Assembly: GCA_045863295.1 (NCBI GenBank)
Contig: BTWA01000006.1
Location: 32,001 to 96,000, forward strand
Reading direction: 5' to 3'
Length of the DNA: 64,000 nt
Origin: Candidatus Hydrogenedentota bacterium
GTDB taxonomy: Bacteria > Hydrogenedentota > Hydrogenedentia > Hydrogenedentales > SLHB01
Part shown: in pieces, positions 1-64,000 of the stretch
Layout of the letters: every line of letters begins with the position of its first letter
Numbering within the stretch: position 1 is the stretch's first letter
The notes under the pieces: generated by a model
What the model was told of the DNA's origin: nothing
The model's input: the letters and a program-made list of their open reading frames with translations, nothing else
Database searches by the model: none
Position numbers and translations under genes: made by a program

Positions 1-615
1 CTCGGGATTGCCCTCGCGGGATCGCGCGTTGCGCAGCATTGGCACTCTGCGATGCAATTGGTTGATTTTTACGATGCGAAAGGCATCTTGGAAGCAATTT
101 TAGGTGTACGCGGAATCGAACTTGGCTTTGAGCGCAATGAGATTATCAGGACCTTTGAGCCCGGACAATCGGCATCAATTCAGCTAGGGAAAAAATGTGT
201 GGGCATTATGGGGGCTGTTAATAGAGCTATCGCAGAGACTTATGATATCTCTGGCGATCTGTTCCTGGTCGAACTGGACCTGTCTGAAACGCTGGCGAAA
301 CAACTAAAGCACAAGTCATTTGATTCGATATCGGCGCATCCGGCGTCGGTCAGAGATATGGCCATCCTTGTAGATGCTGATCAACCCGCTGGGGATGTAC
401 TGTTCGACGCGAGAAATTCGGGCGAACCGTTCCTGCAAGATGCACGAATTTTCGATATCTACGTAGGAGAACAAGTCCCTGACGGGAAAAAGAGTATTGC
501 TCTGGAATTGACGTTCCAAGCGAAAGATCGTACGCTTACCGACAAGGAAACCCAGAAATTCTGGAATGGGATCTTCAACAAGCTCCAATCCAGTTACCAA
601 GCCGAGTTGCGATGA
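1..615 (+). CDS. pheT: Phenylalanine--tRNA ligase beta subunit, C-terminal part (5' truncated by window edge)
   Basis: Frame open from base 1; DFYDAKG motif and FDX-ACB anticodon-binding domain (RDMAILVD...FDIYVGEQVPDGKKSIA...RTLTD); followed by zapA-type genes. Confidence 0.95.
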   Translation, partial: LGIALAGSRVAQHWHSAMQLVDFYDAKGILEAILGVRGIELGFERNEIIRTFEPGQSASIQLGKKCVGIMGAVNRAIAETYDISGDLFLVELDLSETLAKQLKHKSFDSISAHPASVRDMAILVDADQPAGDVLFDARNSGEPFLQDARIFDIYVGEQVPDGKKSIALELTFQAKDRTLTDKETQKFWNGIFNKLQSSYQAELR

Positions 616-908
616 ATGCCCTTGTTGAAAGCCAATTGGCCGAGTTAAGGAGTGCCGTCCAGGCGTTGGAAGAATTTGCCGAGGAGCGGGGGACTACGAT
701 TTCGAAGCTCGAAGAAGAGCGCGATGCATTGCAGCAGGAACAATGGCGCCTGAAGAAGAATCTAACCACCTTGGAGCGCAAATCCAAGCGTTTGGAAGCC
801 CTCGAGGCTCAGAACGGCCGCATGAAAGAGCTGATCGCCGATCTCAGGGAGCGGCTTCACGCTACCCTTAAGGATATCAAGGCCTTGCGGTCAGGCATCG
901 CGTCGTGA
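612..908 (+). CDS. Coiled-coil protein, ZapB-like
   Basis: 98 aa, heptad-rich and all-helical; ATGA overlap with pheT; lies between pheT and zapA. Confidence 0.6.
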   Translation: MNALVESQLAELRSAVQALEEFAEERGTTISKLEEERDALQQEQWRLKKNLTTLERKSKRLEALEAQNGRMKELIADLRERLHATLKDIKALRSGIAS

Positions 909-1198
909 GCAACGAATATGTCAACGTTACCATTGCCGGAATGACTTTCGAGGTGCCCGTTTATGAATCGCCCCAACGTACGCGCGAACTGGCGCGGGAT
1001 GTGGAAGCGCGGTTCCGGAGAATCGAGGCGGCCCATAAGAAGGTCAACACTCAGATGTTCGCGCTCCAGACAGCCATGTCGTACGCCGTTGACTTGGCGA
1101 GTGCTAGAACTGATAACCACGATCAGGACAAGGAAATGGTGAAGGCCTTATCCGAAATCGTTACCCGCCTGAGAACCCGCGCTCGCACCGAAGAGTAG
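905..1198 (+). CDS. zapA: Cell division protein ZapA
   Basis: N-terminal VNVTIAGMTFEV strand, then ARDVEARFRRI and ALQTAMSYA helices; pheT-zapA synteny. Confidence 0.8.
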   Translation: MSNEYVNVTIAGMTFEVPVYESPQRTRELARDVEARFRRIEAAHKKVNTQMFALQTAMSYAVDLASARTDNHDQDKEMVKALSEIVTRLRTRARTEE

Positions 1199-1202
1199 GG
1201 GG

Positions 1203-1384
1203 AAGTCTTTCAGCCGAGCCCGGCTGTCTACAGGTTCTACTTTCCGAGGCCTGCGGTTTTGAACCGATGTGTGCCGACAGGGCGTTCCTAACCAGATCAA
1301 AATGCTCACTACAGAGGGCGGTACCGCATAGCAACCAGGACAAGGCCGACTGCAATTCCTCGAATGTGCGGCAGGGGCAGGCTT
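1203..1384 (+). ncRNA. ssrS: 6S RNA (SsrS), approximate boundaries
   Basis: Directly downstream of zapA, the typical position; about 180 nt; ends pair (AAGTCT/AGGCTT), inner stem CGAGG..TGCGGTT with GACTGCA..CCTCG, central bubble, TTGAACC motif. Confidence 0.7.
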
Positions 1385-1850
1385 AGGCGACGGCGATTCT
1401 GATACCGGTTTTGGCGATGAAGCATGTAAAAATAATGTCCGATAATATATATTATGTGCCAAAATGCGATTCTGATTCGGGTCACTTGCTGGAGCTGGCG
1501 TCATATTCTAACCTGAGGCGTTGTCTGTGAGCACATAGTGTATCTCCTTTTTCCGCTTAGGGTTGGCATGATTAGGAGACACCTTGGGCTTCATTGAGCG
1601 ATGTGGTTTTCAGTGGTTTCGGATTCAAGCGGGAAAGCGCGGGTCTCCCAGCGCACCTGAAAGTTGGGTCTTTATGGCAGACCCCGGATTGGGCAGATCT
1701 CTACCCGCACGGGTGCCACTCTGATTTGTTGAGGATTGATCCGTGGTAGCCTCAAAACATGGATCCACCGGTCGGTCTGGGAGCAAACCAGATGACGTGG
1801 AGTTGGCGCGCGGTTGGACTGCGACGCAAGGTTTATTCGGAGGTGAAAAA

Positions 1851-1926
1851 TGGAGCGGGATACGGGATTCGAACCCGCGACTTTCAGCTTGGGAAGCTGA
1901 CACTCTACCAGCTGAGTTAATCCCGC
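1851..1926 (-). tRNA. tRNA-Gly (anticodon CCC)
   Basis: Reverse complement GCGGGATTAACTCAGCTGGTAGAGTGTCAGCTTCCCAAGCTGAAAGTCGCGGGTTCGAATCCCGTATCCCGCTCCA: cloverleaf, GTTCGAATC T-loop, encoded CCA. Confidence 0.97.
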
Positions 1927-2501
1927 TCAGTGTGGCTCGTGAGTCTATCACTCGGCCTAGGGCCTGTCAACCTACTCCATACCCTGTGTGTTCGGTGCGG
2001 GCGTTTCTCGAGGGTTTCAGGTGGAGTTTTATTCTTGTCAATGGTCGCTTGGCCGGAATTTCCCCCTCCCCATTCTGTAAAGTATACTTACTTACTTGAA
2101 AGTGCTGGAAACGTTGGACACAGGTGGAAACGAAGTCCCTCCGGGGCTATTCTGGATATCAGCATAGCTCATTAAACTCCTATCAGAACCGCTGATTTTT
2201 ACACTAGGGCCGAAGGTGAATCTCTACGGCAAGGATTTGCTTGTGATGGTCAAGATATACTGAGACGATTGGTCCTCCCTGTTGATTGCTCACCCTTTCC
2301 AACCGTGCGTACTGGTTTACGATAGACTCGTCAAGGAATTACCGCTCATAAATACTAGAGATTGGGGTTTTTCATGTGTCTTGTGTAGCCTAATGGAACA
2401 GGCCGGACACTCAATTCGCGCCAATATGGCCCAGATTCAACGAGTATGTTATTTATTACCTCAGATAGCCAATACTGGGGTCATTTAGCAATCTCGGAAA
2501 A

Positions 2502-4721
2502 TTGTATTTTTGTGCGTTTCTTGCACTCATGTGTGTTTTTATCTGGAGCATGATTCAAGGTGCTGTATTGACGGGATCATTCCAAGGGCGTACTCTTGAT
2601 GCAAATCGCGGAGTCCACCACCCCGATCAGGACGCGTGTATGATGCCGGAAGACATTCAGGATAATCCGAGTGAGAGCACTTCGTGTTCTTTTAAAAGAA
2701 GGTGCCGCGCTTTAATCAGTGCCTTATTGTCTGTGATGATCCTGACCCGAGTAAGCAGTTCCGTTTTTTTCGGTACATTCCTGATCGCGTATGCAGCACC
2801 CCCGGTTGGCGAGCCTGGTTTCTTCATCAACCCTGCCCCAGCACCCTCCCCGGGGACCGTGGTGTTGCAAACCACGCGATTTCATCCTGGAGAGGTCCAT
2901 GTACTTTCTTGGAAAATGAAGGTCGATGGTGCTAAGACATGGCGATTTCGTTCGCCATTTGCCGGTGTTTCAATTGAGTACTTCGATGTTTCTGGTGTTC
3001 CTATTGCGTCTCAAAGCAGGCATACCCACTGTTATTCGACGGTTTCGGAGCAGGATGCCTGGTGTGTGCTGGATGTTCCCTCCTCGGCAGACCGTTTGGA
3101 GGTGACATTTCGAATTGAGTCGGATGAGACACTTCCTGGCCATTTCTGGGTTGGACAGTTCCGGCTTGAGCCATTGGAATCTGCGAACAAGCCGGACGTC
3201 CACAGCAGCAAAGCGCTCTTGACGCTCTCCCCTGTGCTTGCGGATGGAACGCCCACACCGGCCCGCCTCTATCTCAAGGATTCCTATGGACTTCCGGCCG
3301 ATGTGCCGTTTACATTTGAATTCGACGGGGGGAAACTGGGTTTTCACCTGTCCTCTCTTCATTTAAACCGCTTCGCGGTTTTGCCGGGGACTTATGAAGT
3401 TGTTGCCATGAAAGGGTTTGAATACAAGCCTGTTCGTACGACAGTGACGCTGGAGGCGGGCGAGTCAAAGAACGTTGAACTCATTCTCGAACCTGCCTTT
3501 GATGCATCGTATCGGAATTGGTATTCCGGGGATCATCACACTCATCTATTCCGCCACGCCAGCACTGTACATCCGTTCATGAACATCGATGATGTCTACC
3601 GGATTGCGCAGGGTGAAGGACTGGCCTTTGTGCCATTCATGGGTGCGGATCGGGTTTCTGAGCCATTGAAAGTCCGTTCGGAACCTGGTTTTCTCGGCTG
3701 GGCCACCAACGAATTGACCCGGGATCTATGGGGTCACATCTGCCCCATAGGATTTGACGTGCCGGCACTGCCTGAATATGGCAACTTATGGCCGATGAAC
3801 GTCGACTACATGGCTGCGGCCGAATCGGCTGGTGGCGCGATTGCCTATGCCCATCCCTATGCCCGATTCAATCCGGAGTCCATAGCTTCTGCGGTCTCCG
3901 ATCCGGAATCCGGCCATGCGGCCCGGGAACTGCCGTTGGCGGCGGCCCTTGGCCACCGGTTCACCATCGACATGCTGACCAAGGAAGGGTTTGGGTCGAA
4001 TTTTGGAATGAAACTGCGGGACTATTTCCGGTTGCTGAACCTGGGGTTTCAACTTGGCGTATCCGGTTCCACGGATTTTCATGCGGACCAGGGCCGGGGA
4101 ATCATTGGTGCCATGCGTACGTATGTTCACGCCGATCCGTTTACGTGGCCGGCCGTTGCCCAAGCCTACCGGGAAGGCCGGACCTTTGCCACGAACGGTC
4201 CCCTGTTGTTTCTGTCGGCCGGGGCGTTTCAACCGGGAGACACGGTAACCCTGGAGGCGGAAGGCGAATTGACCGTCGCGGTGGAGGCATTCAGCCATTG
4301 GGGCCTGACCGGAGCGACCCTTTGGTACAACGGCCGTGCCGTGGAAACCTGGCGGGCTCAAGGCGATTTGGCATTACTTCGCGAGCATACGTTTAAAGTT
4401 TCCCATTCCGGATGGGTAGTGCTGAGTGCGACCGGGCCGGCACATGACGAATTGACCCACGCGCCGGAAGGTGTGCCGACGGTGGATGGGCAGTTTGCAA
4501 TCACGAGTCCCCTTTATGTCACGGTTGTCGGCCGCCCTGCCCCCGCGGATCCTGAGGCGGCCCGTTATTTCATGGCGTGGGTGGATAACGCGAAGACGGC
4601 CTTTGAAACGGCCTGCGCTTCTTCGGCCGCGAAGGGCAATCCTCTCCCCGAGGCGATCCGGGATCAGGCGCTGGCCCGGTTTGCGGAGGCGCGGTCTGTG
4701 TATTTTCGCCTGTCGGACTAG
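2502..4721 (+). CDS. CehA/McbA-family (PHP-like) metallohydrolase with N-terminal beta-sandwich domains; true start probably near 2640-2740
   Basis: WYSGDHHTH, AYAHP, GSTDFH, GRTFATNGP and AITSPLYV motifs. Confidence 0.8.
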   Translation: MYFCAFLALMCVFIWSMIQGAVLTGSFQGRTLDANRGVHHPDQDACMMPEDIQDNPSESTSCSFKRRCRALISALLSVMILTRVSSSVFFGTFLIAYAAPPVGEPGFFINPAPAPSPGTVVLQTTRFHPGEVHVLSWKMKVDGAKTWRFRSPFAGVSIEYFDVSGVPIASQSRHTHCYSTVSEQDAWCVLDVPSSADRLEVTFRIESDETLPGHFWVGQFRLEPLESANKPDVHSSKALLTLSPVLADGTPTPARLYLKDSYGLPADVPFTFEFDGGKLGFHLSSLHLNRFAVLPGTYEVVAMKGFEYKPVRTTVTLEAGESKNVELILEPAFDASYRNWYSGDHHTHLFRHASTVHPFMNIDDVYRIAQGEGLAFVPFMGADRVSEPLKVRSEPGFLGWATNELTRDLWGHICPIGFDVPALPEYGNLWPMNVDYMAAAESAGGAIAYAHPYARFNPESIASAVSDPESGHAARELPLAAALGHRFTIDMLTKEGFGSNFGMKLRDYFRLLNLGFQLGVSGSTDFHADQGRGIIGAMRTYVHADPFTWPAVAQAYREGRTFATNGPLLFLSAGAFQPGDTVTLEAEGELTVAVEAFSHWGLTGATLWYNGRAVETWRAQGDLALLREHTFKVSHSGWVVLSATGPAHDELTHAPEGVPTVDGQFAITSPLYVTVVGRPAPADPEAARYFMAWVDNAKTAFETACASSAAKGNPLPEAIRDQALARFAEARSVYFRLSD

Positions 4722-4824
4722 GGCGGCGATGCCCCCCCACTTCATTCCGCAGCCGCCCCGCAGGGTGATACCATGCACCATTCGGTCTGGGTATCTCTTA
4801 CAACTCTTACGCGGAGGGTCAGTC

Positions 4825-6645
4825 ATGCGCTGCCGAGCGTACACCTTGGTTCTGCTTGTTGCCTTGCTGTTTTCCAGTTTGGTCAAGGCGCAATCGCAGC
4901 CCTCTGGTCCAGGTACGGTGGAAGGGGTGGTGTACGGACGCGATGCCTCCCTCCCGCTGCCGCGAACACTGGTATTTTCAGTGAGTCCCGACAAGATCCT
5001 GGCCAATGCCGAAGCGTGGAAAGCGCAGGGCGTCGGCGGGTTCTTTCTGGAGGGTGTGGCCAGCGAGTGGTCCAGCGATGTGTGGGCGACCGACAAGAAG
5101 CCACACACGATCGGCGCGAGCGACGAAACGTTTCAGAAGGTGCGGGAAGTAAACGCCCTGTGCAAGCGGCTCGGCATGGTGACTTATCTGAAGATTGTCT
5201 ATGCGAATCCGTTGGAGTGGTTTAACGACACGGCGTGGCAACACATCAACCACCACTTCCGGCAGTTCGCGATCTTTGCGCGCGCCGCGGGTTGCCGCGG
5301 GGTTGCACTTGATATCGAGTATGTGGGCCAACAATTCGCGTTTGACTGGGAGGGCTATACGTATGATGGGTATACGCGGAAGGATCTGATCCGGACCATT
5401 CGCGAGCGGTCCGCCGGACAACTTCGGGCGATGTACGACGAGTTTCCAGAAATGGAGTTCCTCGTGCTGCCCGAAGGCGGCATTCATCTGGGGACTCACA
5501 TACAGACGTCGTGGATCGAAGTGGCGGCGGAACGTGACGCGCCCGGGGGCGTACACTTCTTCATGGAAGCCACGTATACGTCGTCGCACCTCGACCGCTA
5601 TCTCGCGTACACCAGCGCGACGAATCTTCTGTTTCGCCGTCAGTTGAGCGAACGTGGGCGGGAGTACTGGGCGCGGCGGTGCACGCTTGCCGCGGGCACC
5701 TGGCCGACCGGATTCGACATTGGGGCGAATCATGACTCTTCCCTCACCCCGACGGAACTGCGCCAAAGTTTCGCTGGTGCGCTGATGGTGTCGCCGAAGT
5801 TCAATTGGGTTTACGTCGACCGGTACGGTGAGCACCACGTGGGCAACGTTCCCGAAGACTATGAAGGCAAGACCGATTTTGCGATGGTGGCGGAGGTGTT
5901 GGGCAACCGCGAAATCGTGCTCGATGATCGCTACAAACGAATTGCCCTTGCCTTGCGCGGCCTCCCTCCCACCGATCCGGCCGCGGATCTGGGGATCGCG
6001 GCCGTGCCCCGGTTCATGCTGCCGCATGGCACGCCCACAATCGACCTCGTGCCTTCGACGTCGGTCGGCGCGGCGGAAACGGAACACGCATGGGACATTG
6101 CGATGGCGTACTACGAGGGGGAATCGCAGGATCTGCAGGCGATTTTTCAACCGATCCGGGATTGGCGTCTCATCGGACCGTTTCCAAGCGGCGACGGGCT
6201 TACGGGGCACGATGCCGTGTACGGGCCGGAAAAGGAAATTGATTTAACGGCGGCGTACGAGGGTGCGAACGGATCGGTGGCGTGGCAGCCGTTCCGCCTT
6301 GCGGACGGCGCACTGGGCATTGATTTCAAACCCATGTTCACACCGAACGAAAACGCGGTGGCGTATGCGTTGACGTATGTGGAGTCGCCGGTGGAACAAG
6401 CCGTGCAAATCCGCTTCGCGTCGAACGACGCAGGCAAGTTGTGGGTGGGCGGCAAACTGGTCAACGATTTTAATCGGGAAAGTTGGTCGGTGTTGGATCG
6501 CGACATCGTCGAGGTGACGCTGCCCAAGGGCAAGACGCCGGTTTTATGCAAGGTGACGAACGGGATCGGCGCGTGGACGTTGGTGGTGCGAATCACGGAC
6601 AAGGACGGCGAGCCGGTGAAAGGGTTGGTGTTCAGTGGGGAATGA
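4825..6645 (+). CDS. Secreted hypothetical protein, possible glycoside-hydrolase-like barrel plus C-terminal beta-sandwich (PA14-like)
   Basis: GGAGG RBS before ATG 4825; signal peptide MRCRAYTLVLLVALLFSSLVKAQ; GVALDIEY; C-terminal WRLIGPF...AVAYA...SNDAGKLWVGGKLV...LCKV. Confidence 0.7.
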   Translation: MRCRAYTLVLLVALLFSSLVKAQSQPSGPGTVEGVVYGRDASLPLPRTLVFSVSPDKILANAEAWKAQGVGGFFLEGVASEWSSDVWATDKKPHTIGASDETFQKVREVNALCKRLGMVTYLKIVYANPLEWFNDTAWQHINHHFRQFAIFARAAGCRGVALDIEYVGQQFAFDWEGYTYDGYTRKDLIRTIRERSAGQLRAMYDEFPEMEFLVLPEGGIHLGTHIQTSWIEVAAERDAPGGVHFFMEATYTSSHLDRYLAYTSATNLLFRRQLSERGREYWARRCTLAAGTWPTGFDIGANHDSSLTPTELRQSFAGALMVSPKFNWVYVDRYGEHHVGNVPEDYEGKTDFAMVAEVLGNREIVLDDRYKRIALALRGLPPTDPAADLGIAAVPRFMLPHGTPTIDLVPSTSVGAAETEHAWDIAMAYYEGESQDLQAIFQPIRDWRLIGPFPSGDGLTGHDAVYGPEKEIDLTAAYEGANGSVAWQPFRLADGALGIDFKPMFTPNENAVAYALTYVESPVEQAVQIRFASNDAGKLWVGGKLVNDFNRESWSVLDRDIVEVTLPKGKTPVLCKVTNGIGAWTLVVRITDKDGEPVKGLVFSGE

Positions 6646-6760
6646 AAGAATGTGAATCTCGCGCGGAGGCGCAGAGAGGTGGCCGGGTGGATCGCCGGCG
6701 TGTGTAGAAACCTGCCGCTGCAGCCTTTGACCTTGCTGTGGTTTGGGGAGAATCTCCGCT
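6615..6760 (+). repeat. 146-bp direct repeat, copy A (left flank of the Cas9 locus)
   Basis: Ungapped alignment to 13491-13636, 128/146 identical by manual count; contains the last 10 codons of the upstream gene and most of a CRISPR repeat. Confidence 0.9.
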
Positions 6761-6808
6761 CAGGTTTACTCTGATCGATAATCATCTTATGCCCGGCATC
6801 GCTGTGGT
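6735..6808 (+). CRISPR. Orphan mini-array: near-consensus type II repeat, 30-bp spacer, truncated repeat
   Basis: 6735-6770 GCTGTGGTTTGGGGAGAATCTCCGCTCAGGTTTACT (34/36 to array repeat); exactly 30 nt later GCTGTGGT at 6801. Confidence 0.75.
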
Positions 6809-6945
6809 GTTCACTGATTTCGTATCCCATGTTGACTCGTCAATGTCCCCTATAGTCTGGCTTTTCTGTTGCATTTTCTTAGCGGATTGAAACAAGGGTA
6901 TATGATGGATTTGCGCTGTTTGCGCATTGTTCTTACTTCAAATTT

Positions 6946-6974
6946 TGGTTCATCCTCGCGTGTGTGGGGAATGT
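6946..6974. repeat. Degenerate type I-E-like CRISPR repeat (relic)
   Basis: TGGTTCATCCTCGCGTGTGTGGGGAATGT resembles CGGTTCATCCCCGC..GCGGGGAACAC repeats; a second copy lies at 7482. Confidence 0.6.
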
Positions 6975-7040
6975 TACTCGCCCGTCCCGTGGTAGACCAC
7001 CAGCGGTTCTCCGTTTTCATCCACCACATTCGAATCATCG
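6974..7040 (-). pseudogene. Fragment resembling the phage polyvalent-protein ADP-ribosyltransferase domain N-terminus
   Basis: Translates to SNVVDENGEPLVVYHGTGE-stop. Confidence 0.5.
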
Positions 7041-7438
7041 TCTGGATTGACAGAAAAAAATGGTGTGAAGTATCTGGGGATCGAGTCCAAGGGAACGCCG
7101 CAAGTTCCGTTGGCGACAGCGGCCCCGGTCTTGAGCGCCGCCGTCCGCACCTGGCGCCACTGCCCTGAATTCGGCCTCGACGGCTTTCCAGCCGGAGCCA
7201 GCAACTGTCCATGCTCCCCTCGGCCACCGAGAACACCGGCCATTGCGCATCTGGCCCGTCAGTGGTATCCTGTTTTTGGAATGGCGCTTGCCAAGATCCC
7301 GGAATCGTTGAGGCAGGTGTCGCCGGGTTGGGGTTCTCCGGGGTTCGCCCAATGCCTTCCCTTTCCCACACAATCCTCATGTTGGCCTGCCGTCCGGCGC
7401 TCAGGTACGGAAAATGCGTCCTTAACTTGCCGCTCACC

Positions 7439-7503
7439 AATGAAGGAATGTGAATTTCGCGCAGAGGCGCGGGGAGGTGGCCGGTTCATCCCCGCGTGTG
7501 TGG
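7439..7503 (+). repeat. Partial third copy of the flanking direct repeat
   Basis: AATGAAGGAATGTGAATTTCGCGCAGAGGCGCGGGGAGGTGGCCGG aligns with the sequence starting at 6641 and near 13517. Confidence 0.8.
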
Positions 7504-7510
7504 GGTTATG
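7482..7510. repeat. Degenerate type I-E-like CRISPR repeat (relic)
   Basis: CGGTTCATCCCCGCGTGTGTGGGGTTATG. Confidence 0.6.
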
Positions 7511-7526
7511 GTACATCATTGAAGTT

Positions 7527-7565
7527 CAGACCACAGGCCACGCCTTAGGCGTGGCCTGTGGTCTG
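7527..7565 (+). promoter_or_regulatory. Perfect 18-bp hairpin sequestering the 5' part of the first CRISPR repeat
   Basis: CAGACCACAGGCCACGCC-TTA-GGCGTGGCCTGTGGTCTG; right arm overlaps repeat 1 at 7555-7565. Confidence 0.75.
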
Positions 7566-8052
7566 GGGAGAATCTCCGCTCAGGTATACTCTCACCGGAC
7601 ATCGACCCAAGCTCGGATAGGCTGTGGTCTGGGGAGAATCTCCGCTCAGGTATACTTCGCGGAATCCGGGGTGAATGACGAATGTGGCTGTGGTCTGGGG
7701 AGAATCTCCGCTCAGGTATACTTAGTGCTCTACGTAGCTTTATCTGGTCTGGGCTGTGGTCTGGGGAGAATCTCCGCTCAGGTATACTCAGGTCCATGCC
7801 GACGATCTCCGCTGGGCGGCTGTGGTCTGGGGAGAATCTCCGCTCAGGTATACTACTTCCGTTCGGCAACGTCTGCACAGTCTCGCTGTGGTCTGGGGAG
7901 AATCTCCGCTCAGGTATACTCGCCGCCCCCGAGGAACGTCGCGCGAGGCGGCTGTGGTCTGGGGAGAATCTCCGCTCAGGTATACTTGCGCAGGCACTTG
8001 GCAATATAGAGGCGACGCTGTGGTCTGGGGAGAATCTCCGCTCAGGTATACT
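7555..8052 (+). CRISPR. Type II-C CRISPR array, 8 repeats of 36 bp and 7 spacers of 30 bp
   Basis: Repeat GCTGTGGTCTGGGGAGAATCTCCGCTCAGGTATACT at 7555 (first base C), 7621, 7687, 7753, 7819, 7885, 7951 and 8017; + orientation inferred from tracrRNA complementarity and the 3' TATACT -10 box. Confidence 0.98.
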
Positions 8053-8056
8053 TAGG

Positions 8057-8085
8057 CCCCGCGTAACCGTAAGCGTTACGCGGGG
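8057..8085 (+). terminator. Hairpin after the last repeat (probable pre-crRNA terminator)
   Basis: CCCCGCGTAAC-N7-GTTACGCGGGG, 11-bp stem; short U tail. Confidence 0.6.
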
Positions 8086-8196
8086 TTACTGAGTCATTTA
8101 ATGGAATTTTTGCCCCTAAATCTGTTAGAGTGCGGCTGTTAGGCCTTCGAAATAAATCGTATATGGAGACACGTGATGTCATATCGTCTGGCACTT

Positions 8197-8239
8197 AAAA
8201 TGATCCGTCCGCCAATTAAACAGAAATTGGCGGACGGAT
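8197..8239 (-). terminator. Intrinsic terminator of the 53-aa gene
   Basis: 15-bp perfect stem ATCCGTCCGCCAATT/AATTGGCGGACGGAT, 9 nt past the stop; CATTTT tail on the minus strand. Confidence 0.75.
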
Positions 8240-8248
8240 GTTCCGGAA

Positions 8249-8410
8249 TTACTTCTGACAGTCTCCAGCGGTGTCCTTTGCCTTGCACTGATTGCATAGT
8301 TCTCCCGAAGTCGGCTTTGTGGAAGATTCCACATAGTTGGAAGTCGGCCATAAGGAACAGTTTTTGCAACAATGCCAGGCGTCCTTGTCCTTCTTTCTGC
8401 GGTATGGCAT
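8249..8410 (-). CDS. 53-aa Cys-rich small protein (putative Zn-binding), not in the ORF track
   Basis: MPYRRKKDKDAWHCCKNCSLWPTSNYVESSTKPTSGELCNQCKAKDTAGDCQK; GGAGGTG RBS 6 nt upstream; own promoter and terminator. Confidence 0.8.
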   Translation of the reverse strand: MPYRRKKDKDAWHCCKNCSLWPTSNYVESSTKPTSGELCNQCKAKDTAGDCQK

Positions 8411-8470
8411 ACGTGTCACCTCCCTTCACGCAAAATTCTCTATATAATTGGCCTTAACCTAGATGCCATT

Positions 8471-8499
8471 ATATTATCAGGGCCAAGTGAGAAAGTCAA
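8471..8499 (-). promoter_or_regulatory. Sigma70-type promoter of the 53-aa gene
   Basis: Minus strand TTGACT-N17-TAATAT with an extended -10 TG. Confidence 0.65.
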
Positions 8500-8516
8500 T
8501 CTATTCGAATGCAGCA

Positions 8517-8582
8517 TGTTTGATGTCGTCTTTATGGCCTTAACCTGCTGTGGTTTGGCTTGACGCTCTGCTCAGGTGTACT
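8517..8582 (+). ncRNA. Putative crRNA-like regulatory RNA (scaRNA-like): pseudo-spacer plus solitary degenerate repeat 8547-8582
   Basis: GCTGTGGTTTGGCTTGACGCTCTGCTCAGGTGTACT is 28/36 identical to the array repeat; preceding 12 nt TGGCCTTAACCT are identical to 8449-8460. Confidence 0.6.
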
Positions 8583-8638
8583 GCAAAGCGCGTGCATATC
8601 TCAGTTCGAGATTGCACGCGTTTTTGCTCGCGCAGAAA

Positions 8639-8983
8639 TCAAAAAAACTGCATCTGCTCCGGAGGTTCTTCTGCAACGCGCCGCTTTTTCCCGATAAAGA
8701 TTTCCATTTTTGCGAACTGCTTGTCGGTGACCGCCAACAGTCTAACATGCCCTTCGGGAGGCAGGGCCAACCTCACCCGTTTTCGATGGACTTTGGCCGC
8801 CTCTTCGGACGGGCAGTATCGCGCATAGACCGAGAACTGCATCATTTGAAACCCGTCCTTCAGCAATTCGTTTCGGAACTGCGCGTACTTTCTTCGGGCA
8901 TCTTTGGTGGTGACGGGTAGATCAAAGAGGGCGAACAGCCACATGCCTTTGTATCCCGAGACTTCGAATCGTTGTTGGGTCAT
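8639..8983 (-). CDS. cas2: CRISPR-associated endonuclease Cas2 (type II)
   Basis: MWLFALFDLPV...FRNELLKDGFQMMQFSVYAR...LPPEGHVRLLAVTDKQF. Confidence 0.97.
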   Translation of the reverse strand: MTQQRFEVSGYKGMWLFALFDLPVTTKDARRKYAQFRNELLKDGFQMMQFSVYARYCPSEEAAKVHRKRVRLALPPEGHVRLLAVTDKQFAKMEIFIGKKRRVAEEPPEQMQFF

Positions 8984-9200
8984 GGGAACCCATATTCAGT
9001 TTCGGTCACCTGCCTAAATCTAGCCATCTGCTGCACCGCAGGGCGACCCAACTTTTTGTGCAGGAGTAAGGTTCACCCTCTCCCAAGCCACTGTTTGGGA
9101 GTGAGCCAAGTCGGATTAGCACAGCATCTGTGCCATGTCGAGTATTCCTTCTGGCGTTGATTCGTGTCTCGCTCAAAGTTGAATTGGACGGTGAACCACG

Positions 9201-10091
9201 TCAGAGTTCTGGCAGAATCAGCGTCCTTCTCTTTCCAAGGTAAACTTTTGCCAAGGACGATGCCGTGCGATTCAATATGTCAAAGAGGGTTCTTTCTTCG
9301 CCTTTGATCGTAAAGCGCTGGATGAGCGCGGCCACAATGACACGTTTGGCTTCGGTGTCGAGTTGCTGTTCCATTCCTTCCCTGCTTTGAACCAATTCGA
9401 CCACGGCTTTGTCGACAAGCGGTCGAAACGGTTCCATGAGATCCGAGGCGAGCGGAAAATTGTCGTAACGATTATGGTGGTGTAACCCAAGTCCCGGGTG
9501 CAGTCCCGCCGCGCAAATGGCGCGTCCAGTGGTGGCGCGGAGAACGCCGTAGCCGTAATTGAGATAATTATTTTCGACTCCTGCTTCCGCTCCGCGTCTA
9601 AATTCGCGGTTGCCGAAGAGTTTTTTCCAGTAGCGTACCGCCGCTTGAGCTTCCTGGTTATCTGGATCGCCGGAACGGACACGGGGAACCAAGGCTGTAA
9701 GGCCTGCGTCGTCACCGTGCATCGCAAGTAGTAGTCGAGACTGAGCACCTATTTTGGCGCGCACTAATTGCCGCCATAGTCTTTTTCGAACGGAAAGTCC
9801 TGACTCTGCCTGTTTGGAAAAGCGTTCAGACTGCAAATGGTGGCTCTGCAAAGGCAATAATATTCCGACTGGCGAGTGCCGACCATCGCACACAATACAG
9901 GATGAACCCTTGGCCATCAGACCGGCCAGTACTGCACCCGTAATTGTTATATGCGGATGGCCGAGCACTAATACACCTACTTCATCCAACGGCGCTTGGG
10001 AGGTAAGCGATTGTTGTTCGACTATCAACTGATCGTTGTGTACCTTGACCTTACCTGACGCGTTGGCAATGTCAATTATTCGATTAGTCAT
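9201..10091 (-). CDS. cas1: CRISPR-associated endonuclease Cas1 (type II)
   Basis: SGDPDNQEAQAA, NNYLNYGYGVLRA, GLHHHN and LASDLMEPFRPLVD motifs. Confidence 0.97.
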   Translation of the reverse strand: MTNRIIDIANASGKVKVHNDQLIVEQQSLTSQAPLDEVGVLVLGHPHITITGAVLAGLMAKGSSCIVCDGRHSPVGILLPLQSHHLQSERFSKQAESGLSVRKRLWRQLVRAKIGAQSRLLLAMHGDDAGLTALVPRVRSGDPDNQEAQAAVRYWKKLFGNREFRRGAEAGVENNYLNYGYGVLRATTGRAICAAGLHPGLGLHHHNRYDNFPLASDLMEPFRPLVDKAVVELVQSREGMEQQLDTEAKRVIVAALIQRFTIKGEERTLFDILNRTASSLAKVYLGKRRTLILPEL

Positions 10092-13000
10092 TGGAGTGTC
10101 GAAGCGCTCCTAACGGCGAAACTGAAAGTTTGCGCGATGAGCGTCGTCTAAGCGCGTTCAGGCGAGGCATCTCCCAGCCTCCTGAAGAAATTATCTCCTT
10201 TTTCAGTCTAGCGTCAACGAGCCCAGCAAGGCTGACACGATCCTTCGAAATCCCTCTCACTAATGCCAAAGTAGTGGAACCATCTTCCATATTCATTTGC
10301 AGCACGTCTCCAATCGCCAAGCTCATGACAAACCGCCTTCCCTCGCCGTGATCTCGCTGAACGATGGGCTGCTTGTTTCGAAGCCGCTGCAGAGCCGTGT
10401 ATTGATCGACAATGATGTCTTCCCACTTGGGTTCGCCTTTTTTGTCGAGCACCTCGATGATTTCCATGTGATGGTTTGACGCGGGCACGACGTGGCGGTT
10501 GCGACCGGTTTGTCCAATCTGAAATGTTGAGGCACGTTTCCGGATTCTCACGCGTTTGATAGGGACCGAGCCGCCGGCTTTCCGAGAAAGTTTGGGTAAG
10601 TTGTCTTTGTCTGCGAATGCTTTCTTGGTGTCGTCTGTTCCCAACTCGAGCAACTTCTGCTTTACGGCGTCATATACAGCGCGGTCGACAATGGCCTCGA
10701 CCTCATTCGCGCTGATACCGTCGATGGGCTTACGGACATGCACGCAAGGTTTGCCTTCTTCATCGACGTATATTTTGCTGTACAGCGTTTCCTCATGGAG
10801 GGGTCCGCTAACGCGTCGTGAGACTCGATGGGACACGATCATGGAGGCAATGGCGGTCTGGACATCCTGCAGAAATGTATTCCATGGGATTTCCATTTTC
10901 TTCCACCATCGGCGCATTTGCTCGTCGCCGCCTTTTTTCGCGGCGTCGCTCAATTGTTTGAGTGTTCGCGTATCGGTGAGTGCGATGGCGATGGCATCAA
11001 TCGCGTGGTGGCGGTGGTCGTCGCGCGACTTCCGGGGGCCGTCCGAGAGAATGCGGTTTAGATTCCATGCGTTGCGCAAGATGGCAGTGACCTCTCCCCT
11101 GCCCGGTTGAACGCGCTTCTTCCCGGCTGCGTCGACGATTCCGCCATAGAGCAAGCCCAGAAACCGGGAGGCGATAGTGGACACGTAGCGAGTATCGCTA
11201 AGTTGGCGGTTGGTGAACGAGTCGAGGCTTTCAAGGGACTTCATTTTGAAGCGGCGCAGTTTGGCTTCGCGCGCGTCGCCTTGAAAACGTCCTACGCGGG
11301 TGATGATAGCGTCCCACTCTGGAGACTCTCCGTAGGCCTCCCATGGAGTTTTGTTACGCTTTCTGTTGCGGTTCTCCTCGTGATAACAGAGGGTCTTGTT
11401 CATAAACGAGTCATCAAGGCATCGTGCAAAAGGGAGTATGTGCTCTACATCGAACTGTGATTGCTCTCCGATGAGATTATTGATGCCGATGGATTTGCCG
11501 GTGTAGGGGCATTCCCACCCGCATTCCTCGGCCAGGAGGATGCGTTCGATATCCTCTCGGCTTGGATGGGGGTTGCCGGTTTTCTTATGGATTTGTGCGG
11601 CGGCGGCCTCGCGTTGTTTTTGGCGTTGGCGGTTCTTCTTCCAGGCTTCTTCCCGTTTTTTTCGGGGCTTTTTCATATCGCGCGCGAGTTCGATCCTGAT
11701 TAAATCGGGTTTTCCATGTTCGCGAATGATGGCGTTGACCACTTTGCGCAATTCGGTAAGGGTGCGTTGCACCATGGGGTTGCGAAGGACAATTCCTGAG
11801 TCTTCAAGCATAGGAAGCGCGGTCAAGGGGCGATCCTCGAATCGTTGTGAGCCGTATTCATTCTTGATCGCGGTCTGGAGGAATTCCCCTTGTTCCAATC
11901 TTGGGACGAGCTTAGCGAGTGCTTGCCGGGAAAACCGGCTGTAGCCGGGTTCCAATCGGATTTGGGCCAGATCCTCAGCGGTGTCCGAGTCGAGCTTCCA
12001 GCGTTTGATGCCGCGAGATTTCAATGTTTCCTGTTTGACCGTGCTCAAGATCTCTTCCACGAGTTCGTTTTGTTCCCGGGGTGGCATTTGCAGCCAGCGT
12101 TCGCCGAGAATGGCGTGCAGTTTTGCGGCCGTTCGGTTGCCGGGCAGCTTTTCCTCGCCCCCGGCCTCCAGATTAAATTTGGTGGTCTTCTTGAGCTTCA
12201 AAAGCGTTCGAATAGCGGAGAATTTGGCGTCTCCTTGAAAACTCAACTTTGAAATGATGGCCTCGCGCTGTTCCGCCGTGAGTGGAATCGTCTCGCCGTC
12301 TTCCAGAATGCAAAGATCGTTGATTCGCTGCAGCATGCGAATTTTTTGCGAATCCAGAATGGCGATAGGGGCTCTCTTTCGTCCGAGTTCCAATTCACAT
12401 TGACCGATGAGATTTTTTTGCGATTTCAAAGGCCGTTGGCGAAAGATGCATCGATATATCTCTTGTTTTGCAGCCTCGGATAACAAATCGGGATGGTGTG
12501 CCATCTGCGCATTCCAGATGGCATCAAATTCGGCTTTGTACATGGCACGAGAGGTCCAACGGCTGCGGATTCGGGATTCGTGTGGATTCAGTCCCGCGAA
12601 GTATTCACCCAGCGTTCTCGCGCGGGCCTCGTTCATCATGGTTTGGAGCTGAGAGATTCCTTCCTTGACCTGTCCTTCTTCTTCATCGTCCTTGGCCGTT
12701 GATTTCCGATTGGTCTCAAACCCGCGGCGGTGCCCCAAGTGATAAATGGCGCGGCCAAGGGCGTGGGCTTTAAGAGGATGGTCTAAAGCGCGTGCGCGGA
12801 GGAAGTAGGGCAGTTGATCGAGCAGGTTTGAGTCGATGCCTATCGATTTATACGAATCGTAGAGTTGGGCATCTAGCGTCTTGAAAAATTGATGCCTGGC
12901 CATATGATCGCGGATATCGCCTGACGGGAGCAGACCCATACGTTGCAGCGCGGCGGCAGTCTTGGCCATTCGGCGTCTGCGACGGTCGGCCTGCTTGCGT

Positions 13001-13209
13001 TGTTGCCGTGCCTCGCGGCGTTTGGCGTTTCGTGATTCGTCTTTGCCTTGTTCAATGTCCTGTGCTGTGCCGTCAACGCCGGGATCAAAGACTCGGGCGC
13101 CAGAGCGTATCAGCCGAGTGGGTTTTCCGGCTGCGTACTCGATTAGTGCCCAACCGACTGAGTTTGTGCCCAGATCAAGCCCAAGCACCATTTCGTTGTT
13201 TGTGCCCAT
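10084..13209 (-). CDS. cas9: Type II-C Cas9 endonuclease, 1041 aa
   Basis: RuvC-I LGLDLGTNSVGWA; Arg-rich bridge helix; RuvC-II IRIELARD; HNH CPYTG...DVEHILP...DDSFMNK; RuvC-III HHAIDA; no csn2 or cas4 in the locus. Confidence 0.98.
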   Translation of the reverse strand: MGTNNEMVLGLDLGTNSVGWALIEYAAGKPTRLIRSGARVFDPGVDGTAQDIEQGKDESRNAKRREARQQRKQADRRRRRMAKTAAALQRMGLLPSGDIRDHMARHQFFKTLDAQLYDSYKSIGIDSNLLDQLPYFLRARALDHPLKAHALGRAIYHLGHRRGFETNRKSTAKDDEEEGQVKEGISQLQTMMNEARARTLGEYFAGLNPHESRIRSRWTSRAMYKAEFDAIWNAQMAHHPDLLSEAAKQEIYRCIFRQRPLKSQKNLIGQCELELGRKRAPIAILDSQKIRMLQRINDLCILEDGETIPLTAEQREAIISKLSFQGDAKFSAIRTLLKLKKTTKFNLEAGGEEKLPGNRTAAKLHAILGERWLQMPPREQNELVEEILSTVKQETLKSRGIKRWKLDSDTAEDLAQIRLEPGYSRFSRQALAKLVPRLEQGEFLQTAIKNEYGSQRFEDRPLTALPMLEDSGIVLRNPMVQRTLTELRKVVNAIIREHGKPDLIRIELARDMKKPRKKREEAWKKNRQRQKQREAAAAQIHKKTGNPHPSREDIERILLAEECGWECPYTGKSIGINNLIGEQSQFDVEHILPFARCLDDSFMNKTLCYHEENRNRKRNKTPWEAYGESPEWDAIITRVGRFQGDAREAKLRRFKMKSLESLDSFTNRQLSDTRYVSTIASRFLGLLYGGIVDAAGKKRVQPGRGEVTAILRNAWNLNRILSDGPRKSRDDHRHHAIDAIAIALTDTRTLKQLSDAAKKGGDEQMRRWWKKMEIPWNTFLQDVQTAIASMIVSHRVSRRVSGPLHEETLYSKIYVDEEGKPCVHVRKPIDGISANEVEAIVDRAVYDAVKQKLLELGTDDTKKAFADKDNLPKLSRKAGGSVPIKRVRIRKRASTFQIGQTGRNRHVVPASNHHMEIIEVLDKKGEPKWEDIIVDQYTALQRLRNKQPIVQRDHGEGRRFVMSLAIGDVLQMNMEDGSTTLALVRGISKDRVSLAGLVDARLKKEIISSGGWEMPRLNALRRRSSRKLSVSPLGALRHSND

Positions 13210-13228
13210 GGTACGGTCTGCTCCCCGC

Positions 13229-13256
13229 TTGACAATCCACTCTGGTTATGTATAAT
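13229..13256 (+). promoter_or_regulatory. tracrRNA promoter
   Basis: TTGACA-N16-TATAAT, 7 nt before the anti-repeat. Confidence 0.8.
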
Positions 13257-13262
13257 AGGGGT

Positions 13263-13373
13263 CAGTATACCTGAGCGGAGATTGTCCTCCAAATCACAGT
13301 AAGGACTTTCAAGTCCGCGGGCAACGTCCTACGGGACGTCCATTGCGCCTCCCTGTTGGGGCGCTTTTTTTTT
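13263..13373 (+). ncRNA. tracrRNA
   Basis: Anti-repeat 13264-13300, whose first 20 nt are the perfect reverse complement of repeat nt 17-36; then AAGG and nexus GGACTTTCAAGTCC, hairpin ACGTCCTACGGGACGT, GC hairpin and T9 terminator. Confidence 0.92.
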
Positions 13374-13490
13374 GTTGGGGAGCGTGGGTTGGCAAGGGAT
13401 TGGGTTTTGGGTCCAGTGTGTCTTTTGGGCTGCATGGGTGTTTAGAGACTTCGCGTGGGCAACTTGTGAGATTCATGTCTACTTGCAAGG

Positions 13491-13646
13491 GGTGAAAGGG
13501 TTGGCGTTCAGTGGGGACTGAAGGAACGTGAATCTCGGGCAGAGGCGCAGGGATGTGGCCCGGTGGATCGCCGGCGTGTGCAGAATTCTGCGGCTGCACC
13601 GTTTGACCCTGTTGTGGTCTGGGGAGAATCTCCGCTTACATACACG
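13491..13646 (+). repeat. Direct repeat copy B (right flank) ending in a solitary degenerate type II repeat (13611-13646, 30/36)
   Basis: Aligns with 6615-6760; GTTGTGGTCTGGGGAGAATCTCCGCTTACATACACG. Confidence 0.9.
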
Positions 13647-13817
13647 GGGAAAGTGTGCGGTGAGCCGTTTTCTTGAACAGTAACCGTTCTGGTCGCGTTT
13701 GGTGTCATGGTCTGAAGTCATGCCACACCCCTTGGGAAATCAACGCACGGCATAGAGCCCTTGGCGGAATGCTCAGACTGCATTTGCTAGCCGCGTGCTG
13801 CGTCTTTGTTTGAGTGG

Positions 13818-14213
13818 CTATTTCTTCTGTGCGAATTTCGCGCTGCGTTCGGCGACGAGTTGGTTGATGGTTTCGTCTGCGGGGCGGATTTCGAAGGGTC
13901 CGACTTTTACGCCGGGGTGTTTGGACATGAGTTCGATGGCGTGGTTCATGTCGCGGGCTTCGAGCAGGAGGATGCCGCCGAGGACTTCCTTGGTTTCGGA
14001 GAAGGGTCCGTCGGTGATTTTAATTTCGCCGTTTTTGTTGCTTAGCGTGACGGCTTTGTTGGCGAAATCGAGTGCTTCGCCGCCGAGGAAGTGTCCTCCG
14101 CGCCGCAGTTCGTCGTCGTAGGCAAAGCATTCTTCCATCATTTTTTGCGCGTCTTCGGGGGGCATGTTGGCGAAGGCGTCTTCGTTGTAGTATCCGAGGC
14201 ATACGAATTTCAT
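13818..14213 (-). CDS. YciI-family (DGPFAETKE-type) protein
   Basis: [15 protein letters not shown] motif. Confidence 0.9.
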
Positions 14214-14358
14214 GGGGGCACCTCTTCGATTGTCGGGTTTCTTGGGCGCTGAGCGTCCCTGGTTGCCGTGCTTATTTGCTCATTAGTCGAACGGGCGGGG
14301 CCGAGATCGACACGGCAGAGCCGTTTTGTTTGTGGCGGCTGTTTTGTGCACGGCGTCG

Positions 14359-15348
14359 TTATCCCAGCCACTCGGGGTGGTAGGCGGTGGCGTCGTAGGC
14401 CGGGGTGGTTTTGAATCGTTCAAACTTGCCTGATTTTGCGAATTGAACGGTGCGGCTGAGGAGCGCGGCGGTTTCGGTTTCGGTCATAGGTTTGAAGTTG
14501 CGCACGGTTTCGAGGTTCTGTTCGAAGTGGGCCATGGTCTGCATGCCGGAAATGACGACGGAGGTGGGCAGGGTCATGGCGTAGTGCAGGCATTCTTGAA
14601 CGGTGACGGCATTGGTTTCGAGGGCGACTCCGCCCGCGACGGATTTCATGCCGAGCACGCCTATCCCCCGCTCCACCAACACGGGGAGGACGCCGTCGCG
14701 GAAACTCCGGAAGTGGGCATCGAGCACGTTGAGGGGCATTTGCACGGTGTCAAAAGTGAAGCCGTTGGCATCGGCGACTTCAATCATGCGGAGGTGCACG
14801 GCGGGGTCTTTATGTCCGGTGAATCCGATGTACCGGATCTTCCCTGCTTCCTTCGCGGCGTAGAGGGCTTCCATGGCGCCGCCTTCGGCGAAGATTCGGT
14901 CGCCGTCGTCCATGCGGATCATTTCGTGGTGTTGCAGGAGATCGATGCGATCGGTCTGGAGGCGTCTGAGGCAATCATTGAGTTGGGATTCGGCGGAGGC
15001 CTTGGTGCGGCCGTCGATCTTGGTCATGAGGAATACCTTGTCGCGCAGGGGACCTTTGAGGGCTTTGCCCATGCGTTCTTCACTGCCGCCGGCGTGGTAG
15101 TCCCAGGAGTTGTCCATGAAGTTGATGCCCGCGTCGATGGCGGCGTGGATGATACTGATGCCTTCGGCTTCATCGGGCACGCCGATGTGGTAGCCGCCGA
15201 GGCCGAGGAGCGAGACGCGTTCGCCGGTGCGGCCGAGGATGCGGTATTTCATTTCGCCTTCGGCGCCTTCGGTCTGCGGTACGGCCATGGCGTGACTGAT
15301 GGTTATTCCTGTGGCGGCCGTGGCGGCCAGGAATTCGCGGCGATTCAT
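14359..15348 (-). CDS. Aldo/keto reductase with Tat signal
   Basis: MNRREFL twin-arginine; YRILGRTG, GINFMDNSWDY, LQTDRIDLLQHH and GKIRYIGFTGH motifs. Confidence 0.92.
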   Translation of the reverse strand: MNRREFLAATAATGITISHAMAVPQTEGAEGEMKYRILGRTGERVSLLGLGGYHIGVPDEAEGISIIHAAIDAGINFMDNSWDYHAGGSEERMGKALKGPLRDKVFLMTKIDGRTKASAESQLNDCLRRLQTDRIDLLQHHEMIRMDDGDRIFAEGGAMEALYAAKEAGKIRYIGFTGHKDPAVHLRMIEVADANGFTFDTVQMPLNVLDAHFRSFRDGVLPVLVERGIGVLGMKSVAGGVALETNAVTVQECLHYAMTLPTSVVISGMQTMAHFEQNLETVRNFKPMTETETAALLSRTVQFAKSGKFERFKTTPAYDATAYHPEWLG

Positions 15349-15612
15349 GGGATGTGTCCTCCTGAAGTCGAGGTATCGCGGTTCAGCGGCAGTGTATCAC
15401 AGAGAGGCGATGCCGCCGGTACGGAGTTCTCGGCGTCTTTCGCTTCATTACGTTTTCGTAATCCTTTCGGGAGTCTGCTCTTCACGTTCGTAGTGTCCAA
15501 TGGTGATGTGGCCGGAAGTATGGGGCCGGGCATTCCTGGTAGTACGAGTCGTGAAAGGAGTCTAGCCGCGCGCATTCGGGGTTGAGTGGTGCGCGCCGGG
15601 AAGGGAGGCGTT

Positions 15613-17346
15613 ATGCGTATGCAATCCAGAAGTCGCGTTGTTGGAGCGTTGATGCGTTGGACGTTTCATTTGCCGCACGGGGCGGCTGCGTTGCTGCTGG
15701 CCGTGGTGTTGTCAGGGTGTCCGATGACAACCGAGCGATCGCTTGCGAACGCGGGCGATGAATCCGAAGATGTGGTTGTGACACCAGCGCCCGAAGACGG
15801 GGAAACCCCGGAACATTTGAACAACGGTGGCGGCACACCTCCGCCGAACAACGGAGGTGGCACACCTCCTCCGAATAATGGTGGTGGCACACCTCCGCCG
15901 AACAATGGTGGTGGCACACCTCCGCCGAATAACGGTGGCGGCACACCTCCTCCGAACAACGGAGGTGGCACACCTCCTCCGAACAATGGTGCTGGCACTC
16001 CTCCGCCGAACAATGGTGGTGGCACTCCTCCGCCGAACAATGGTGGTGGCACTCCTCCGATGGGTGTGGATCCGCGTTCGCAACTCATGATCACGGACCT
16101 GCGTGTAGTAGAGGATCCAGTTCGAACCAATCCTGCCTCGGGAGATCAGGGCGTGTGGACATTTAAGTACTTGATCGAGCAGATGGCCGGGACTCGCAAT
16201 CCTTCGGCGTTCGCACTGGAATGGTTGCGTCTGTGGGAACAGGACCAGGTTGTCAACGGGCGCACTTCTTCGGCGCGTCCGTCGATTCGACCACGCGTGA
16301 TTGATCCATGGATGCAGGTGAGCGGTGGAAGCCAACTCGATCTTTCGTTGGCCCCATTCAAGCTGCTGGCGATTGTAAATCGAATCGACTTACGCGAACA
16401 TGACGGCACAACGGTGGTGACGGGTGGCGAAGGGCGATTTGTGTTCGGCGTTTTGGCTCCCGATGGAACTCCCCTGCTGCCGGCAGCGGGTTCGGGACGA
16501 AGCGGTTTCCTTGTCATCTTTGAATATGAACTTCCGGCGACGACGATGGACGGGTTGCGCGATTGGGCGCTGGCGTGGCGGGGACTGGGATCGTCTCCCC
16601 TGGGTTCGCCGGAGTACAACGCGGCGTTGGAGCAGATTACGCGCAGATTCAGCGATCGAGGCAGTGCGCTGGGCAAGCCGAACGGCAATGCACTCAACCA
16701 GATTCGAACGAATGAAATAGCATTGCGCGCGCCGTGGGAAATGCGGGAATTTGTAATCGATGGGACATCGGGATTTTTGCGGCAGACGACAGTGGCGTTG
16801 ACGCCCGATACGATTGAACTCAACGGTACACAAGCGTTCGCCGACCTGATCAATGATGGCGAGGCGGACATTTTGGCAGGGACCGGCCAACTGTCTCCGG
16901 ATGCATTTGCGGCTTCGTCATTGGTGGGCCCATTTCGCGAAGGCGATTTTCCGGACTTCGCCGATCGGACGTATACGATTCTGCCACTGGCAAACGGGCT
17001 TTTTGATGTGGCGTGGAGCGCAGCGGGAATTGTGAACAACGATGCGCGTCACGAGTTTGCCCTGAATACGTGCAGTGGGTGCCACCGCGCGGAAACGCGC
17101 ACCGGGTTTGTCATGGTCGGTTTTCCGGCGGATCATACCCTGCCGGAGTCGTTAGGGAGGCCCGCGGCGTTGTCTGGATTCCTGCGTGGTGTGGCTGTGC
17201 CGGATCCGGTGGAGCCGGAGACCGTGCGGCACTTCGCGGATCTGCAACGCCGGAAGCTGGAGTTTGAAGCCTTGCTGGCAAGTTTTGGCGAACAAGGCAG
17301 CGGCCCAGGACCCCGAGGCGAACACCGCCCCCGTTTTGTGCACTGA
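15613..17346 (+). CDS. Lipoprotein with NNGGGTPPP repeats and a C-terminal CxxCH-containing domain
   Basis: GGGAGG RBS; lipobox [36 protein letters not shown] and NTCSGCH motifs. Confidence 0.8.
15820..16059 (+). repeat. 27-bp coding tandem repeat, 9 copies (NNGGGTPPP)
   Basis: AAYAAYGGNGGNGGCACWCCTCCNCCG units with synonymous variation. Confidence 0.95.
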
Positions 17347-17360
17347 GTAGTGAAAATCGA

Positions 17361-17397
17361 AAGACCCCGTGCTGCCCGAGTGGCGGCACGGGGTCTT
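17361..17397. terminator. Hairpin between convergent genes (likely bidirectional terminator)
   Basis: AAGACCCCGTGCTGCC...GGCGGCACGGGGTCTT. Confidence 0.75.
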
Positions 17398-17418
17398 CAT
17401 TAATTCAAATTGTTGCGG

Positions 17419-17781
17419 CTATTTAATGAGCCTAATGCTTACCGGGTAGCGATAGGCTTCTCCATTGGACGCTTTCATCGCCGCCATGATGATAAAGACC
17501 AGATTGAAGATGAGTATCAGGATGCCGGCCAAACCAAGGAATGGGAGGATAATCGTGATGACAAAGAAGGCGAGGCCAACAATGGCCATCGTAATCTGAA
17601 AGTTCAGGGCTTCCTTGCCTTGGTCATCGACAAATGGGAACTCTTGCTTCTTAATCAGCCAGATAATCAGTGGTCCGATTACATTGGCAAAGGGGATGCA
17701 TGTAAACATGGCCAAGGCGCTTAAATGGCATGCCATGGCCCAATTTCGTGCAGTGCTATCCATGGTCGTTGTCTCCTTCAT
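17419..17781 (-). CDS. DUF4870 membrane protein
   Basis: WAMACHLS...GPLIIWL...GKEALNFQI...YRYP. Confidence 0.9.
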   Translation of the reverse strand: MKETTTMDSTARNWAMACHLSALAMFTCIPFANVIGPLIIWLIKKQEFPFVDDQGKEALNFQITMAIVGLAFFVITIILPFLGLAGILILIFNLVFIIMAAMKASNGEAYRYPVSIRLIK

Positions 17782-17958
17782 ACGCGGCCGCGGACCGCAG
17801 CCTGGAACCCCTGGGACCCTCCCGGCCTTCCCCTGTGGGGAAACGCCGTCCTTATCTTACCTCAGAATTGGGTGTATGTTGCACATTTGCCTTTGGCTTC
17901 TGAGATTGGCGATGACGGGACCGAAGCGTTTCGCCGGGAACGTATGATCTATAAAGAG

Positions 17959-18708
17959 TCAAGCGCTGCCGGTAGTTACCCCGGAACGAGGTATGTGGAA
18001 CACGAATCCACGAACCGGATCATACTCGAGGCGGCCTTTATGCAGACCCGCGAATTGTCGAGCTACCGTCAGGCCAAGGCCCAGGTGTTCTCCGGATTTC
18101 GTGGTAAAGTAGGGTTCGAACATCGACTCCCGGGTTGATTCGCCGATAGGCTCACCGGAATTCCAGATGGCCACCGTGACGCTCTCTTGATCCTGGGATA
18201 CCGAAATCTTGACAATCCGGGATCCCTCCTTCAATGCCAGGCAAGCCTCGATAGCATTGGTGAGGACGTATAAAAGCGCCAATTCGATTTTGGGCAGGTC
18301 GACCGCAAAGGTATGCAGGTTGTCCGCATAATTCGTTTCAAGCGTGATGTGGTTCGTGCGAATATCGAATCGCCGGAGGTCCAGTACACGTTCCACGCAT
18401 TGGGCAGGCTCAATGACCCGAATATCGGGGCGTTCGCGGCGGGAGACGTCGGTCAGATTGTTGACCAATCCGCTGGCTTTGCGCACTGCGGCCAGAATTT
18501 CCCCTACCATCCGTGTGGACTCTGCGGGGAGTGTTTCGTCCATGGCAATCAATTCGGCGTAGGCCATGATGGCGCCCAGGAAGTTGTTTACGTCGTGGGT
18601 CACACTGCTGACACACTGACCGATCTGGGCATAACGAAACAGCCGTTCAAGCCGTTCCCGTTGTACTTGGGTAGTCGGCTCGATTACCACGTACTCCATA
18701 GTGCGCAC
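17959..18708 (-). CDS. Histidine kinase core (HisKA/HATPase) without a sensor domain
   Basis: HDVNN H-box, NAIEA N-box, FEPYFTTK F-box, LGLGL G2-box. Confidence 0.85.
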   Translation of the reverse strand: MRTMEYVVIEPTTQVQRERLERLFRYAQIGQCVSSVTHDVNNFLGAIMAYAELIAMDETLPAESTRMVGEILAAVRKASGLVNNLTDVSRRERPDIRVIEPAQCVERVLDLRRFDIRTNHITLETNYADNLHTFAVDLPKIELALLYVLTNAIEACLALKEGSRIVKISVSQDQESVTVAIWNSGEPIGESTRESMFEPYFTTKSGEHLGLGLTVARQFAGLHKGRLEYDPVRGFVFHIPRSGVTTGSA

Positions 18709-18840
18709 TCCCGGATACAGCTTCTATCGGTATTGTTTCATTTTTTATTGATTTTGTCAAAACGCAAATACCGATAACTGCTAATTCGGGAGGATGTAAT
18801 CGGTTCTGATTCCAGACCTACGTCCAGAAATGGAACGAAT

Positions 18841-20421
18841 TTATACCTCCACCAAGCGGGCATCAATCACATGAGGAATCCGTCGAATTGCATCGATTAC
18901 ACCCAAGTCAACATCGGCATCGACGTTGAGCACAGCCGTGGCGCGTCCCCCCAGTGTATCGCGTCCCAGGGCGAGGTTGGCGATGTTTACACCGGCTTCG
19001 CCTATCGCGGTGGCCACACGGCCGAAGACGAGCGGTTTGTCCTCATTGACGCAGATTAGCATCCAGGAAACGAGTTCCGTATCCACGCGAATGCCATCGA
19101 TGGAGCAAATGCGCGCTTCCTGGTTATTGGAGAGGGTGCCCGCAATATCGTGGGATTCGAGATCGGTCGAAACGCGGATGCTGATTTGGAAGGCATAGTC
19201 GGGATTCTGCGGGCTTCTAGTTTCGGAGTATGTAATTCCGTGTGTTTCCAAGAGCGTTGGAGCGCTGACGGAATTCACGGTTTCAACCAGCGGCGTGAGA
19301 AAACCCACCAAGACAGCGGCGCTGATGGGGTACGTGTCGGTGACGCCAATTTCGCCGGCATACTCGATCTCGACCGAGGTTGGCTTGCCACGCATGTATT
19401 GCGATGCGAAACAGCCAAGGCGCGAGCCGAGGTTCAGGATGGGCTGGAGTGCCTTGCGGGTCTCCGCATCCAGGCTGGGCACGTTTACGGCATTCACGAT
19501 TGCGCCGGTTTTCAGGTAATCCACCATTTGCTGTGCAACCTCGATGGCGACCGTAAGTTGGGCTTCCTCGGTTGATGCTGCAAGGTGTGGTGTCGTGACT
19601 ACATTGGTCAGGCCGAGGAACGGGTTGTTTTCAATGGGCTCCGAGGTATAGACGTCGAGTGCGGCGCCAGCAATGACGCCTTCGCGAAGGGCTTGAGCAA
19701 GGTCCTGCTCGTTGACGAGTCCACCGCGGGCGCAGTTGACAATGCGGCAGTTGGGCTTCATGCGCTTGAGCTGTTCCATGCGGATCATGTTCATTGTCTT
19801 TTCCGTCTTGGGCGCATGAATGGTAATGAAGTCCGAGCGTTCGATAATTTCGTCTAAAGTGGCGAGTTCAACCCCGAGGGCTTCCGCCTTGAGCTTGCTC
19901 AACAGCGGATCAAATACGAGTACTTTCATTTCAAATGCCAGCGCACGTTTCGCGACCGCGCCGCCAATTCGACCGCAGCCAAGCACTCCGAGGGTTTTGC
20001 CGCGAACTTCGGCGCCATTGAAATTCTTGCGGTCCCAGCGGCCTTCCATCATGGAAGCGTGTGCCTGCGGGATGTTGCGGCACAAGGAGAGCATGAGCGC
20101 AAACGTGTGCTCACAGGTCGAAATGGTATTGCCACCGGGAACATTCATGACAACGATGCCGCGCTTGGTTGCCGCGTCTTTATCGACGTTGTCCGTACCG
20201 GCTCCGGCGCGGCCGATTACCCGCAAGCGGCCGGCTTTTTCGATGGCGGCGGCGGTGACCTTTGTCGCGCTACGCACCACCAATCCGTCATAGTCGCCGA
20301 GGATTGCGGCCAATTCTTCCGGTTTTTGCGGAGGTTTCACATCAACCTGGAAGCCTTCGGCTTCTCGAAAAATGTTTAAGCCTTCCTCGCTGAGATTATC
20401 GAGTGCCAGAATTTTAAACAT
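18841..20421 (-). CDS. serA: D-3-phosphoglycerate dehydrogenase
   Basis: VRSATKV, GRAGAGTDNVD, GCGRIG, NCARGG and TPHLAASTEEAQ motifs plus C-terminal ACT domain; start taken at MFKILALD. Confidence 0.95.
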   Translation of the reverse strand: MFKILALDNLSEEGLNIFREAEGFQVDVKPPQKPEELAAILGDYDGLVVRSATKVTAAAIEKAGRLRVIGRAGAGTDNVDKDAATKRGIVVMNVPGGNTISTCEHTFALMLSLCRNIPQAHASMMEGRWDRKNFNGAEVRGKTLGVLGCGRIGGAVAKRALAFEMKVLVFDPLLSKLKAEALGVELATLDEIIERSDFITIHAPKTEKTMNMIRMEQLKRMKPNCRIVNCARGGLVNEQDLAQALREGVIAGAALDVYTSEPIENNPFLGLTNVVTTPHLAASTEEAQLTVAIEVAQQMVDYLKTGAIVNAVNVPSLDAETRKALQPILNLGSRLGCFASQYMRGKPTSVEIEYAGEIGVTDTYPISAAVLVGFLTPLVETVNSVSAPTLLETHGITYSETRSPQNPDYAFQISIRVSTDLESHDIAGTLSNNQEARICSIDGIRVDTELVSWMLICVNEDKPLVFGRVATAIGEAGVNIANLALGRDTLGGRATAVLNVDADVDLGVIDAIRRIPHVIDARLVEV

Positions 20422-20651
20422 GCTTTTTCTCCCGGAAGCTAGCGTCGTTACGTGGCCGCGTTGCTGTGCGGCTGGCGGTTCTGAATACCGATACAAGTCC
20501 CCCACGTCAATTTTGGGGGGAATCGCGACAGGTCCGAGGGCCGCAAAAAACCTGCATTGCGCGCGCATTGTGCACGCGTTCACAGCTTATCAAACCGGTC
20601 AAATGGAAGTCAATTCATTTTGCGCTGGTCAACGCTGTACGGAGTTCGAAC

Positions 20652-21434
20652 TCAGAGTAAGGGTTGAATGCCCACAAGAAACAAACCGCCCCTCACGCAG
20701 GTGAATCTGACGATTCCAGAGTCGCGATCGAGTACTGCGTTAGGATCACGTTTCCATTCGGAATCGATCCATTGAAAAAGCCCGATTGTTCCTTTCGCTT
20801 TGGCGGCCAATTCAGAGTCGAAGCTGATTTCCGCTCGAAGGCCCGCCGTGGCCTTGGTGAGATCGTCCGGTTCGATGGAGAAACAGGAAGAAAGTGTTTG
20901 CTTTGGGAATCCCGGTGCATTGGGATTGGGTATTACGGGAAGTCTGTAGGCTTTAAGAATGCCGCCGTCTATAAAACAACATGGCCGAAAAATGAGCAAC
21001 AAATCCCACGACTCGATTGGATAAAACAAGTCAATTCCGGTTTGACCCGAGACGTAGAATTCCTCACCGTCCGCATAGGGTACCGTACGATCGGCAATTG
21101 GATTGCCATCCTGTTTTAACGCAAACCCAAAAGTGAGCGATCCGCCGGAGTTGGACTTGGGATTTGGAATCGCATACTGAGCGGTATTCTTCGCCGCCGG
21201 ATCACTTCTGCCTTCTACCACCCCCTCGGTTCCATCGGGCAGGCGAAACGTCAGCGCCGGCATTTGCGAAGTGGCTCCATTTTGCATGGTAATCGACACG
21301 GCAAACGGTTCGTCTGGCCTGGCCCATTCGGCGTGCGTCCATTTGACGTCCTTCGCTGGAGACGTCTCTGCCGCCGCGATTGTGATCCTACAAGCAATCC
21401 CTGCCGCTATTGCGAGTGCACATATGGATTTCAT
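20652..21434 (-). CDS. Secreted hypothetical protein
   Basis: Signal-peptide-like N-terminus; start overlaps the stop of the upstream gene. Confidence 0.6.
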   Translation of the reverse strand: MKSICALAIAAGIACRITIAAAETSPAKDVKWTHAEWARPDEPFAVSITMQNGATSQMPALTFRLPDGTEGVVEGRSDPAAKNTAQYAIPNPKSNSGGSLTFGFALKQDGNPIADRTVPYADGEEFYVSGQTGIDLFYPIESWDLLLIFRPCCFIDGGILKAYRLPVIPNPNAPGFPKQTLSSCFSIEPDDLTKATAGLRAEISFDSELAAKAKGTIGLFQWIDSEWKRDPNAVLDRDSGIVRFTCVRGGLFLVGIQPLL

Positions 21435-22780
21435 CAGGCGGTATCCGGGATCACCCAGGGATCGCGGTACGTGCGTTTAACGAGTCCGTTGGCTTCATCA
21501 TCATTGACGAAACATTCCGTGACCGGATCGATGTGCAATTTGCGTCCAGTTCGGTACGCGATGTTGCCATAATGACACAAGAGTGTCGATTTGTGGAGTT
21601 TCTCGATATCTGCCGTGGGGAGTTCCCGGCTACGAATGCATGAGATGTAGTTCTCGATATGGGCAGTGTTGGACGGCGAAAACTTACCATGGTAAATCTT
21701 TACCGATTGCCCTTCGGCGTCGAACACTTGCCAACCGCCGCCGTGTCGTTCGAAGAACATCATTTGATTCTCGCCATAGATCTCCATGCGCGTTCCGGAG
21801 AAGGGCCAAAGAGGGAGCGTATCCTGATCGCGTACATCCATGGGCATTTTTTTCATGTACGGCGACCAGAGGGTTTGTTCGAATACCATGGTTAGTCCGT
21901 CATATTCCCAGTTTACGGTGTGTGTATCCGGGGTTTCCTGCACGTCCTTATAGAAGTGAATTCCGCCGGCGGAAACGACAGCCTTTGGATAGTCGCGATC
22001 AATGAGCCAGCGTGCGATGTCAATTTGATGGACGCCGTCGTTGATGATGTCACCGCCGCTGTAGTCCCAGAACCAGTGCCAGTTGTAGTGAAAATGACTG
22101 ACGTTGAAAGGACGCATGGGGGCAGGTCCAAGCCACATGCTGTAATCGACGCCAGCCGGCGGTTCGGAGTCGGGTGCTTCCGGGACTGGACTGCGAAGTT
22201 TGCTATTGAGTACGCGAACAAAATGGACTTTACCGAATTCGGGAGTGCGAATGTAATCGAAGGCGGCGTAGACATATTCATTGCTACGATTCTGTGCACC
22301 AACCTGAACAATGCGTCCAGTTTTGCGTGCGTACTCGACCATCTTCTGGCTTTCCCAAATGCTATGAGATGTGGGTTTTTCCACGTAGACATCTTTCCCG
22401 GCCATGCAGGCAAATATGGTGCCGGGGGCATGCCAATGATCGGGCGTGGCATTTACAATGCCGTCCACTTCCTTGTCGTCTAAAATATTCCGGAAGTCCT
22501 GTGTGACGATAGGTCTTTTGCCGGTTGCTTTTTCCAGTGCGTCGGCACACTGTTCCGCGCGATTCTTGTCAGGGTCGGCGCAATAGCGAATTTCGACGTC
22601 GGAGCGCGTGGCAAATTCGGCGGCCAGAAACTGGCCCCTCCCGCCAGTACCCATAAACCCGATGATCACACGGTCGTTTGCGCCGGCCGCGCTCATAGGC
22701 ATGCCTGCTGTGAGGGCGGTTGCGGCGGAGGCCGCCAGCGTCGTGTGTTTCAGAAAGGTTCGCCGGTCAATTGTAGGCAT
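21434..22780 (-). CDS. Gfo/Idh/MocA oxidoreductase with Tat signal
   Basis: DRRTFLK; GTGGRG; ATPDHWH; DVYVEKP; WLGPAP. Confidence 0.92.
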   Translation of the reverse strand: MPTIDRRTFLKHTTLAASAATALTAGMPMSAAGANDRVIIGFMGTGGRGQFLAAEFATRSDVEIRYCADPDKNRAEQCADALEKATGKRPIVTQDFRNILDDKEVDGIVNATPDHWHAPGTIFACMAGKDVYVEKPTSHSIWESQKMVEYARKTGRIVQVGAQNRSNEYVYAAFDYIRTPEFGKVHFVRVLNSKLRSPVPEAPDSEPPAGVDYSMWLGPAPMRPFNVSHFHYNWHWFWDYSGGDIINDGVHQIDIARWLIDRDYPKAVVSAGGIHFYKDVQETPDTHTVNWEYDGLTMVFEQTLWSPYMKKMPMDVRDQDTLPLWPFSGTRMEIYGENQMMFFERHGGGWQVFDAEGQSVKIYHGKFSPSNTAHIENYISCIRSRELPTADIEKLHKSTLLCHYGNIAYRTGRKLHIDPVTECFVNDDEANGLVKRTYRDPWVIPDTA

Positions 22781-22805
22781 GGCATGCTCTCTCCTCTTTG
22801 CTCAA

Positions 22806-25109
22806 TTATTCGGTACTCGAATTGGGCCAGTTCAGATGTTTGTGCAGAAAGTCGAATGTTCCTTTGCCGTGAATGGTATGTGGGCCGTCGAACCATTCGA
22901 TTTCCGCGTTATCGCCTTTACCCATGAGGTCATAATGCCTGTATGTCCGTGCAAATTCGTAGGCGACCCACTCGTCCACGGAAACGCCATCGTGATGGCC
23001 TCGCTCTACCATGAACGGCCTTGGAAATATGAGCCAACTCAACTCAGCATAGTTGAAAGTGTTGCCGAGATCGAATTCGAACATTTCGTATTCGCCGGTG
23101 AACAGGTAACTGACTTTGTGCCGGTTTGAGACCGTTTTCCATATCCATTCATTATAGTCACCAGAACAAATGACGGCAGAATAGCGGGGCTCCAAGGGGG
23201 GGACCCGCATGGCTGTTTTGCCGCCGTAGCTTAATCCATAGAATGCGATGCGGCTGGAGTCCGTCCAGGGTTGTTCGATAAGCCAATCGATGATCCGTTC
23301 GTGTTGCCGCACAATAAACGAAAACAAGGATAGTTTCAGGGGGTTGGCCTTGCGTTGCAGCGTCCGAAAGGTATCACCCCCGATGTACGGGTTTTGTGGC
23401 GAAAACGTGATGAAGCCGCGTTCGGCAAGCGCGTACGCAAACTGGTGGTAATAATGGCTGTCTTGTGCTGGATCGGCGGTATCCTGCGGACGTCCTTCCA
23501 GGCCGTGCTGGCATACAACGACGGGTCTGCGTTCGCCGGGATGTATGTTCTTGGGCAGCAGCAGAATACCGTAAGCAATGACATCGGGAAATACATCAAC
23601 GACCACTTCGTAGCCTGCGACGGTTTCTGTATCGTAGATTTTGCGCGTACGTGGATTGAGGGGCATCTTGGGCTGCGGAAGACTTCCGAGGATTTCTTCG
23701 CGAAAATAGGTACGGTACCATTCTGCGGTCTTGACGAAGGTCTCCGAGGTAGACTTGTCGGCACGATTCCAAAAGATTTCTCTTGTGTACTGCGCCTCAC
23801 GTAGCAGTTTTTGTGTATGCTCCATCAACTCGTCCAACTGACGCTTCATCCGTTGGGCTGGGTCGACCTGCCGTGCACTCTTGGCAAATACGGTTCCGTC
23901 GGCAAGCGGTATGTTCAATCCAAGATCTTTCACGAACTTGGCGAGGGCATCTTCCTGAAGTGGCTGATGAGCTTCGATCAGGTGTACCACTTTGGGCGGT
24001 GTGAGTTGGTTGCCCCATTCGTTCGCGCGAGCGACCTCGTCCTGCACTTCCGACATAGGAAAAGTATTTATTTGTCCCGGCGATCCGTCTCTGCGCTCGG
24101 TTGGCGTTGCCGCCTCTGGAACCTGCGGAAAGGGAGCCTGCTCGATAATCAATGACCGAGGAAGGATCATAGAGGCCAGTTCCGCATCGCCAAATTCAGT
24201 GAGCAGCGACCAGACACTTCGATCGATCGGTTCTTTCCATAGGTCTTCCCGCGGACCAAAATACCCGGAGATGCATGTAGCGTCGATGCGCGAATCCAGT
24301 GCAGCTGTATAGAGTGCAATCAGTCCGCCCTCGCCGTAGCCGACTAACCCGATTGGATTCGAATCCAGAGTCTGGAACCAGTCCACACCTCCAAGGACTT
24401 TTTGAACTTCGTAACCGATGACGTGGCGGCCCATTTGGTACGCGGGCCGGTAGAGGTATTCCCTGTGGGACTGATTGGTCATCCGGGTGTCTTCGCGCCC
24501 AGAGTAGGTATGGTCCCGGTTAATTAGCAATGGAACAAGTACCCGGCATCCAGACTCAGCCAATCTAACTGCAAATGCACCGGATGCCTCTTTGGCGAGT
24601 CCGGCTGCTGCTTCGGGAGAGGAATCAGCATCTGGAATGGCAATTACGTTTGCCTTGGCGGGAGTTTTGGGGTCTAGCAGCAGCCCCTCTCCATACACTC
24701 CGTCCAAGACCGGCCATTTAACCTGATAGACGGCCACCTGATCCGATTCAGCTAAAAGAGCTGATGCATCTGTAGTTGACACCAATTGCATTGAGGAGGG
24801 TTGGCGTGTGTCGAACGCGCCAATAATCTTTGTAAGCCGAATCCGATTGGGTTGAAGCGACGAAACATATGCCTCGTGAGACGTAAAGTCACGGCGCCAA
24901 TAGGTTTCACGGCTTTCTCGGGCGATCCGGGTGGCGTTATCGAGGTAGCGGTGCAGGCCGTCCACCATCAATACAGCGATGTCGTCTTCAATGACGAGTT
25001 CGGACGTGGAGGGTAACCGCTCGGCACAGACGGCAGCGAGACTGAACGCCATGACACATGCGATCGCGCAGCTTGTGCGGCAATGGTGGTGCCGTCGAAT
25101 TGGTCTCAT
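22806..25109 (-). CDS. Secreted two-domain alpha/beta hydrolase (dienelactone hydrolase-like)
   Basis: GYGEGG and GLSYGG nucleophile elbows; VVCQHGLEG; ERGHHDGV. Confidence 0.8.
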   Translation of the reverse strand: MRPIRRHHHCRTSCAIACVMAFSLAAVCAERLPSTSELVIEDDIAVLMVDGLHRYLDNATRIARESRETYWRRDFTSHEAYVSSLQPNRIRLTKIIGAFDTRQPSSMQLVSTTDASALLAESDQVAVYQVKWPVLDGVYGEGLLLDPKTPAKANVIAIPDADSSPEAAAGLAKEASGAFAVRLAESGCRVLVPLLINRDHTYSGREDTRMTNQSHREYLYRPAYQMGRHVIGYEVQKVLGGVDWFQTLDSNPIGLVGYGEGGLIALYTAALDSRIDATCISGYFGPREDLWKEPIDRSVWSLLTEFGDAELASMILPRSLIIEQAPFPQVPEAATPTERRDGSPGQINTFPMSEVQDEVARANEWGNQLTPPKVVHLIEAHQPLQEDALAKFVKDLGLNIPLADGTVFAKSARQVDPAQRMKRQLDELMEHTQKLLREAQYTREIFWNRADKSTSETFVKTAEWYRTYFREEILGSLPQPKMPLNPRTRKIYDTETVAGYEVVVDVFPDVIAYGILLLPKNIHPGERRPVVVCQHGLEGRPQDTADPAQDSHYYHQFAYALAERGFITFSPQNPYIGGDTFRTLQRKANPLKLSLFSFIVRQHERIIDWLIEQPWTDSSRIAFYGLSYGGKTAMRVPPLEPRYSAVICSGDYNEWIWKTVSNRHKVSYLFTGEYEMFEFDLGNTFNYAELSWLIFPRPFMVERGHHDGVSVDEWVAYEFARTYRHYDLMGKGDNAEIEWFDGPHTIHGKGTFDFLHKHLNWPNSSTE

Positions 25110-25185
25110 TCGTGCGGGCTCCCGGCGAACTAGCCTTCTTTCCGGGGTCGAGATAGCCCTTCGACCGGAATTCCAGACACAGGTA

Positions 25186-26853
25186 TTATTCGATGTTATA
25201 TCGCTTCATGGCCCGCCACAGCGTGGTACGCCCGACGCCCAGAATGTCCGCAGCCTGACTTCGATTTCCTTTGGCTTTTCGAAGCACCGCCCGAATGACG
25301 TCTTCAGTTAGTTCTCTCGGCCGTTGCGCGGCACGCATGACGAGGAAATCCTCGGGCAAGTCGGCCACGTCGAGCTCTTTTTCCTTGCTGAAAACAACCG
25401 CGTGTTCAATCACGTGCCGGAGTTGGCGGATGTTCCCGGGCCACGGACATTCCATGAGCGCTCGCTTGAAACTCTCCGACATCTGTAAATCGGGTCGTTC
25501 GTGCCGCTCTCTGTACTCTGCCAGGAACAGTTGCGCCAGGCGCACGATGTCATTGGCGCGGTCGCGTAGCGGCGGTATTTCAATGCGTCCAACCGCCAGC
25601 GCGTAATATAAATCGTTTCGAAGCGAGTTGGATTTCAGGCTTTCTTCGGGGTCGAGTTCCGTGCCTGCTATGATACGTGCATTGGTTGGTACGGGTTCGG
25701 CGTTACCAATCGGATGGACTTGTTGTTCGTTCATGGCACGCAACAATACAGCTTGAACATCCGGGCCCGCTTGCGTTATCTCGTGAAGATACAATGTGCC
25801 TTGGTGCGCTCGGGTCAGTGCGCCGATATGTTGACGTGACACGCCGGACAAGGGATCCTGCATGGCGCCGACCAATTCTCGATGCAGTGCTTCTGGCGTC
25901 ATGACACTGCAATCCACCTGTACAAACGGACCTTCCTTGCGTGTACCGCCATGGTGAATCGCCCGGGCCAGCGTGGAGCGGCCTACACCCGGTTCGCCCA
26001 CCAGTAGTGCGGGGGCTTCCGAGGCGGCCAGTTGTTCAGCACGGCGAATTACACGCTGCATGGATTCCGTCTCGGCCACGAGTGTATCAAACATGAGTTC
26101 CGAGCGTAGCTTGCGGCTCAACTGAATCAATGCCGCTTGGGCCTTGCGCGCTGCCCGTTGTGCCGTGTCGATCATTTCATCGCGCCGCGCGATTTCGTCT
26201 TCGATTGGCTCCAATTTTAATGCTTGCCGTGCCCAGTCTGCTTCCTGCTGCCATTCATGGTCAAGCCGTCCGATGAATACACACGCCTCTGCCCCATTTG
26301 CGGCGCACTCGGTTTCGAGCACCAAAACGCGCCTTCCCAAGATTTCGCTGATTTGCCCCGAGAGATTTCCTGAGGTAATCCAGCACACGGGATGTTGAGC
26401 CGATTCCTGGGCCATGCGATGCGCTGCGGCTTCCATGGAATTCAGCAGTCGAAGTTCTCGGTACAGCGTATTTCGATCCAGATCAAATTCAAAGCGAACA
26501 TGGTCGGCGAGGTAGCGCCCCTGGAGTTGCCCGAATACCAAACCGGCTTGAAGTCCGAGACGAGTGTTTCGCTCATATTGGTTGAAGTAGCGGGCGGCTT
26601 CCCGTCGGCCTTGCTCGAATCCCATGCGGAAACAGAACGCTCGAGCCCGGTCAGGACCCAGTATTTCGAGTAGCTGACGGCGCTCCACGGCCATCATTTC
26701 CAGATCGTCAAATTGGCCTGGGCGGCTACAAAGCAGGATACGCCCTTTGCTTGGACTGGACTCGAGCCAGGAATTGCGATCGCCTTCGATGTAATGAGCG
26801 ATAACCGGCGGAAGCTCAAGAAACACTTGAGCGCTTAATTTTGTGGTTTTCAC
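25186..26853 (-). CDS. XylR/V4R-domain NtrC-like regulator with a degenerate AAA+ domain
   Basis: V4R (ETECAANGAEACVF), WPGNIRQL, Fis-type HTH GNRSQAADILGVGRTTLWR; Walker motifs and GAFTGA altered. Confidence 0.85.
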   Translation of the reverse strand: MKTTKLSAQVFLELPPVIAHYIEGDRNSWLESSPSKGRILLCSRPGQFDDLEMMAVERRQLLEILGPDRARAFCFRMGFEQGRREAARYFNQYERNTRLGLQAGLVFGQLQGRYLADHVRFEFDLDRNTLYRELRLLNSMEAAAHRMAQESAQHPVCWITSGNLSGQISEILGRRVLVLETECAANGAEACVFIGRLDHEWQQEADWARQALKLEPIEDEIARRDEMIDTAQRAARKAQAALIQLSRKLRSELMFDTLVAETESMQRVIRRAEQLAASEAPALLVGEPGVGRSTLARAIHHGGTRKEGPFVQVDCSVMTPEALHRELVGAMQDPLSGVSRQHIGALTRAHQGTLYLHEITQAGPDVQAVLLRAMNEQQVHPIGNAEPVPTNARIIAGTELDPEESLKSNSLRNDLYYALAVGRIEIPPLRDRANDIVRLAQLFLAEYRERHERPDLQMSESFKRALMECPWPGNIRQLRHVIEHAVVFSKEKELDVADLPEDFLVMRAAQRPRELTEDVIRAVLRKAKGNRSQAADILGVGRTTLWRAMKRYNIE

Positions 26854-26946
26854 GCGCCATCCTCCCTACAGCCAGGCGCTATCGTATGACACGTTTCGGA
26901 GCAGATCAAGTGTTTCATTCGAAACACGGAGTGGTGCGCTAATGAT

Positions 26947-27831
26947 TCAATCTTTGGCCCGGTCTGTTGCGCTAGCGGTTGTGCGTTTGCTCTGGTACCA
27001 AAGGCCAGCGAATAGCCCGATTCCCAATCCGACCGTGAGCAGTGAGAACACTTGCTGATCGGTTAAATTGAGTATTCGTACAGGGTTTCCATCATCCCGA
27101 AGCGATTCGTTATAGGTGCGAAACAGGCCGTAGAGGATGAGATACAGGCTTATCAGGCTTCCTGCGAAAGGTTTGAATTTGTTCCGTATGAACAACAGTA
27201 CAAAGAACATGAGTGTCAGGGCGAACGTCTCATAGAGTTGTGTGGGGTGAACCGGGTACGACCACAAGGCGTCGGGCGGAAGGCCGTATTGTGCATGATG
27301 GATATAGGGTGGGCTGCCTTCAATGGGTTTGCTGAGGTCGAGTGGAACGCGCGGGAAAGCGATTGCCCAAGGCAGATCAGAGCGTCTTCCAAAGCAACAG
27401 CCATTCAGGAAGCACCCGATACGTCCGATGCCGTGTGCCAGGGGAATGTATGGAATGGCGATATCCATGGTCTTGAGAAATGGCAACTTATTTTTTCGCA
27501 GCCACCACCACAAGAACGGCAATGCAAATGGGATGGCGCCCTGGAAGACCAGTCCACCTCGCCATACGGCGATCATATTCACCAGGCTTTGCTTCCAGGT
27601 AAACATGGGATTGAAATAGGCTTCCGGGAACATGACGATGTGAAAGATCCGGGTGCCTAGCAGGCCTAAAATGAGGGTCCAGAACGCGCCGTCGATCAGG
27701 ACATCGGCGTTCAGGTCATACTTTTTGGCATCTCGCCGAATGAAGAATATGGCCGTTAGAAATGCAATGGCCATCATGAGTCCGTAGGAGTGAAATGCAA
27801 TAGGACCCAGTTTAAGCAGCGTTGGGTACAT
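26947..27831 (-). CDS. lgt: Prolipoprotein diacylglyceryl transferase
   Basis: MYPTL..HSYGLMM, GGLVFQG, GRIGCFLNGCCFG and HPTQLYE motifs. Confidence 0.95.
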   Translation of the reverse strand: MYPTLLKLGPIAFHSYGLMMAIAFLTAIFFIRRDAKKYDLNADVLIDGAFWTLILGLLGTRIFHIVMFPEAYFNPMFTWKQSLVNMIAVWRGGLVFQGAIPFALPFLWWWLRKNKLPFLKTMDIAIPYIPLAHGIGRIGCFLNGCCFGRRSDLPWAIAFPRVPLDLSKPIEGSPPYIHHAQYGLPPDALWSYPVHPTQLYETFALTLMFFVLLFIRNKFKPFAGSLISLYLILYGLFRTYNESLRDDGNPVRILNLTDQQVFSLLTVGLGIGLFAGLWYQSKRTTASATDRAKD

Positions 27832-28333
27832 CGGATTCCTTGTCTTCCCGTGTGTGGCGCCAGCCAAAGAGTAACAACGCTACACCCAGGCATATCCAAG
27901 CATCTGCGACGTTGAATGCCGGATATAGTTTCCATGGTAGATTCAAGTCGATGAAGTAGAAGTGGAACTGAAGGAAATCGATAACACCCCCCCGGACAAT
28001 CCGGTCAAACAGATTTCCCGCGGCGCCCGCCACGACCAGTCCGAAACCGATGGACTGAGTTCGAGACGCCGGATTCAACTGTGGAAACAGATATAATAAG
28101 ATCAGGCTGGCCAATATTGGAGCAGCAAACGGCACAACGGGCACGCCGCTGAACCTTCCACCGATGATTCCCGTATTCCGTTCATGCGTCAGAAAGAAGA
28201 ACGTGTCCGGTTTGAATGGCACGCTTCCGGCGGGAATGGTTCTGTTTATCCACTCCTTGGTGCACTGATCGGACACGATGCCCGCTAATACGGCCAGCGT
28301 GACCCAAAGTAGTTGCTTTTTTCGTTCCGTCAC
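27812..28333 (-). CDS. lspA: Lipoprotein signal peptidase II (start uncertain)
   Basis: DQCTK, NTG, GAAGNLFDR, VIDF and FNVAD motifs. Confidence 0.92.
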   Translation of the reverse strand: MTERKKQLLWVTLAVLAGIVSDQCTKEWINRTIPAGSVPFKPDTFFFLTHERNTGIIGGRFSGVPVVPFAAPILASLILLYLFPQLNPASRTQSIGFGLVVAGAAGNLFDRIVRGGVIDFLQFHFYFIDLNLPWKLYPAFNVADAWICLGVALLLFGWRHTREDKESDVPNAA

Positions 28334-28341
28334 AACGAGGA

Positions 28342-28719
28342 CTACAGGTACCCTTCCTTTTCGATTTTTGACTGGCACTCGACGCAGTATTTTGCAGAGG
28401 GAAACACTTCAAGCCGTTTGCGCATGATTTCCTTTTCGCAACCCAGGCAGGTCCCGTATGTACCTTCTTTGATCCGCTCCAGAGCTTCGTCCACTTCGCT
28501 CAGCCGTGCAGACTCGTTGCTTGCGATTGTCAGCATGGTCTCACGCTCGTAGTTGTCGGTACCCACTTCCGCGTAACTTGAGATGTCCGCGGTATGGTCG
28601 GAAGAAGCGTCAAATTGCGTTTCCTCCTCCAGCGTCTTGAGGCCACGCGACAAGCGGGCACGCTCTTCGAACAGCAGGGTCTCGAACTTCTTCATTTCAC
28701 GTTTGTTCATCCTGACCAA
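28342..28719 (-). CDS. TraR/DksA C4-type zinc-finger protein
   Basis: ALERIKEGTYGTCLGCEKEI...RL...P.AKYCVECQ. Confidence 0.9.
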   Translation of the reverse strand: MVRMNKREMKKFETLLFEERARLSRGLKTLEEETQFDASSDHTADISSYAEVGTDNYERETMLTIASNESARLSEVDEALERIKEGTYGTCLGCEKEIMRKRLEVFPSAKYCVECQSKIEKEGYL

Positions 28720-31543
28720 CTCCTAGTTGCATTGCACATACGTGGCAAATCTGCGCATGGTCCGGGACAGAACCCACCGATTCCCGGACATGCCAGCAAC
28801 GGACACATTTTCCGCCGATAGCCGGCTTTACAGAAGCCAACACCTTGGCCTCGCTGGCTTTTGCCTCGGCGGATACCGGCAATACGACCACTTTCGAAAC
28901 AATGAAGATATCTTCCAATAACGATTTAGACTCGCTGAGGACTTTCGCCAACCCATCCGTGCCCGGTGTGAGCGTTACTTCGGCCTGGAGAGAGGATCCA
29001 ATTTCATTTTTGCGACGGATTTCTTCCAGCTCTTTTGAGACTATACCACGAACTCTGAGAAGTTCAGTCCATTTGGCCACGTCCGCTTCCGGCAACACAT
29101 ATTCAGGTTGCACTTCCGGAAACTGTTCCAGATGGACGGATTCAGAGGTTCGCAACGATGCAGGAAGACTTTCCCATGCTTCGTCGGACGTGAAGGCAAG
29201 AATCGGGGCGGTAATCTTGAGCAAATCCACCAGCACTTGAGCCAGTACAGTTTGGGCCGAGCGCCTTTCCGGCGAGTCTTCCGCAAAGGTATACAATCGG
29301 TCTTTCAGTACATCCAGGTAAAACGCGCTCATGTCCACATTGCAGAAGTTGTGAGTCGCATGGTAAACAACATGGAATTCATAATCGCGATAGGCGGTGA
29401 GGACGCGTTGCTTCAATATCTGTAATTGGTGCAATGCCCATTTGTCGATAGTGGTTAACGATTCGTAAGGCAAAGCCTGGTTTGGATCAAAATCAGCAAG
29501 ATTTCCAAGAATGTACCTGAATGTCCAACGGAAACGCTTATATGCGTCTTGCTGGCGCGTGAGGATTTCGTCCGAGACGCGAATATCTTGACGGTAGTTC
29601 TCGCTCGACACCCAGAGCCGCACAATATCGGCGCCGTAGGTTTTTAGCAGTTGCGGCAATCCGACGTAATTGCCCAGTTTCTTGGACATCGCTTTGCCTT
29701 CGCCATCCACCACATAGCCGTGCGTAAGCACTTCGCGGAAGGGTGGAAGACCTTTGGCCGCGATCGTGGGGATGAGCGACAACTGGAACCAGCCGCGGTG
29801 CTGGTCACTGCCTTCGAGATACATGTCAGCGGGCCACGCCAAACCGGGATGCCGCTCACACACGGCCCGGTTGCTCGCACCGGAGTCAAACCATACATCG
29901 AGGATGTCCGTTTCCTGGACAAATTCGGTATCTCCTGACTTCACACAACGGGCGTCCTTGGGGAGGATTTGAGACGCGGGAGTATCGAACCAACGATCAA
30001 TACCGTCTGTGGCGGAGAGTGCCAGTTGTTCGACACGCTTAAAACTCTCCGGCGTGGCATACACTTCTCCGCTGTTTTTCCCGTAAAAGACCGGAATAGG
30101 GACCCCCCACGCCCGCTGGCGGCTAAGGCACCAGTCCGGACGGGCCTGAATCATGCTGTATATGCGTTCCTTTCCCCATTCGGGAATCCATTTCACCTGT
30201 TCCACAGCACTGAGTGCCTTTTCCCGAAGGCCATTATGACTCATGCTGAGAAACCATTGGGGCGTGGCGCGGAAGATAATAGGGCCGCTACAACGCCAGC
30301 AGTGCGGGTAGCTATGTTGATACGGTTCGTTATGGATCATGGCCTCGGAGGCCCTCAGATCCTCCACGATGACCGGATTCGCTTTGAATACGTGTGTGCC
30401 TTCGTATTTCCCCGCATCTTTGGTGAATAAGCCGCCGTTATCAACCGGAGAAAACGGTTCGATTCCGTATTTGAGGCCAACGACGTAGTCCTCCTGGCCA
30501 TGGCCAGGAGCCGTATGCACGCATCCGGTACCCGCATCAAGCGTCACATGATTGCCGAGTATAACCGGGCAAACCCGATTACTTTCGATTACATGGCGGT
30601 AATTCGAGTGTTCTAAGTCCTTGCCTTGGAATGACTTGATGTGTTTATACCCTTCAATTCCGCAGGCTTGAAACGCCGCAGAAGACAGGTCCGAAGCCAG
30701 TATGAGTATCTCATCCCCCACTTTGTAGGCGCTGTATTCGAAGTCGGGGTGGACACAGATGGCCCGGTTCGCGGGAAGTGTCCATGGGGTGGTCGTCCAA
30801 ATGACGAACGAGACCTTGCCTGGGAGTCCCAAAATCGACCCTTCCGCGGGAAACTTCACATAAATTGAGGGCGAAGTCTTGTCGGCATATTCCACCTCCG
30901 CTTCAGCAAGTGCGGTGCGGCAATTTGGACACCAGTAGATAGGCTTAAGTCCGCGATAGATGCCGCCGGTCTGATAGATTTCCGCAAACGTGCGAATGAT
31001 AGTGGCCACGTATTGTGGACTGAGGGTCAGGTAGGGATTTTCCCATTCGCCGGTGATTCCGAGGCGTTTGAAGTTTTCCCGGTGGATATCGACATACTTG
31101 AGAGCAAATTCCCGGCATCGTTGCCGAATTTCTACCCGGCTGAACGACTTTGCTTTTTCTCCGAGTTCGGTCACAACCTTATGTTCGATTGGGAGACCGT
31201 GGCAGTCCCAGCCAGGTACGTATGGGGCGTCGTAACCGCCCATTTGCTTGGATTTTACAACCAGATCTTTCAAGATCTTATTCAGGGCATGGCCAGAGTG
31301 CAGTTCACCGTTGGCGTAGGGCGGGCCATCGTGGAGGACAAACCTGGGACGATTCTCTGATTGCTTTCGAAGACGACTGTATAGCTCCATGGCATCCCAG
31401 TGCTTGAGCCGTTCCGGTTCACGGGTCGTCAAGGATGCCCGCATAGGAAAGTCGGTCTTCGGCAGGTTTACGGGATACTTGGAGTCGCCCTCGGCAGCAT
31501 CATTGGGTTTTGGCTTGGGGGCGGATTTTGTAACTTCGGCCAC
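28697..31543 (-). CDS. ileS: Isoleucine--tRNA ligase
   Basis: LHDGPPYANG.LHSGH (HIGH), GWDCHGLPIE, WTTTPWT, EGSDQHRGWF, AMSKK (KMSKS-like) and C-terminal zinc finger. Confidence 0.97.
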   Translation of the reverse strand: MAEVTKSAPKPKPNDAAEGDSKYPVNLPKTDFPMRASLTTREPERLKHWDAMELYSRLRKQSENRPRFVLHDGPPYANGELHSGHALNKILKDLVVKSKQMGGYDAPYVPGWDCHGLPIEHKVVTELGEKAKSFSRVEIRQRCREFALKYVDIHRENFKRLGITGEWENPYLTLSPQYVATIIRTFAEIYQTGGIYRGLKPIYWCPNCRTALAEAEVEYADKTSPSIYVKFPAEGSILGLPGKVSFVIWTTTPWTLPANRAICVHPDFEYSAYKVGDEILILASDLSSAAFQACGIEGYKHIKSFQGKDLEHSNYRHVIESNRVCPVILGNHVTLDAGTGCVHTAPGHGQEDYVVGLKYGIEPFSPVDNGGLFTKDAGKYEGTHVFKANPVIVEDLRASEAMIHNEPYQHSYPHCWRCSGPIIFRATPQWFLSMSHNGLREKALSAVEQVKWIPEWGKERIYSMIQARPDWCLSRQRAWGVPIPVFYGKNSGEVYATPESFKRVEQLALSATDGIDRWFDTPASQILPKDARCVKSGDTEFVQETDILDVWFDSGASNRAVCERHPGLAWPADMYLEGSDQHRGWFQLSLIPTIAAKGLPPFREVLTHGYVVDGEGKAMSKKLGNYVGLPQLLKTYGADIVRLWVSSENYRQDIRVSDEILTRQQDAYKRFRWTFRYILGNLADFDPNQALPYESLTTIDKWALHQLQILKQRVLTAYRDYEFHVVYHATHNFCNVDMSAFYLDVLKDRLYTFAEDSPERRSAQTVLAQVLVDLLKITAPILAFTSDEAWESLPASLRTSESVHLEQFPEVQPEYVLPEADVAKWTELLRVRGIVSKELEEIRRKNEIGSSLQAEVTLTPGTDGLAKVLSESKSLLEDIFIVSKVVVLPVSAEAKASEAKVLASVKPAIGGKCVRCWHVRESVGSVPDHAQICHVCAMQLGVGQDEQT

Positions 31544-31702
31544 GGTACTTAGTCTCCAATAAGCCGGGGACTGTATCACAGTCCCTAAATGAATTCAAGG
31601 ATTGACAAGGGTTTAGAACGATTTCAGCGGTCCAGAATGGGATGGCTGTTTGGGCACCGATAAGTACAACTTGCCCAAGGTCATTCTAATAAACGCAAAG
31701 GG

Positions 31703-32587
31703 TTATGCGCAGGCACTGGGCGGTTTTTCGAGGAGTAATATGGCAAGGCCATGCGAGACGACCTGCTGGCGCGATTTAACGCATCTTTCCACATTCTTGT
31801 GAATCCATATTGGATCGAAGAGTTTGGCCACAATCGATCGAAGCGACAGCGGATTCTCGGTAGTCCGGCAATATCGTTCGTACCAACCGCTGGTACGTTC
31901 TTGATAAAGGCTTGATTCCACTAAAGTTAGGCCACTTGGAACAATAATTCGCGCCTCGATTGTATTCCAGTCGTACCATCGGCCAAAAAAATAGCGCCCG
32001 GCATCGTCTTTCGGCTGGGATCCGAATGGATCTTTCTTCGACCATATTTCGCGGTACTCCGGAACACAGGGCACCGTAATGACCACCCTCCCTCCTGGGC
32101 GGAGTACCCTGGAAATCTCTTTGATCGCCAAAGTATCCCCTTGGTTGGGAATATGTTCGAGTACGCTAACCGAATAGGCGAATGCATAAATGGCATCGGG
32201 AAGAGGCATCTTGGTGGCATCAAATAGAGCCCCTTGAATTGTGCCGGGAGATGCCGATCGACCGTACATTCGGCATTCTCTTGCGAGATAGGGCACGATG
32301 TCCGAAACGTGGATGTGGGCTCCCGTTCGTTTAGCCATGTGCATGGCCAATCCTCGTGGGCTACCCACGTCCAAGACAGGTGTTTCCCCGCGATGTGAAT
32401 GAAGCACCGCCGGGAACTCGATGTATCGCCAACTGTCGATGGGGCACAGCAACAGCCGGATCGCCTGTCGCAATTCATGTGCGCTACCAGCCCGCACCAA
32501 ATTGCGTAAACCACACGCAAACCCGGCCCGCCACAAAGCGCAAGATTCGGCCCAGTCGGCGGCAGGCAAAGTCATGACGATTGCCAA
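31703..32587 (-). CDS. Class I SAM-dependent methyltransferase
   Basis: VLDVGS, DATKMP, SVSVLEHI and RVLRPGG motifs. Confidence 0.85.
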   Translation of the reverse strand: MAIVMTLPAADWAESCALWRAGFACGLRNLVRAGSAHELRQAIRLLLCPIDSWRYIEFPAVLHSHRGETPVLDVGSPRGLAMHMAKRTGAHIHVSDIVPYLARECRMYGRSASPGTIQGALFDATKMPLPDAIYAFAYSVSVLEHIPNQGDTLAIKEISRVLRPGGRVVITVPCVPEYREIWSKKDPFGSQPKDDAGRYFFGRWYDWNTIEARIIVPSGLTLVESSLYQERTSGWYERYCRTTENPLSLRSIVAKLFDPIWIHKNVERCVKSRQQVVSHGLAILLLEKPPSACA

Positions 32588-32597
32588 CGAAGATTCA

Positions 32598-35057
32598 TTA
32601 TCCGCCCAGTTTGCTCCTCAAAGCAGCAAGCTGGTCGGCCAGTTGGGAGTTGCTCAAATGTCCGCCGTCGCCGCGGACAGCCACCGGCACCTTCTTCTGC
32701 CCTTGAGGTTTGTGACGGGGCTTTTTGGGCACACGCGGGGATTCGGCGGGGGGTATGGGCATGCGAACGTCTGCTGTTTGGATGCGCTCAGCGGCCTGAC
32801 GCGACCCGCTTTCGACGGGTTGTGGCGCTTCAGCGTTTTCGTTTTCAGACCTCCGTCTGCGCCTGGGCGGTCTAGTTTCGGCTGGGGGCAACAACTGTCG
32901 CATCGAAAGTGAGATTCGCGGAAGTTCCTTGTCGACTTTAATGACTTTAATTCGGACGATGTCCCCCACTTTGACCACGTCACGCGGATCTTGCACGAAT
33001 CGATTTGCCAACTCTGACAAATGCACGAGGCCATCCTGGTGGACGCCGATATCCACAAAAGCGCCAAAATCAGTCACGTTTGTGACTACTCCTTCGCACT
33101 CCATCCCCACTTCCAACAATTGAATACTGTCGACTCCGTCGATGAATCTAGGAATCTTGAATTCCTTGCGCGGATCGCGTCGTGGTTTCAGGAGTTCGTC
33201 CCGAATATCAGCGAGGGCGCGGGGTCCCATGACTTCGTTTTGATACTTGGACAAATCGAAGTCCTTGAGAACCGTGGGATTCGCCAACAAGTCGGCAATT
33301 GATAGGCCCAGGTCAAGAGCGATTTGTTCGACCACTGGGTAGGCTTCCGGGTGGATACCCGTCGCCTCCAGTGGGTTGTCTCCCGTGGGAAGTCGGAGGA
33401 ATCCTGCACATTGTTCGAAAACCTTTGGCCCCATTCCTTCCACGAAGAGCAACTGTTGTCGAGACTTGTACAGACCCTCTTTCGCGCGATGCTCCACAAT
33501 TGTCCGCGCCGTCGTAATATTGATTCCGCTAACGTAGCGAAGAAGCGGCGCCGAGGCAGTGTTCAAGTCAACGCCAACACGGTTTACACACGATACCACT
33601 GTTCGGTGCAGGCCTTCGCGCAGGCTCTTTTGATTCACGTCGTGCTGATACTGGCCGACGCCAATATGTCGGGGTTCGATTCGGACCAATTCGGCCAGGG
33701 GATCCTGCAAGCGGCGTGCGATTGAAACCGCGCCACGTACCGTGGGATCGAGATCAGGAAATTCTTCACGTGCAATCTTCGAAGTAGAATAGATGGATGC
33801 GCCGGCCTCGTTCACGAATGCAACAAAAATGGTGTTCGAAGGCTTCTTGGCCAGTGTGCTTTTCACGAATCGAGCTGCTTCACGGCCTGCCGTGCCGTTG
33901 CCGATGGCGATAGCCTGTATGTTGTGCTTTTCTATAAGCGCGAGCAGCGTCGTTTCGGCGCCTTCGACATCGTTTTGCGGCGGCGTAGGAAACACGACGG
34001 CGCTTTCCACAAATGAACCATTCGCATCGACAATCGCCAGTTTACAGCCAGTTCGCATGCCAGGATCCAGGCCGATAACCTTTAATGCTCCCGCAGGTGC
34101 GGACAAGAGGAGGTTTTCCGCATTCTCGCGAAAGACACGTATAGCCTCATCATCGGATCGCTCCTGGACGATAGCCTTTACCTCACTTTCGATTGACGGA
34201 CGCAACAAGCGGAAGTAGGAGTCTTCCACGGCTTCCCTAAGTAACGGCTCAAACAATGTGCCGGGCTGATGCAGAATGTAGGCCAGTATATCGTGAGTCG
34301 CGGTTGCATCGTCCAGTGCCAGTTCCATCCGGAGAAGACCTTCTTTCACACCCCTGACGATAGCGAGAAATCGATGTGAGGGAATCTTGGCAACCGGTTC
34401 TTGAAATGCGTAGTACGTTTCGTATTTGGTTTTGAGCCCTTCGGCATTTTTGGTGGGATGCGCGGTCACTGTGCCGGCCATCAAGAAGCGTTCCCGCAAC
34501 ATATGTCGAATTCCGAGATCCAAGGCAATTCGTTCGGCCAATATAAATCGAGCGCCTTCCAGTGCTTCCTCGGGCGACGAAACGGATCTATCGGCGCGAA
34601 CAAATTCGGAGATTACTTCGTCGAACGGTTTGCCTGTTGAAAGCTGTGCCCATATGAAATCGGCGAGGGGTTCGAGGCCTTTCTCACGCGCCATCGTTGC
34701 CTTGGTCCGCCGCTGCTTGCGGTAGGGCAGGTAGATGTCTTCAAGCAGTCGCTTGTCAAAACAGTTTTCAATACTTTCGCGCAACTCCTGCGTAAGCTTG
34801 CCGTCCTTTTCAATATTCTCGAGAACAGTCAGTTTTCTCGCAGCCAGCGCCGCGTAGTAGGCCATGCGGTCGGCCACAATTTCGAGTTGAACTTCGTTTA
34901 GGCCGCCGGTAACGTCCTTCCGGTATCGCGCGATGAATGGGATGGTAGACCCTTCGTCAAAGAGTTGAATGGCTTTGACGGCATTGGTATCCGAAATGCC
35001 TGCTTCGTGTGCGACCCGCTGAATATACTTCGAATCTAACATGAACACCACCCCCAT
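32598..35057 (-). CDS. tex: Tex-family RNA-binding transcription accessory protein
   Basis: TIPFIARYRK, GLDPGMRTGCK, VNEAGAS and IGVGQYQHDV motifs; C-terminal S1 domain. Confidence 0.95.
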   Translation of the reverse strand: MGVVFMLDSKYIQRVAHEAGISDTNAVKAIQLFDEGSTIPFIARYRKDVTGGLNEVQLEIVADRMAYYAALAARKLTVLENIEKDGKLTQELRESIENCFDKRLLEDIYLPYRKQRRTKATMAREKGLEPLADFIWAQLSTGKPFDEVISEFVRADRSVSSPEEALEGARFILAERIALDLGIRHMLRERFLMAGTVTAHPTKNAEGLKTKYETYYAFQEPVAKIPSHRFLAIVRGVKEGLLRMELALDDATATHDILAYILHQPGTLFEPLLREAVEDSYFRLLRPSIESEVKAIVQERSDDEAIRVFRENAENLLLSAPAGALKVIGLDPGMRTGCKLAIVDANGSFVESAVVFPTPPQNDVEGAETTLLALIEKHNIQAIAIGNGTAGREAARFVKSTLAKKPSNTIFVAFVNEAGASIYSTSKIAREEFPDLDPTVRGAVSIARRLQDPLAELVRIEPRHIGVGQYQHDVNQKSLREGLHRTVVSCVNRVGVDLNTASAPLLRYVSGINITTARTIVEHRAKEGLYKSRQQLLFVEGMGPKVFEQCAGFLRLPTGDNPLEATGIHPEAYPVVEQIALDLGLSIADLLANPTVLKDFDLSKYQNEVMGPRALADIRDELLKPRRDPRKEFKIPRFIDGVDSIQLLEVGMECEGVVTNVTDFGAFVDIGVHQDGLVHLSELANRFVQDPRDVVKVGDIVRIKVIKVDKELPRISLSMRQLLPPAETRPPRRRRRSENENAEAPQPVESGSRQAAERIQTADVRMPIPPAESPRVPKKPRHKPQGQKKVPVAVRGDGGHLSNSQLADQLAALRSKLGG

Positions 35058-35311
35058 CTTACTACCTAACCCGGATACTTCACGAACAAGCGCCGTTACG
35101 GTCCAAGCCGCCCAATAACGTTACATTGTTTGGAATCCAATGGAGGTTTTCTCATACAAAACCTCCGCCCAAGTGCCGGAATCGACGCTGATTCAGAGAC
35201 CCGAAGCTGCTCGACTGCACGCTGCGAACACAGGATGGCAACGCGCCTTCGATCATGCGAGTCTACCAAAGAACGGTACATTTCACAATTACCCCAAGTT
35301 TCACGAATTCA

Positions 35312-37471
35312 TTACAACACGATATCAATCTGCACGGTTTCCGCATTATTCATGAAGCTTAGGCGTAGGAGCTGATTTTCGTCATCCCACCGCCATGTGT
35401 GCACAATCAACCCGCCCACGGTGACTTGGGCCGGGGCCTTTGGAAGAGCAACGCATAACACGGCCTTTGTCCCGAAGGGGCCTGTTGCGGAAAACGAAAA
35501 TTGGCTGGCGCGGGTGGATGTATTGCGTATTCTCGCGCTTGCCGCGAGGACCTTTGGAGAGGGTTGGTTGCGTGCTTGCCAATCCAGGTCCATCAGGAGG
35601 GCCGTGCTGCCGGGATGGAAGACCGGATCGCGCAGCAGCGGCAGGTCAGGCGAAAACAGGTCAACGTAACGGCCCTGCACGGTGAGTGGGTCCGCGCTTT
35701 GCGCTTCATCCATGACCGCGATGATGGCATAGGGTCCCCGATTTACGCGGAGGTAGTGTTGGGTGTTTAACGGTTGACCAGCTGCCTCAAGCAATTCGCG
35801 AACACCATTGAGGACTGTCTGATGTCCGGTTGCATCACGTGCAAGAAGGCTGGGACGGACTTTCAGCACCCGCACAATGCCACTTCCGATTGCTTGATTG
35901 TCAATTGCATCGGTATTTGGCAATTGCAGCCGCTGAAACAGGTCATCCTGCGGAATTCTGTTTGATTCACCAAAGTTATTCCACCATTCACGAACGTGAT
36001 TGTATGGATCCGAGGCGTCGTCTATAAACAGCAATAACCCACCTTTTCGAACCCAATCGACGATTGCGTCATGATATGCCGGTCTTAATGGCTTTTGGTG
36101 CTCGTAGGTGAGCACCAGGAGTTTGTAAGGCGAAAGCGCTCCGGGCTGTAGCGAGTTTTCCAGTTGCATGAGTCCCAGGGGGATGCCCGCTTTAACTAAG
36201 GGCATCGCAAGACCAAAGAATCCGCCCAGCCGGGCATCGCTCGAATTGGGGTTGGCTCTCTGAAACATCATGGTGTCAGACACGACAACCCCGATACCGC
36301 CGGAACCGGCCTCCACGTTAACCTGCGTCTGGTTCATATCATTGAGAGCGTTGCAAATGGTGAGAATCTCGGCGGCGTATTCAGCCGGAATCCCACCTCG
36401 TTTATCCTTGGAATCCAAGTCGGTCAAAGGATAGCTGCCTTTGAAGATACGGCTTGGCCATGGCATGACTTCAAATCGATGCACTTGAGGCCACATGAGC
36501 GAGGCAACAACAGTCGCCTCGTAGTTTTTTTTGTAATCTGCCCAACTGCGATCCGGGTTGTCTTCAACTGGATCTGTCAAAAACCAGACCTTTTTGCCTG
36601 TGGGCTGAACCATGCCGAACATTTGCCCGTATTCAAGATAGGCCGTCTCAAACGTGCGCTCTTTTAACAGTCCCTTGTATTCGTTCTGAGATCGCGCTGT
36701 GCCGGTCCATACTTGTGCGATATATCCATCCAGTTGTGGAATGTCTATCAGGTGTGATTCCGGGCTAACGATGCGCCACTGTGCATAATTGATAAGGCTG
36801 TGCGTTGGAACGTGACACTCAATTTGAATGCCCTTTTTCGTTGCTTCCTCATCCACAAACTCAAATACTCCCTTCAACGCATTGAAATAGAGTTCGTACT
36901 TGAGCTTGCTTGCACGGTATTGGGCATCCGGACTGCTGTCGGGCTCTTGCCAAGGCACTCCGTAGAATCGCTGCCATTCAGATTTGAAGGCCTCGCTCCA
37001 ACCGGTTTCAGCCCAATACTCGGGCTCTTCAAGAAACACACCTCTGACTCCAAAGTCCAATGCGGGTCTGAGATAATCTTTGATGTACTCGATATATGAA
37101 GGTGTGGGGACATTGTATCCGACGTCGACACTGTTTCCGTGCATAAACAATCGGCCAGACTTGGTGGTCTGGACCTCTTGTTTCTTGAAAGCGTCTCCGG
37201 AGCCGTAGTACGAACCGTATCCACCCCATGAAATACCGGTCATTAAGGAGATTTCGTATCCGTTTTCGCGCCACACGCTAGCCCTCTTTTCGAAATCACC
37301 CGTTCCGTAGACAATGGCCATGTCTGAGGCTATGTGAGTCTCTGGTGCGAACGGGGCATGCTCTTGAAAACAGGTGAAGTCCGAATAAGCGTCGTCTGCG
37401 CTGCAAATTGGGTCGAATGCGGCCATTAAACACAAGAGGAGCCACGGCATCCAAGCACGGCCAGCCCTCAT
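35312..37471 (-). CDS. Secreted hypothetical protein, glycoside-hydrolase-like
   Basis: Signal peptide; LEEPEYW; long uninterrupted ORF with a beta-rich C-terminus. Confidence 0.65.
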   Translation of the reverse strand: MRAGRAWMPWLLLCLMAAFDPICSADDAYSDFTCFQEHAPFAPETHIASDMAIVYGTGDFEKRASVWRENGYEISLMTGISWGGYGSYYGSGDAFKKQEVQTTKSGRLFMHGNSVDVGYNVPTPSYIEYIKDYLRPALDFGVRGVFLEEPEYWAETGWSEAFKSEWQRFYGVPWQEPDSSPDAQYRASKLKYELYFNALKGVFEFVDEEATKKGIQIECHVPTHSLINYAQWRIVSPESHLIDIPQLDGYIAQVWTGTARSQNEYKGLLKERTFETAYLEYGQMFGMVQPTGKKVWFLTDPVEDNPDRSWADYKKNYEATVVASLMWPQVHRFEVMPWPSRIFKGSYPLTDLDSKDKRGGIPAEYAAEILTICNALNDMNQTQVNVEAGSGGIGVVVSDTMMFQRANPNSSDARLGGFFGLAMPLVKAGIPLGLMQLENSLQPGALSPYKLLVLTYEHQKPLRPAYHDAIVDWVRKGGLLLFIDDASDPYNHVREWWNNFGESNRIPQDDLFQRLQLPNTDAIDNQAIGSGIVRVLKVRPSLLARDATGHQTVLNGVRELLEAAGQPLNTQHYLRVNRGPYAIIAVMDEAQSADPLTVQGRYVDLFSPDLPLLRDPVFHPGSTALLMDLDWQARNQPSPKVLAASARIRNTSTRASQFSFSATGPFGTKAVLCVALPKAPAQVTVGGLIVHTWRWDDENQLLRLSFMNNAETVQIDIVL

Positions 37472-37510
37472 TGTACTCCCCCACTTCCGCCGACTCACTT
37501 CCGGCAAAGA

Positions 37511-38797
37511 ATGACCATAGCACCTGACCGGGTGTCAGTCAATGCACTATGGACCCAACTTGAGCGGATTGGTACGATGGCGCGCATGACGACTCAACGG
37601 CTTTCCATTACCCCTCGCCTGCGCGAGCGTATGGCCTATGTTAAATTCAAGGGGCCGACCCCTCGTATGCTCGTTTTGCGCAGCCAGTACTGGCTCGACG
37701 GTGCATGCCTCCGCGCGGCGGAGTCTCTGGGTTGGCAGGTAACAAGCGTTCCAACGGTAATGGAAGGGGTATTGTCCAAAAAGCTTTTGGGAGAGTTCAT
37801 TGCCAAGGTATTTGAGTTTCGTCCCGACTTTATTCTTTGTGTTAATTTTGGTGGACTGGATCTTGATGGCATTATCGCGAACTTTCTCTTTGATCTGAAT
37901 CTGCCGTTCGTCGTCTGGGTCGTTGACGACCCGCGAACTATATTGATGGATACCCGCACCCAAGTAACGGACAATACAGTCGTGCTCACGTGGGATCGCG
38001 CCTATATATCGTATTTAAGCGGGTTAGGCTTTAAACATATTCACTGGATTCCGTTGGCGACGGATACCACGTTATTCAACTCCGAGCCGCCCGGCTACTG
38101 GTCCCGTTCACCTTCCTTTGTCGGTAATTCCATGGTCGATTTCTCCCATCGCGAATGGTTACCACTGCTACATCAGCCTGTTCTTAAAACATTTGTTGAG
38201 TATGCCTTTGCTGAAGGTCTAGTCACGCGTGACCGGTTCGGCGAGGGGATCGAAGCGATATTGGGGTCAGACATTGTTTCGGCTTTGGATGCCGAAACCC
38301 GGCGCCGGGTCGAAATGATCTTTTTTATTGAGGGAACTCGTCGATTGCGTCATGCGATTGTCGAGCGACTCGCAAGCGAAGGTCTGACGGTTTATGGAGA
38401 CGAAGGTTGGAGCGATATCCTCTGCCAATCAGGCGGTTGGATTGGATATGAAGCAGAGTTGCCGGCATTCTACCGGGAGTGCCCACTAAATCTCAATGTA
38501 ACCAGCATTCAAATGCCGAATGCTGTAAATCAGCGTGTTTTTGATTGTCCCGCCGCGGGCGGATTTTTGTTGACAGACAATCAACCTGATCTGGACGTGC
38601 TGTTTTCAAAGGATTCTGAAACGGCGGTCTATCACTCTCTCGAGGATTGTGTCGAGAAGTTTCGATTTTACATGAACAATCCGCGTGCCCGCACCGCAAT
38701 TACGGAGCGCGCGCGTACGCGTATTCTGGAAGAGCATACCTATGCGCATCGATTGTGGGCGATTGAAGGAATCTTGAAGTCGATTTTTGCATCCTAG
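37511..38797 (+). CDS. CgeB-like glycosyltransferase
   Basis: WVVDDP, PLATD, SFVG, NQRVFDCPAAGGFLLTD and EHTYAHR motifs. Confidence 0.85.
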   Translation: MTIAPDRVSVNALWTQLERIGTMARMTTQRLSITPRLRERMAYVKFKGPTPRMLVLRSQYWLDGACLRAAESLGWQVTSVPTVMEGVLSKKLLGEFIAKVFEFRPDFILCVNFGGLDLDGIIANFLFDLNLPFVVWVVDDPRTILMDTRTQVTDNTVVLTWDRAYISYLSGLGFKHIHWIPLATDTTLFNSEPPGYWSRSPSFVGNSMVDFSHREWLPLLHQPVLKTFVEYAFAEGLVTRDRFGEGIEAILGSDIVSALDAETRRRVEMIFFIEGTRRLRHAIVERLASEGLTVYGDEGWSDILCQSGGWIGYEAELPAFYRECPLNLNVTSIQMPNAVNQRVFDCPAAGGFLLTDNQPDLDVLFSKDSETAVYHSLEDCVEKFRFYMNNPRARTAITERARTRILEEHTYAHRLWAIEGILKSIFAS

Positions 38798-38810
38798 CCA
38801 GCCGACGCGA

Positions 38811-39188
38811 TCAATCCGGGTCCTGGACTTCGTATTCTACGCTATCAATCATATCGATCATTGCGCGCACGGCGTTTTCAATGGAATCGAGTCTATCCAC
38901 GATCTCACGATTGGACTTGGGCTTTCCTTCTCCGCGAATTTCCTTGGCAATTTGGATTCGCGCACCGTCAAGCGTCATACCTTCATAACGCACCAACTGC
39001 TTCACGCGGCGAGCGACGTCGATGTCCTTTCTAAGATAGAAGCGCTGTTTGGCTCGATTGCGGCCTGGACGAAGTTGTGGGATTTTCTTTTCCCATTCGC
39101 GAAGTACGTGATCTCTGAGATCCAGGATTTCGCAGACTTCCGAAATCGTGTATCGGCGATCAGGGAGCGCGTCTTCAGTTAATTTCAT
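38811..39188 (-). CDS. MerR-family transcriptional regulator
   Basis: YTISEVCEILDLRDHVLREWE...R.Y...EGMTLDGA. Confidence 0.88.
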   Translation of the reverse strand: MKLTEDALPDRRYTISEVCEILDLRDHVLREWEKKIPQLRPGRNRAKQRFYLRKDIDVARRVKQLVRYEGMTLDGARIQIAKEIRGEGKPKSNREIVDRLDSIENAVRAMIDMIDSVEYEVQDPD

Positions 39189-39205
39189 GGCGATGGTTTC
39201 CGTGA

Positions 39206-40123
39206 TCAAGTGTCCAACGGCAGGACGTCTATTGAATCCAGAGTCAACCAATCTTGCGGTCTAAGATAGAAATCAGTCAACTCGGCTTCTGCGGAACCAG
39301 GCGCAGGCGCCCAATTGTAGCGCCATTCCGTCTTCGGGGGCATCGACATCAGTATGGATTCCGTTCGTCCGCCCGATTGCAGCCCGAACAATGTGCCACG
39401 GTCGTACAGCAGATTGAACTCCACGTAGCGCGATCGGCGGTAGCGTTGAAATGCCACCATGCTGTCGTCGTAAGGGCGATCACGATGGGCATCAATCAGT
39501 GGGCGATACAGACTGGGAAACTCCGAGGCGAGGGCGCAAACAAACTCAAAGTGTGCGGCTTTGTCGCGGTTTAAGTGATCGAAGAACAGTCCACCAACGC
39601 CACGGGTTTCCTGCCGGTGGCGCAAGTAGAAATACTGGTCGCAAGTCTCTTTGTGCTTCTGGTAATCCTCTTGGTGCGCGTCGCACAGCGATTTTAACGC
39701 ACGGTGAAAGGCGATGACGTCGGGCAAGCGGGGATAATACGGTGTCAAATCAATGCCGCCTCCAAACCACCAGACATTGCCTGCTTCAAAATACCGGACA
39801 TTCAAGTGGATGGTTGGCACGTTTGGATTTGTGGGGTGAATGACCAGGCTGATTCCTGTTGCGATAAACGGCGTTTCCGGGCCTATGTTGAATTGGGTTG
39901 CTGCCGAGGGGGGAAGCGCAAGGCCTCTAATGGCCGAAAAGTTCACACCGCCCTTTTCGATCAACCCGTTCCCTTCCCAGACACGGGTAACGCCGCCGCC
40001 ACTTCCCTTCTCGTAGTGCCATTGGTCTTCACGGAATGCCACACCTCCGGAGGCAACCAGAAAATCGCAAATAGCAGCGTGTATCGCCCGAAAACGCGCC
40101 TGAATGACTTCGGCGGTAGCCAT
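39206..40123 (-). CDS. hemF: Oxygen-dependent coproporphyrinogen III oxidase
   Basis: EKGGVNFS, WWFGGGIDLTP, RGVGGLFFD and RYVEFNLLYDRGTLFGLQSGGRTESILMS motifs. Confidence 0.97.
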   Translation of the reverse strand: MATAEVIQARFRAIHAAICDFLVASGGVAFREDQWHYEKGSGGGVTRVWEGNGLIEKGGVNFSAIRGLALPPSAATQFNIGPETPFIATGISLVIHPTNPNVPTIHLNVRYFEAGNVWWFGGGIDLTPYYPRLPDVIAFHRALKSLCDAHQEDYQKHKETCDQYFYLRHRQETRGVGGLFFDHLNRDKAAHFEFVCALASEFPSLYRPLIDAHRDRPYDDSMVAFQRYRRSRYVEFNLLYDRGTLFGLQSGGRTESILMSMPPKTEWRYNWAPAPGSAEAELTDFYLRPQDWLTLDSIDVLPLDT

Positions 40124-41760
40124 CACACGAGAGGCTTATCGTCCATGGTCCACCAGGTCATATTGGTCAAATCGCGATCCCGTTTCGGAAGCATCGCCCC
40201 CAGGGTATATCCCACGGCGAAGAAAATGATATGTCCAATGAGATCGGTGTAATACGGAAAAATCGGCGCTTTTAGCGAAGGACTCAGCGCACCTGCGGAG
40301 GAGAGCGACAACCACAGGGTAAACAGCATTGTGAATCCAATGGCGACCAGTATCGCACGGTCGTCGCCGACCTTTGTGAAGAAGCCGAGCAGATACAGTC
40401 CAAGCAACCCGCCGGACGTCATGGCCGTAAGAATGTTGGCTTTATCCTGGAGAGTGGTGTTTTGGGCCTGCATCAGTATGGTGGCGCCGACGATCATGAC
40501 TACACCCAATCCCCATCCGACGGACTTGGCGACAAAAACATAGTGATCGTCCGAACGGCCTGGGGCCACGTGACGCCGGTATATATCCACCAGCGAGACG
40601 GCTGACACGCTGTTTACGCTGGAAGACAAGCTGGACATGGCAGCCGCCAAGACGGCCGCAATCACAAGTCCAGTGATGCCAGGAGGCATAAAGTGGATGA
40701 CAAAATACGGAAGGATATCTTCAGCCTTCCTCTCACCCGACAATATCGCCATCGAGTCTGGAGTCGGATTCTGCTGGAAGAAGACCCAAAGTGCCGTGCC
40801 AAGAAACATAAACATGGCCCACGTCGGCACACTAAACAGACAGCATGTCCACATGGCAACGCGCGCTTCGCCCGGTGTTTTCGATGCGACGCATCGCTGA
40901 ATGACGTTTTGGTTACTGCAGTATTCCGCGAGCCACCGGCCTAATCCCACCAACATGAACAGCAGAACTGTCTTGTCGGCCAACATGGTGAATCCTTTGC
41001 TGGCATCTGGCAACCAAGGGACCGGGTACAGTTCCAAGTCGCCGGGCTTCCCTGATATATCGGACATGGAGAATTTACCGGCGTCCGCGGCAGTGGAGAC
41101 GATTTCAGAGATCCCCCCTGGGATCTTTGTAATTATGACGAAGAGTGCAATCAAACCGCCGGCCCACAGCACCAGCGACTGAATAAAATCAGTCCATAGA
41201 ACTGCTTTAATGCCGCCCATGACGGAGTAAAACGTGGTGATTACTCCGCCAGCCACAATGCAGACATAGGGATTCCAACCGAACATGTTCTTCATCAGCA
41301 GAGCTATCAAATAGAGAATTAGGCTCACCCGCACGAACTGCATTACGATGAATGCCGCGGCTGCGTATACTCGCGTCCAGGGACCAAAACGGCCCTCTAG
41401 ATACTCGTACGCAGAGGTAATGTGTGTCTTTCGAAAGAATGGCAAGAATAACGTGGTTGCGACCAAGATGGCGATGGGCATCACCCAGTTCGGGGACATG
41501 CGGTACCAAGCGGTTTTGTAAGCGTCGGCTGGATAGGCCATAAAGGTCACAGAACTGATGGATGTGGCAAACATCGAAAAGCCCAACAGCCAACCTTTAA
41601 AGTTGCGATCCCCCAGCAGATACCCTTCGGTAGTTTTGGATGAACTGGCGAAAATGGGCCCCATGGCCACCATGCCCGCGAAATATGCAATTAGAACGAC
41701 CCAATCGAGTATTGTAAAAGAAAAAGGCACAACAACTTCTGCCGCGACATTCTCAGGCAT
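40123..41760 (-). CDS. Sodium:solute symporter
   Basis: SMFATSISSVTF, SAYEYLEGRF, GGIKAVLWTD, QNVIQR and AAAMSSLSS motifs. Confidence 0.92.
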   Translation of the reverse strand: MPENVAAEVVVPFSFTILDWVVLIAYFAGMVAMGPIFASSSKTTEGYLLGDRNFKGWLLGFSMFATSISSVTFMAYPADAYKTAWYRMSPNWVMPIAILVATTLFLPFFRKTHITSAYEYLEGRFGPWTRVYAAAAFIVMQFVRVSLILYLIALLMKNMFGWNPYVCIVAGGVITTFYSVMGGIKAVLWTDFIQSLVLWAGGLIALFVIITKIPGGISEIVSTAADAGKFSMSDISGKPGDLELYPVPWLPDASKGFTMLADKTVLLFMLVGLGRWLAEYCSNQNVIQRCVASKTPGEARVAMWTCCLFSVPTWAMFMFLGTALWVFFQQNPTPDSMAILSGERKAEDILPYFVIHFMPPGITGLVIAAVLAAAMSSLSSSVNSVSAVSLVDIYRRHVAPGRSDDHYVFVAKSVGWGLGVVMIVGATILMQAQNTTLQDKANILTAMTSGGLLGLYLLGFFTKVGDDRAILVAIGFTMLFTLWLSLSSAGALSPSLKAPIFPYYTDLIGHIIFFAVGYTLGAMLPKRDRDLTNMTWWTMDDKPLV

Positions 41761-41943
41761 GACCCTGCTCCCCTTCGCGCGTTAACCCGGAACTAACATT
41801 CAGGGATGAACGCTAACATGTTTTGGCAGCATGGTCAAGATTGCGCCGAAATCACAATTCTTGAGTGCGGGAAAGTTCACGCGATACCATGATGCGAATG
41901 GCAGTAAAAAGGGGGCCTTACGGCCCAAAGGGGGTTTTCAGTC

Positions 41944-43188
41944 ATGAGCGCTTTCAAATTGGGTTTTATTGGTGCCGGGTTTATCGCCCGCTTTCAGGCG
42001 ACCGCGCTAAAGCTTGTGCGCGGTGTTGATCTGGTTGGGGTATATTCAGTCAAAGGTTCAGAAGAATTTGCCGAGTTTGCGAAGTCAAACGGGCTGGGCG
42101 ATTGCAAGGTTTATGCGAGTGTCGCCGAATTGTGTAACCACTGCGATGCAGTTGCGGTGCTAGCGCCGAATTTTGCTCGATTGGACCTTGTGGGTGAAGT
42201 GGCCAAAGCGAAGAAGGCTGGAGCAAATCTGAAAGGCATCATGTGCGAGAAGCCGTTAGGCCGCACCGTGCGTGAAGCCAAAGAACTCGTCAAGCTTGTG
42301 CGGGACGCGGGTCTCAAGACTGCGTATTTTGAAAACCAGATTCACATGAAGGCCATTAAGTCGGCACTGGCCCAGTTGGCGCCCGTACAAAAAGCGATGG
42401 GACCGCTGACACTTTCCCGTTCCGCCGAGGAACATGCCGGACCGCATATGCCGTGGTTCTGGGATCCAACTCAACAAGGTGGCGGTGTGTTGTCCGATAT
42501 GGGATGCCACAGCATCGCGGTGGGATGGTTTGTATTAAATCCTGCCGGGACGAGCCCCACATTTATGAAGCCGGTTTCAGTGAATGCGGAAACGGCTTTG
42601 CTGAAATGGGGCACACCCAAGCACCGCAAACAACTTCTGGACCGCATGGGGGTGGATTACGCAAAAACACCGGCCGAAGATTTCGCGACCGGGTTGGTTA
42701 CCTTCAAGAATCCGGATACGGGACAAATTGCCAAGGCGCAATTTACGAACTCCTGGATGTACGACAAGCAGGGACTTCGACTGCTCATGGATGGGTTGGG
42801 CGCGGGATACGCCTTTGAAGTAAATTCTCTCAAGTCGCCGCTGGAAGTGTTTATCGGTGACGAGGCGGCCGAGGCGGTGGCCGATGCCGAAACCGCATTG
42901 GAAAAGGCGACCGCGTCACGGGGTTTGCTGACCGTCCAGCCAAACGAGGCGGATTTGTACGGATATGTGGATGAACTCGCGGACGCGATCGCCGCATTCC
43001 AGGAAGGTCGCGACGCGCTCCTTGACTTCGAATACGGCTTGGAAATAACCCGTTTGTGTCAGGCGTCGTATCTGTCCGCGGAAAAGGGCAAGGTCATCGA
43101 TTTGACCGACCCCGCGACGGACAGCGAGTTGGAAAAGTACACGTCACTTATCGCCCAAGGGCGCGGCGGCGAAATCCTTTATACTTGA
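41944..43188 (+). CDS. Gfo/Idh/MocA oxidoreductase
   Basis: GFIGAGFIA, CEKPLGR and GGGVLSDMGCH motifs. Confidence 0.9.
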   Translation: MSAFKLGFIGAGFIARFQATALKLVRGVDLVGVYSVKGSEEFAEFAKSNGLGDCKVYASVAELCNHCDAVAVLAPNFARLDLVGEVAKAKKAGANLKGIMCEKPLGRTVREAKELVKLVRDAGLKTAYFENQIHMKAIKSALAQLAPVQKAMGPLTLSRSAEEHAGPHMPWFWDPTQQGGGVLSDMGCHSIAVGWFVLNPAGTSPTFMKPVSVNAETALLKWGTPKHRKQLLDRMGVDYAKTPAEDFATGLVTFKNPDTGQIAKAQFTNSWMYDKQGLRLLMDGLGAGYAFEVNSLKSPLEVFIGDEAAEAVADAETALEKATASRGLLTVQPNEADLYGYVDELADAIAAFQEGRDALLDFEYGLEITRLCQASYLSAEKGKVIDLTDPATDSELEKYTSLIAQGRGGEILYT

Positions 43189-43211
43189 CACTATTCGCTA
43201 TCTAACTTTGG

Positions 43212-43255
43212 AAAGGGGCTCTCGTACCGATCTCACGAGAGCCCCTTTTGTTTTT
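43212..43255 (+). terminator. Intrinsic terminator
   Basis: AAAGGGGCTCTCGT...ACGAGAGCCCCTTTTGTTTTT. Confidence 0.85.
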
Positions 43256-43632
43256 GGTGGGTGCCCTTGATACCGCCTGCGTAGGTCCGCAAACGAAGCA
43301 AACCGGCCGCTCAGACATAGGGGCAGCTGTGTGGGAATAACTACTGTGAAGCAATACCGGGTTCTTGCCACTGTACAGTTTCGGGTGATGGGCATCCACC
43401 CCATCCGGTACATAGCTCATATGCCAGTAGTTAAAACCTAGGTGGCCGAATTCTCATCGGAGTTCCCGGTCGATGTCCCTACCATTGCGAGGGACGGAAA
43501 GCTTCGGGAAATACTACGCCAAAACGGAAAGCCGGTAGCCGGCGACGAGGTAGTTCACTGAACCATTTCATTGTTGCCGTGAAATTGTGCTTTAATCCCG
43601 TCGATTCAACCGGCTGTTCGAGAGGAGCAATC

Positions 43633-44592
43633 ATGGGTGATAGCGTGAGCATCCAAGTATCTGGATTGCGCAAGGTGTACCGGGACGGTTTGCTTGGGCA
43701 ACGACGCATCGATGCTGTCAAAGGAATTTCGTTTCAAGTTCGAGACGGAGAGATCTTTGGGCTTCTTGGACCAAACGGCGCGGGCAAGACGACTACTGTC
43801 AAGATGTTGCTGGGTATAGTCAAGAAATCGGGCGGCGAGGCGCTACTTTTGGGAAAGCCTGCCGGCGATCGTGCCAGCCGTCGCGCGGTGGGATATCTTC
43901 CAGAAAATCTGCGCATCCCCTTGCACCACACCGGGGCGTCTGCTTTGGCCTACTATGGCCGTTTGAGCGGACTTTCCGGCGCTGAGATAAGGCGTCTGAC
44001 GCCAGGCCTGCTGGATCTGGTCGGGTTGAGCCAATGGGGAAAGACGCGCGTCAAGAAGTACTCGAAAGGCATGTTGCAAAGACTGGGTCTGGCTCAGGCG
44101 ATGATGCATGATCCCCAGGTGCTTGTCCTGGATGAACCCACCGACGGCGTGGATCCCGTGGGACGAAATGAGATCAGAATCATTCTTAAGCGGTTGAAAG
44201 AACAAGGTAAGACGGTCTTATTGAACAGCCATTTGTTGCAGGAAGTGGAACTGGTGTGCGATCGCGTAGTGATCATGCAGCATGGAGAAGTGTTACAGGA
44301 GAGCGATGTGTCGAGCTTGACGCAGCGCGATGGGCGTGAAATGGAAATGACGGTGTTGGCGCCGGATTCTGTTGTTGAAGCCGCGCTGGCCGGGCTTCCG
44401 TTTGAGCGAATGGGCCGCTCGACCGGCGGTGAATTGTCGATTGTGATTCAAGCCGATAGCCAGCGCTCGCTGGACTCCTATGTAGACGCGTTGCGTCGAT
44501 CAGGCGTCAGTATTACTTCTATCGTTCGACGCCGGCAAACCTTGGAAGAAGCATTTTTGCGGCTGGTCGGCCAGAAAGACCGCATTCCGTGA
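43633..44592 (+). CDS. ABC-2 type transporter ATP-binding protein
   Basis: GPNGAGKTT, YSKGM, LDEPT and SH motifs. Confidence 0.93.
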   Translation: MGDSVSIQVSGLRKVYRDGLLGQRRIDAVKGISFQVRDGEIFGLLGPNGAGKTTTVKMLLGIVKKSGGEALLLGKPAGDRASRRAVGYLPENLRIPLHHTGASALAYYGRLSGLSGAEIRRLTPGLLDLVGLSQWGKTRVKKYSKGMLQRLGLAQAMMHDPQVLVLDEPTDGVDPVGRNEIRIILKRLKEQGKTVLLNSHLLQEVELVCDRVVIMQHGEVLQESDVSSLTQRDGREMEMTVLAPDSVVEAALAGLPFERMGRSTGGELSIVIQADSQRSLDSYVDALRRSGVSITSIVRRRQTLEEAFLRLVGQKDRIP

Positions 44593-46868
44593 GGCCGTAT
44601 CTAGCCATTATTCGTGACTGTTTCCACGAGGCGTTTTCTTCGCGCGTGCTTTGGATACTGGTGAGTTTGACTACGCTAATTCTCGTGGTTCTTTCCATGT
44701 TTTCCGTTTACGAGCAGCCGCCAACGCGAATTCGTCCTTGGGACTTTAACGATATGTTGGGGTTTGCCCGAACCATTGCAGGCGCGTCGGATGATGGCGA
44801 ACTAACTCCCGCCGATCGAGTTTGGGATGTTCTGGACGCGGATTTGCAAGCGCGGTTAAAACAGCGACTTGAAGACAGTGGCCGTGGACGGCGCCGAATG
44901 TTTGGTGCGGCGTTTGAACTGGCGGACGCAATTAGCGATATGGACGATCCGCAGTCGTTCTACGATCCCGAAGCCTGGAAGAATACGGAATTGTCCGACG
45001 AGGCAAAACAGTTGTTGGATAAGGGAGTCACAAGCTTATCGGAACCGGAGGTTCGGCATCTGAACGTGTTACTGATCTCAGATGCCTTTCCGGCAATGAT
45101 TGAACGCCGGACCGGATTCGAATCGCGATTGACATTTCTGGGAATGGATTCGGGCGATTCGCTTCCCATTCCGCGGGAGACGGTGATCGGCAATGTCATC
45201 AACTCAATCACGAGCTTTCTTGTAGGGGTCTTGGGACTTTTTGTGGCACTTCTCGTGACTGCATCCATGATTCCGCAGACGTATAACGAGGGGGCAATCG
45301 AACTTCTGTTGAGCAAGCCCATAAACCGGTCAATGCTTTTTCTTTCCAAGTATGTAGGTGGCTGCGCCTTTGTACTAATAAACAGCGTATACCTTCTGGG
45401 CGGCTTGTGGCTTCTCGCGGGTGTGCGGTTCAACTACTGGCAATCTGCCATTCTCGTTTGCATTGGTCTGCTCATACTACTCTTTATGATCTACTACGCC
45501 GTCTCCGCGCTCGCCGGCGTGATTTGGCGCAATGCAATTGTGTCTGTCGTGGTTACCATCATCTTCTGGTTTACGTGCACCATCGTGGGCATCGTGAAAC
45601 AAGTTACGGAAGAGATTGTGTTTGAGCCAAGTGAGGCGTCGCATGTGATCGCCGCGGGTGATCGCGTGGTCATGACTTCCCGCCAGGGCAGTGTCTACAT
45701 GTGGGAACCGGGAAGCAACGACTGGATGGAGATTCTGCGCACCAATACGGAAGCCATACCGCTGGTGGAAAACAGCGTGCTCGCGATTGCATATGATTCC
45801 GTTGGAGATCGACTGCTGGCCTTTCAAGAACTTCCCCTTGAACAGCTGGCCTCGATTGCCGGGGGTGAGGTTTCCATGGAAGGCGCGTTCGCCCTGATCA
45901 TCGGCCGACAGGAATTCGAGTGGGAGCGGGAATCAGGACCTGTGCTCAGAGATCACCCCCGCCGCATCATTCCCACAACGGAGGGATTGGTATTTGTGGA
46001 AGGCGCCGAGGGGCTGTACCGACTTGATACGGCCGGCGACGAACCTCGTTTTGTCGAGGTAGCACAAGAGCTGGAACTCAATTCCAATGTCCTCTACGCG
46101 TTGAATCCATCGACGTTGGCGATTGCCGTGGTAAATGGCCAGTTCCTGACCGTGTATGAGCGCGGTTCGGATGGATTTTATATTCAAACCAAACGTCAGC
46201 GCCTGGAGGAATTCAAAGCGCGCACAATCGCTTTTCAGCATCAAGCCGTCGCCCTTGCGGGAGAAGGCGTGCAGGTTCAAATACGACAAGCCGATACGCT
46301 GTCGCTTGCCTATGAGTTTGGACTTTCCGGCGATACCAATCCTGAAGAATTGCTCCTGACGACCGACGGTTCAACCGCTGCCGTGCTTGATGAAGATGGA
46401 AACCTTGGCCTGTATGACTCGCAGGGAAATGCGGTTTTCCCGCGTTGGATACCACAAGGGGATGTCACTGCGTTTGCATTTGACGTAGAGAATGCGTTGC
46501 TGACGAATGGCTCATATCGATCGGTTCTGCGATCGACAGAAAGCCGCGATCAAGTGGCCGAGCGCATACGCCCCCCGCTGACGGGCACGGAAATCTTTTA
46601 CCGCTATCTCGCTTATCCATTCTACGTCATTTTTCCAAAACCCAATGAGCTCAATCGGATGGTCGCTCATCTGCTATCCGAATTGAAACCGGAACCTATC
46701 GCGGCTGCAGGCTTCAGCATCGCCCCGGAGGCTGTACCTCCCACTCCGGCGACTACTCTCCCCCCCCCGGACCGTGACATGTATGTCTACGCCATTTGGA
46801 GCAATGCCGCATTCATTGGTGTTGCCCTGTTACTCGGTTGCATGTTCGTGTCCAGGAAGGACTATTGA
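44589..46868 (+). CDS. ABC-2 type permease with large soluble insertions
   Basis: ELLLSKPINR...KYVG motif, transmembrane helices, C-terminal SRKDY; about 330-aa beta-rich insert. Confidence 0.8.
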   Translation: MRPYLAIIRDCFHEAFSSRVLWILVSLTTLILVVLSMFSVYEQPPTRIRPWDFNDMLGFARTIAGASDDGELTPADRVWDVLDADLQARLKQRLEDSGRGRRRMFGAAFELADAISDMDDPQSFYDPEAWKNTELSDEAKQLLDKGVTSLSEPEVRHLNVLLISDAFPAMIERRTGFESRLTFLGMDSGDSLPIPRETVIGNVINSITSFLVGVLGLFVALLVTASMIPQTYNEGAIELLLSKPINRSMLFLSKYVGGCAFVLINSVYLLGGLWLLAGVRFNYWQSAILVCIGLLILLFMIYYAVSALAGVIWRNAIVSVVVTIIFWFTCTIVGIVKQVTEEIVFEPSEASHVIAAGDRVVMTSRQGSVYMWEPGSNDWMEILRTNTEAIPLVENSVLAIAYDSVGDRLLAFQELPLEQLASIAGGEVSMEGAFALIIGRQEFEWERESGPVLRDHPRRIIPTTEGLVFVEGAEGLYRLDTAGDEPRFVEVAQELELNSNVLYALNPSTLAIAVVNGQFLTVYERGSDGFYIQTKRQRLEEFKARTIAFQHQAVALAGEGVQVQIRQADTLSLAYEFGLSGDTNPEELLLTTDGSTAAVLDEDGNLGLYDSQGNAVFPRWIPQGDVTAFAFDVENALLTNGSYRSVLRSTESRDQVAERIRPPLTGTEIFYRYLAYPFYVIFPKPNELNRMVAHLLSELKPEPIAAAGFSIAPEAVPPTPATTLPPPDRDMYVYAIWSNAAFIGVALLLGCMFVSRKDY

Positions 46869-47677
46869 GTGCGACGGCTGCGTTCAGGTCGAAGCATAGC
46901 GAGCGTAAAGTGGTCCCCGTCCGGACGGACCTGGCATGGACACCCAAACGCTTCGGTCAAGATATCCGAAGTCAGTGTGTCCGATCGATTGCCTGCCTTG
47001 AGCACTTGGCCGCCTCGCAGCACCAACACGTCGGTCAGCCACGGCCCAATCTCTTCAATGTGGTGTGTGACATATATGATGTTGGGGGCTTCGGCCTTCG
47101 CTGCAAGCCGACGCAGATCATCGAGAAACGCCCTTCGGGCCCCCGGATCCAGGCCGGCACAGGGTTCATCCAGAATGAGCAATCCGGGCTGAGCGATCAG
47201 CGCGCGCGCGATCAGTGTTCGCTGCTGCTCGCCTTGCGAGAGCAATCCATATGCTCGTTCTGTGAATGAATGGGCTCCAACCGCCTTCAAACACTCTTCC
47301 GCCAGAGTTCGTTCAGCCGTCCGGAATTCACGGTACACTCCGAGAGAAGCTTCAAATCCGGATAGCACCACGTCCATGGCGCTGTCTTCTGTCGGGATCC
47401 TGTGTTCCAACGCCGAACTCACATATCCGATGGATCGTCGCAGAATGCGGACATCACACTGTCCCAGCCGATGTCCCATGACCTCGACGGTCCCCTCGGT
47501 CGGCCATTCATATCCGGTGATAATCTTTAGAAGCGTTGTTTTACCCGAACCGTTGGCACCCAACAAAGCTGTGTGGCGGCCGGACAACATGGTCCAGCTG
47601 AGTCCGTCAAGGATGATATTTCCTGAACGAATGAATGTCACATCCTCGAGTTTCACAGCGTTTGGCGTCAGGCCCAC
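46862..47677 (-). CDS. ABC ATP-binding protein (ModF-like); start uncertain
   Basis: GANGSGKTT, LSQGEQQR, LDEPCAGLD and VTHHIEEI motifs. Confidence 0.88.
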   Translation of the reverse strand: MGLTPNAVKLEDVTFIRSGNIILDGLSWTMLSGRHTALLGANGSGKTTLLKIITGYEWPTEGTVEVMGHRLGQCDVRILRRSIGYVSSALEHRIPTEDSAMDVVLSGFEASLGVYREFRTAERTLAEECLKAVGAHSFTERAYGLLSQGEQQRTLIARALIAQPGLLILDEPCAGLDPGARRAFLDDLRRLAAKAEAPNIIYVTHHIEEIGPWLTDVLVLRGGQVLKAGNRSDTLTSDILTEAFGCPCQVRPDGDHFTLAMLRPERSRRTQ

Positions 47678-48342
47678 CCCTCTTCCCCTATCAGCGGAAC
47701 AAAAACGCACCCAATGATATCTTCTGTAATGTAGGTATCGCCACGGCGTACCATCCTAATCAACCTTTGTCCATCCCGTGGGCCTACGGGGCATACAAGG
47801 CATCCACCTTCCGCCAGTTGTACTTTAAGGCTTTTGGGAATGCGGGGACCGCCAGCCGTTACAATGATGCCATCGAATGGAGCGAGCTCCGGCCAACCAA
47901 GGGTTCCATCTCCCACGTGCACACAGACGTTGTCGTATCCGAGGGCCACCAGGCGTTTCTGTGCCTGTTCCGCAAGTTCCACTTTACGTTCCACGGTGTG
48001 TACTTCGGCACAAAGTACCGACAAAATGGCACTTTGATAGCCAGAACCTGTTCCAATCTCGAGCATACGGTCGGTGTGACCTGGTTCAAGAAGTTCTGTC
48101 ATCATGGCTACCATATAAGGTTGCGAAATGGTCTGACCTTCGCCTATTTCCACCGGTTTGTCTTCATACGCCCGAGATTGGGCCGATTCGGGTACGAACA
48201 GGTGGCGCGGAACCGTCCGCATGGCATTCAGAACGTGGGGATCGGAGATTCCACGGTTCTCGAGCTGGGATGCGACCATATCCCGGCGAGTTTCCCAGTA
48301 CGGGTCGTTCAGCAACTCAAGTCTCCTGAGGAGCTTCGGCAA
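47668..48342 (-). CDS. pcm: Protein-L-isoaspartate O-methyltransferase
   Basis: VPRHLFV, GQTISQPYMVA, LEIGTGSGYQ and FVPLIG motifs. Confidence 0.96.
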   Translation of the reverse strand: MPKLLRRLELLNDPYWETRRDMVASQLENRGISDPHVLNAMRTVPRHLFVPESAQSRAYEDKPVEIGEGQTISQPYMVAMMTELLEPGHTDRMLEIGTGSGYQSAILSVLCAEVHTVERKVELAEQAQKRLVALGYDNVCVHVGDGTLGWPELAPFDGIIVTAGGPRIPKSLKVQLAEGGCLVCPVGPRDGQRLIRMVRRGDTYITEDIIGCVFVPLIGEEGWA

Positions 48343-48403
48343 TGCATGAAGATGGCCGAGGTTTTTTCACCCGAACACTTCAGTGTGTTGCACCTGTTGG
48401 AAA

Positions 48404-48688
48404 TTAAAGCGGAGCCATGCCAAGAAGTGTACCTACTAATATAGTCCGGGTTATCCAGAGTCCAACGACAGCGGCGAGGGGTGCGAAGTCCATGGGGCCG
48501 ATAGATGGAAGTACGCCACGCAACATAGATAGTAACGGATCGGTGACACGAGGGATTGTTCGCCACCAACCCGAACGCAAATCCAGCTCCAACCATGGCC
48601 CTAGCCACCGCAGCAAGATGGCGATCATATAAAGGGTCATGCCGGCATACAGTGCTCTGGCTAGCAATTCGAAGACGTTTATGGTCAT
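48404..48688 (-). CDS. YggT-family membrane protein
   Basis: RVTDPLL...R..LP..GPMDFAPL. Confidence 0.85.
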   Translation of the reverse strand: MTINVFELLARALYAGMTLYMIAILLRWLGPWLELDLRSGWWRTIPRVTDPLLSMLRGVLPSIGPMDFAPLAAVVGLWITRTILVGTLLGMAPL

Positions 48689-49245
48689 GGCTTTAGCTCT
48701 AACGTGTGCAATCGCGTGTACGTGGGACCACTTCGAGTCAGTTCACTGGAGAATAATGACACAGCGGTGACAGAAATGGAACCACAGGCAAGTGGAGCGA
48801 TACGACTAAACATGGGTTGCAGAGATTTGCCCGCCACCGCTGATCGTACACGCCCAAGGGTCACGTGAGGAGTGAAAGGCCTGTCGTCTGGCTCAAATCC
48901 CTCCGACTGCGCCGCCAATTCGGCCACCGACTGAATCGTAGCCAATTCCTCACCGTCCGTTTCAATGCCGGCCCAAATCACGCTGGGACGGTGGGTGCTG
49001 GGAAAAGCGCCAAGCTTGCGGACCTCAATATCAAAGGTATGAACATCGCTGATACCCGAGGCGAATTTCAGAATTAAGTTCTCCATTTGCTGGAAACTGG
49101 CATCCGCCATAAACCGCAGTGTCAAATGCATTCTTTCCGGAGGAACCCACGAAATGCCTTTGACACTTCGCAACGATTCTGTGTGGTGCCAGATGTAATG
49201 GCTTATGCTGTCTGGAAGCACGATGGCGAGAAAGGCGCGCATCAC
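48685..49245 (-). CDS. thpR: RNA 2',3'-cyclic phosphodiesterase (2H family)
   Basis: MRAFLAI, HLTLRF, PHVTLGR and S.LT..GP.Y motifs. Confidence 0.93.
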   Translation of the reverse strand: MMRAFLAIVLPDSISHYIWHHTESLRSVKGISWVPPERMHLTLRFMADASFQQMENLILKFASGISDVHTFDIEVRKLGAFPSTHRPSVIWAGIETDGEELATIQSVAELAAQSEGFEPDDRPFTPHVTLGRVRSAVAGKSLQPMFSRIAPLACGSISVTAVSLFSSELTRSGPTYTRLHTLELKP

Positions 49246-49246
49246 T

Positions 49247-49924
49247 TCAAGCCAACTCGTGAACGATCAGCTCTCGCCACGCTTTGTCGTCCCAACAGAC
49301 TTCCGGGATGCCAATATCGGCTATTACGACCTTGCCGAGATAGGGTATTGCTTCGGGATTGGTGAACCCTACTTTTTGACACTGAAGGGATACCGTAACA
49401 TGCGCGTGGATACAGACATCTTCTGCTCGCCCGGTGTCGGCATTGAGTCCGGACGGCACATCGACAGCTATGGTGTACATATCTGGCCACTGCGCGATCG
49501 CAAACCGGTAAGGTTCCCTGGGGGCGCCTGTAAAGCCAGTCCCCAACATGGCATCGACAAGCGTGCAACAGCGATCCAGCGACTTCAAGGCGCGTTCTGC
49601 CTCAATTCCCGTACTCGCCAATGCAACGTATCCCCCCAATTTCTGGTAACTTTTCAAGAAGGTGGCGGCATCGCCCGAAACGTCGGATGGATCGCACAAG
49701 AGAATGACTTTAACGTCCATTTTGGCCTGCAGAGCCAACCGGGCGACAACAAAGCCGTCACCTCCGTTGTTGCCCTTTCCACATACCACGCCGACGGGTC
49801 CGCAAGGAATTTGACTAAAGACCGCCATTCCAGCGTTGTTCATCAGGACTGCACCCGGTATGCCCAGTACTTCGATACAGCGCCGATCGGCTTCTCGCAT
49901 TTGAGCCACAGTGAGCGAACGCAT
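49247..49924 (-). CDS. nnrE: NAD(P)H-hydrate epimerase (stand-alone YjeF_N)
   Basis: QMREAD, LMNNAG, CGKGNNGGDG, VDAMLGTG, AVDVPSG and ADIGIP motifs. Confidence 0.92.
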   Translation of the reverse strand: MRSLTVAQMREADRRCIEVLGIPGAVLMNNAGMAVFSQIPCGPVGVVCGKGNNGGDGFVVARLALQAKMDVKVILLCDPSDVSGDAATFLKSYQKLGGYVALASTGIEAERALKSLDRCCTLVDAMLGTGFTGAPREPYRFAIAQWPDMYTIAVDVPSGLNADTGRAEDVCIHAHVTVSLQCQKVGFTNPEAIPYLGKVVIADIGIPEVCWDDKAWRELIVHELA

Positions 49925-49970
49925 GCCTTCATGATAAACCCATGGGTTGGGCTTGGCAACTGAGCCTGCG

Positions 49971-51392
49971 TCAGCGGTAGGTCACCTGTATGCGGTACGT
50001 CAGTTTGGCGTCGCCGTCCTTGGGGATCGGTATGGAAAACACCGCGGTTCGCGCATCGCGCTTTTCGTGCGGGTGCGATTCGCTCAATATCTCCCAATCC
50101 CCCCCTACACGTTCTACAATATCGACCGAAATGTCCGTTTCCTTGTGATTTCGCAGCACGATTTCGAATTCTGATTGGTGTACGTTCGAGCTGATTGCGC
50201 GGTAGTTGACTTGCCGGCGTTCTCCGATGACATCAAACGCGTTGCCCATCTTGAGACGTACTGTTTCGTCCTTGGGAGTGTGCTTAATCCTATCTTCGCC
50301 GGAGAATTGGAGCATCCCTTCGCTATCCTCCTGGTAGATTCGCATGACGCCGCCCGGCAACGGGACACCCAGTTGGTTTTCTTCCTCATTCTCGAAGTTG
50401 ATGTAGACTTCCGCGTTCTGTTCCGGCAGGTGCCCCATCGGCTGGCTGTAGAAGTACTCCTCTCCCCTGAATTCATACTTCTTTGTTAGCTTTACGCCAT
50501 TGGCAGTCAAAAGGCTGACTTGCTTCGATTGATTCTCTTTGATAGTGGTACGGCGGGCAAGAGAATACAGGTGATACTCTGCGAACGACTCCAGCTGCAT
50601 AGGGGGAGGCGGCGCGGCGGCAGGAACGGCATAATCGAACGCGACCATGGGCATAGGTTGGTTAACCGGGGCAATGTTTACATCTCCGGCAACGAGCTTA
50701 AGCTGTGCATTTGTATAGCCGATTCCGGACTGATTGTTCAGGGTTACCCATCCTTCCACGTCCATGGAGGTTTCGTCATTTGAGAGGGTAAGCACGTAAT
50801 CAGCAGACCATGAGATTCCGTTGGTCAGGTAGGTGGCTTCAATGGTCTGATCGGCCGTGTCATTTTCGAGCAGCCATATGAGAGAAGGCTTCGCAATGAG
50901 ATTCTCGGGAATTTCAGGCAACACGACCTGACCCGGATGGCCCAGAAAGATGTCGTTTCCTACTTTGTAAATAGGCCCTTCGTTCAGGCTCAAGAGCTCG
51001 GCTTCGACTTCCGATACCGTGATGTCCTTGTCAAGATTGATGAGCCGCACCTTCTTGCCAACGTACTTTTCCATTAACTTGGATGGGCTCATGAGATCAT
51101 ACTCATAATTCTGTTCCAATATGCGAAGGGAGCCGGGCGAGTCGATGGATTGCAGGCTGAGCGACTCCGGCCTTATCTGTTGGGCGACGTCTCCAAAACG
51201 CAGCGCATGCTCCCCTGTGGGCAACGTCACTTTTCGCCGATCGCGCACCAGCGCCAGATTGTTGTTATACACCGTAACCGAAACGTCCGTCTGATCGGCT
51301 ACGGAACTCTCGGCAGGCGTATTGGATGGATGCGCCGACGCCGTGCAGACAATCAAAATAGTGGCCAGAACCGATACTCGCATCGTATTCAT
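49971..51392 (-). CDS. DUF4139-domain secreted protein (paralog 3)
   Basis: VTVYNNNLALVRD, LEQNYEYDL, YLTNGISWSADY and EYHLY motifs. Confidence 0.88.
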   Translation of the reverse strand: MNTMRVSVLATILIVCTASAHPSNTPAESSVADQTDVSVTVYNNNLALVRDRRKVTLPTGEHALRFGDVAQQIRPESLSLQSIDSPGSLRILEQNYEYDLMSPSKLMEKYVGKKVRLINLDKDITVSEVEAELLSLNEGPIYKVGNDIFLGHPGQVVLPEIPENLIAKPSLIWLLENDTADQTIEATYLTNGISWSADYVLTLSNDETSMDVEGWVTLNNQSGIGYTNAQLKLVAGDVNIAPVNQPMPMVAFDYAVPAAAPPPPMQLESFAEYHLYSLARRTTIKENQSKQVSLLTANGVKLTKKYEFRGEEYFYSQPMGHLPEQNAEVYINFENEEENQLGVPLPGGVMRIYQEDSEGMLQFSGEDRIKHTPKDETVRLKMGNAFDVIGERRQVNYRAISSNVHQSEFEIVLRNHKETDISVDIVERVGGDWEILSESHPHEKRDARTAVFSIPIPKDGDAKLTYRIQVTYR

Positions 51393-51424
51393 GGAAGTAA
51401 CTCCGATTTGCGTACCAAAAGGAA

Positions 51425-52858
51425 TTAGTACCTGACTTGAACCCTATACTTTAGTGTCGCTTCACCATCTTTTGGGACCGGAATGGAATAGGCGGCTGTG
51501 CGTGAATCACGTTTTTCGTGAGTATGAGTTTCGCTCAGAATTTCCCAGTCACCGCCCAACGGCTCAACGACATCTACAGTGATATCCGATTCCTTATGGT
51601 TTCGCAGTACGATTTCATACTCCGACTGGTGCACGTTAGCGCTGATGACCCTGTAGTCCAATTGTCTTCGCTCGCCCACCACGTCGAAGGCGTTGCCCAT
51701 TTTGAGCCGAATGTTTTCCTTCTTTGCGGTGTGCTTGATTCGATCCTCACCCGAGAACTGCAGCATGCCTTCACTGTCCTCTTGATAGATTCGCATAACC
51801 CCGCCGGGCAGCGGTATTCCGAGTTGATTCGTCTCCTCATTCTCGAAAACGATATAGACATCGGCATTCTGTTCCGGAAGGTGTCCCATGGGTTGACTGT
51901 AGAAGGACTCCTGGCCGCGAAACTCGTACTTCTTGGCCAGTTTGACGCCGTTTGCCGTCAACAAGCTAACCTGCTTTGACTGATTCTGTTTAATGGTCGT
52001 TCGCCGCGGAATGGAGTACAAATGGTACTCGGCAAACGATTCCTCTACAGCCTCGGCCACTCGTTGACCCATCGTGACCGCCCCGCCCGCATAGAAGGCT
52101 TCTTGAGGGGGTTGGACAATATTGACATCGCCTGCGACCAGTTTCAGTTTCGCATTGGAATACGTTGCGCCGGACTGGTTGGCGAGCGTGACCCACCCTG
52201 CGATATCCATGCTGGTTTCATCCTTACTTAACGTAAGCACATAATCGGCCGCCCAGGTGATACCATTCGTCAGATACGTGGCCTCGACGGTTTGTGCCGC
52301 CGCGCTGTTTTCGATCATCCATACAAGCGACGGTTTGGCAATGAGATTCTCCGGGATTTCCGGCAGTACAACATATCCCGGATGTCCCAGAAAGATTTCG
52401 CCTCCAATCTGATAGACAGGTCCTTCGTTCAAGCTGAGCAGTTCTGCTTCAACCTCAGTGGACGTAATTTCGTTGCTAAGATTGATCAGGCGCACCCGCT
52501 TTCCCACGTATTTTTCCATGAGCTTGGATGGACTCATTAGGTCATATTCGTAGTTTTGTTCAAGAATTCGCAGCGATCCGGGGGTTGCAACCGACACGAG
52601 GCTCACGGATTCGGGTTTGATCAACTGAGCCACATCGCCAAAGCGCAGCGCATGTTCACCCGTTGGCAACGTCAGTTGGCGTGTGTCCCTCACGAGCGCC
52701 AAATTGTTGTTGTAAATGGTAACGGCAACGTCCGTTTGATCGGCCAGTGAACTCTCCACGGTGGTCGGTACCGGCGATTCCTGGGCATGGACACGCACGG
52801 GCCACAGGCTTGCTAAAACCGCGATGATGGCAAGTGTCGCAACTGTACTTCGAATCAT
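51425..52858 (-). CDS. DUF4139-domain secreted protein (paralog 2)
   Basis: Same motifs as its neighbours; signal peptide. Confidence 0.88.
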   Translation of the reverse strand: MIRSTVATLAIIAVLASLWPVRVHAQESPVPTTVESSLADQTDVAVTIYNNNLALVRDTRQLTLPTGEHALRFGDVAQLIKPESVSLVSVATPGSLRILEQNYEYDLMSPSKLMEKYVGKRVRLINLSNEITSTEVEAELLSLNEGPVYQIGGEIFLGHPGYVVLPEIPENLIAKPSLVWMIENSAAAQTVEATYLTNGITWAADYVLTLSKDETSMDIAGWVTLANQSGATYSNAKLKLVAGDVNIVQPPQEAFYAGGAVTMGQRVAEAVEESFAEYHLYSIPRRTTIKQNQSKQVSLLTANGVKLAKKYEFRGQESFYSQPMGHLPEQNADVYIVFENEETNQLGIPLPGGVMRIYQEDSEGMLQFSGEDRIKHTAKKENIRLKMGNAFDVVGERRQLDYRVISANVHQSEYEIVLRNHKESDITVDVVEPLGGDWEILSETHTHEKRDSRTAAYSIPVPKDGEATLKYRVQVRY

Positions 52859-52907
52859 GATTTTGGCTCCCTGGAATTGTCCATACAGGACAAATTGTTG
52901 GATGGCA

Positions 52908-54329
52908 TCAGTAGGTGACCTGTACGCGGTATTTCAACTTGGATTCTCCATCTCTTGGGACTTTCAAAGTGAACACGGCCGTACGGGCGTCTCGCTTGTC
53001 GTGGGAGCTCGATTCGGAGAGTATTTCCCAGTCGCCTCCCATTGGCTCAACCACGTCCACAGTAACGTCCTGTTCCTTGTGATTTCGAATGATGACCTCG
53101 TACTCCGACTGATGCACGTTTGAAGCAATTGCGCGGTAGTCCAATTGACGTCGCTCGCCCACCACGTCGAAGGCGTTTCCCATCTTCAATCGCACGGTTT
53201 CGTCTTTCGCCGTGTGCTTTATCCGGTCCTCGCCCGAGAATTGCAGCATTCCTTCGCTGTCTTGCTGATAGATGCGCATGACGCCGCCTGGCAAGGGCAT
53301 TCCAAGATGGTTATCGGCCTTGTTGGTAAAATGAATGTAGACATCGGCGTTTTGCTCCGGCAGATGCCCCATGGGTTGGCTGTAGTACGATTCCTGCCCA
53401 CGAAATTCGTATGTCTTTCCGATTTTTACGTCGGCGGCGGTCAGCAGGCTGACTTGTTTGGATTGGTTCTGCTTGATGGTTGTCCGGCGAGGGATGGTAT
53501 ACAAGTGGTATTCGGCAAAACTTTCCTCACGCGCGAGTTCCACTTTCGCCAGGTTGCGGGTCCGACGTTCCAGCCGGTCAAGTTGGATCTCCTGGGGCAC
53601 GATGTTCACCTCCCCGGCGACGAGTTTGAGCTGCGCGTTCCCATAGTCCGCACCAGACTGATTTTGTAGCGTAACCCACCCTGTAACGTCCATGGCGGTC
53701 TCGTCTTTGGCCAGTGTTAGTACATAGTCCGCGGCCCACGAGACCCCGTTAGTCAGATACGACGCTTCAATCGTCTGATTCGCCGTGTCGTTGTCCAACT
53801 GCCAGATCAGCGACGGTTTTGCAATCAGATTCTTCGGGATCTCCGGCAACACTACTTGGCCGGGATGCCCAAGAAAGATGTCATTCCCGACACGGTAAAC
53901 CGGCCCTTCGTTTATGCTGAGCAATTCCGCCTCCACATCGGTGGCGGTTATGTCTTTATGCTGGTTGACAAGGCGTACTTTCTTGCCAACATACTTTTCC
54001 ATCAGTTTCTGCGGACTCATCAAATCGTATTCGTAGTTCTGCTCCAGGATTTGAACCGAACCCGGAGCGGAGATTGAGCGCAAGCTAACGGACTCCGGCT
54101 TGATCTGGTTGGCGACATCACCGAATCGAAGTGCATGCTCCCCGGTGGGGAGCGCTACCTCCCTCCTGTCTCGTACGAGGGCGAGGTTGTTGTTGTATAT
54201 GGTAATTGCCACATCAACCTGATCGGCGAGGGTTGTGTTCGCCGATGCCGGTTCTTGAGCACCCGCCGGCACCCATGAACAGAGCATTATCGCCAAGCCC
54301 ACATTCAGACTACGAGCCATCGAATTCAT
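52908..54329 (-). CDS. DUF4139-domain secreted protein (paralog 1)
   Basis: GGGAGG RBS before ATG 54329; same motifs. Confidence 0.88.
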   Translation of the reverse strand: MNSMARSLNVGLAIMLCSWVPAGAQEPASANTTLADQVDVAITIYNNNLALVRDRREVALPTGEHALRFGDVANQIKPESVSLRSISAPGSVQILEQNYEYDLMSPQKLMEKYVGKKVRLVNQHKDITATDVEAELLSINEGPVYRVGNDIFLGHPGQVVLPEIPKNLIAKPSLIWQLDNDTANQTIEASYLTNGVSWAADYVLTLAKDETAMDVTGWVTLQNQSGADYGNAQLKLVAGEVNIVPQEIQLDRLERRTRNLAKVELAREESFAEYHLYTIPRRTTIKQNQSKQVSLLTAADVKIGKTYEFRGQESYYSQPMGHLPEQNADVYIHFTNKADNHLGMPLPGGVMRIYQQDSEGMLQFSGEDRIKHTAKDETVRLKMGNAFDVVGERRQLDYRAIASNVHQSEYEVIIRNHKEQDVTVDVVEPMGGDWEILSESSSHDKRDARTAVFTLKVPRDGESKLKYRVQVTY

Positions 54330-54542
54330 CGCTACCTCCCTCTCACTGGGTTGAGGAACTACCATAATAACGATTTTTCCCGCAATTGGTTTCTTAGACA
54401 CCAGTCCATTTCAAAAGTTCAGCCATGCCAGTCCTTGAGCAGACTTTGGAACCCGTTGCCTTACAGGAAGATGCAATGCACACCCCAATTGCGCTATCGT
54501 TTCGGGTAATGTCCTGAATACGTCCAAGAGGAGTTTTCCGTT

Positions 54543-54938
54543 ATGACTATGTCTATTGTGGCCATTGCCTATGGCCTTGCGCTGGCGGCCCTGGGCATTG
54601 GATTCTATCTGAACACGGGCGGCGTCTCTGTTACCGCCTTGATTCCTGCTTTTTTTGGATTTCCGGTTCTCGTGTGCGGCCTATTGGCTATTCGTGAGAA
54701 GTTTCGCATGCACGCCATGCACGGCGCAGTCCTCGTTGGCCTCCTTGGATTTCTGGGTTCGCTTGGAGGAGTGATCAAATTGCCCGGCTTGATTGCCGGG
54801 ACTTTGGAACGCCCGGCGGCAGTTCTGGAACAGGTTATCATGGCCGTTCTTTCGCTTGTGTTTGTCGCATTGTGTGTTCAAAACTTCATATCTGTTCGGC
54901 GCAAGCGTAAAGCGGCGCAAGCCGCGGAATCCAAGTAA
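54543..54938 (+). CDS. Small four-helix membrane protein
   Basis: Hydrophobic helices, SVTALIPAFFG, basic C-terminal tail. Confidence 0.75.
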   Translation: MTMSIVAIAYGLALAALGIGFYLNTGGVSVTALIPAFFGFPVLVCGLLAIREKFRMHAMHGAVLVGLLGFLGSLGGVIKLPGLIAGTLERPAAVLEQVIMAVLSLVFVALCVQNFISVRRKRKAAQAAESK

Positions 54939-54963
54939 CTTCTCCTTGACGTTGGAGGACCGT

Positions 54964-55932
54964 ATGAAGAGCGTTTTCGTGGAACACTACGGTGGTCCTG
55001 AGGTACTTGTCGTAAAAGAAGTGCCTAAACCGCAGCCCGCCGCCAACGAAGTTCGGATCAAGGTACGCGCGGCCGGGCTAAACTATGCAGACGTTATGCA
55101 GCGCGAGGGCTTGTATCCCGGAGGGCCAAAGCCGCCGTTCGGGGCCGGGTTCGAAGTCGCCGGCACTGTGGACGCCTTGGGAAGCGGTGTCGCGCAATGG
55201 ACTGTCGGCGACCGAGTGATGGGATTCTGCAGCGCTGGATATAGCGAATTCGTGGTGGCACCCGCCGATCGCCTGCTTCCCATACCTGACAGTCTTGGTT
55301 TTGACAAGGCGGCAGCCATACCCTGCCAGTATCTGACCGCATATCATGCATTATTGACTTTGTCGAGCTTGAATTCCGGGCAGACAGTGTTGATACAGGC
55401 CGCGGCCGGCGGCTTGGGATCGATGTTGGTTCAGATTGCCAGAAACGTAGGCGCCACTGTCTTTGGTACCTGTTCCAGTCCGGAAAAAGCCAAAGTTATT
55501 GAGGAACTGGGATGCCATTTCCCGATTATCTACACCTCCGCGGACTTCGAGACCGTAATCAATGAGCAGACCAAAGGCAAAAAGTGCGATCTGGTCGTTG
55601 AATCGGTCGGCGGAGACGTGTTTGAAAAAAGTCTGCGCTGCGTAAAACCGCGAGGCAGGCTAATTACACTCGGCGTGGCAAGTAAACAGCCATCAATGAT
55701 TCCGGCAACGTATCTCTTGGCAAATAATATTACCGTTTCAGGGTTTCACCTGATGGCCTATGCGGGCGACTTGCCGGCTATGATGAATGCCATGCGCGAC
55801 TTGTTGGAGTGGCTGGAGGCGGGCAGCTTGAAGATACTTGTGAATCATCATTTCACGATCGAACAGGCCGCCGATGCGCAGCGGTTATTGGAAAGCCGCA
55901 AAAGTACGGGAAAGATCGTGATAGAGTTTTGA
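54964..55932 (+). CDS. NADPH:quinone oxidoreductase (MDR family)
   Basis: GGPEVL, GLNYAD, GFEVAG, AAAGGLG and STGKIV motifs; GGAGG RBS. Confidence 0.92.
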   Translation: MKSVFVEHYGGPEVLVVKEVPKPQPAANEVRIKVRAAGLNYADVMQREGLYPGGPKPPFGAGFEVAGTVDALGSGVAQWTVGDRVMGFCSAGYSEFVVAPADRLLPIPDSLGFDKAAAIPCQYLTAYHALLTLSSLNSGQTVLIQAAAGGLGSMLVQIARNVGATVFGTCSSPEKAKVIEELGCHFPIIYTSADFETVINEQTKGKKCDLVVESVGGDVFEKSLRCVKPRGRLITLGVASKQPSMIPATYLLANNITVSGFHLMAYAGDLPAMMNAMRDLLEWLEAGSLKILVNHHFTIEQAADAQRLLESRKSTGKIVIEF

Positions 55933-55948
55933 GAGTTACGCGCACTTG

Positions 55949-57703
55949 TTAGTTCTGTTCCAACCATTGAGCGATGGCCTCCGCCACGATTTCGTTTCCG
56001 CGGTAATACAGGTGTGTATCGTACCTCGGAGAGTATACCATCTCCCCTTTGGAGGCGGCGTCTCGTAGTGCACGGGTCGCGTCGAGGTAGTCGATGGAAT
56101 GATCGCTGCAAAAGGCAGCCAGCCTCTTTTCGAACTCATCATCGGTTTCCACCACTCCGCCGGGCGCGTATTCGCCGAGCTTCGAATCGGGAGGAAAAGT
56201 GGTATAGGGCCCAAGTACGCGCAGCTTGATGGGAACATAGAGGATAAGGAGCCGAATACCGTTTTCGGAGCAAATTTCCTTTCCACGCTGTATGGATTCC
56301 GCAGTGACTTTCCATCCCTGGGGATAGAGTTGATCGAAGTTGGTGTCAATCTTGTATCGAAAACCGACTTCGGTTTTGCCGTAGGCTGTCGAGTCAAACG
56401 TGCCAACCAGCCCCCAATAAGCGCGTATTCGATCTTGCTGATGGCGAAGTACATCAAGCAATTCCAGCAATTTAACGTTGACTCCATCCTCTCTTGCTGG
56501 AGGCGGACCAGAAGGCCTGCGGAGAAAGACCCGGACTTCTCCCGGTGTTTGTGGTGTTGTGAATACCAGCTGAGAGTGGGTCCATCCTGATTTGGCGGGA
56601 ATGCCGGGGGTGAAACGAAGGAGCGCGTACTTATCCGCATCCTTTTGTTGGACCTCCAGACGAGTTGGTACCAATACGTCGTCCGTGCGGATCCAACCAC
56701 TGTAGAGGTAGGTTGTACCCGGTTTTAGCCGCGACGCAATTTGGGCCAAACCAATATTCGTGGACGAAGAGACGTGGATCTTCAAGGCATAGTCACCTTC
56801 CGGGGCATCCGAGACTCGTTCACGGACTACTGCATCGCGGATTGATTCAGTGATTTCCCACTCTCCCTTGGTAATTTCATTCTCGAAGCCTCCATTGCGC
56901 ATGAGGTTTTCGCCCACAATGAAACGCTCGGGTAAACGATCCGAAATGTTCATTATCGAGGCCGAACGGTAATACCAGTCGTCGCCGCCGGGCGGTGGGG
57001 CCAATTCGTGAAGCCGGAGATCGTCAAACCAGAGGGTCCCCATGGCAGACCAATTGGTGTTCGCCGGATGGTTCAGAACCTTGGCGCTGCCTTTGTAAGA
57101 AATTTGAGCCTCCATCAAGTCGTTGCCCTCAAAGATTACCCACACAATCGACTTGGGTTTGTATTGGAGTGCATATTTCCAAAGAACCGTCAATTCCTGG
57201 GGAGGGCCGTATGAACTGCGAGCTAGGTTAACAATGGACTTACCGGTCGATTTTTCAATAAGTCGTGGAAAGGTATGTTCCAAAGTCATGGAACCGCCCT
57301 CGGTGAACGAGTCTCCGAGAAAGGCGACTTCGGCTTGAGTTATCCCAGGTGGGTTGCGGAATCCGTTTTCGTCTGTATTGGCGGTAACAAAGGGCGCAAA
57401 CTTGTCCGGATATGCCTTGCCTTCCCACTTCACGAAAGGCCGGCGTACAAAGCCGAGCAAGTCATCGGGGTCATTCCATTCGGTGGATAATCCGGGGTCG
57501 CGCGTGAGATCCGCCGCGCGAAAATCAGTATAACGGAGGTAGAGTTCGGCAGCGGCCAATGCCAAGGCAAGGGAAATGACGACAAGCGACGCATTTGCAG
57601 CAACTGCGAGGAATCGCCGAAGCGCTGCAGACCTGATATCTGGGACATGGTTGCCGGATTCCGGTACTGTCATGACGCGACTTTTGAACCTTTCATTCCG
57701 CAT
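55949..57703 (-). CDS. Membrane-anchored SGNH/AlgX-like protein with an inserted carbohydrate-binding-like domain
   Basis: GFRN, LGDSFTEG, NLARSSYGP, EGND and DTH motifs; insert starting NLMRNGGFE. Confidence 0.78.
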   Translation of the reverse strand: MRNERFKSRVMTVPESGNHVPDIRSAALRRFLAVAANASLVVISLALALAAAELYLRYTDFRAADLTRDPGLSTEWNDPDDLLGFVRRPFVKWEGKAYPDKFAPFVTANTDENGFRNPPGITQAEVAFLGDSFTEGGSMTLEHTFPRLIEKSTGKSIVNLARSSYGPPQELTVLWKYALQYKPKSIVWVIFEGNDLMEAQISYKGSAKVLNHPANTNWSAMGTLWFDDLRLHELAPPPGGDDWYYRSASIMNISDRLPERFIVGENLMRNGGFENEITKGEWEITESIRDAVVRERVSDAPEGDYALKIHVSSSTNIGLAQIASRLKPGTTYLYSGWIRTDDVLVPTRLEVQQKDADKYALLRFTPGIPAKSGWTHSQLVFTTPQTPGEVRVFLRRPSGPPPAREDGVNVKLLELLDVLRHQQDRIRAYWGLVGTFDSTAYGKTEVGFRYKIDTNFDQLYPQGWKVTAESIQRGKEICSENGIRLLILYVPIKLRVLGPYTTFPPDSKLGEYAPGGVVETDDEFEKRLAAFCSDHSIDYLDATRALRDAASKGEMVYSPRYDTHLYYRGNEIVAEAIAQWLEQN

Positions 57704-57718
57704 GGGTTACGGACGTAC

Positions 57719-58393
57719 TCACAGTTCGGCAATGGGAATATCCAGGTTTGGCTTATTCTCGTACCCTTCAAAATCAAAGTGCCACCACTCCGTTGGAAAC
57801 GGGATGAACCCATGTTTCTTCATGGCCTTTTCCAGGATCTCGCGGTTTCGCGCCACGTCGCTTGACACCCCTGCAAAGGTCCTGTGTGACCTCTCGCTAA
57901 AATCGTCATAGTCGGTAGGCATTGGCACGTCGTTTCCCTGTAGATCGACGAGCGTCAGGTCAATGGCGTAGCCACGATTGTGGCGCGACCCGACCGAAGG
58001 GTCCGCCACGTACCGCGGGTCGGGCAGGATTTCCCAGAAGATCTTCTGGACAGAGAGCGGCCGATAGCCATCGAAGACCTTCAGGCGATAGCCTTGAGAT
58101 CGTAAATCGGCCTGAACCTTCAAAAGAGCCAACGCGGCTTCCTCAATGAGGAAACAGCGTGCCTCTGGATAGATCTGCCTTCCAGTGAAGTTGTTTTCCG
58201 TTGCATAGCGGATGTCGAGCACGATATCGGGTATAAGTACTTCAAGATCGACCAGTTCTTGACTCGCAACCTCACGGGGGACCACGGAAACGAGAGACAA
58301 ATCGGACCCGTGTTGGCAGCCTGCGAGTGTAACTGACGACCCTGCAACGGTCAGGTATACGACATACCTGTAGTGGAGCTTGATCCAAGTCAT
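57719..58393 (-). CDS. ddpX: D-alanyl-D-alanine dipeptidase (M15D, VanX/DdpX), probable lipoprotein
   Basis: RYATENNFTG, FDGYRP, SRHNRGYAIDLT and EWWHF motifs; lipobox LAGC. Confidence 0.9.
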   Translation of the reverse strand: MTWIKLHYRYVVYLTVAGSSVTLAGCQHGSDLSLVSVVPREVASQELVDLEVLIPDIVLDIRYATENNFTGRQIYPEARCFLIEEAALALLKVQADLRSQGYRLKVFDGYRPLSVQKIFWEILPDPRYVADPSVGSRHNRGYAIDLTLVDLQGNDVPMPTDYDDFSERSHRTFAGVSSDVARNREILEKAMKKHGFIPFPTEWWHFDFEGYENKPNLDIPIAEL

Positions 58394-59550
58394 GGATCAA
58401 GTTCACCTTCGTCCAAGGCCAGAGGTAATGCTTGAGGTCTTTCGCAAGTGCTGTGAATGGTAATATGACGCGCGCGTTCAGCGGAATCCAGAAATGCGTG
58501 CATTACATCCAAGACATGAAAAGCCATGTCGCCGTTGGCCCGGTGGGCTCTACCACTGCGAAGGCTGTGTGCCAAATCCGCCGTCCCCACACCTCTGGAG
58601 TTTTCAGAATAACCAAAAAGCAGGGGTACCTCCCGCCACTCTCCTTCGCCTCTGCGCTGATACTGAATTGTGCCGCTGAAATTGTTCGGGTCTGGAACCT
58701 GCAAAGTTCCCTCAGTGCCGTAGATTTCCATATGCGGCAACCGATGTCCCCACACATCGAAACTGGTAATCAGCGTGGCAATTACTGAGTTGGTAAACGT
58801 CAAGGTGCACGCGAGATGAGTTGGCGTTTCCACCTTAACGCGCTGGCCGAATCGCTCGTTACTGGTCACGATGCGCTCAGGAAACGTAGTCCGCGTCATT
58901 GCCGAAGCTTTGGCAATGGGGCCAAAGAAGTTGATGAGGGCCGTAAGGTAGTAAGGACCCATATCAAACATCGGCCCCCCACCGGGCTTGTAGTAAAACT
59001 CGGGATCGGGATGCCATGTCTCATGGCCATGATGCATCATGAATGCAGTGACGGCCACTGGGTTGCCGATCCATCCTTCGTCGATGATTTTTCTACACGT
59101 TTGCAGTGAGGCGCCAAGGAATGTGTCAGGCGCACATCCAATACGCAGATTTCTTTCTTTAGCGTATTTGAGCATGTGCACTGCTTCTTCGCGGGTTGCG
59201 CACAACGGTTTCTCGTTGTATACGTGCTTACCAGATTGAAGTGCCTGAAGCGCCACTTCGCCGTGAACAGCCGGAACAGTGAGGTTGATGACCAGTTCGA
59301 TCTCGGCGTCCGCCATGAGCTTATCCACGGACAACGACTTCGGAATTCCGTGTTCACGGGCTTTAGCCTTGGCTCTTTCCTTCACCAGATCGGCGCAGGC
59401 CACAATTTCGAGTATCGGGAATGTCTTGCCTGCCTTAAAATAAATATCGCAGATGTTGCCACAACCAACGATGCCGGCCTTAACCGAATTACCTTTCCCC
59501 GTTACGATCTTGCTGCCCAACGCATACCCCTCCGAAGAATTTCCAGGCAT
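58390..59550 (-). CDS. Gfo/Idh/MocA oxidoreductase (start uncertain)
   Basis: GIVGCGNI, HVYNEKP, GCAPDTFLG and GGGPMFDMGPYY motifs. Confidence 0.9.
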   Translation of the reverse strand: MPGNSSEGYALGSKIVTGKGNSVKAGIVGCGNICDIYFKAGKTFPILEIVACADLVKERAKAKAREHGIPKSLSVDKLMADAEIELVINLTVPAVHGEVALQALQSGKHVYNEKPLCATREEAVHMLKYAKERNLRIGCAPDTFLGASLQTCRKIIDEGWIGNPVAVTAFMMHHGHETWHPDPEFYYKPGGGPMFDMGPYYLTALINFFGPIAKASAMTRTTFPERIVTSNERFGQRVKVETPTHLACTLTFTNSVIATLITSFDVWGHRLPHMEIYGTEGTLQVPDPNNFSGTIQYQRRGEGEWREVPLLFGYSENSRGVGTADLAHSLRSGRAHRANGDMAFHVLDVMHAFLDSAERARHITIHSTCERPQALPLALDEGELDP

Positions 59551-60149
59551 TCGGGAACGTCAAAATCCTGTGGGGCGTGCCCCAATGCCGAGTAGAATAC
59601 CTTTCCTTCCCCATACCTGCGTTTCCAGGCAACAGGCATCACGCACCCGGCACACCAGGAAGCATGGCGGCCATCAAACGTTGTGGTTGCAAGTACTTCG
59701 TTGGAGGGGTCGACATGCATATAGTACTGTTCAGAGTGCATCACAAAATCGTTCAGACCGGCGACAATTGGATCCGACGGATTTTCGATATGTACGACGT
59801 AGTCAATGATGTTGCCCGGATGAGCAACGAACTGTCCCCCGGTCATCCATTGGTATTCAGTGCACGACCGGAAGGCGTCGCACATACCGCCATGCCAACC
59901 GGCCAAGCCAGAACCCGCGCGCACGGCATTTTCCAGTCCGCTGAACTGATCGGCAGAAATCTCACCCATGGTCCAACAAGGCACAATGAGATCCACGGAG
60001 GCCATAATTCGTGTATCGCACAAAGTGTCCAAGCTATCTGAGATTATGGTGAGAAACCCATCGGATTCCAGCAAAGGAGAGATTCGTTCAACGCATTGAC
60101 GCGGTTGATGACCTTCCCAGCCGCCCCAAATGAGCAACGCGGACCGCAT
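59502..60149 (-). CDS. ThuA-like domain protein
   Basis: GGWEGHQP, GWHGG, GGQFVAHP, SEQYY and FYSALGH motifs. Confidence 0.9.
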   Translation of the reverse strand: MRSALLIWGGWEGHQPRQCVERISPLLESDGFLTIISDSLDTLCDTRIMASVDLIVPCWTMGEISADQFSGLENAVRAGSGLAGWHGGMCDAFRSCTEYQWMTGGQFVAHPGNIIDYVVHIENPSDPIVAGLNDFVMHSEQYYMHVDPSNEVLATTTFDGRHASWCAGCVMPVAWKRRYGEGKVFYSALGHAPQDFDVPECLEILRRGMRWAARS

Positions 60150-60244
60150 CTATCCCCTCCTCTTTGAATTAAGGCACATCCTTCGCATGTCGGCGTTTTG
60201 CGTTCTATCAATCCGCAGCGTACACCATACTGTTGTGATCGGAC

Positions 60245-60838
60245 TCAGGGGCGCCGTGCGCGAAAAACATACGCGGGGGGAAAATTCCGCAGCACTATAG
60301 GCAAGCGTTCGACGTCCACCATGCGTTGACGCAACTTCTGGAGAAAGCTCCTGCCCTTCGGCAGCGCCGGACTGAAGAAGTACATAAACGTGGAGAAATG
60401 GCCGCCCGGGCGCAGAACGTCCATTATGGCATCCAGCAGGCTGTTCTGGAGTTGATCGTCGAAGACCGTCCAAGGCAGTCCAGAAACGATTGCGTCACAG
60501 TGAGTCTGCCCGATGGCCTCTAGGTGCTTTCGGGCATTTTCGGCAGAATCGTGATGGAGCGTGATGTGGGGAAAACGGTCGCGAATTACGCGGACGAATT
60601 CGTCGCTTACCTCGAATGCCATAAATGTGGCATCCGGTCTAAGCGCATCCAACAGGACCTCAGTGACAACACCGGTACCAGGTCCGAACTCGAGGACGAT
60701 TTGGGCATCGCGCACGTGTGCAGCATCGACCAACATCTGGCCTACATAGGGAGTGCTGGCGGAAATTGCGCCCACGGCGCCGGGATTTGCGATTAGTCCT
60801 TTAAAAAAACGAAGTGAATACAAGGCAAACTCCTGCAA
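60245..60838 (-). CDS. Phospholipid N-methyltransferase-like SAM-dependent methyltransferase
   Basis: P..VGAI..S, VLEFGPGTG, IVSGLPW and NFPPA motifs. Confidence 0.82.
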   Translation of the reverse strand: MQEFALYSLRFFKGLIANPGAVGAISASTPYVGQMLVDAAHVRDAQIVLEFGPGTGVVTEVLLDALRPDATFMAFEVSDEFVRVIRDRFPHITLHHDSAENARKHLEAIGQTHCDAIVSGLPWTVFDDQLQNSLLDAIMDVLRPGGHFSTFMYFFSPALPKGRSFLQKLRQRMVDVERLPIVLRNFPPAYVFRARRP

Positions 60839-60845
60839 AAACTGG

Positions 60846-61667
60846 CTACCCTTTTAAGGCACCCTTGGTCAATCCGGAGACGAAGTGGCGTTGCGCAATA
60901 ATGTACAAAATCAGTAGCGGAATAACAACGATTAAAGTCGCGGCCATCAGCAGGTTCCAGCGGTTTCCTCCTTCCTCCGCTTGCTTCAGGTAGGCGAGTC
61001 CGAGCGGTAGAGTGCGCATCGCCGTTTTACTGGTCACTATCAACGGCCACAGATAGTCGTTCCATCGGCCCAGGAAGGATACGAGCGCCACGGCAACCAA
61101 CAGCGGCCGGGCAAGCGGAGTCACAACGTGTACTAGCGTGCGAAACGGCCCGGCGCCCTCCATCGCCGCTGCTTCGAATAGGTCGGCCGGAATCATGCGA
61201 AACTGCTGATAGAGCACGAAGACCGGAAACGCATGCGCGGAAGCGGGTATGATCAGTGCCCAATAGGTGTCCGTCCAGCCGAGACGATTGATCAAAATGA
61301 AATTAGGAACTAGTTTCATCTCTTCGGGAATCATCATCGTGGCCAGTACCGCTATCAGCAATGCCTTTTTGCCCGGAAATCGCAGTGCAGCGAAGGCAAA
61401 AGCCATTAATAGCGCAAATATCACCTGCAATAGCGTAGCTGCTGCGGACGTAACCGCGCTGTTTACGTAGAATCGGCCGAATGGCGCCGAGTGCCACGCC
61501 TCGTAGAAATTCTCCCAACGCAATTCGGACGGAAACCATTGAGGCGGAAATCGGCTTACATCGGCAGATGTCTTCAGGGAAGTAAGAGCCATCCAGAGAA
61601 ACGGCAAGACAAGCATTCCGCAAGCAAGCAGCAGTGCACAGTGAAGCAGATATGCTCTAGTCGTCAT
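60846..61667 (-). CDS. Carbohydrate ABC transporter permease (UgpE/MalG-like)
   Basis: PFLWMALTSLK, EAAAMEGA loop, WNDYLWPL. Confidence 0.92.
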   Translation of the reverse strand: MTTRAYLLHCALLLACGMLVLPFLWMALTSLKTSADVSRFPPQWFPSELRWENFYEAWHSAPFGRFYVNSAVTSAAATLLQVIFALLMAFAFAALRFPGKKALLIAVLATMMIPEEMKLVPNFILINRLGWTDTYWALIIPASAHAFPVFVLYQQFRMIPADLFEAAAMEGAGPFRTLVHVVTPLARPLLVAVALVSFLGRWNDYLWPLIVTSKTAMRTLPLGLAYLKQAEEGGNRWNLLMAATLIVVIPLLILYIIAQRHFVSGLTKGALKG

Positions 61668-62571
61668 AGTGCACCCACTTTGACGCAAGGCGGAACTGCA
61701 CAAGCGTGATTGTCACCGTCGCTATAAAGAAGACCAGCGCGAATGCGGATGCATAGCCTGCACGGAAGTCCTTGAACGCGAGCTTGTACAAGTGATACAC
61801 GTACAAACTTGAGTCGGGGTATACGGGGCCGCCTTCGGTCATAATCGCAACAGTGTCAAATGCCTTTATTGAAGCAATGAAGCCAGTAACCAGAAGTAGA
61901 AAGATAACCGGTGACATCAGTGGAATAACAAGGTGCCGGAGGCGAGTCCACGCTGACGCCCCATCTAGCCGCGCCGCCTCGAAGGGCTCCTGAGGGAGAG
62001 ATTGCATTCCGGCAAGAAAGAAGATGCTGGCAAACCCGATTTCCTTCCAGATGCCGACCACCATAAGTGCGCACAGAGACATGATCCCCGATTCCAGCCA
62101 ATTCCAACCCTGCATGCCAACCGTCGTATACAATCGACTCAACGGCCCGTAATCCGGATGCAAAAGGAGTATCCACACCAAAGCGGCAGCGGCCGTTGTA
62201 GTGATGTGTGGTGTAAAGGCGATAGTGCGATAGACACTACGGCCCCAAATATTCCTGTTTAGACCCAAAGCCAAAAAGAACGCCGCGGATTGGGCAATCA
62301 CGACGACACCCATCGCGTAGACCAAAGTATTTAGTGCGACGCGCCAGAATTCGGTGCTCTGCCACAGGGCGAAGTAATTTTCAAGCCCTTGCCATCTACC
62401 AGTCCCTGTGAGAAGGTTCCAGTCATGCAGACTCAAATAACAGGAATAGGCAATAGGCCAATAGGTGAAAGTCAAAAATAACATGGCATTGGGTGCAATA
62501 AAGATCAGAAAGGCGAGATATTCCGTGCGATGCCGTCGCCATGAGCGAAGCAGATTTTCGCGTCCAGACAT
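61657..62571 (-). CDS. Carbohydrate ABC transporter permease (UgpA/MalF-like)
   Basis: GLENY, EAARLDGA and GGP motifs. Confidence 0.92.
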   Translation of the reverse strand: MSGRENLLRSWRRHRTEYLAFLIFIAPNAMLFLTFTYWPIAYSCYLSLHDWNLLTGTGRWQGLENYFALWQSTEFWRVALNTLVYAMGVVVIAQSAAFFLALGLNRNIWGRSVYRTIAFTPHITTTAAAALVWILLLHPDYGPLSRLYTTVGMQGWNWLESGIMSLCALMVVGIWKEIGFASIFFLAGMQSLPQEPFEAARLDGASAWTRLRHLVIPLMSPVIFLLLVTGFIASIKAFDTVAIMTEGGPVYPDSSLYVYHLYKLAFKDFRAGYASAFALVFFIATVTITLVQFRLASKWVHYDD

Positions 62572-62574
62572 TGC

Positions 62575-63852
62575 CTACTCATTCCGCATGGAGGCGGCCA
62601 GCACCGCTTCTGCTTCGGCATCAGCCGCATCCAATGTTTGTTTCACGTCGGCGTCTTCCAGAAGTATTTTGTGGAAAGCTCTGTCAAATGCGTCCCTTAC
62701 CGGAGGCGACATGTTCACGGAAAAGTCAGCCCGAACATACTGAAGCGCATCATGAATCGTCTGAAATCGGGGATCCTGTAGCCGCTCCCCCATTAACTCA
62801 CGGGCTTCCGGAGTAAACGCGACATAGCCGCTCGCACCTGAATAGTATGCGATGCTCTCGGGTGCGAGCATGTAACGGATGAAACTCCAAGCCGCCTCGC
62901 GCTGATCTTCCCTTGCGGTCGAGATCATGGCCAAGCCGCCGCCGCCCGGCGCGTACACCTTGCCTTTGGCGCCCGCCGGGTACTGCGCGAGCGCCGGTGT
63001 AAACCCTGCCGCTCGATCATACACTTCGCCAAACGCATCCTGCGAGTCCAGAATCATTGCGGAGCGCCCGCTTATAAATGCGGCACGATGGCCCCCTGAT
63101 GCTTTATCCGGCATGGTCAGGCAACCCTCACGAGCAAGTTGCTGCAGTTCAGAAAGTATTTGAATAGCAATCGGGTCGTTTAAAGTGACGTTTGTATAGT
63201 CGCGGTTGGTTAATTCTCCTCCCTCCGACCAAATCATGGAGACTAGGGGCCAAGTAATGTTCCAGAGCGCTATCCCAGCCCGGGAGACTCGGCCATTCGG
63301 ATCGCGCCGCGTCAATTTTCGGGCGGCTTCATAAAACTCCTTCCATGTGCCTGGCGGCTGGTTAACGCCAGCCTCGGTGAACGCGTCTTGATTGTAATAA
63401 AGAACCGGAACGGCAACATTGAAAGGCAACCAATACACGTTGCCGTCTACCACACCTGCTTCCGCCAACGATGCCGGCCAGGCGCTGGTATCCAGGGGGA
63501 GGGTGCCCTGAAGAAACGGTGTTAGATTTACAAGCAATCCTGCTTTCGCAAATTCCCGGATTTCAAAGGTGCCAAGTTGGGTAACATTGGGACCGGTCTT
63601 CGCCGCGGCGGATGTCAGCAGTTTAGTAGCCAAGTCGCTGTAACTACCCTGGAATTCCGAAGTGACCTCGCAGATGTCTTGGGTCGAATTGAATCGGCGT
63701 ACCAATTCATCCTGTGCCTCTCCCGCAGACCCGGTGAGCGTTCGCCAATAAACCAAGGAAGAATTTGCAGTGCTCTCTGGTTTCGCGTTACACCCCGCGA
63801 GTAAGACACCAAGAAAAATGGTGGGAATAAGTGAAAATTGAGCGGTTCGCAT
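62575..63852 (-). CDS. ABC transporter substrate-binding lipoprotein (UgpB-like)
   Basis: Lipobox LLAGC; FQGSY, LPFN..VLYYN, PP.TW and AAWSFIRY motifs. Confidence 0.9.
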   Translation of the reverse strand: MRTAQFSLIPTIFLGVLLAGCNAKPESTANSSLVYWRTLTGSAGEAQDELVRRFNSTQDICEVTSEFQGSYSDLATKLLTSAAAKTGPNVTQLGTFEIREFAKAGLLVNLTPFLQGTLPLDTSAWPASLAEAGVVDGNVYWLPFNVAVPVLYYNQDAFTEAGVNQPPGTWKEFYEAARKLTRRDPNGRVSRAGIALWNITWPLVSMIWSEGGELTNRDYTNVTLNDPIAIQILSELQQLAREGCLTMPDKASGGHRAAFISGRSAMILDSQDAFGEVYDRAAGFTPALAQYPAGAKGKVYAPGGGGLAMISTAREDQREAAWSFIRYMLAPESIAYYSGASGYVAFTPEARELMGERLQDPRFQTIHDALQYVRADFSVNMSPPVRDAFDRAFHKILLEDADVKQTLDAADAEAEAVLAASMRNE

Positions 63853-64000
63853 GCAACACCTCATAGCCTTCGCGGGTACAAGGCGAATTGTACCTATTGA
63901 CACAACCGGAAACTACTTGGTGTCCATCAAACTGGCGAATGAGCCACAGTGCAGAACGGGGATTTTCGTCGAATTCAGCTTCACCAAGGGGTATCGGATA

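Follow-up and report, generated by a model that had tools for sequence, protein, structure and literature searches.

A solitary repeat unit beside a 53-aa gene in a Hydrogenedentota type II-C CRISPR-Cas locus and its possible role as a Cas9 guide

Organization of the locus

The window analysed here comprises 64,000 nt of contig BTWA01000006.1 from a Candidatus Hydrogenedentota bacterium from sludge (assembly GCA_045863295.1, 6,335,068 bases). It contains a type II-C CRISPR-Cas locus with cas9, cas1 and cas2 on the minus strand, a tracrRNA and an array of eight repeats (Table 1). The array is directed towards cas2, an orientation that is also found in 38 of 135 genomes of the phylum, namely those with a related cas2. 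Directly behind the last array repeat lies a leader-type hairpin, and its alignment to the repeat-to-cas2 spacer of a related locus, L159, reaches a local score of 31, compared to a maximum of 28 in 200 shuffles. The locus is bracketed by a 146-nt direct repeat (6615-6760 and 13491-13636) and holds, as a whole, three stray repeat units and two leader-type hairpins. It is visibly rearranged, and relic repeat units are therefore to be expected there. Segment 8100-8700 has the lowest G+C content of the locus (45-47%), and on this property alone a foreign origin is suggested for 8100-8640. Outside the cas genes, the reading frames tested in 6850-8563 matched no Pfam family, those in 6850-8009 gave no convincing Pfam match, and a cas2 remnant was not found in 8040-8560. 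Rfam returned a single sub-threshold match at chance level (mir-2329, E 0.045).

Table 1. Features of the locus (positions within the window)
Feature	Position	Strand	Remarks
Mini-array stump	6735-6809		stray units at 6735 and 6801
23-nt direct repeat	6947/7483
CRISPR array	7555-8052	+	8 repeats x 36 nt, 7 spacers x 30 nt
Leader-type hairpin	8053-8090	+	directly 3' of last array repeat; aligns to relative L159
Terminator-like hairpin after small gene	8203-8239	-	hairpin 8239->8203
53-aa Cys4 protein gene (P0002), incl. stop codon	8249-8410	-	ORF 8410->8252, stop 8249-8251
Small-gene RBS	8417-8424	-	GGGAGGTG, 8 nt before ATG
Candidate guide-RNA promoter, motif only	8448-8477	+	TTGGCC-N16-TATATT, 9/12
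Putative protospacer-like target	8449-8460	+	+5 to +16 of the small gene's predicted start
PAM-side flank of target, candidate PAM	8461-8468	+	AGATGCCA
Small-gene promoter (predicted)	8471-8499	-	TTGACT-N17-TAATAT, 9/12, TG (extended -10)
Putative guide/seed segment, 12 nt	8535-8546	+	TGGCCTTAACCT; directly 5' of unit
Solitary repeat-like unit (crRNA-like scaffold)	8547-8582	+	GCTGTGGTTTGGCTTGACGCTCTGCTCAGGTGTACT; 8/36 mismatches to array repeat
Strong hairpin + U5, putative terminator for plus-strand transcript through unit	8583-8627	+	151-nt fold z = -3.8 (whole); hairpin in MFE structure
cas2	8639-8983	-	Pfam CRISPR_Cas2, 7.9e-17
cas1	9201-10091	-	Pfam Cas_Cas1, 2.1e-26
cas9	10084-13209	-	1041 aa, type II-C size and architecture; Pfam HNH_4, RuvC_III, Cas9_a
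tracrRNA	13264-13374	+	promoter TTGACA 13229 / TATAAT 13251; anti-repeat 13264-13300; terminator with T-run 13366-13374
Decayed repeat unit	13611-13646

The repeat unit and the 12-nt match

A solitary repeat-like unit lies on the cas2 side of the array, 494 nt past the last array repeat. The sequence-only reading had described it as a degenerate 36-nt repeat in crRNA orientation with 28 of 36 positions identical to the array repeat, and re-reading on the plus strand agrees with this. The ends of the unit that are conserved in the repeat family (bases 1-12 and 24-36) are retained while the middle has diverged; the substitutions avoid these ends, and those at positions 23 and 32 are transitions that preserve wobble pairs. 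Bases 1-12 were said to be able to pair fully with the anti-repeat end of the tracrRNA, and they are, with CCAAATCACAGT (13289-13300), two G:U pairs included. Like the repeat-like part of a scaRNA-type guide, the unit can pair with the anti-repeat, and the 12-bp lower stem is complete. Array repeats have a C.A mismatch against the tracrRNA at position 9, which is absent from the unit, where this position is a T. Cofolding with the 5' part of the tracrRNA gives -46.6 kcal/mol for the unit and -55.3 kcal/mol for an array repeat, compared to -18.6 +/- 2.5 kcal/mol for 200 shuffles (minimum -31.0). The hairpin that adjoins the unit is unlike the leaders of all 27 relatives compared. A degenerate terminal repeat would adjoin the array at spacer distance, at the end opposite to spacer uptake, and the position of the unit does not agree with this; the decayed repeats of three relatives (L010, L014 and L015) are located at the cas-distal end. 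The array has its leader-type hairpin at 8053-8090, so that the unit may not be a fragment split off the array. Splitting of the array by an insertion into a spacer is weakened both by this hairpin and by the T/C difference at repeat position 9.

The 12 nt directly preceding the unit, TGGCCTTAACCT, recur exactly at 8449-8460 and are followed there by AGATGCCA, as had been noticed before. Identity is indeed confined to these 12 nt, with matches at 2 of 18 positions upstream and 0 of 8 downstream. In the whole assembly the 12-mer occurs only twice on both strands, the copies being 86 nt apart, and the 74 nt between them have no terminal inverted repeats and are not duplicated. The 12-mer ends exactly at the repeat boundary, that is at the position of a Cas9 seed. 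As in scaRNA-type systems, a short guide-like segment beside a repeat matches a chromosomal start site, here exactly over 12 nt and with a unique target. The naive estimate of chance had been ~1e-4. We counted same-strand matches of at least 12 nt that end at a given position and have a copy within 500 nt; they occur at 1203 of 2,519,998 positions in contigs C1-C10 (4.8e-4), mostly in tandem repeats and arrays. When the spacers of 10 related loci of 12-17 kb were compared with their whole locus on both strands, suffix matches were mostly 6-9 nt; among the matches listed were one of 12 nt (9 kb away), one of 11 nt and one duplicated spacer. For the other stray units (6735 and 6801 in the stump, 13611) and the eight array repeats, suffix matches within positions 1-20000 of the window did not exceed 8 nt. 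Judged by these sequence counts, the 12-mer match is non-random.

The site matched lies where the sequence-only reading had placed it, on the predicted start of the small gene at +5 to +16 of the minus-strand promoter, which is a strong one by its motif. The proposed geometry also stands, in that the strand paired by the guide would be the non-template strand; the promoter lies towards the PAM side of the target. The target overlaps the -35 element of a candidate plus-strand promoter for the guide (TTGGCC 8448 / TATATT 8475, 9/12), again as claimed. This candidate and the opposite promoter have an AT-rich palindrome in common, and a promoter scan found three promoter-like sites compared to 1.2 +/- 1.1 in shuffles. 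Among RNA runs, none was listed as containing sequence of 7400-9000.

It had been proposed to check AGATGCCA as a PAM through spacer matches, and this check yielded none. Searches of the own genome, the 135 phylum genomes, GenBank phages and plasmids returned no credible protospacer; all phage and plasmid matches had E values of at least 0.5, and matches in the spacer range in the phylum genomes had per-genome E values of ~0.005 or higher, both at chance level. An exact search of IMG/VR with the 3' 22 nt of six of the seven spacers (all but spacer 6) gave no match. As no protospacer was found for any spacer, no PAM is derivable. The closest solved chains are Cas9 entries of 1082-1092 aa that align over residues 7-747 only, the PAM-interacting part having no alignment to solved Cas9s, and the best relatives found are at most 53% identical. 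Transfer of a PAM from relatives was rejected for these reasons.

The small gene and conservation of the arrangement

The hidden minus-strand gene of 53 codons proposed earlier holds up, since the reading frame, a strong RBS and a terminator-like hairpin are found and the family is conserved. Remote homology was approached by word-based search, family libraries and fold searches. Thirteen homologs with 60-76% identity have 19 invariant columns, and the AF2 model of the protein has a pLDDT of 90. From its sequence, the gene is a real one and belongs to a conserved Cys4 family. This family has 244 metagenome relatives, and 38 in viral contigs with terminase, portal and methylase genes nearby; homologs were not found in GenBank phages. 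No Pfam, PADLOC or informative PHROG match and no toxin or defence annotation were obtained for the protein, and a Cys-rich neighbour of the family had no convincing Pfam match. The modelled fold is weakly similar to the Ada zinc domain (VIA, Z 2.9 and 2.5, below the significance threshold), and BFVD entries named 'Metal binding domain of Ada' were matched with TMq 0.58-0.64 and E above 1, likewise below the significance threshold. In its model, the protein thus looks like a small zinc-binding domain.

Conservation of the arrangement was followed in 39 related II-C loci. Ten of these are Cas9-related and have arrays, and the other 29 are cas2 loci from within the phylum, of which 28 have a readable flank. 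The degenerate cas2-proximal unit with the insertion occurs in none of the 39. In related loci the cas2-proximal repeat adjoins the array, and 24 of 28 have 48-52 nt between this repeat and the cas2 stop; the solitary unit, 56 nt from the cas2 stop, thus lies near the slot of the relatives' first array repeat. From the other side, we surveyed 119 loci of the small-gene family (795 kb), and none contains a II-C repeat-like unit, the 12-mer, or cas9, cas1 and cas2 as in the window. Hence, unit and small gene do not travel as a module. The co-varying pairs of guide and target for which a search had been suggested were encountered neither in other II-C loci (0/39) nor next to homologous small ORFs (0/119), and a conserved guide/target match was not found in related loci, whose closest Cas9s are only up to 53% identical. 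Forty related genomes, drawn from the same family and order, were without a match to segment 8053-8640. The long pieces of contigs from four runs of four studies, searched for 6500-9300, cover 8026-9300, 8077-8593, 8252-8565 and 8168-8382, each with 0 differences; an insertion-free form of the locus was not seen among them, and as they are identical within 8026-9300, no co-variation is readable. At two joints, 8052->8813 and 7855->8802, the flanks differ from the window at 11-15 positions within 61-77 nt and belong to a divergent relative.

Interpretation of the unit

The explanation that we favour, with a probability of about 0.4 and thus tentatively, is that the unit and the preceding 12 nt encode a crRNA-like regulatory guide, similar to scaRNA or crlRNA, which would park Cas9 with its tracrRNA on the start of the small gene. 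Such a guide would be a plus-strand transcript ending at the terminator at 8583-8627, and either the weak promoter (8448-8477) or read-through beyond the last array repeat would give rise to it. Its repeat part would pair with the tracrRNA by the 12-bp lower stem and a 17-bp distal stem and be loaded into Cas9. The 12-nt seed would then allow Cas9 to occupy, but not cleave, the site at 8449-8460, which covers part of the transcription start region and the 5' UTR. With Cas9 bound at the start site and its PAM side facing the promoter, the small gene would be off as long as Cas9, tracrRNA and guide are present. We infer that cells express the guide, that this Cas9 accepts AGATGCCA as PAM and needs no more than 12 nt for binding, and that repression results. 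The Cas9-guided repression module proposed before is partly supported: the geometry, the pairing capacity and the reality of the gene are borne out, and a putative terminator follows the unit. Conservation and co-variation are not borne out in the loci compared. Should the guide work, degenerate repeats would be shown to serve gene regulation in type II-C systems, too. The locus would then offer a minimal natural 12-nt CRISPRi circuit for study, and the function of the phage-type zinc proteins, a widespread family that lacks annotation, would become approachable for the first time.

To our knowledge, only a few natural guides direct Cas9 to repression instead of cleavage, namely scaRNA and tracr-L. 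The scaRNA of Francisella novicida (II-B) and the tracr-L of Streptococcus pyogenes (II-A) are, in the accessible parts of the reports, repeat-derived RNAs from outside the array that act with tracrRNA and Cas9, have ~11 nt of complementarity by a transcription start, repress without cutting and possess their own promoter and terminator. For tracr-L an 11-bp match is sufficient, and scaRNA acts near the start site (PMC10120712, in excerpt). In contrast to both, the present case is type II-C and a prediction from sequence only, and the guide, instead of a lipoprotein operon or a cas promoter, would target a small cargo gene of phage type at a distance of 86 nt. Tracr-L furthermore fuses guide and tracrRNA in one RNA, whereas here the unit is separate and the tracrRNA lies 4.7 kb away. 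The unit resembles crlRNAs and mini-array regulators (Shmakov et al. 2023; CreR; 'CRISIS') in that a repeat-like sequence stands by itself and its spacer matches, in part, the promoter of a gene in the locus, but the cases detailed in the available portions of those reports are type I and V-A. Mini-arrays other than the tracrRNA exist in ~6% of type II loci, and type II targets are not analysed in the excerpted part of that survey (PMC10120712). In the literature searched, no type II system was found whose Cas9 guards a cargo gene of the locus itself.

A serious possibility, although below even odds as well, is that a rearrangement of the locus or the insertion of a mobile element left the unit behind as a relic without a regulatory role, any RNA from it having no selected function. 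Its source could be an array that lost it, an att-like hybrid or foreign DNA that carried a repeat in, and the 12-mer could be a truncated old spacer, a junction duplication or chance. Several scars speak for such a history (the 146-nt repeat, the stump at 6735-6809, the unit at 13611-13646 and the 23-nt repeat at 6947/7483), as do the leader-type hairpin that the array itself owns, a unit-side hairpin that differs from the leaders of the 27 relatives, and the G+C minimum. In line with this are also the 38 small-gene homologs in viral contigs, the failure of the arrangement to be kept in the 39 related loci, and another family member that abuts a truncated repeat of an unrelated array, as if cassettes land in arrays. 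However, a relic leaves unexplained why an exact 12-mer at the repeat boundary recurs on the start of the neighbouring gene, a coincidence of 4.8e-4 per position. A longer former match has left no remnant (2/18 upstream), the 74 nt between the copies lack terminal inverted repeats and are not duplicated, and the conserved ends of the unit and its tracrRNA pairing are intact. Even if the guide fails, the locus illustrates clearly how guide-like relics that mimic such circuits arise from rearranged arrays.

CRISPR-repressed toxin modules are known from type I systems. The favoured guide could be extended into a Cas9 counterpart of CreTA/CreP, in which a captured 53-aa zinc protein of phage origin, harmful if expressed, is silenced by Cas9:tracrRNA and the 12-nt mini-guide; we regard this as unlikely. 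In common with CreTA/CreP (type I-B, I-F), the cas locus contains a degenerate repeat whose short partial spacer points to the promoter of a small neighbouring gene that descends from phages. CreP is described as a phage-derived 103-aa KilAC protein of a type I-F locus under the repression of a crRNA-like RNA (10.1101/2024.01.05.574328). Their effector is Cascade and not Cas9 with tracrRNA, and CreA usually has two flanking repeats. As the present locus is type II-C and has no Cascade, it is at most an analogue and not a member of this group, and a Cas9 version of CreTA/CreP was not found in the literature searched. In CreTA/CreP the repressed gene product is toxic on de-repression; no annotation of the 53-aa protein hints at toxicity. 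Its family is widespread without CRISPR-Cas, lacks a toxin or defence annotation and resembles a small zinc-binding domain. The addiction step proposed in the sequence-only reading gained no support. Toxicity, and hence an addiction module, is the step of the whole scheme that is backed least, and nothing in our data speaks for it. If it were true, the 53-aa protein would be set free once cas9 or tracrRNA is lost or an anti-CRISPR inhibits Cas9, type II systems would have their first addiction or anti-anti-CRISPR module, and the overlap of the guide promoter with its own target would constitute a built-in feedback.

Distinctly unlikely is that the two 12-mers act without binding of Cas9 to DNA. 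Either a plus-strand RNA with UGGCCUUAACCU would pair as an antisense regulator with the 5' UTR of the small gene's mRNA, possibly with Cas9 on RNA, or the copies, which flank the promoter 86 bp apart, would serve as operators of a DNA-binding protein, for which the zinc protein is itself a candidate. The target lies within the predicted 5' UTR, and the mRNA therefore has the complement. In addition, the II-C scaRNA of Neisseria meningitidis, an extra Cas9-bound small RNA as the guide would be, is reported to affect a host gene via the 5' UTR at the RNA level; that RNA is, however, described as sgRNA-like and as post-transcriptional in its action on mRNA, whereas the geometry here fits DNA binding (PMC13431127, in the part available). 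Pairing over 12 nt is by itself weak for an sRNA. The operator version draws on the weak resemblance of the model to the DNA-binding Ada zinc domain, but these fold matches are below any significance threshold. Moreover, direct repeats of at least 12 nt upstream of 92 homologs (260 nt each) were only of low complexity, 12-22 nt apart, or CRISPR repeats, and operator pairs as a family trait were rejected on this basis. In both versions the abutment to the repeat becomes a coincidence.

A very improbable alternative is a repeat mimic of a mobile element (a solitary repeat unit, Racr or viral guide) that would titrate tracrRNA and Cas9, or redirect them to the advantage of the element, and was left with the small gene: three reports describe how solitary repeats of phages and guide RNAs of viruses subvert CRISPR-Cas (PMC10651486; 10.64898/2026.06.01.729453; 10.1101/2024.10.29.618823), the neighbouring gene is phage-associated, and the T at position 9 and the divergent middle are as expected for a separate origin, but an exact search of IMG/VR with the middle part of the unit gave 0 matches, none of the 38 viral small-gene loci has a II-C repeat-like unit, the variant (up to 3 mismatches in 28 nt of the middle part) is present in 1 of 135 phylum genomes, its own, and the unit sits close to where the relatives have their first repeat.

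Seed match, putative target and possible scaffold

The locus is a compact type II-C CRISPR-Cas system (see the table), whose array is transcribed on the plus strand towards cas2. This orientation is common to the related loci, namely 10 Cas9 relatives with arrays and 29 cas2 loci drawn from 38 positive genomes among 135 of the same phylum. The same genome carries two more type II-C loci (contig positions C27:39915-41743 and C24:79776-81553) with long arrays of different repeats that directly adjoin their own cas2 genes, giving the host three Cas9 systems in total.

Features of the CRISPR-Cas locus and of the small gene within it (window coordinates)
Feature	Position	Strand	Remarks
Mini-array stump	6735-6809		near-perfect repeat (2 mismatches, T at position 9), 30-nt spacer, first 8-9 nt of a further repeat
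CRISPR array	7555-8052	plus	8 repeats of 36 nt, 7 spacers of 30 nt
Small-gene terminator hairpin	8239->8203	minus	
Small-gene ORF	8410->8252	minus	53 codons; ribosome-binding site GGGAGGTG
Plus-strand promoter motif	8448-8475	plus	TTGGCC-N16-TATATT, 9/12; upstream of unit, overlaps target
Small-gene promoter	8499->8471	minus	TTGACT-N17-TAATAT with TG
Hairpin with U5	8583-8627		strong; directly 3' of unit
cas2	8639-8983	minus	
cas1	9201-10091	minus	
cas9	10084-13209	minus	1041 aa; HNH_4, RuvC_III, Cas9_a
tracrRNA promoter	13229/13251	plus	TTGACA/TATAAT
tracrRNA	anti-repeat 13264-13300; terminator with T-run 13366-13374	plus	divergent from cas9
Decayed repeat unit	13611-13646		crRNA orientation; 6/36 mismatches; ~235 nt past tracrRNA terminator

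Between array and cas2 lies a solitary repeat-like unit (8547-8582) that departs from the array repeat at 8/36 positions. The 12-mer directly 5' of it, TGGCCTTAACCT (8535-8546), recurs at 8449-8460; the 6.3-Mb assembly contains no third copy on either strand. Around the two copies identity drops sharply, with 2/18 bases agreeing upstream and 0/8 downstream. Counted downstream from the start predicted for the minus-strand promoter of a 53-aa gene, the second copy occupies nt 5-16. Hence, the degenerate repeat (28/36), the exact recurrence ending after 12 nt and the target just downstream of the start, all described in the sequence-only reading, are borne out. Its chance estimate of ~1e-4 agrees with the naive figure for one specified 12-mer in 1 kb of double-stranded sequence. 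The empirical rate is higher: in host contigs C1-C10, a same-strand repeat of at least 12 nt ends exactly, with its copy within 500 nt, at 1203 of 2,519,998 positions (4.8e-4), and tandem repeats and arrays account for most of these. The 8 array repeats and three other stray units have suffix matches of 6-8 nt (window 1-20000). Spacers from 10 related loci, searched across 12-17 kb, mostly have suffix matches of 6-9 nt among the values listed; the exceptions there are an 11, a 12 at a distance of 9 kb and a duplicated spacer. Given this rate and the shorter matches elsewhere, chance appears, for this window taken on its own, to be a poor explanation for a seed-position match only 86 nt away.

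The guide carries the plus-strand sequence, so its pairing partner in the small gene would be the non-template strand, as had been proposed. The PAM side (AGATGCCA, 8461-8468) faces the small-gene promoter and covers the predicted start, and this geometry would fit Cas9 interference with transcription of the gene. Tracr-L works with an 11-bp duplex, compared to 12 nt for the candidate guide, and scaRNA acts near a start site, as the candidate guide would (PMC10120712). By analogy with these RNAs, pairing over 11-12 nt would give Cas9 binding without cutting.

The unit could still serve as a crRNA scaffold. Its cofold with the 5' part of the tracrRNA reaches -46.6 kcal/mol, compared to -55.3 for an array repeat and -18.6 +/- 2.5 kcal/mol for shuffled units (n=200, minimum -31.0). 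The first 12 nt pair completely with tracrRNA 13289-13300, confirming the predicted full pairing with the anti-repeat end. Substitutions in the unit concentrate at positions 13-19, which is also the part that varies between lineages, and wobble pairs are kept despite changes at 23 and 32. Position 9 is a pairing T in the unit, in the stray unit at 6735 and in most relatives' repeats, while in all array repeats (8/8) a C is set, unpaired, against a tracrRNA A, which suggests drift of the array repeat away from its own tracrRNA. The suspected plus-strand promoter overlapping the target is present as a motif, but it is weak evidence because its AT-rich palindrome is shared with the opposite promoter. 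Alternatively, the guide RNA could arise by read-through from the last array repeat. The sequence pattern is real and non-random, and its layout is that expected of a working Cas9 regulatory guide. That unit and seed constitute a functional guide we propose tentatively, with a probability of about 0.4.

Locus history and competing readings

The whole CRISPR-Cas locus is bracketed by a direct repeat of 146 nt (6615-6760 and 13491-13636, 88% identical) with a partial third copy at 7439-7505. It includes the last 31 nt of a 724-aa ORF ending at 6645, and each 146-nt copy runs into a repeat-like unit, a pattern suggesting that deletions came after a tandem duplication or a mobile cassette. The 3' end of the stump spacer has no match >8 nt in window 1-20000. 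In metagenome contigs aligned to the window, 6837-6928 and 7277-7353 reach a very high summed depth (up to 470) and align to numerous unrelated contigs at 5-10 differences, as the ends of a repeated element would. An 18-bp inverted repeat without mismatches, CAGACCACAGGCCACGCC / GGCGTGGCCTGTGGTCTG, occupies 7527-7565; the first (cas-distal) repeat of the array begins with its right arm, and Rfam returned a microRNA match at chance level only. Further away, tandem 27-nt repeats (15792-15980) lie in long ORFs overlapping 15586-17346 and appear, read from the DNA by eye, to specify a nonapeptide rich in Pro/Asn/Gly/Thr.

Directly past the end of the array, a stretch of 38 nt folds into a hairpin resembling the repeat-to-cas2 spacer of the related locus L159 (score 31, against at most 28 in 200 shuffles). 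The hairpin beside the unit, by contrast, has no likeness to any of 27 relatives' leaders. A simple insertion into the spacer beside the cas2-proximal repeat is weakened by the former hairpin (8053-8090) and by the missing C9 change in the unit, which together argue for a more complex history. The block 8100-8638 comprises small gene, guide unit and terminator, and nowhere in the locus is G+C lower. One possibility is that it was inserted between cas2 and an array complete with its leader; the other is recombination of two related loci.

This history matters because a rearranged locus with several scars makes stray units common. The unit might be a non-functional relic, a reading that we hold to be almost as probable as the functional guide. 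Rearrangement does not explain the seed match, and a truncated self-derived spacer, which we count under this reading, would still imply a valid PAM. A Cas9-independent pairing or operator pair is very unlikely, and mimicry of the repeat by a mobile element hardly credible.

Comparison with relatives bears on the functional-guide reading as follows. The best Cas9 relatives share at most 53% identity, and the stretch 8053-8640 is absent from the searched genomes of the same family or order. In 10/10 array-bearing loci of Cas9 relatives, a perfect repeat continuous with the array stands nearest cas2, and decayed ones are found at the far end. Among the 28/29 cas2 loci of the phylum with a readable flank, 24 have a gap of 48-52 nt between last repeat and cas2 stop and another 2 a gap of 58 nt, while the remaining two have gaps of 100 and 166 nt; the unit in the window lies 56 nt from the cas2 stop. 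An inserted gene or degenerate unit beside cas2 was found in 0/39 loci (10 Cas9-related, 29 cas2), and 0/119 small-gene loci (795 kb), whose 5' regions are not conserved, carry a II-C repeat-like unit, the 12-mer or window-like cas genes. The guide/target pairs sought in other II-C loci or beside homologous small ORFs were not found among these loci. Contigs from four studies have zero differences over the covered parts of the region, so the arrangement is stable, yet offers no co-variation. We regard the comparative evidence as absent rather than negative. In the related II-C locus of Planctomicrobium sp. SH661 an extra solitary repeat with 3 mismatches (reverse-complement 6892-6927) sits in the ~965-nt cas1-cas9 gap, with no seed match >7 nt within that locus.

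The small gene and its family

The putative target is a genuine gene. A word-based search returned 13 homologs of 46-55 aa with 60-76% identity to the 53-aa protein, and the family has 19 invariant columns, including W12, H13, C18, WPTS 21-24, KPT 32-34, GELC 36-39 and C42. Pattern scans added further relatives, 244 from metagenome contigs, of which 80 were kept, and 38 from viral ones; among 135 genomes of the host's phylum only 2, host included, carry the gene, and GenBank phages contain no homologs. The protein has no match in Pfam or PADLOC, only a weak one to PHROG 2855 (function not assigned in PHROG), and falls into unnamed clusters only of a language-model atlas. AlphaFold with the family alignment gave a pLDDT of 90. 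Foldseek found nothing significant with this model; its top hits, viral proteins labelled 'Metal binding domain of Ada', have TMq values of 0.58-0.64 with E above 1, and a Foldseek-independent search ranked E. coli N-Ada as the two best chains (Z 2.9 and 2.5). The modelled Ada resemblance is a lead to a Cys4 zinc domain, and no more.

Next to the family gene, a Cys-rich protein of ~67-214 aa is encoded in 13/42 long loci, and a few of the 42 have terminase-like, portal-like or methylase genes (named from sequence by eye). Pfam, PADLOC, PHROG, fold searches and neighbours provided no mark of a toxin, and the toxin/addiction reading, the boldest one, is unlikely. In the main text of the literature searched, no case emerged of a type II locus that contains a cargo or toxin gene repressed by Cas9; mini-arrays of type II are listed by Shmakov et al. 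in their supplement.

One among ~96 other non-redundant loci (L044/L046, one sequence from two samples) is a second, independent case of the family abutting an array. Six nt separate the start of the family member (L046:5959-6156) from an 81-unit array, whose last repeat is truncated (27/37 nt) and of an unrelated type. This abutment seems to us more than chance would give, yet it is a single event. Gene and array point the same way, with housekeeping genes (thioredoxin-like, TPR, PAP2, ApbE) downstream.

Follow-up and report, generated by a model that had tools for sequence, protein, structure and literature searches.

A small zinc-finger-like gene beside a divergent crRNA-like unit in a type II-C CRISPR-Cas9 locus: a possible target of Cas9-guided repression

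Results

The CRISPR-Cas9 locus of a Candidatus Hydrogenedentota bacterium carries an insert between its array and cas2. The window analyzed here, a stretch of 64,000 nucleotides (GenBank assembly GCA_045863295.1, contig BTWA01000006.1, positions 32,001 to 96,000), encodes on its reverse strand a cas9 gene of type II-C size (1041 aa, 10084–13209; TIGR01865, 4.7e-206), cas1 (9201–10091; TIGR03639, 7.7e-77) and cas2 (8639–8983; TIGR01573, 5.9e-19). Divergent from cas9, on the forward strand, sequence and comparison identify a tracrRNA (13264–13372) with a 37-nt anti-repeat, two hairpins and a T9 terminator, a layout matched in 10 of 11 related loci. The CRISPR array located by a repeat scan (7555–8052, forward strand) consists of 8 repeats of 36 nt and 7 spacers of 30 nt, each repeat terminating in a -10-like TATACT. 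A hairpin stands right behind the last repeat (8057–8085, forward strand), and a hairpin is found at the same place in related loci. The locus is visibly rearranged: its leader is duplicated and its array interrupted, the break being caused by an insertion that bears a multi-copy 90-nt element. The insert between array and cas2 is about 550 bp long and absent from related loci. Related metagenome loci, which share the repeat and whose cas2 is 71% identical in DNA, run from the last repeat through the hairpin to cas2 and lack the small gene. In the window, the 588-bp stretch that was searched here is unique in the genome.

The insert contains a small gene with a complete set of expression signals. 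Its coding sequence (8249–8410, reverse strand, stop codon included; protein P0001) translates into the 53 Cys/His-rich residues quoted in the first-pass annotation and is backed by homologs and by pN below pS. The sequence reads as a Shine-Dalgarno motif, GGAGGTG, at 8417–8423 (reverse strand), 6 nt upstream of the ATG. The promoter (8471–8499, reverse strand) is near-consensus with 9 of 12 matches and comprises TTGACT (8499–8494), a 17-nt spacer and TAATAT (8476–8471), with an extended -10 (TG at 8479–8478); the transcription start predicted from it lies at about 8464. A terminator scan returned a perfect 15-bp stem with a 7-nt loop, followed by CATTTTAAGT (8203–8239, reverse strand). The transcription unit claimed at first pass, with its ORF, extended -10, GGAGGTG ribosome binding site and 15-bp terminator stem, was thus re-found in every part; the range given for it, 8249–8423, encloses the ORF and ribosome binding site, while promoter and terminator fall outside. 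An alternative GTG start at 8419 would yield 56 aa, and the ATG is preferred because this GTG sits within the ribosome binding site and the N-termini of homologs agree with the ATG. The antisense frame of 94 aa (8173–8457) had no match in Pfam. A metagenome contig from a second study (run X2) spans 8252–8565 and is identical throughout. No gene-less variant was seen in the contigs of four DNA runs, which are short and cover the gene in runs X1 and X2 only. Judged from sequence, 8410–8249 (reverse strand) is a real protein-coding gene.

A crRNA-like unit, complete with promoter-like site, pseudo-spacer, degenerate repeat and terminator, diverges from the small gene. The promoter-like site (8448–8475, forward strand; TTGGCC, 16 nt, TATATT; 9 of 12 matches) has a -10 that overlaps the -10 of the small gene on the opposite strand. 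In the pseudo-spacer (8517–8546, forward strand), the last 12 nt, TGGCCTTAACCT (8535–8546), abut a degenerate CRISPR repeat (8547–8582, forward strand) that shares 28 of its 36 positions with the array repeat and lies 494 bp from the array; related arrays have no such repeat. The unit closes just before the cas2 stop with a hairpin (8589–8620) and T5, a terminator-like end recognized from fold and sequence (8589–8625, forward strand) and missed by the terminator scan, which admits loops of 3–8 nt and no internal mismatch. Two other readings of the degenerate repeat were dropped. The first, as the anti-repeat of the tracrRNA, fell when the real tracrRNA was located at 13264–13372 (forward strand); the second, as the decayed terminal repeat of the array, was given up as related arrays end with an intact repeat and then the hairpin. 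In one related locus (L039), a repeat standing by itself neighbors a small DUF1508 gene, with no seed match of 8–14 nt within the 15 kb examined.

The degenerate repeat is, by predicted energy, still able to pair with the tracrRNA anti-repeat. The calculated duplex with the tracrRNA has an energy of -49.7 kcal/mol for the degenerate repeat versus -58.4 kcal/mol for the array repeat, and 0.1% of 1000 random variants with 8 substitutions were as stable. Taking the repeat of related arrays as the ancestor, equal stability was reached by 1.2% of 2000 random variants with 7 substitutions, by 2.8% in a block control and by 29 of 406 (7.1%) non-central transition pairs. With this conservative ancestor, retention of pairing is only moderately significant, the strictest of the controls standing at 7.1%. 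At repeat position 9, the U probably dates back to the ancestor and is not an adaptation.

The pseudo-spacer end matches the start region of the small gene. A genome search found TGGCCTTAACCT exactly twice in the 6.3-Mb genome, once at the pseudo-spacer end and once at 8449–8460, corresponding to about +5 to +16 of the small-gene transcript; this second copy is the proposed target and overlaps the -35 of the opposite, crRNA-like promoter. An 11-mer match arose in 0 of 100 shuffles of the window. The 12-mer occupies the repeat-proximal end of the pseudo-spacer, which is the Cas9 seed position, and a guide carrying it would pair with the non-template strand of the small gene; upstream of the 12-mer, 3 of 18 positions match the flank of the target. 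The candidate PAM-side flank, AGATGCCA (8461–8468, forward strand), overlaps the TSS/-10 region of the small gene. The first-pass suggestion that the protein might be a regulator controlled by the adjacent guide thereby gains support and a direction: the degenerate repeat next to the gene is part of a crRNA-like unit, and the 12-nt seed of this unit matches the promoter/TSS region of the gene. The pseudo-spacer/target arrangement was seen in one lineage only, too few to reveal covariation of seed and target. Of the seeds that lie beside the two leader-like copies, one recurs as a 12-mer at two more places on contig C8; these look like chance and have dissimilar surroundings.

Spacer searches yielded no usable protospacer. 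The 24-nt 3' parts of the 7 spacers had no match in viral contigs, one spacer had none in metagenome contigs, and the window array together with one related array gave no credible 30-nt match in a phage collection. Searched against their own genome, the 8 own spacers returned only self matches and chance matches of 14–19 nt, and 62 related spacers searched against the genome and all loci analyzed returned a single 20/21 match (E 0.007) that was judged to be chance. A PAM is therefore not derivable from the 8 own and 62 related spacers.

The family of the small gene is large and unnamed, and its movement among bacteria and archaea is horizontal. A homolog search of the kind proposed at first pass recovered homologs with a conserved Cys/His/Trp/Pro core, including 13 close homologs at 60–76% identity and, at E<=0.001 in a representative library, 623 representative clusters from bacteria and archaea. 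In codon comparisons pN was below pS in 62 of 62 cases (median pS 0.88, pN 0.26), 4 of 66 loci having been skipped with a match range that was out of frame or contained a stop. The 13 homologs, the 623 clusters and the uniform excess of pS over pN together indicate more than chance. For the 53-aa protein, no family was found in Pfam or NCBIfam at E<=1 and no PADLOC model at E<=0.1; the first-pass statement that this is not a recognized type II cas gene agrees with the lack of any matching cas, Pfam, NCBIfam or PADLOC model. In PHROGs only phrog_2855, of unknown function, was matched (4 of 8 members, E 0.003–0.03).

Family members stand alone in mobile or defense-island contexts and also occur as a C-terminal domain. 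In 8 of 34 longer members a clear Pfam domain is N-terminal and the family domain C-terminal, the fusion partners being HNH, AHJR-like REase, CAP12 TIR, Response_reg, AraC HTH, HicB-like, DUF433 and DUF2442; the TIR fusion matches the PADLOC candidate PDC-S35 at 2e-78. Neighbors in 66 loci include an XRE-type HTH cluster (12), an M78 peptidase cluster (6), adjacent DUF2188 proteins (PADLOC PDC-S16; 5) and an unnamed Cys-rich 83-aa protein arranged tail-to-tail (14). The Cys-rich neighbor is absent beside the gene in 52 of the 66 loci, and many loci have no adjacent repressor gene. In the one relative carrying the small gene, a 99-aa HNH gene comes next. The distribution is patchy: of 135 genomes from the phylum, 2 have the family. 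In one family locus the gene pair is bounded by 36-nt perfect inverted repeats. Searches with tblastn found no remnants of the usual family neighbors in 6400–8700 of the window, and the genome of the window yielded no member of the Cys-rich partner family, the best candidate having E 0.135 and containing stops. Links to CRISPR are rare. Within the flanks examined, tblastn with the window proteins found cas9, cas1 or cas2 in 0 of the 66 other family loci, Pfam found no Cas domain among 107 family-locus neighbors, and 2 of 66 loci lie near any CRISPR array. One of the functions envisaged at first pass, that of a modulator of Cas9 or Cas1-Cas2, finds no support in these counts as a family-wide role.

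The protein has a conserved core and is predicted to fold as a zinc-finger. W12, H13, C18, W21, P22, C39 and C42 are invariant in the 14 closest sequences. In an alignment of 78 sequences C18, P22 and C42 remain invariant and R4, W12, H13, C15, W21 and P33 are at least 90% conserved, while C39 is replaced by D in some family members. The pattern noticed at first pass, WH-C-xx-C...WP...C-xx-C, is the conserved core of the family and fits the Zn-binding mini-domain that was suggested there; the accompanying idea of nucleic-acid binding is compatible with the fusions to DNA-binding regulators and nucleases. An AlphaFold2 prediction of the protein alone, likewise proposed at first pass, is confident (pLDDT 90.6) and shows strands at residues 3–6, 11–13 and 26–29 and a helix at 40–48. 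The predicted Zn ligands are a CxxC knuckle, C15/C18, after strand 11–13 and C39/C42 at the start of helix 40–48. A treble clef consists of a CxxC knuckle after a strand and two ligands at the N-terminus of a helix. By this pattern of the model, the 53-residue protein is a predicted treble-clef-like zinc-finger. The sequence pattern, the model and the fusions point to Zn binding, and they make it most likely that the protein binds nucleic acid.

Comparisons with known folds returned little. A profile search of PDB sequences gave no match below E 0.1, Foldseek gave 0 matches in the PDB, fold searches gave no significant match, an ESM Atlas look-up returned unnamed clusters only, and searching the literature for the motif strings gave no match. 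The top two rows of a wide structural search (VIA-align) were Ada Zn domains (1u8b, Z 2.9; 1eyf, Z 2.5), both below the useful threshold, and 4 of 42 weak rows of a Foldseek search of BFVD were Ada-named with E of at least 3.6. The N-terminal Zn(Cys)4 domain of Ada (PF02805) is, like the one predicted here, a small Cys4 zinc domain, and Ada's binds DNA, but its Cys spacing differs and there is no sequence relation: Ada_Zn_binding was matched by 0 of 78 members among the families listed in the per-member scan, and hhalign of the 78 family sequences against 18 Ada domains gave a probability of 0.2%. Co-folding of the protein with the HNH domain of Cas9 (residues 512–670) scored 0.00 in two runs that had no controls, and speaks neither way.

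Discussion

From the gene, its family, the insert, the seed match and the predicted tracrRNA pairing we infer repression of the small gene by Cas9. The small gene would have arrived within the insert of about 550 bp that also bore the divergent crRNA-like RNA. This RNA would pair with the tracrRNA and load into Cas9, and as long as Cas9 is functional both the small gene and the guide's own promoter would be held repressed. Loss or inhibition of Cas9 would then release the protein, which could act as a growth-arresting or defensive factor. The proposal as a whole, repression of the small gene by Cas9, tracrRNA and pseudo-crRNA in a type II-C analog of CreTA/CreP or CRISIS, is one to which we give somewhat short of an even chance. 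A toxic or defensive role of the protein is speculative, the context that has a bearing on it being the fusions to TIR, HNH and REase domains and the PADLOC-candidate neighbors. Against toxicity stand the 52 of 66 loci that have no Cys-rich neighbor and the many loci in which no repressor gene is adjacent.

In the accessible parts of the literature searched, CRISPR-repressed toxin or defense modules are known for type I systems, and for Cas9 only scaRNA and tracr-L are described. The arrangement here shares with CreTA and CreP an ectopic degenerate repeat with a spacer-like segment inside the cas locus and a short seed match on the promoter of an adjacent, divergent, strongly signaled small gene; CreP, according to the available text, shows that such repression can fall on a gene for a protein acquired from mobile DNA (10.1101/2024.01.05.574328). 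The known CreTA and CreP modules (types I-B and I-F) use Cascade or Csy, whereas Cas9 and a tracrRNA are present here. CreA usually has two flanking pseudo-repeats in the accessible account (PMC8501985), as against one here, and CreP, in its available description a 103-aa KilAC protein, is unrelated to the 53-aa zinc-finger. CRISIS, as far as its description is available, also involves a crRNA-like RNA that represses the promoter of a neighboring non-cas gene with defense-type relatives, where repression in the present case is putative and the relatives are family members joined to, or lying next to, TIR, HNH and PADLOC candidate proteins; it is described for type I-C, and the accessible text names neither a Cas9 case nor a 53-aa zinc-finger (10.1101/2024.12.27.630466). 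The Cas9 precedents are scaRNA of Francisella novicida (II-B) and tracr-L of Streptococcus pyogenes (II-A), repeat-derived RNAs that, in the portion of the source available, guide Cas9 to bind without cutting and thereby to repress, tracr-L through an 11-bp match and the short match lying near the transcription start (PMC10120712). The proposal made here likewise combines Cas9, a repeat-derived RNA and a short match near a transcription start. The target of scaRNA is, by that account, a lipoprotein operon and that of tracr-L the cas9 promoter, whereas here it would be a small mobile gene in the same insert; unlike both, the locus is of type II-C, the guide has crRNA orientation and a separate tracrRNA would be needed. 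PcrIIC1 resembles the small gene in that it sits in a type II-C locus as an accessory gene and not a cas gene, but the available text presents it as a PIN-domain protein that binds the C-terminal helix of larger Cas9s (PMC13153721), in contrast to a 53-aa zinc-finger with no family-wide Cas9 link.

Several other explanations have to be weighed against Cas9-guided repression. A mobile or recombination event may simply have dropped a real gene of this family between array and cas2, the repeat being a decaying array remnant, the 12-nt duplicate a rearrangement scar, and expression proceeding with no part for Cas9. This is unlikely on balance. In its favor, the family is mobile, patchy and unlinked to CRISPR by the counts above (0/66 with cas genes, 2/66 near an array), with a gene pair enclosed by 36-nt perfect inverted repeats in one locus; the window's own array is disrupted by the insertion with the 90-nt element; a scar would suit a locus with an interrupted array and a duplicated leader; and the pairing-retention test stands at 7.1% in its strictest control. 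A scar accounts less well for a duplicate whose end coincides exactly with the repeat boundary, on the side of the seed, and whose other copy lies exactly on the start region of the gene. Terminal inverted repeats are absent from the 74 nt that separate the copies, and the flanks are dissimilar, as the 3/18 agreement upstream of the 12-mer illustrates. The degenerate repeat, moreover, has its own promoter-like site and hairpin-T5 terminator, and related arrays finish with an intact rather than a degenerate repeat.

The remaining alternatives are much less probable. A Cas9-independent antisense effect, with the forward-strand RNA pairing through 12 nt with the 5' end of the mRNA, or with overlapping -10 boxes competing for RNA polymerase and the repeat-like part irrelevant, would draw on the complementarity of the seed to about +5 to +16 of the predicted mRNA and on two back-to-back promoters that overlap at their -10 boxes. 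It is very unlikely, as it leaves unexplained why the match abuts a repeat still predicted to pair with the tracrRNA, and a 12-bp trans match with no chaperone site is weak. That the protein acts directly on the CRISPR machinery, as an anti-CRISPR captured from a mobile element or as a pro-CRISPR factor binding Cas9, Cas1 or Cas2, is highly improbable even though the gene sits inside a type II-C locus, accessory pro-CRISPR factors are, in the accessible literature, known from such loci (PcrIIC1, PMC13153721) and the family is tied by fusion and neighborhood to HNH nucleases, an HNH domain being part of Cas9. The 66 other family loci show no cas9, cas1 or cas2, related II-C loci have no small gene, the PIN-domain protein PcrIIC1 is by its available description unrelated, and 55–76% identity across bacteria and archaea suits a universal target better than one Cas9 clade. 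A frame open by chance, or a gene whose RNA is the active product in the manner of the CreT toxins, which are RNAs in the available account (PMC8501985), has very little probability. Conservation at the protein level across phyla with saturated synonymous sites and pN below pS in 62/62 comparisons, the in-frame fusion of the domain to other protein domains and the confident structure model bring the untranslated reading close to refuted.

With Cas9-guided repression as the preferred reading, the locus could tentatively be regarded as the first Cas9-dependent CRISPR-repressed module, although we think this rather doubtful in its full form: a type II-C system in which a tracrRNA-dependent crRNA-like RNA with a 12-nt seed would silence a captured gene for a zinc-finger mini-protein of a new kind, one that would arrest growth or defend the cell once Cas9 is lost or inhibited. 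The family itself comprises 623 clusters with no Pfam, NCBIfam or PADLOC model, and naming and testing it would bring annotation to many blank small genes. If the proposal is true, conflict systems of bacteria and archaea would widely employ this zinc-finger domain, known also from fusions with regulators and with TIR, HNH and REase effectors, as a module that binds nucleic acid. The module would also be a compact natural case of seed-only Cas9 repression, and a natural II-C guide that silences a neighboring protein gene would bring addiction and anti-anti-CRISPR logic to Cas9 systems.

The small gene belongs to a new, large putative zinc-finger family

The 53-residue open reading frame reported in the first-pass annotation is recovered with an identical translation from 8410..8249 on the reverse strand, together with the expression signals claimed for it. 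A strong ribosome-binding site (GGAGGTG) is located 6 nt 5' of the ATG. The extended -10 promoter is near-consensus, with TTGACT (8499-8494) and TAATAT (8476-8471) separated by 17 nt and a TG extension. The 15-bp terminator stem (8239-8203) is perfect and is followed by CATTTTAAGT. The small gene is a real gene. An alternative GTG start at 8419 was rejected, as it is located inside the ribosome-binding site and disagrees with the N-termini of homologues.

No model for the 53-aa protein is found in Pfam, NCBIfam or PADLOC, in agreement with the earlier statement that it is not a recognised type II cas gene. In PHROGs, family members matched only one family, weakly and of unknown function. Thirteen close homologues share 60-76% identity, and the Cys and Trp residues highlighted by the first-pass annotation are conserved among them: W12, C18 and W21 are invariant in the 14 closest sequences, as are H13, P22, C39 and C42. 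In a 78-sequence alignment C18, P22 and C42 are invariant, R4, W12, H13, C15, W21 and P33 are conserved to at least 90%, and D is found in place of C39 in some members. Searches of species-representative genomes yielded 28 and then 49 family loci in many bacterial phyla and in archaea (Methanobacteriaceae, Halobacteria, Bathyarchaeia and Nitrososphaeria), and a representative library contained 623 family clusters at E ≤ 0.001. All 62 codon comparisons gave pN < pS (median pS 0.88, median pN 0.26; 4 of 66 loci were skipped because of frame or stop), with synonymous sites saturated and non-synonymous change low. The 53-aa protein is a member of a new, large putative zinc-finger family.

An AlphaFold2 model based on the 78-row alignment (pLDDT 90.6) consists of a C-terminal helix and three short strands. 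One Cys pair comes directly after strand 2 and the other is positioned at the helix start, which we take to be a treble-clef pattern. Foldseek returned no matches for this model in the PDB. In a wide VIA-align search of 48,161 chains, only 4 reached Z ≥ 2, none of them significant; the top ones represent the Zn(Cys)4 DNA-binding domain of Ada (Z 2.9 and 2.5). A fold search of BFVD listed 42 matches, four with Ada-like names, none significant (E ≥ 0.29 throughout), and a profile-profile comparison of the family with 18 Ada domains was negative (probability 0.2%).

The family moves horizontally and is not tied to CRISPR loci

In 8 of 34 longer members scanned, the zinc-finger domain is preceded by a clear Pfam domain at the N-terminus, the fused domains being HNH, AHJR-like restriction endonuclease, CAP12-type TIR, receiver, AraC HTH, HicB-like, DUF433 and DUF2442. 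In several other longer members the N-terminus is membrane-like, and three members consist of a tandem duplication. Because the C-terminal position in HicB antitoxins and response regulators is normally occupied by a DNA-binding domain, the zinc-finger domain is read, by analogy, as putatively nucleic-acid-binding. One 338-aa TIR protein with a C-terminal zinc-finger domain (P0117) matches the PADLOC candidate PDC-S35 (2e-78).

Neighbourhoods were compared for 66 family loci, 65 from genome contigs and one relative, including two near-duplicates of each other. Using the window's proteins as tblastn queries, cas9, cas1 and cas2 were found in the flanks examined at none of the 66, which makes the proposed role of the small protein as a direct modulator of Cas9 or Cas1-Cas2 unlikely. 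At two loci, these flanks include a CRISPR array, in each case with another type of repeat. At 14 loci (L006, L010, L011, L013, L019, L021, L023, L024, L027, L075, L083, L098, L100 and L101) the zinc-finger gene lies beside a gene for a Cys-rich protein of ~83 aa that belongs to no Pfam family and has the pattern Q-x-C-K-x-C ... VPD..W..VVP ... C-L-x-C-F-D. The two genes are arranged tail-to-tail in 12 loci (0-88 nt apart or overlapping) and head-to-head in 2, and look like a conserved two-gene cassette. The partner is absent from the window's genome. In L027, from an Acidobacteriota MAG (OZ250169.1, 9920-10560), perfect inverted repeats of 36 nt bracket the cassette, a feature seen only here among the 14 cassettes; this cassette also directly adjoins two CRISPR arrays whose repeats are of other types.

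A BLAST cluster containing XRE-type HTH proteins, part of which was covered by a Pfam check, is represented at 12 of the 66 loci and an M78 peptidase cluster at 6. DUF2188 genes adjoin the zinc-finger gene at 5 loci; DUF2188 neighbours such as those at L001 10172-10453, L012 6183-6464 and L017 9705-9989 match the PADLOC candidate system PDC-S16 (E 1.7e-34). Transposases, XhoI, TIR, Cdc6 and GemA are also encoded nearby. IleS encoded in the window shares 73% identity with Candidatus Hydrogenedentota sequences and no more than 52% with those of other phyla. Within this phylum, the gene for the zinc-finger protein occurs in 2 of 135 genomes examined, and the flanks of the window gene and of the sole other carrier (G054:C160, L033 / L123) are unrelated. 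G054 encodes a 99-aa HNH endonuclease 84 nt 3' of the zinc-finger gene, with ECF-sigma-like and M78-peptidase-like genes upstream on the opposite strand. The loci, neighbours and patchy distribution therefore indicate a family that spreads by horizontal transfer and does not serve as an accessory of CRISPR systems.

Organization of the CRISPR-Cas9 locus

The cas9 (13209-10084), cas1 (10091-9201) and cas2 (8983-8639) genes are located on the reverse strand, and the CRISPR array (7555-8052) contains 8 repeats of 36 nt. The tracrRNA (13264-13372, forward strand) is divergent from cas9 and consists of a 37-nt anti-repeat, two hairpins and a T9 terminator tail, with a predicted fold of -39.3 kcal/mol (z -3.1). 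The same inverse partial repeat is present 60-140 nt upstream of cas9 in 10 of 11 related Cas9 loci with an array; the contig of the eleventh begins only 272 nt before cas9. The repeat/anti-repeat geometry places crRNAs on the forward strand. Each array repeat ends in a -10-like TATACT, resembling the repeat-borne promoters of Neisseria type II-C arrays.

Two forward-strand copies of a leader-like segment (6615-6760 and 13491-13636; 88% identical over 146 nt) are each joined to a repeat start, the former at the array's far end and the latter, with a repeat portion of only 24 nt, beyond the tracrRNA. The array is interrupted at 6801-7565, beyond the leader-proximal repeat and one spacer, by a repeat stopping short at 8 nt (6801-8) and the DNA behind it. 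The interruption of ~750 bp includes a ~90-nt element (6838-6928) with at least 20 genome copies and very high contig depth, and closes with a perfect 19-nt palindrome (7527-7565) containing the next repeat's start.

A crRNA-like unit matches the start region of the small gene

Eight metagenome loci carry nearly the same repeat. Three of them extend as far as cas2 (L122, L119 and L120; cas2 71% identical to the window's at the DNA level); these show the order last intact repeat, hairpin, cas2, and the small gene is absent from all three. In the window, a hairpin (8057-8085) likewise follows the last repeat, whose end is at 8052, and ~550 extra bases, unique in the genome, separate this hairpin from cas2. 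Apart from the small gene, these extra bases contain a putative crRNA-like unit on the forward strand. It consists of a promoter-like site (8448-8475; TTGGCC, 16 nt, TATATT), a pseudo-spacer, a degenerate repeat (8547-8582) that agrees with the array repeat in 28 of 36 positions, and a hairpin predicted by folding (8589-8620) followed by T5.

The final 12 nt of the pseudo-spacer, TGGCCTTAACCT, abut the degenerate repeat, which is where a Cas9 guide has its seed. This 12-mer has only two copies in the 6.3-Mb genome, and none of 100 shuffles of the window produced a match to an 11-mer of the seed. The second copy (8449-8460) corresponds to approximately +5 to +16 of the small gene's predicted transcript, and its PAM-side flank, AGATGCCA, extends across the start site toward the -10 box. 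The pseudo-spacer and the target flank match at only 3 of 18 positions upstream of the 12-mer. The position of the small gene in the window thus appears to be non-random; its arrangement with the crRNA-like unit is found in one lineage only.

The predicted duplex of the degenerate repeat with the tracrRNA has an energy of -49.7 kcal/mol versus -58.4 kcal/mol for the array repeat. Random 8-substitution variants (n = 1000) averaged -33.6 kcal/mol (sd 5.3), with 0.1% as stable as the degenerate repeat. The U at repeat position 9 is also found in related arrays, so the test was repeated with that ancestor: 1.2% of random 7-substitution variants (n = 2000), 2.8% in a block control with five changes clustered and 29 of 406 non-central transition pairs (7.1%) were as stable. 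These modelled energies are suggestive, not decisive, of a degenerate repeat that retains its tracrRNA fit.

Possible control of the small gene by the adjacent guide

CreTA modules, CreP modules (10.1101/2024.01.05.574328) and CRISIS, in which crlRNAs supervise defence genes (10.1101/2024.12.27.630466), have an anatomy matched by the arrangement in the window, and Cas9 precedents of like anatomy are the scaRNA and tracr-L, the latter with an 11-bp match (PMC10120712). The same survey reports mini-arrays besides the tracrRNA in ~6% of type II loci. Within the literature passages covered, no example of a protein-coding target emerged for type II-C, although supplementary data may contain some. 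In Planctomicrobium sp. SH661 (L039, NZ_CP195791.1, 9180-9978), a related type II-C locus has, between cas9 and cas1, a nearly complete repeat standing alone (9210-9244), accompanied by a small DUF1508 gene (9539-9739) with its own ribosome-binding site and terminator; no 8-14-nt seed match was found within the 15 kb examined.

The first-pass suggestion of a guide-controlled regulator finds support in the 12-nt seed match at the predicted start region of the small gene. Alternatively, the 12-nt duplicate could be a rearrangement scar, in keeping with a locus that is clearly rearranged. Control of the small gene by the adjacent guide is the best-supported mechanism, and we consider the chances of it to be roughly even. 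Under such control, the strand targeted by the guide would be the non-template strand of the small gene, the effective orientation for blocking transcription in dCas9 work. The target site also covers the -35 element of the guide's own promoter; the guide would therefore repress its own promoter as well as the small gene, forming a self-regulating loop.
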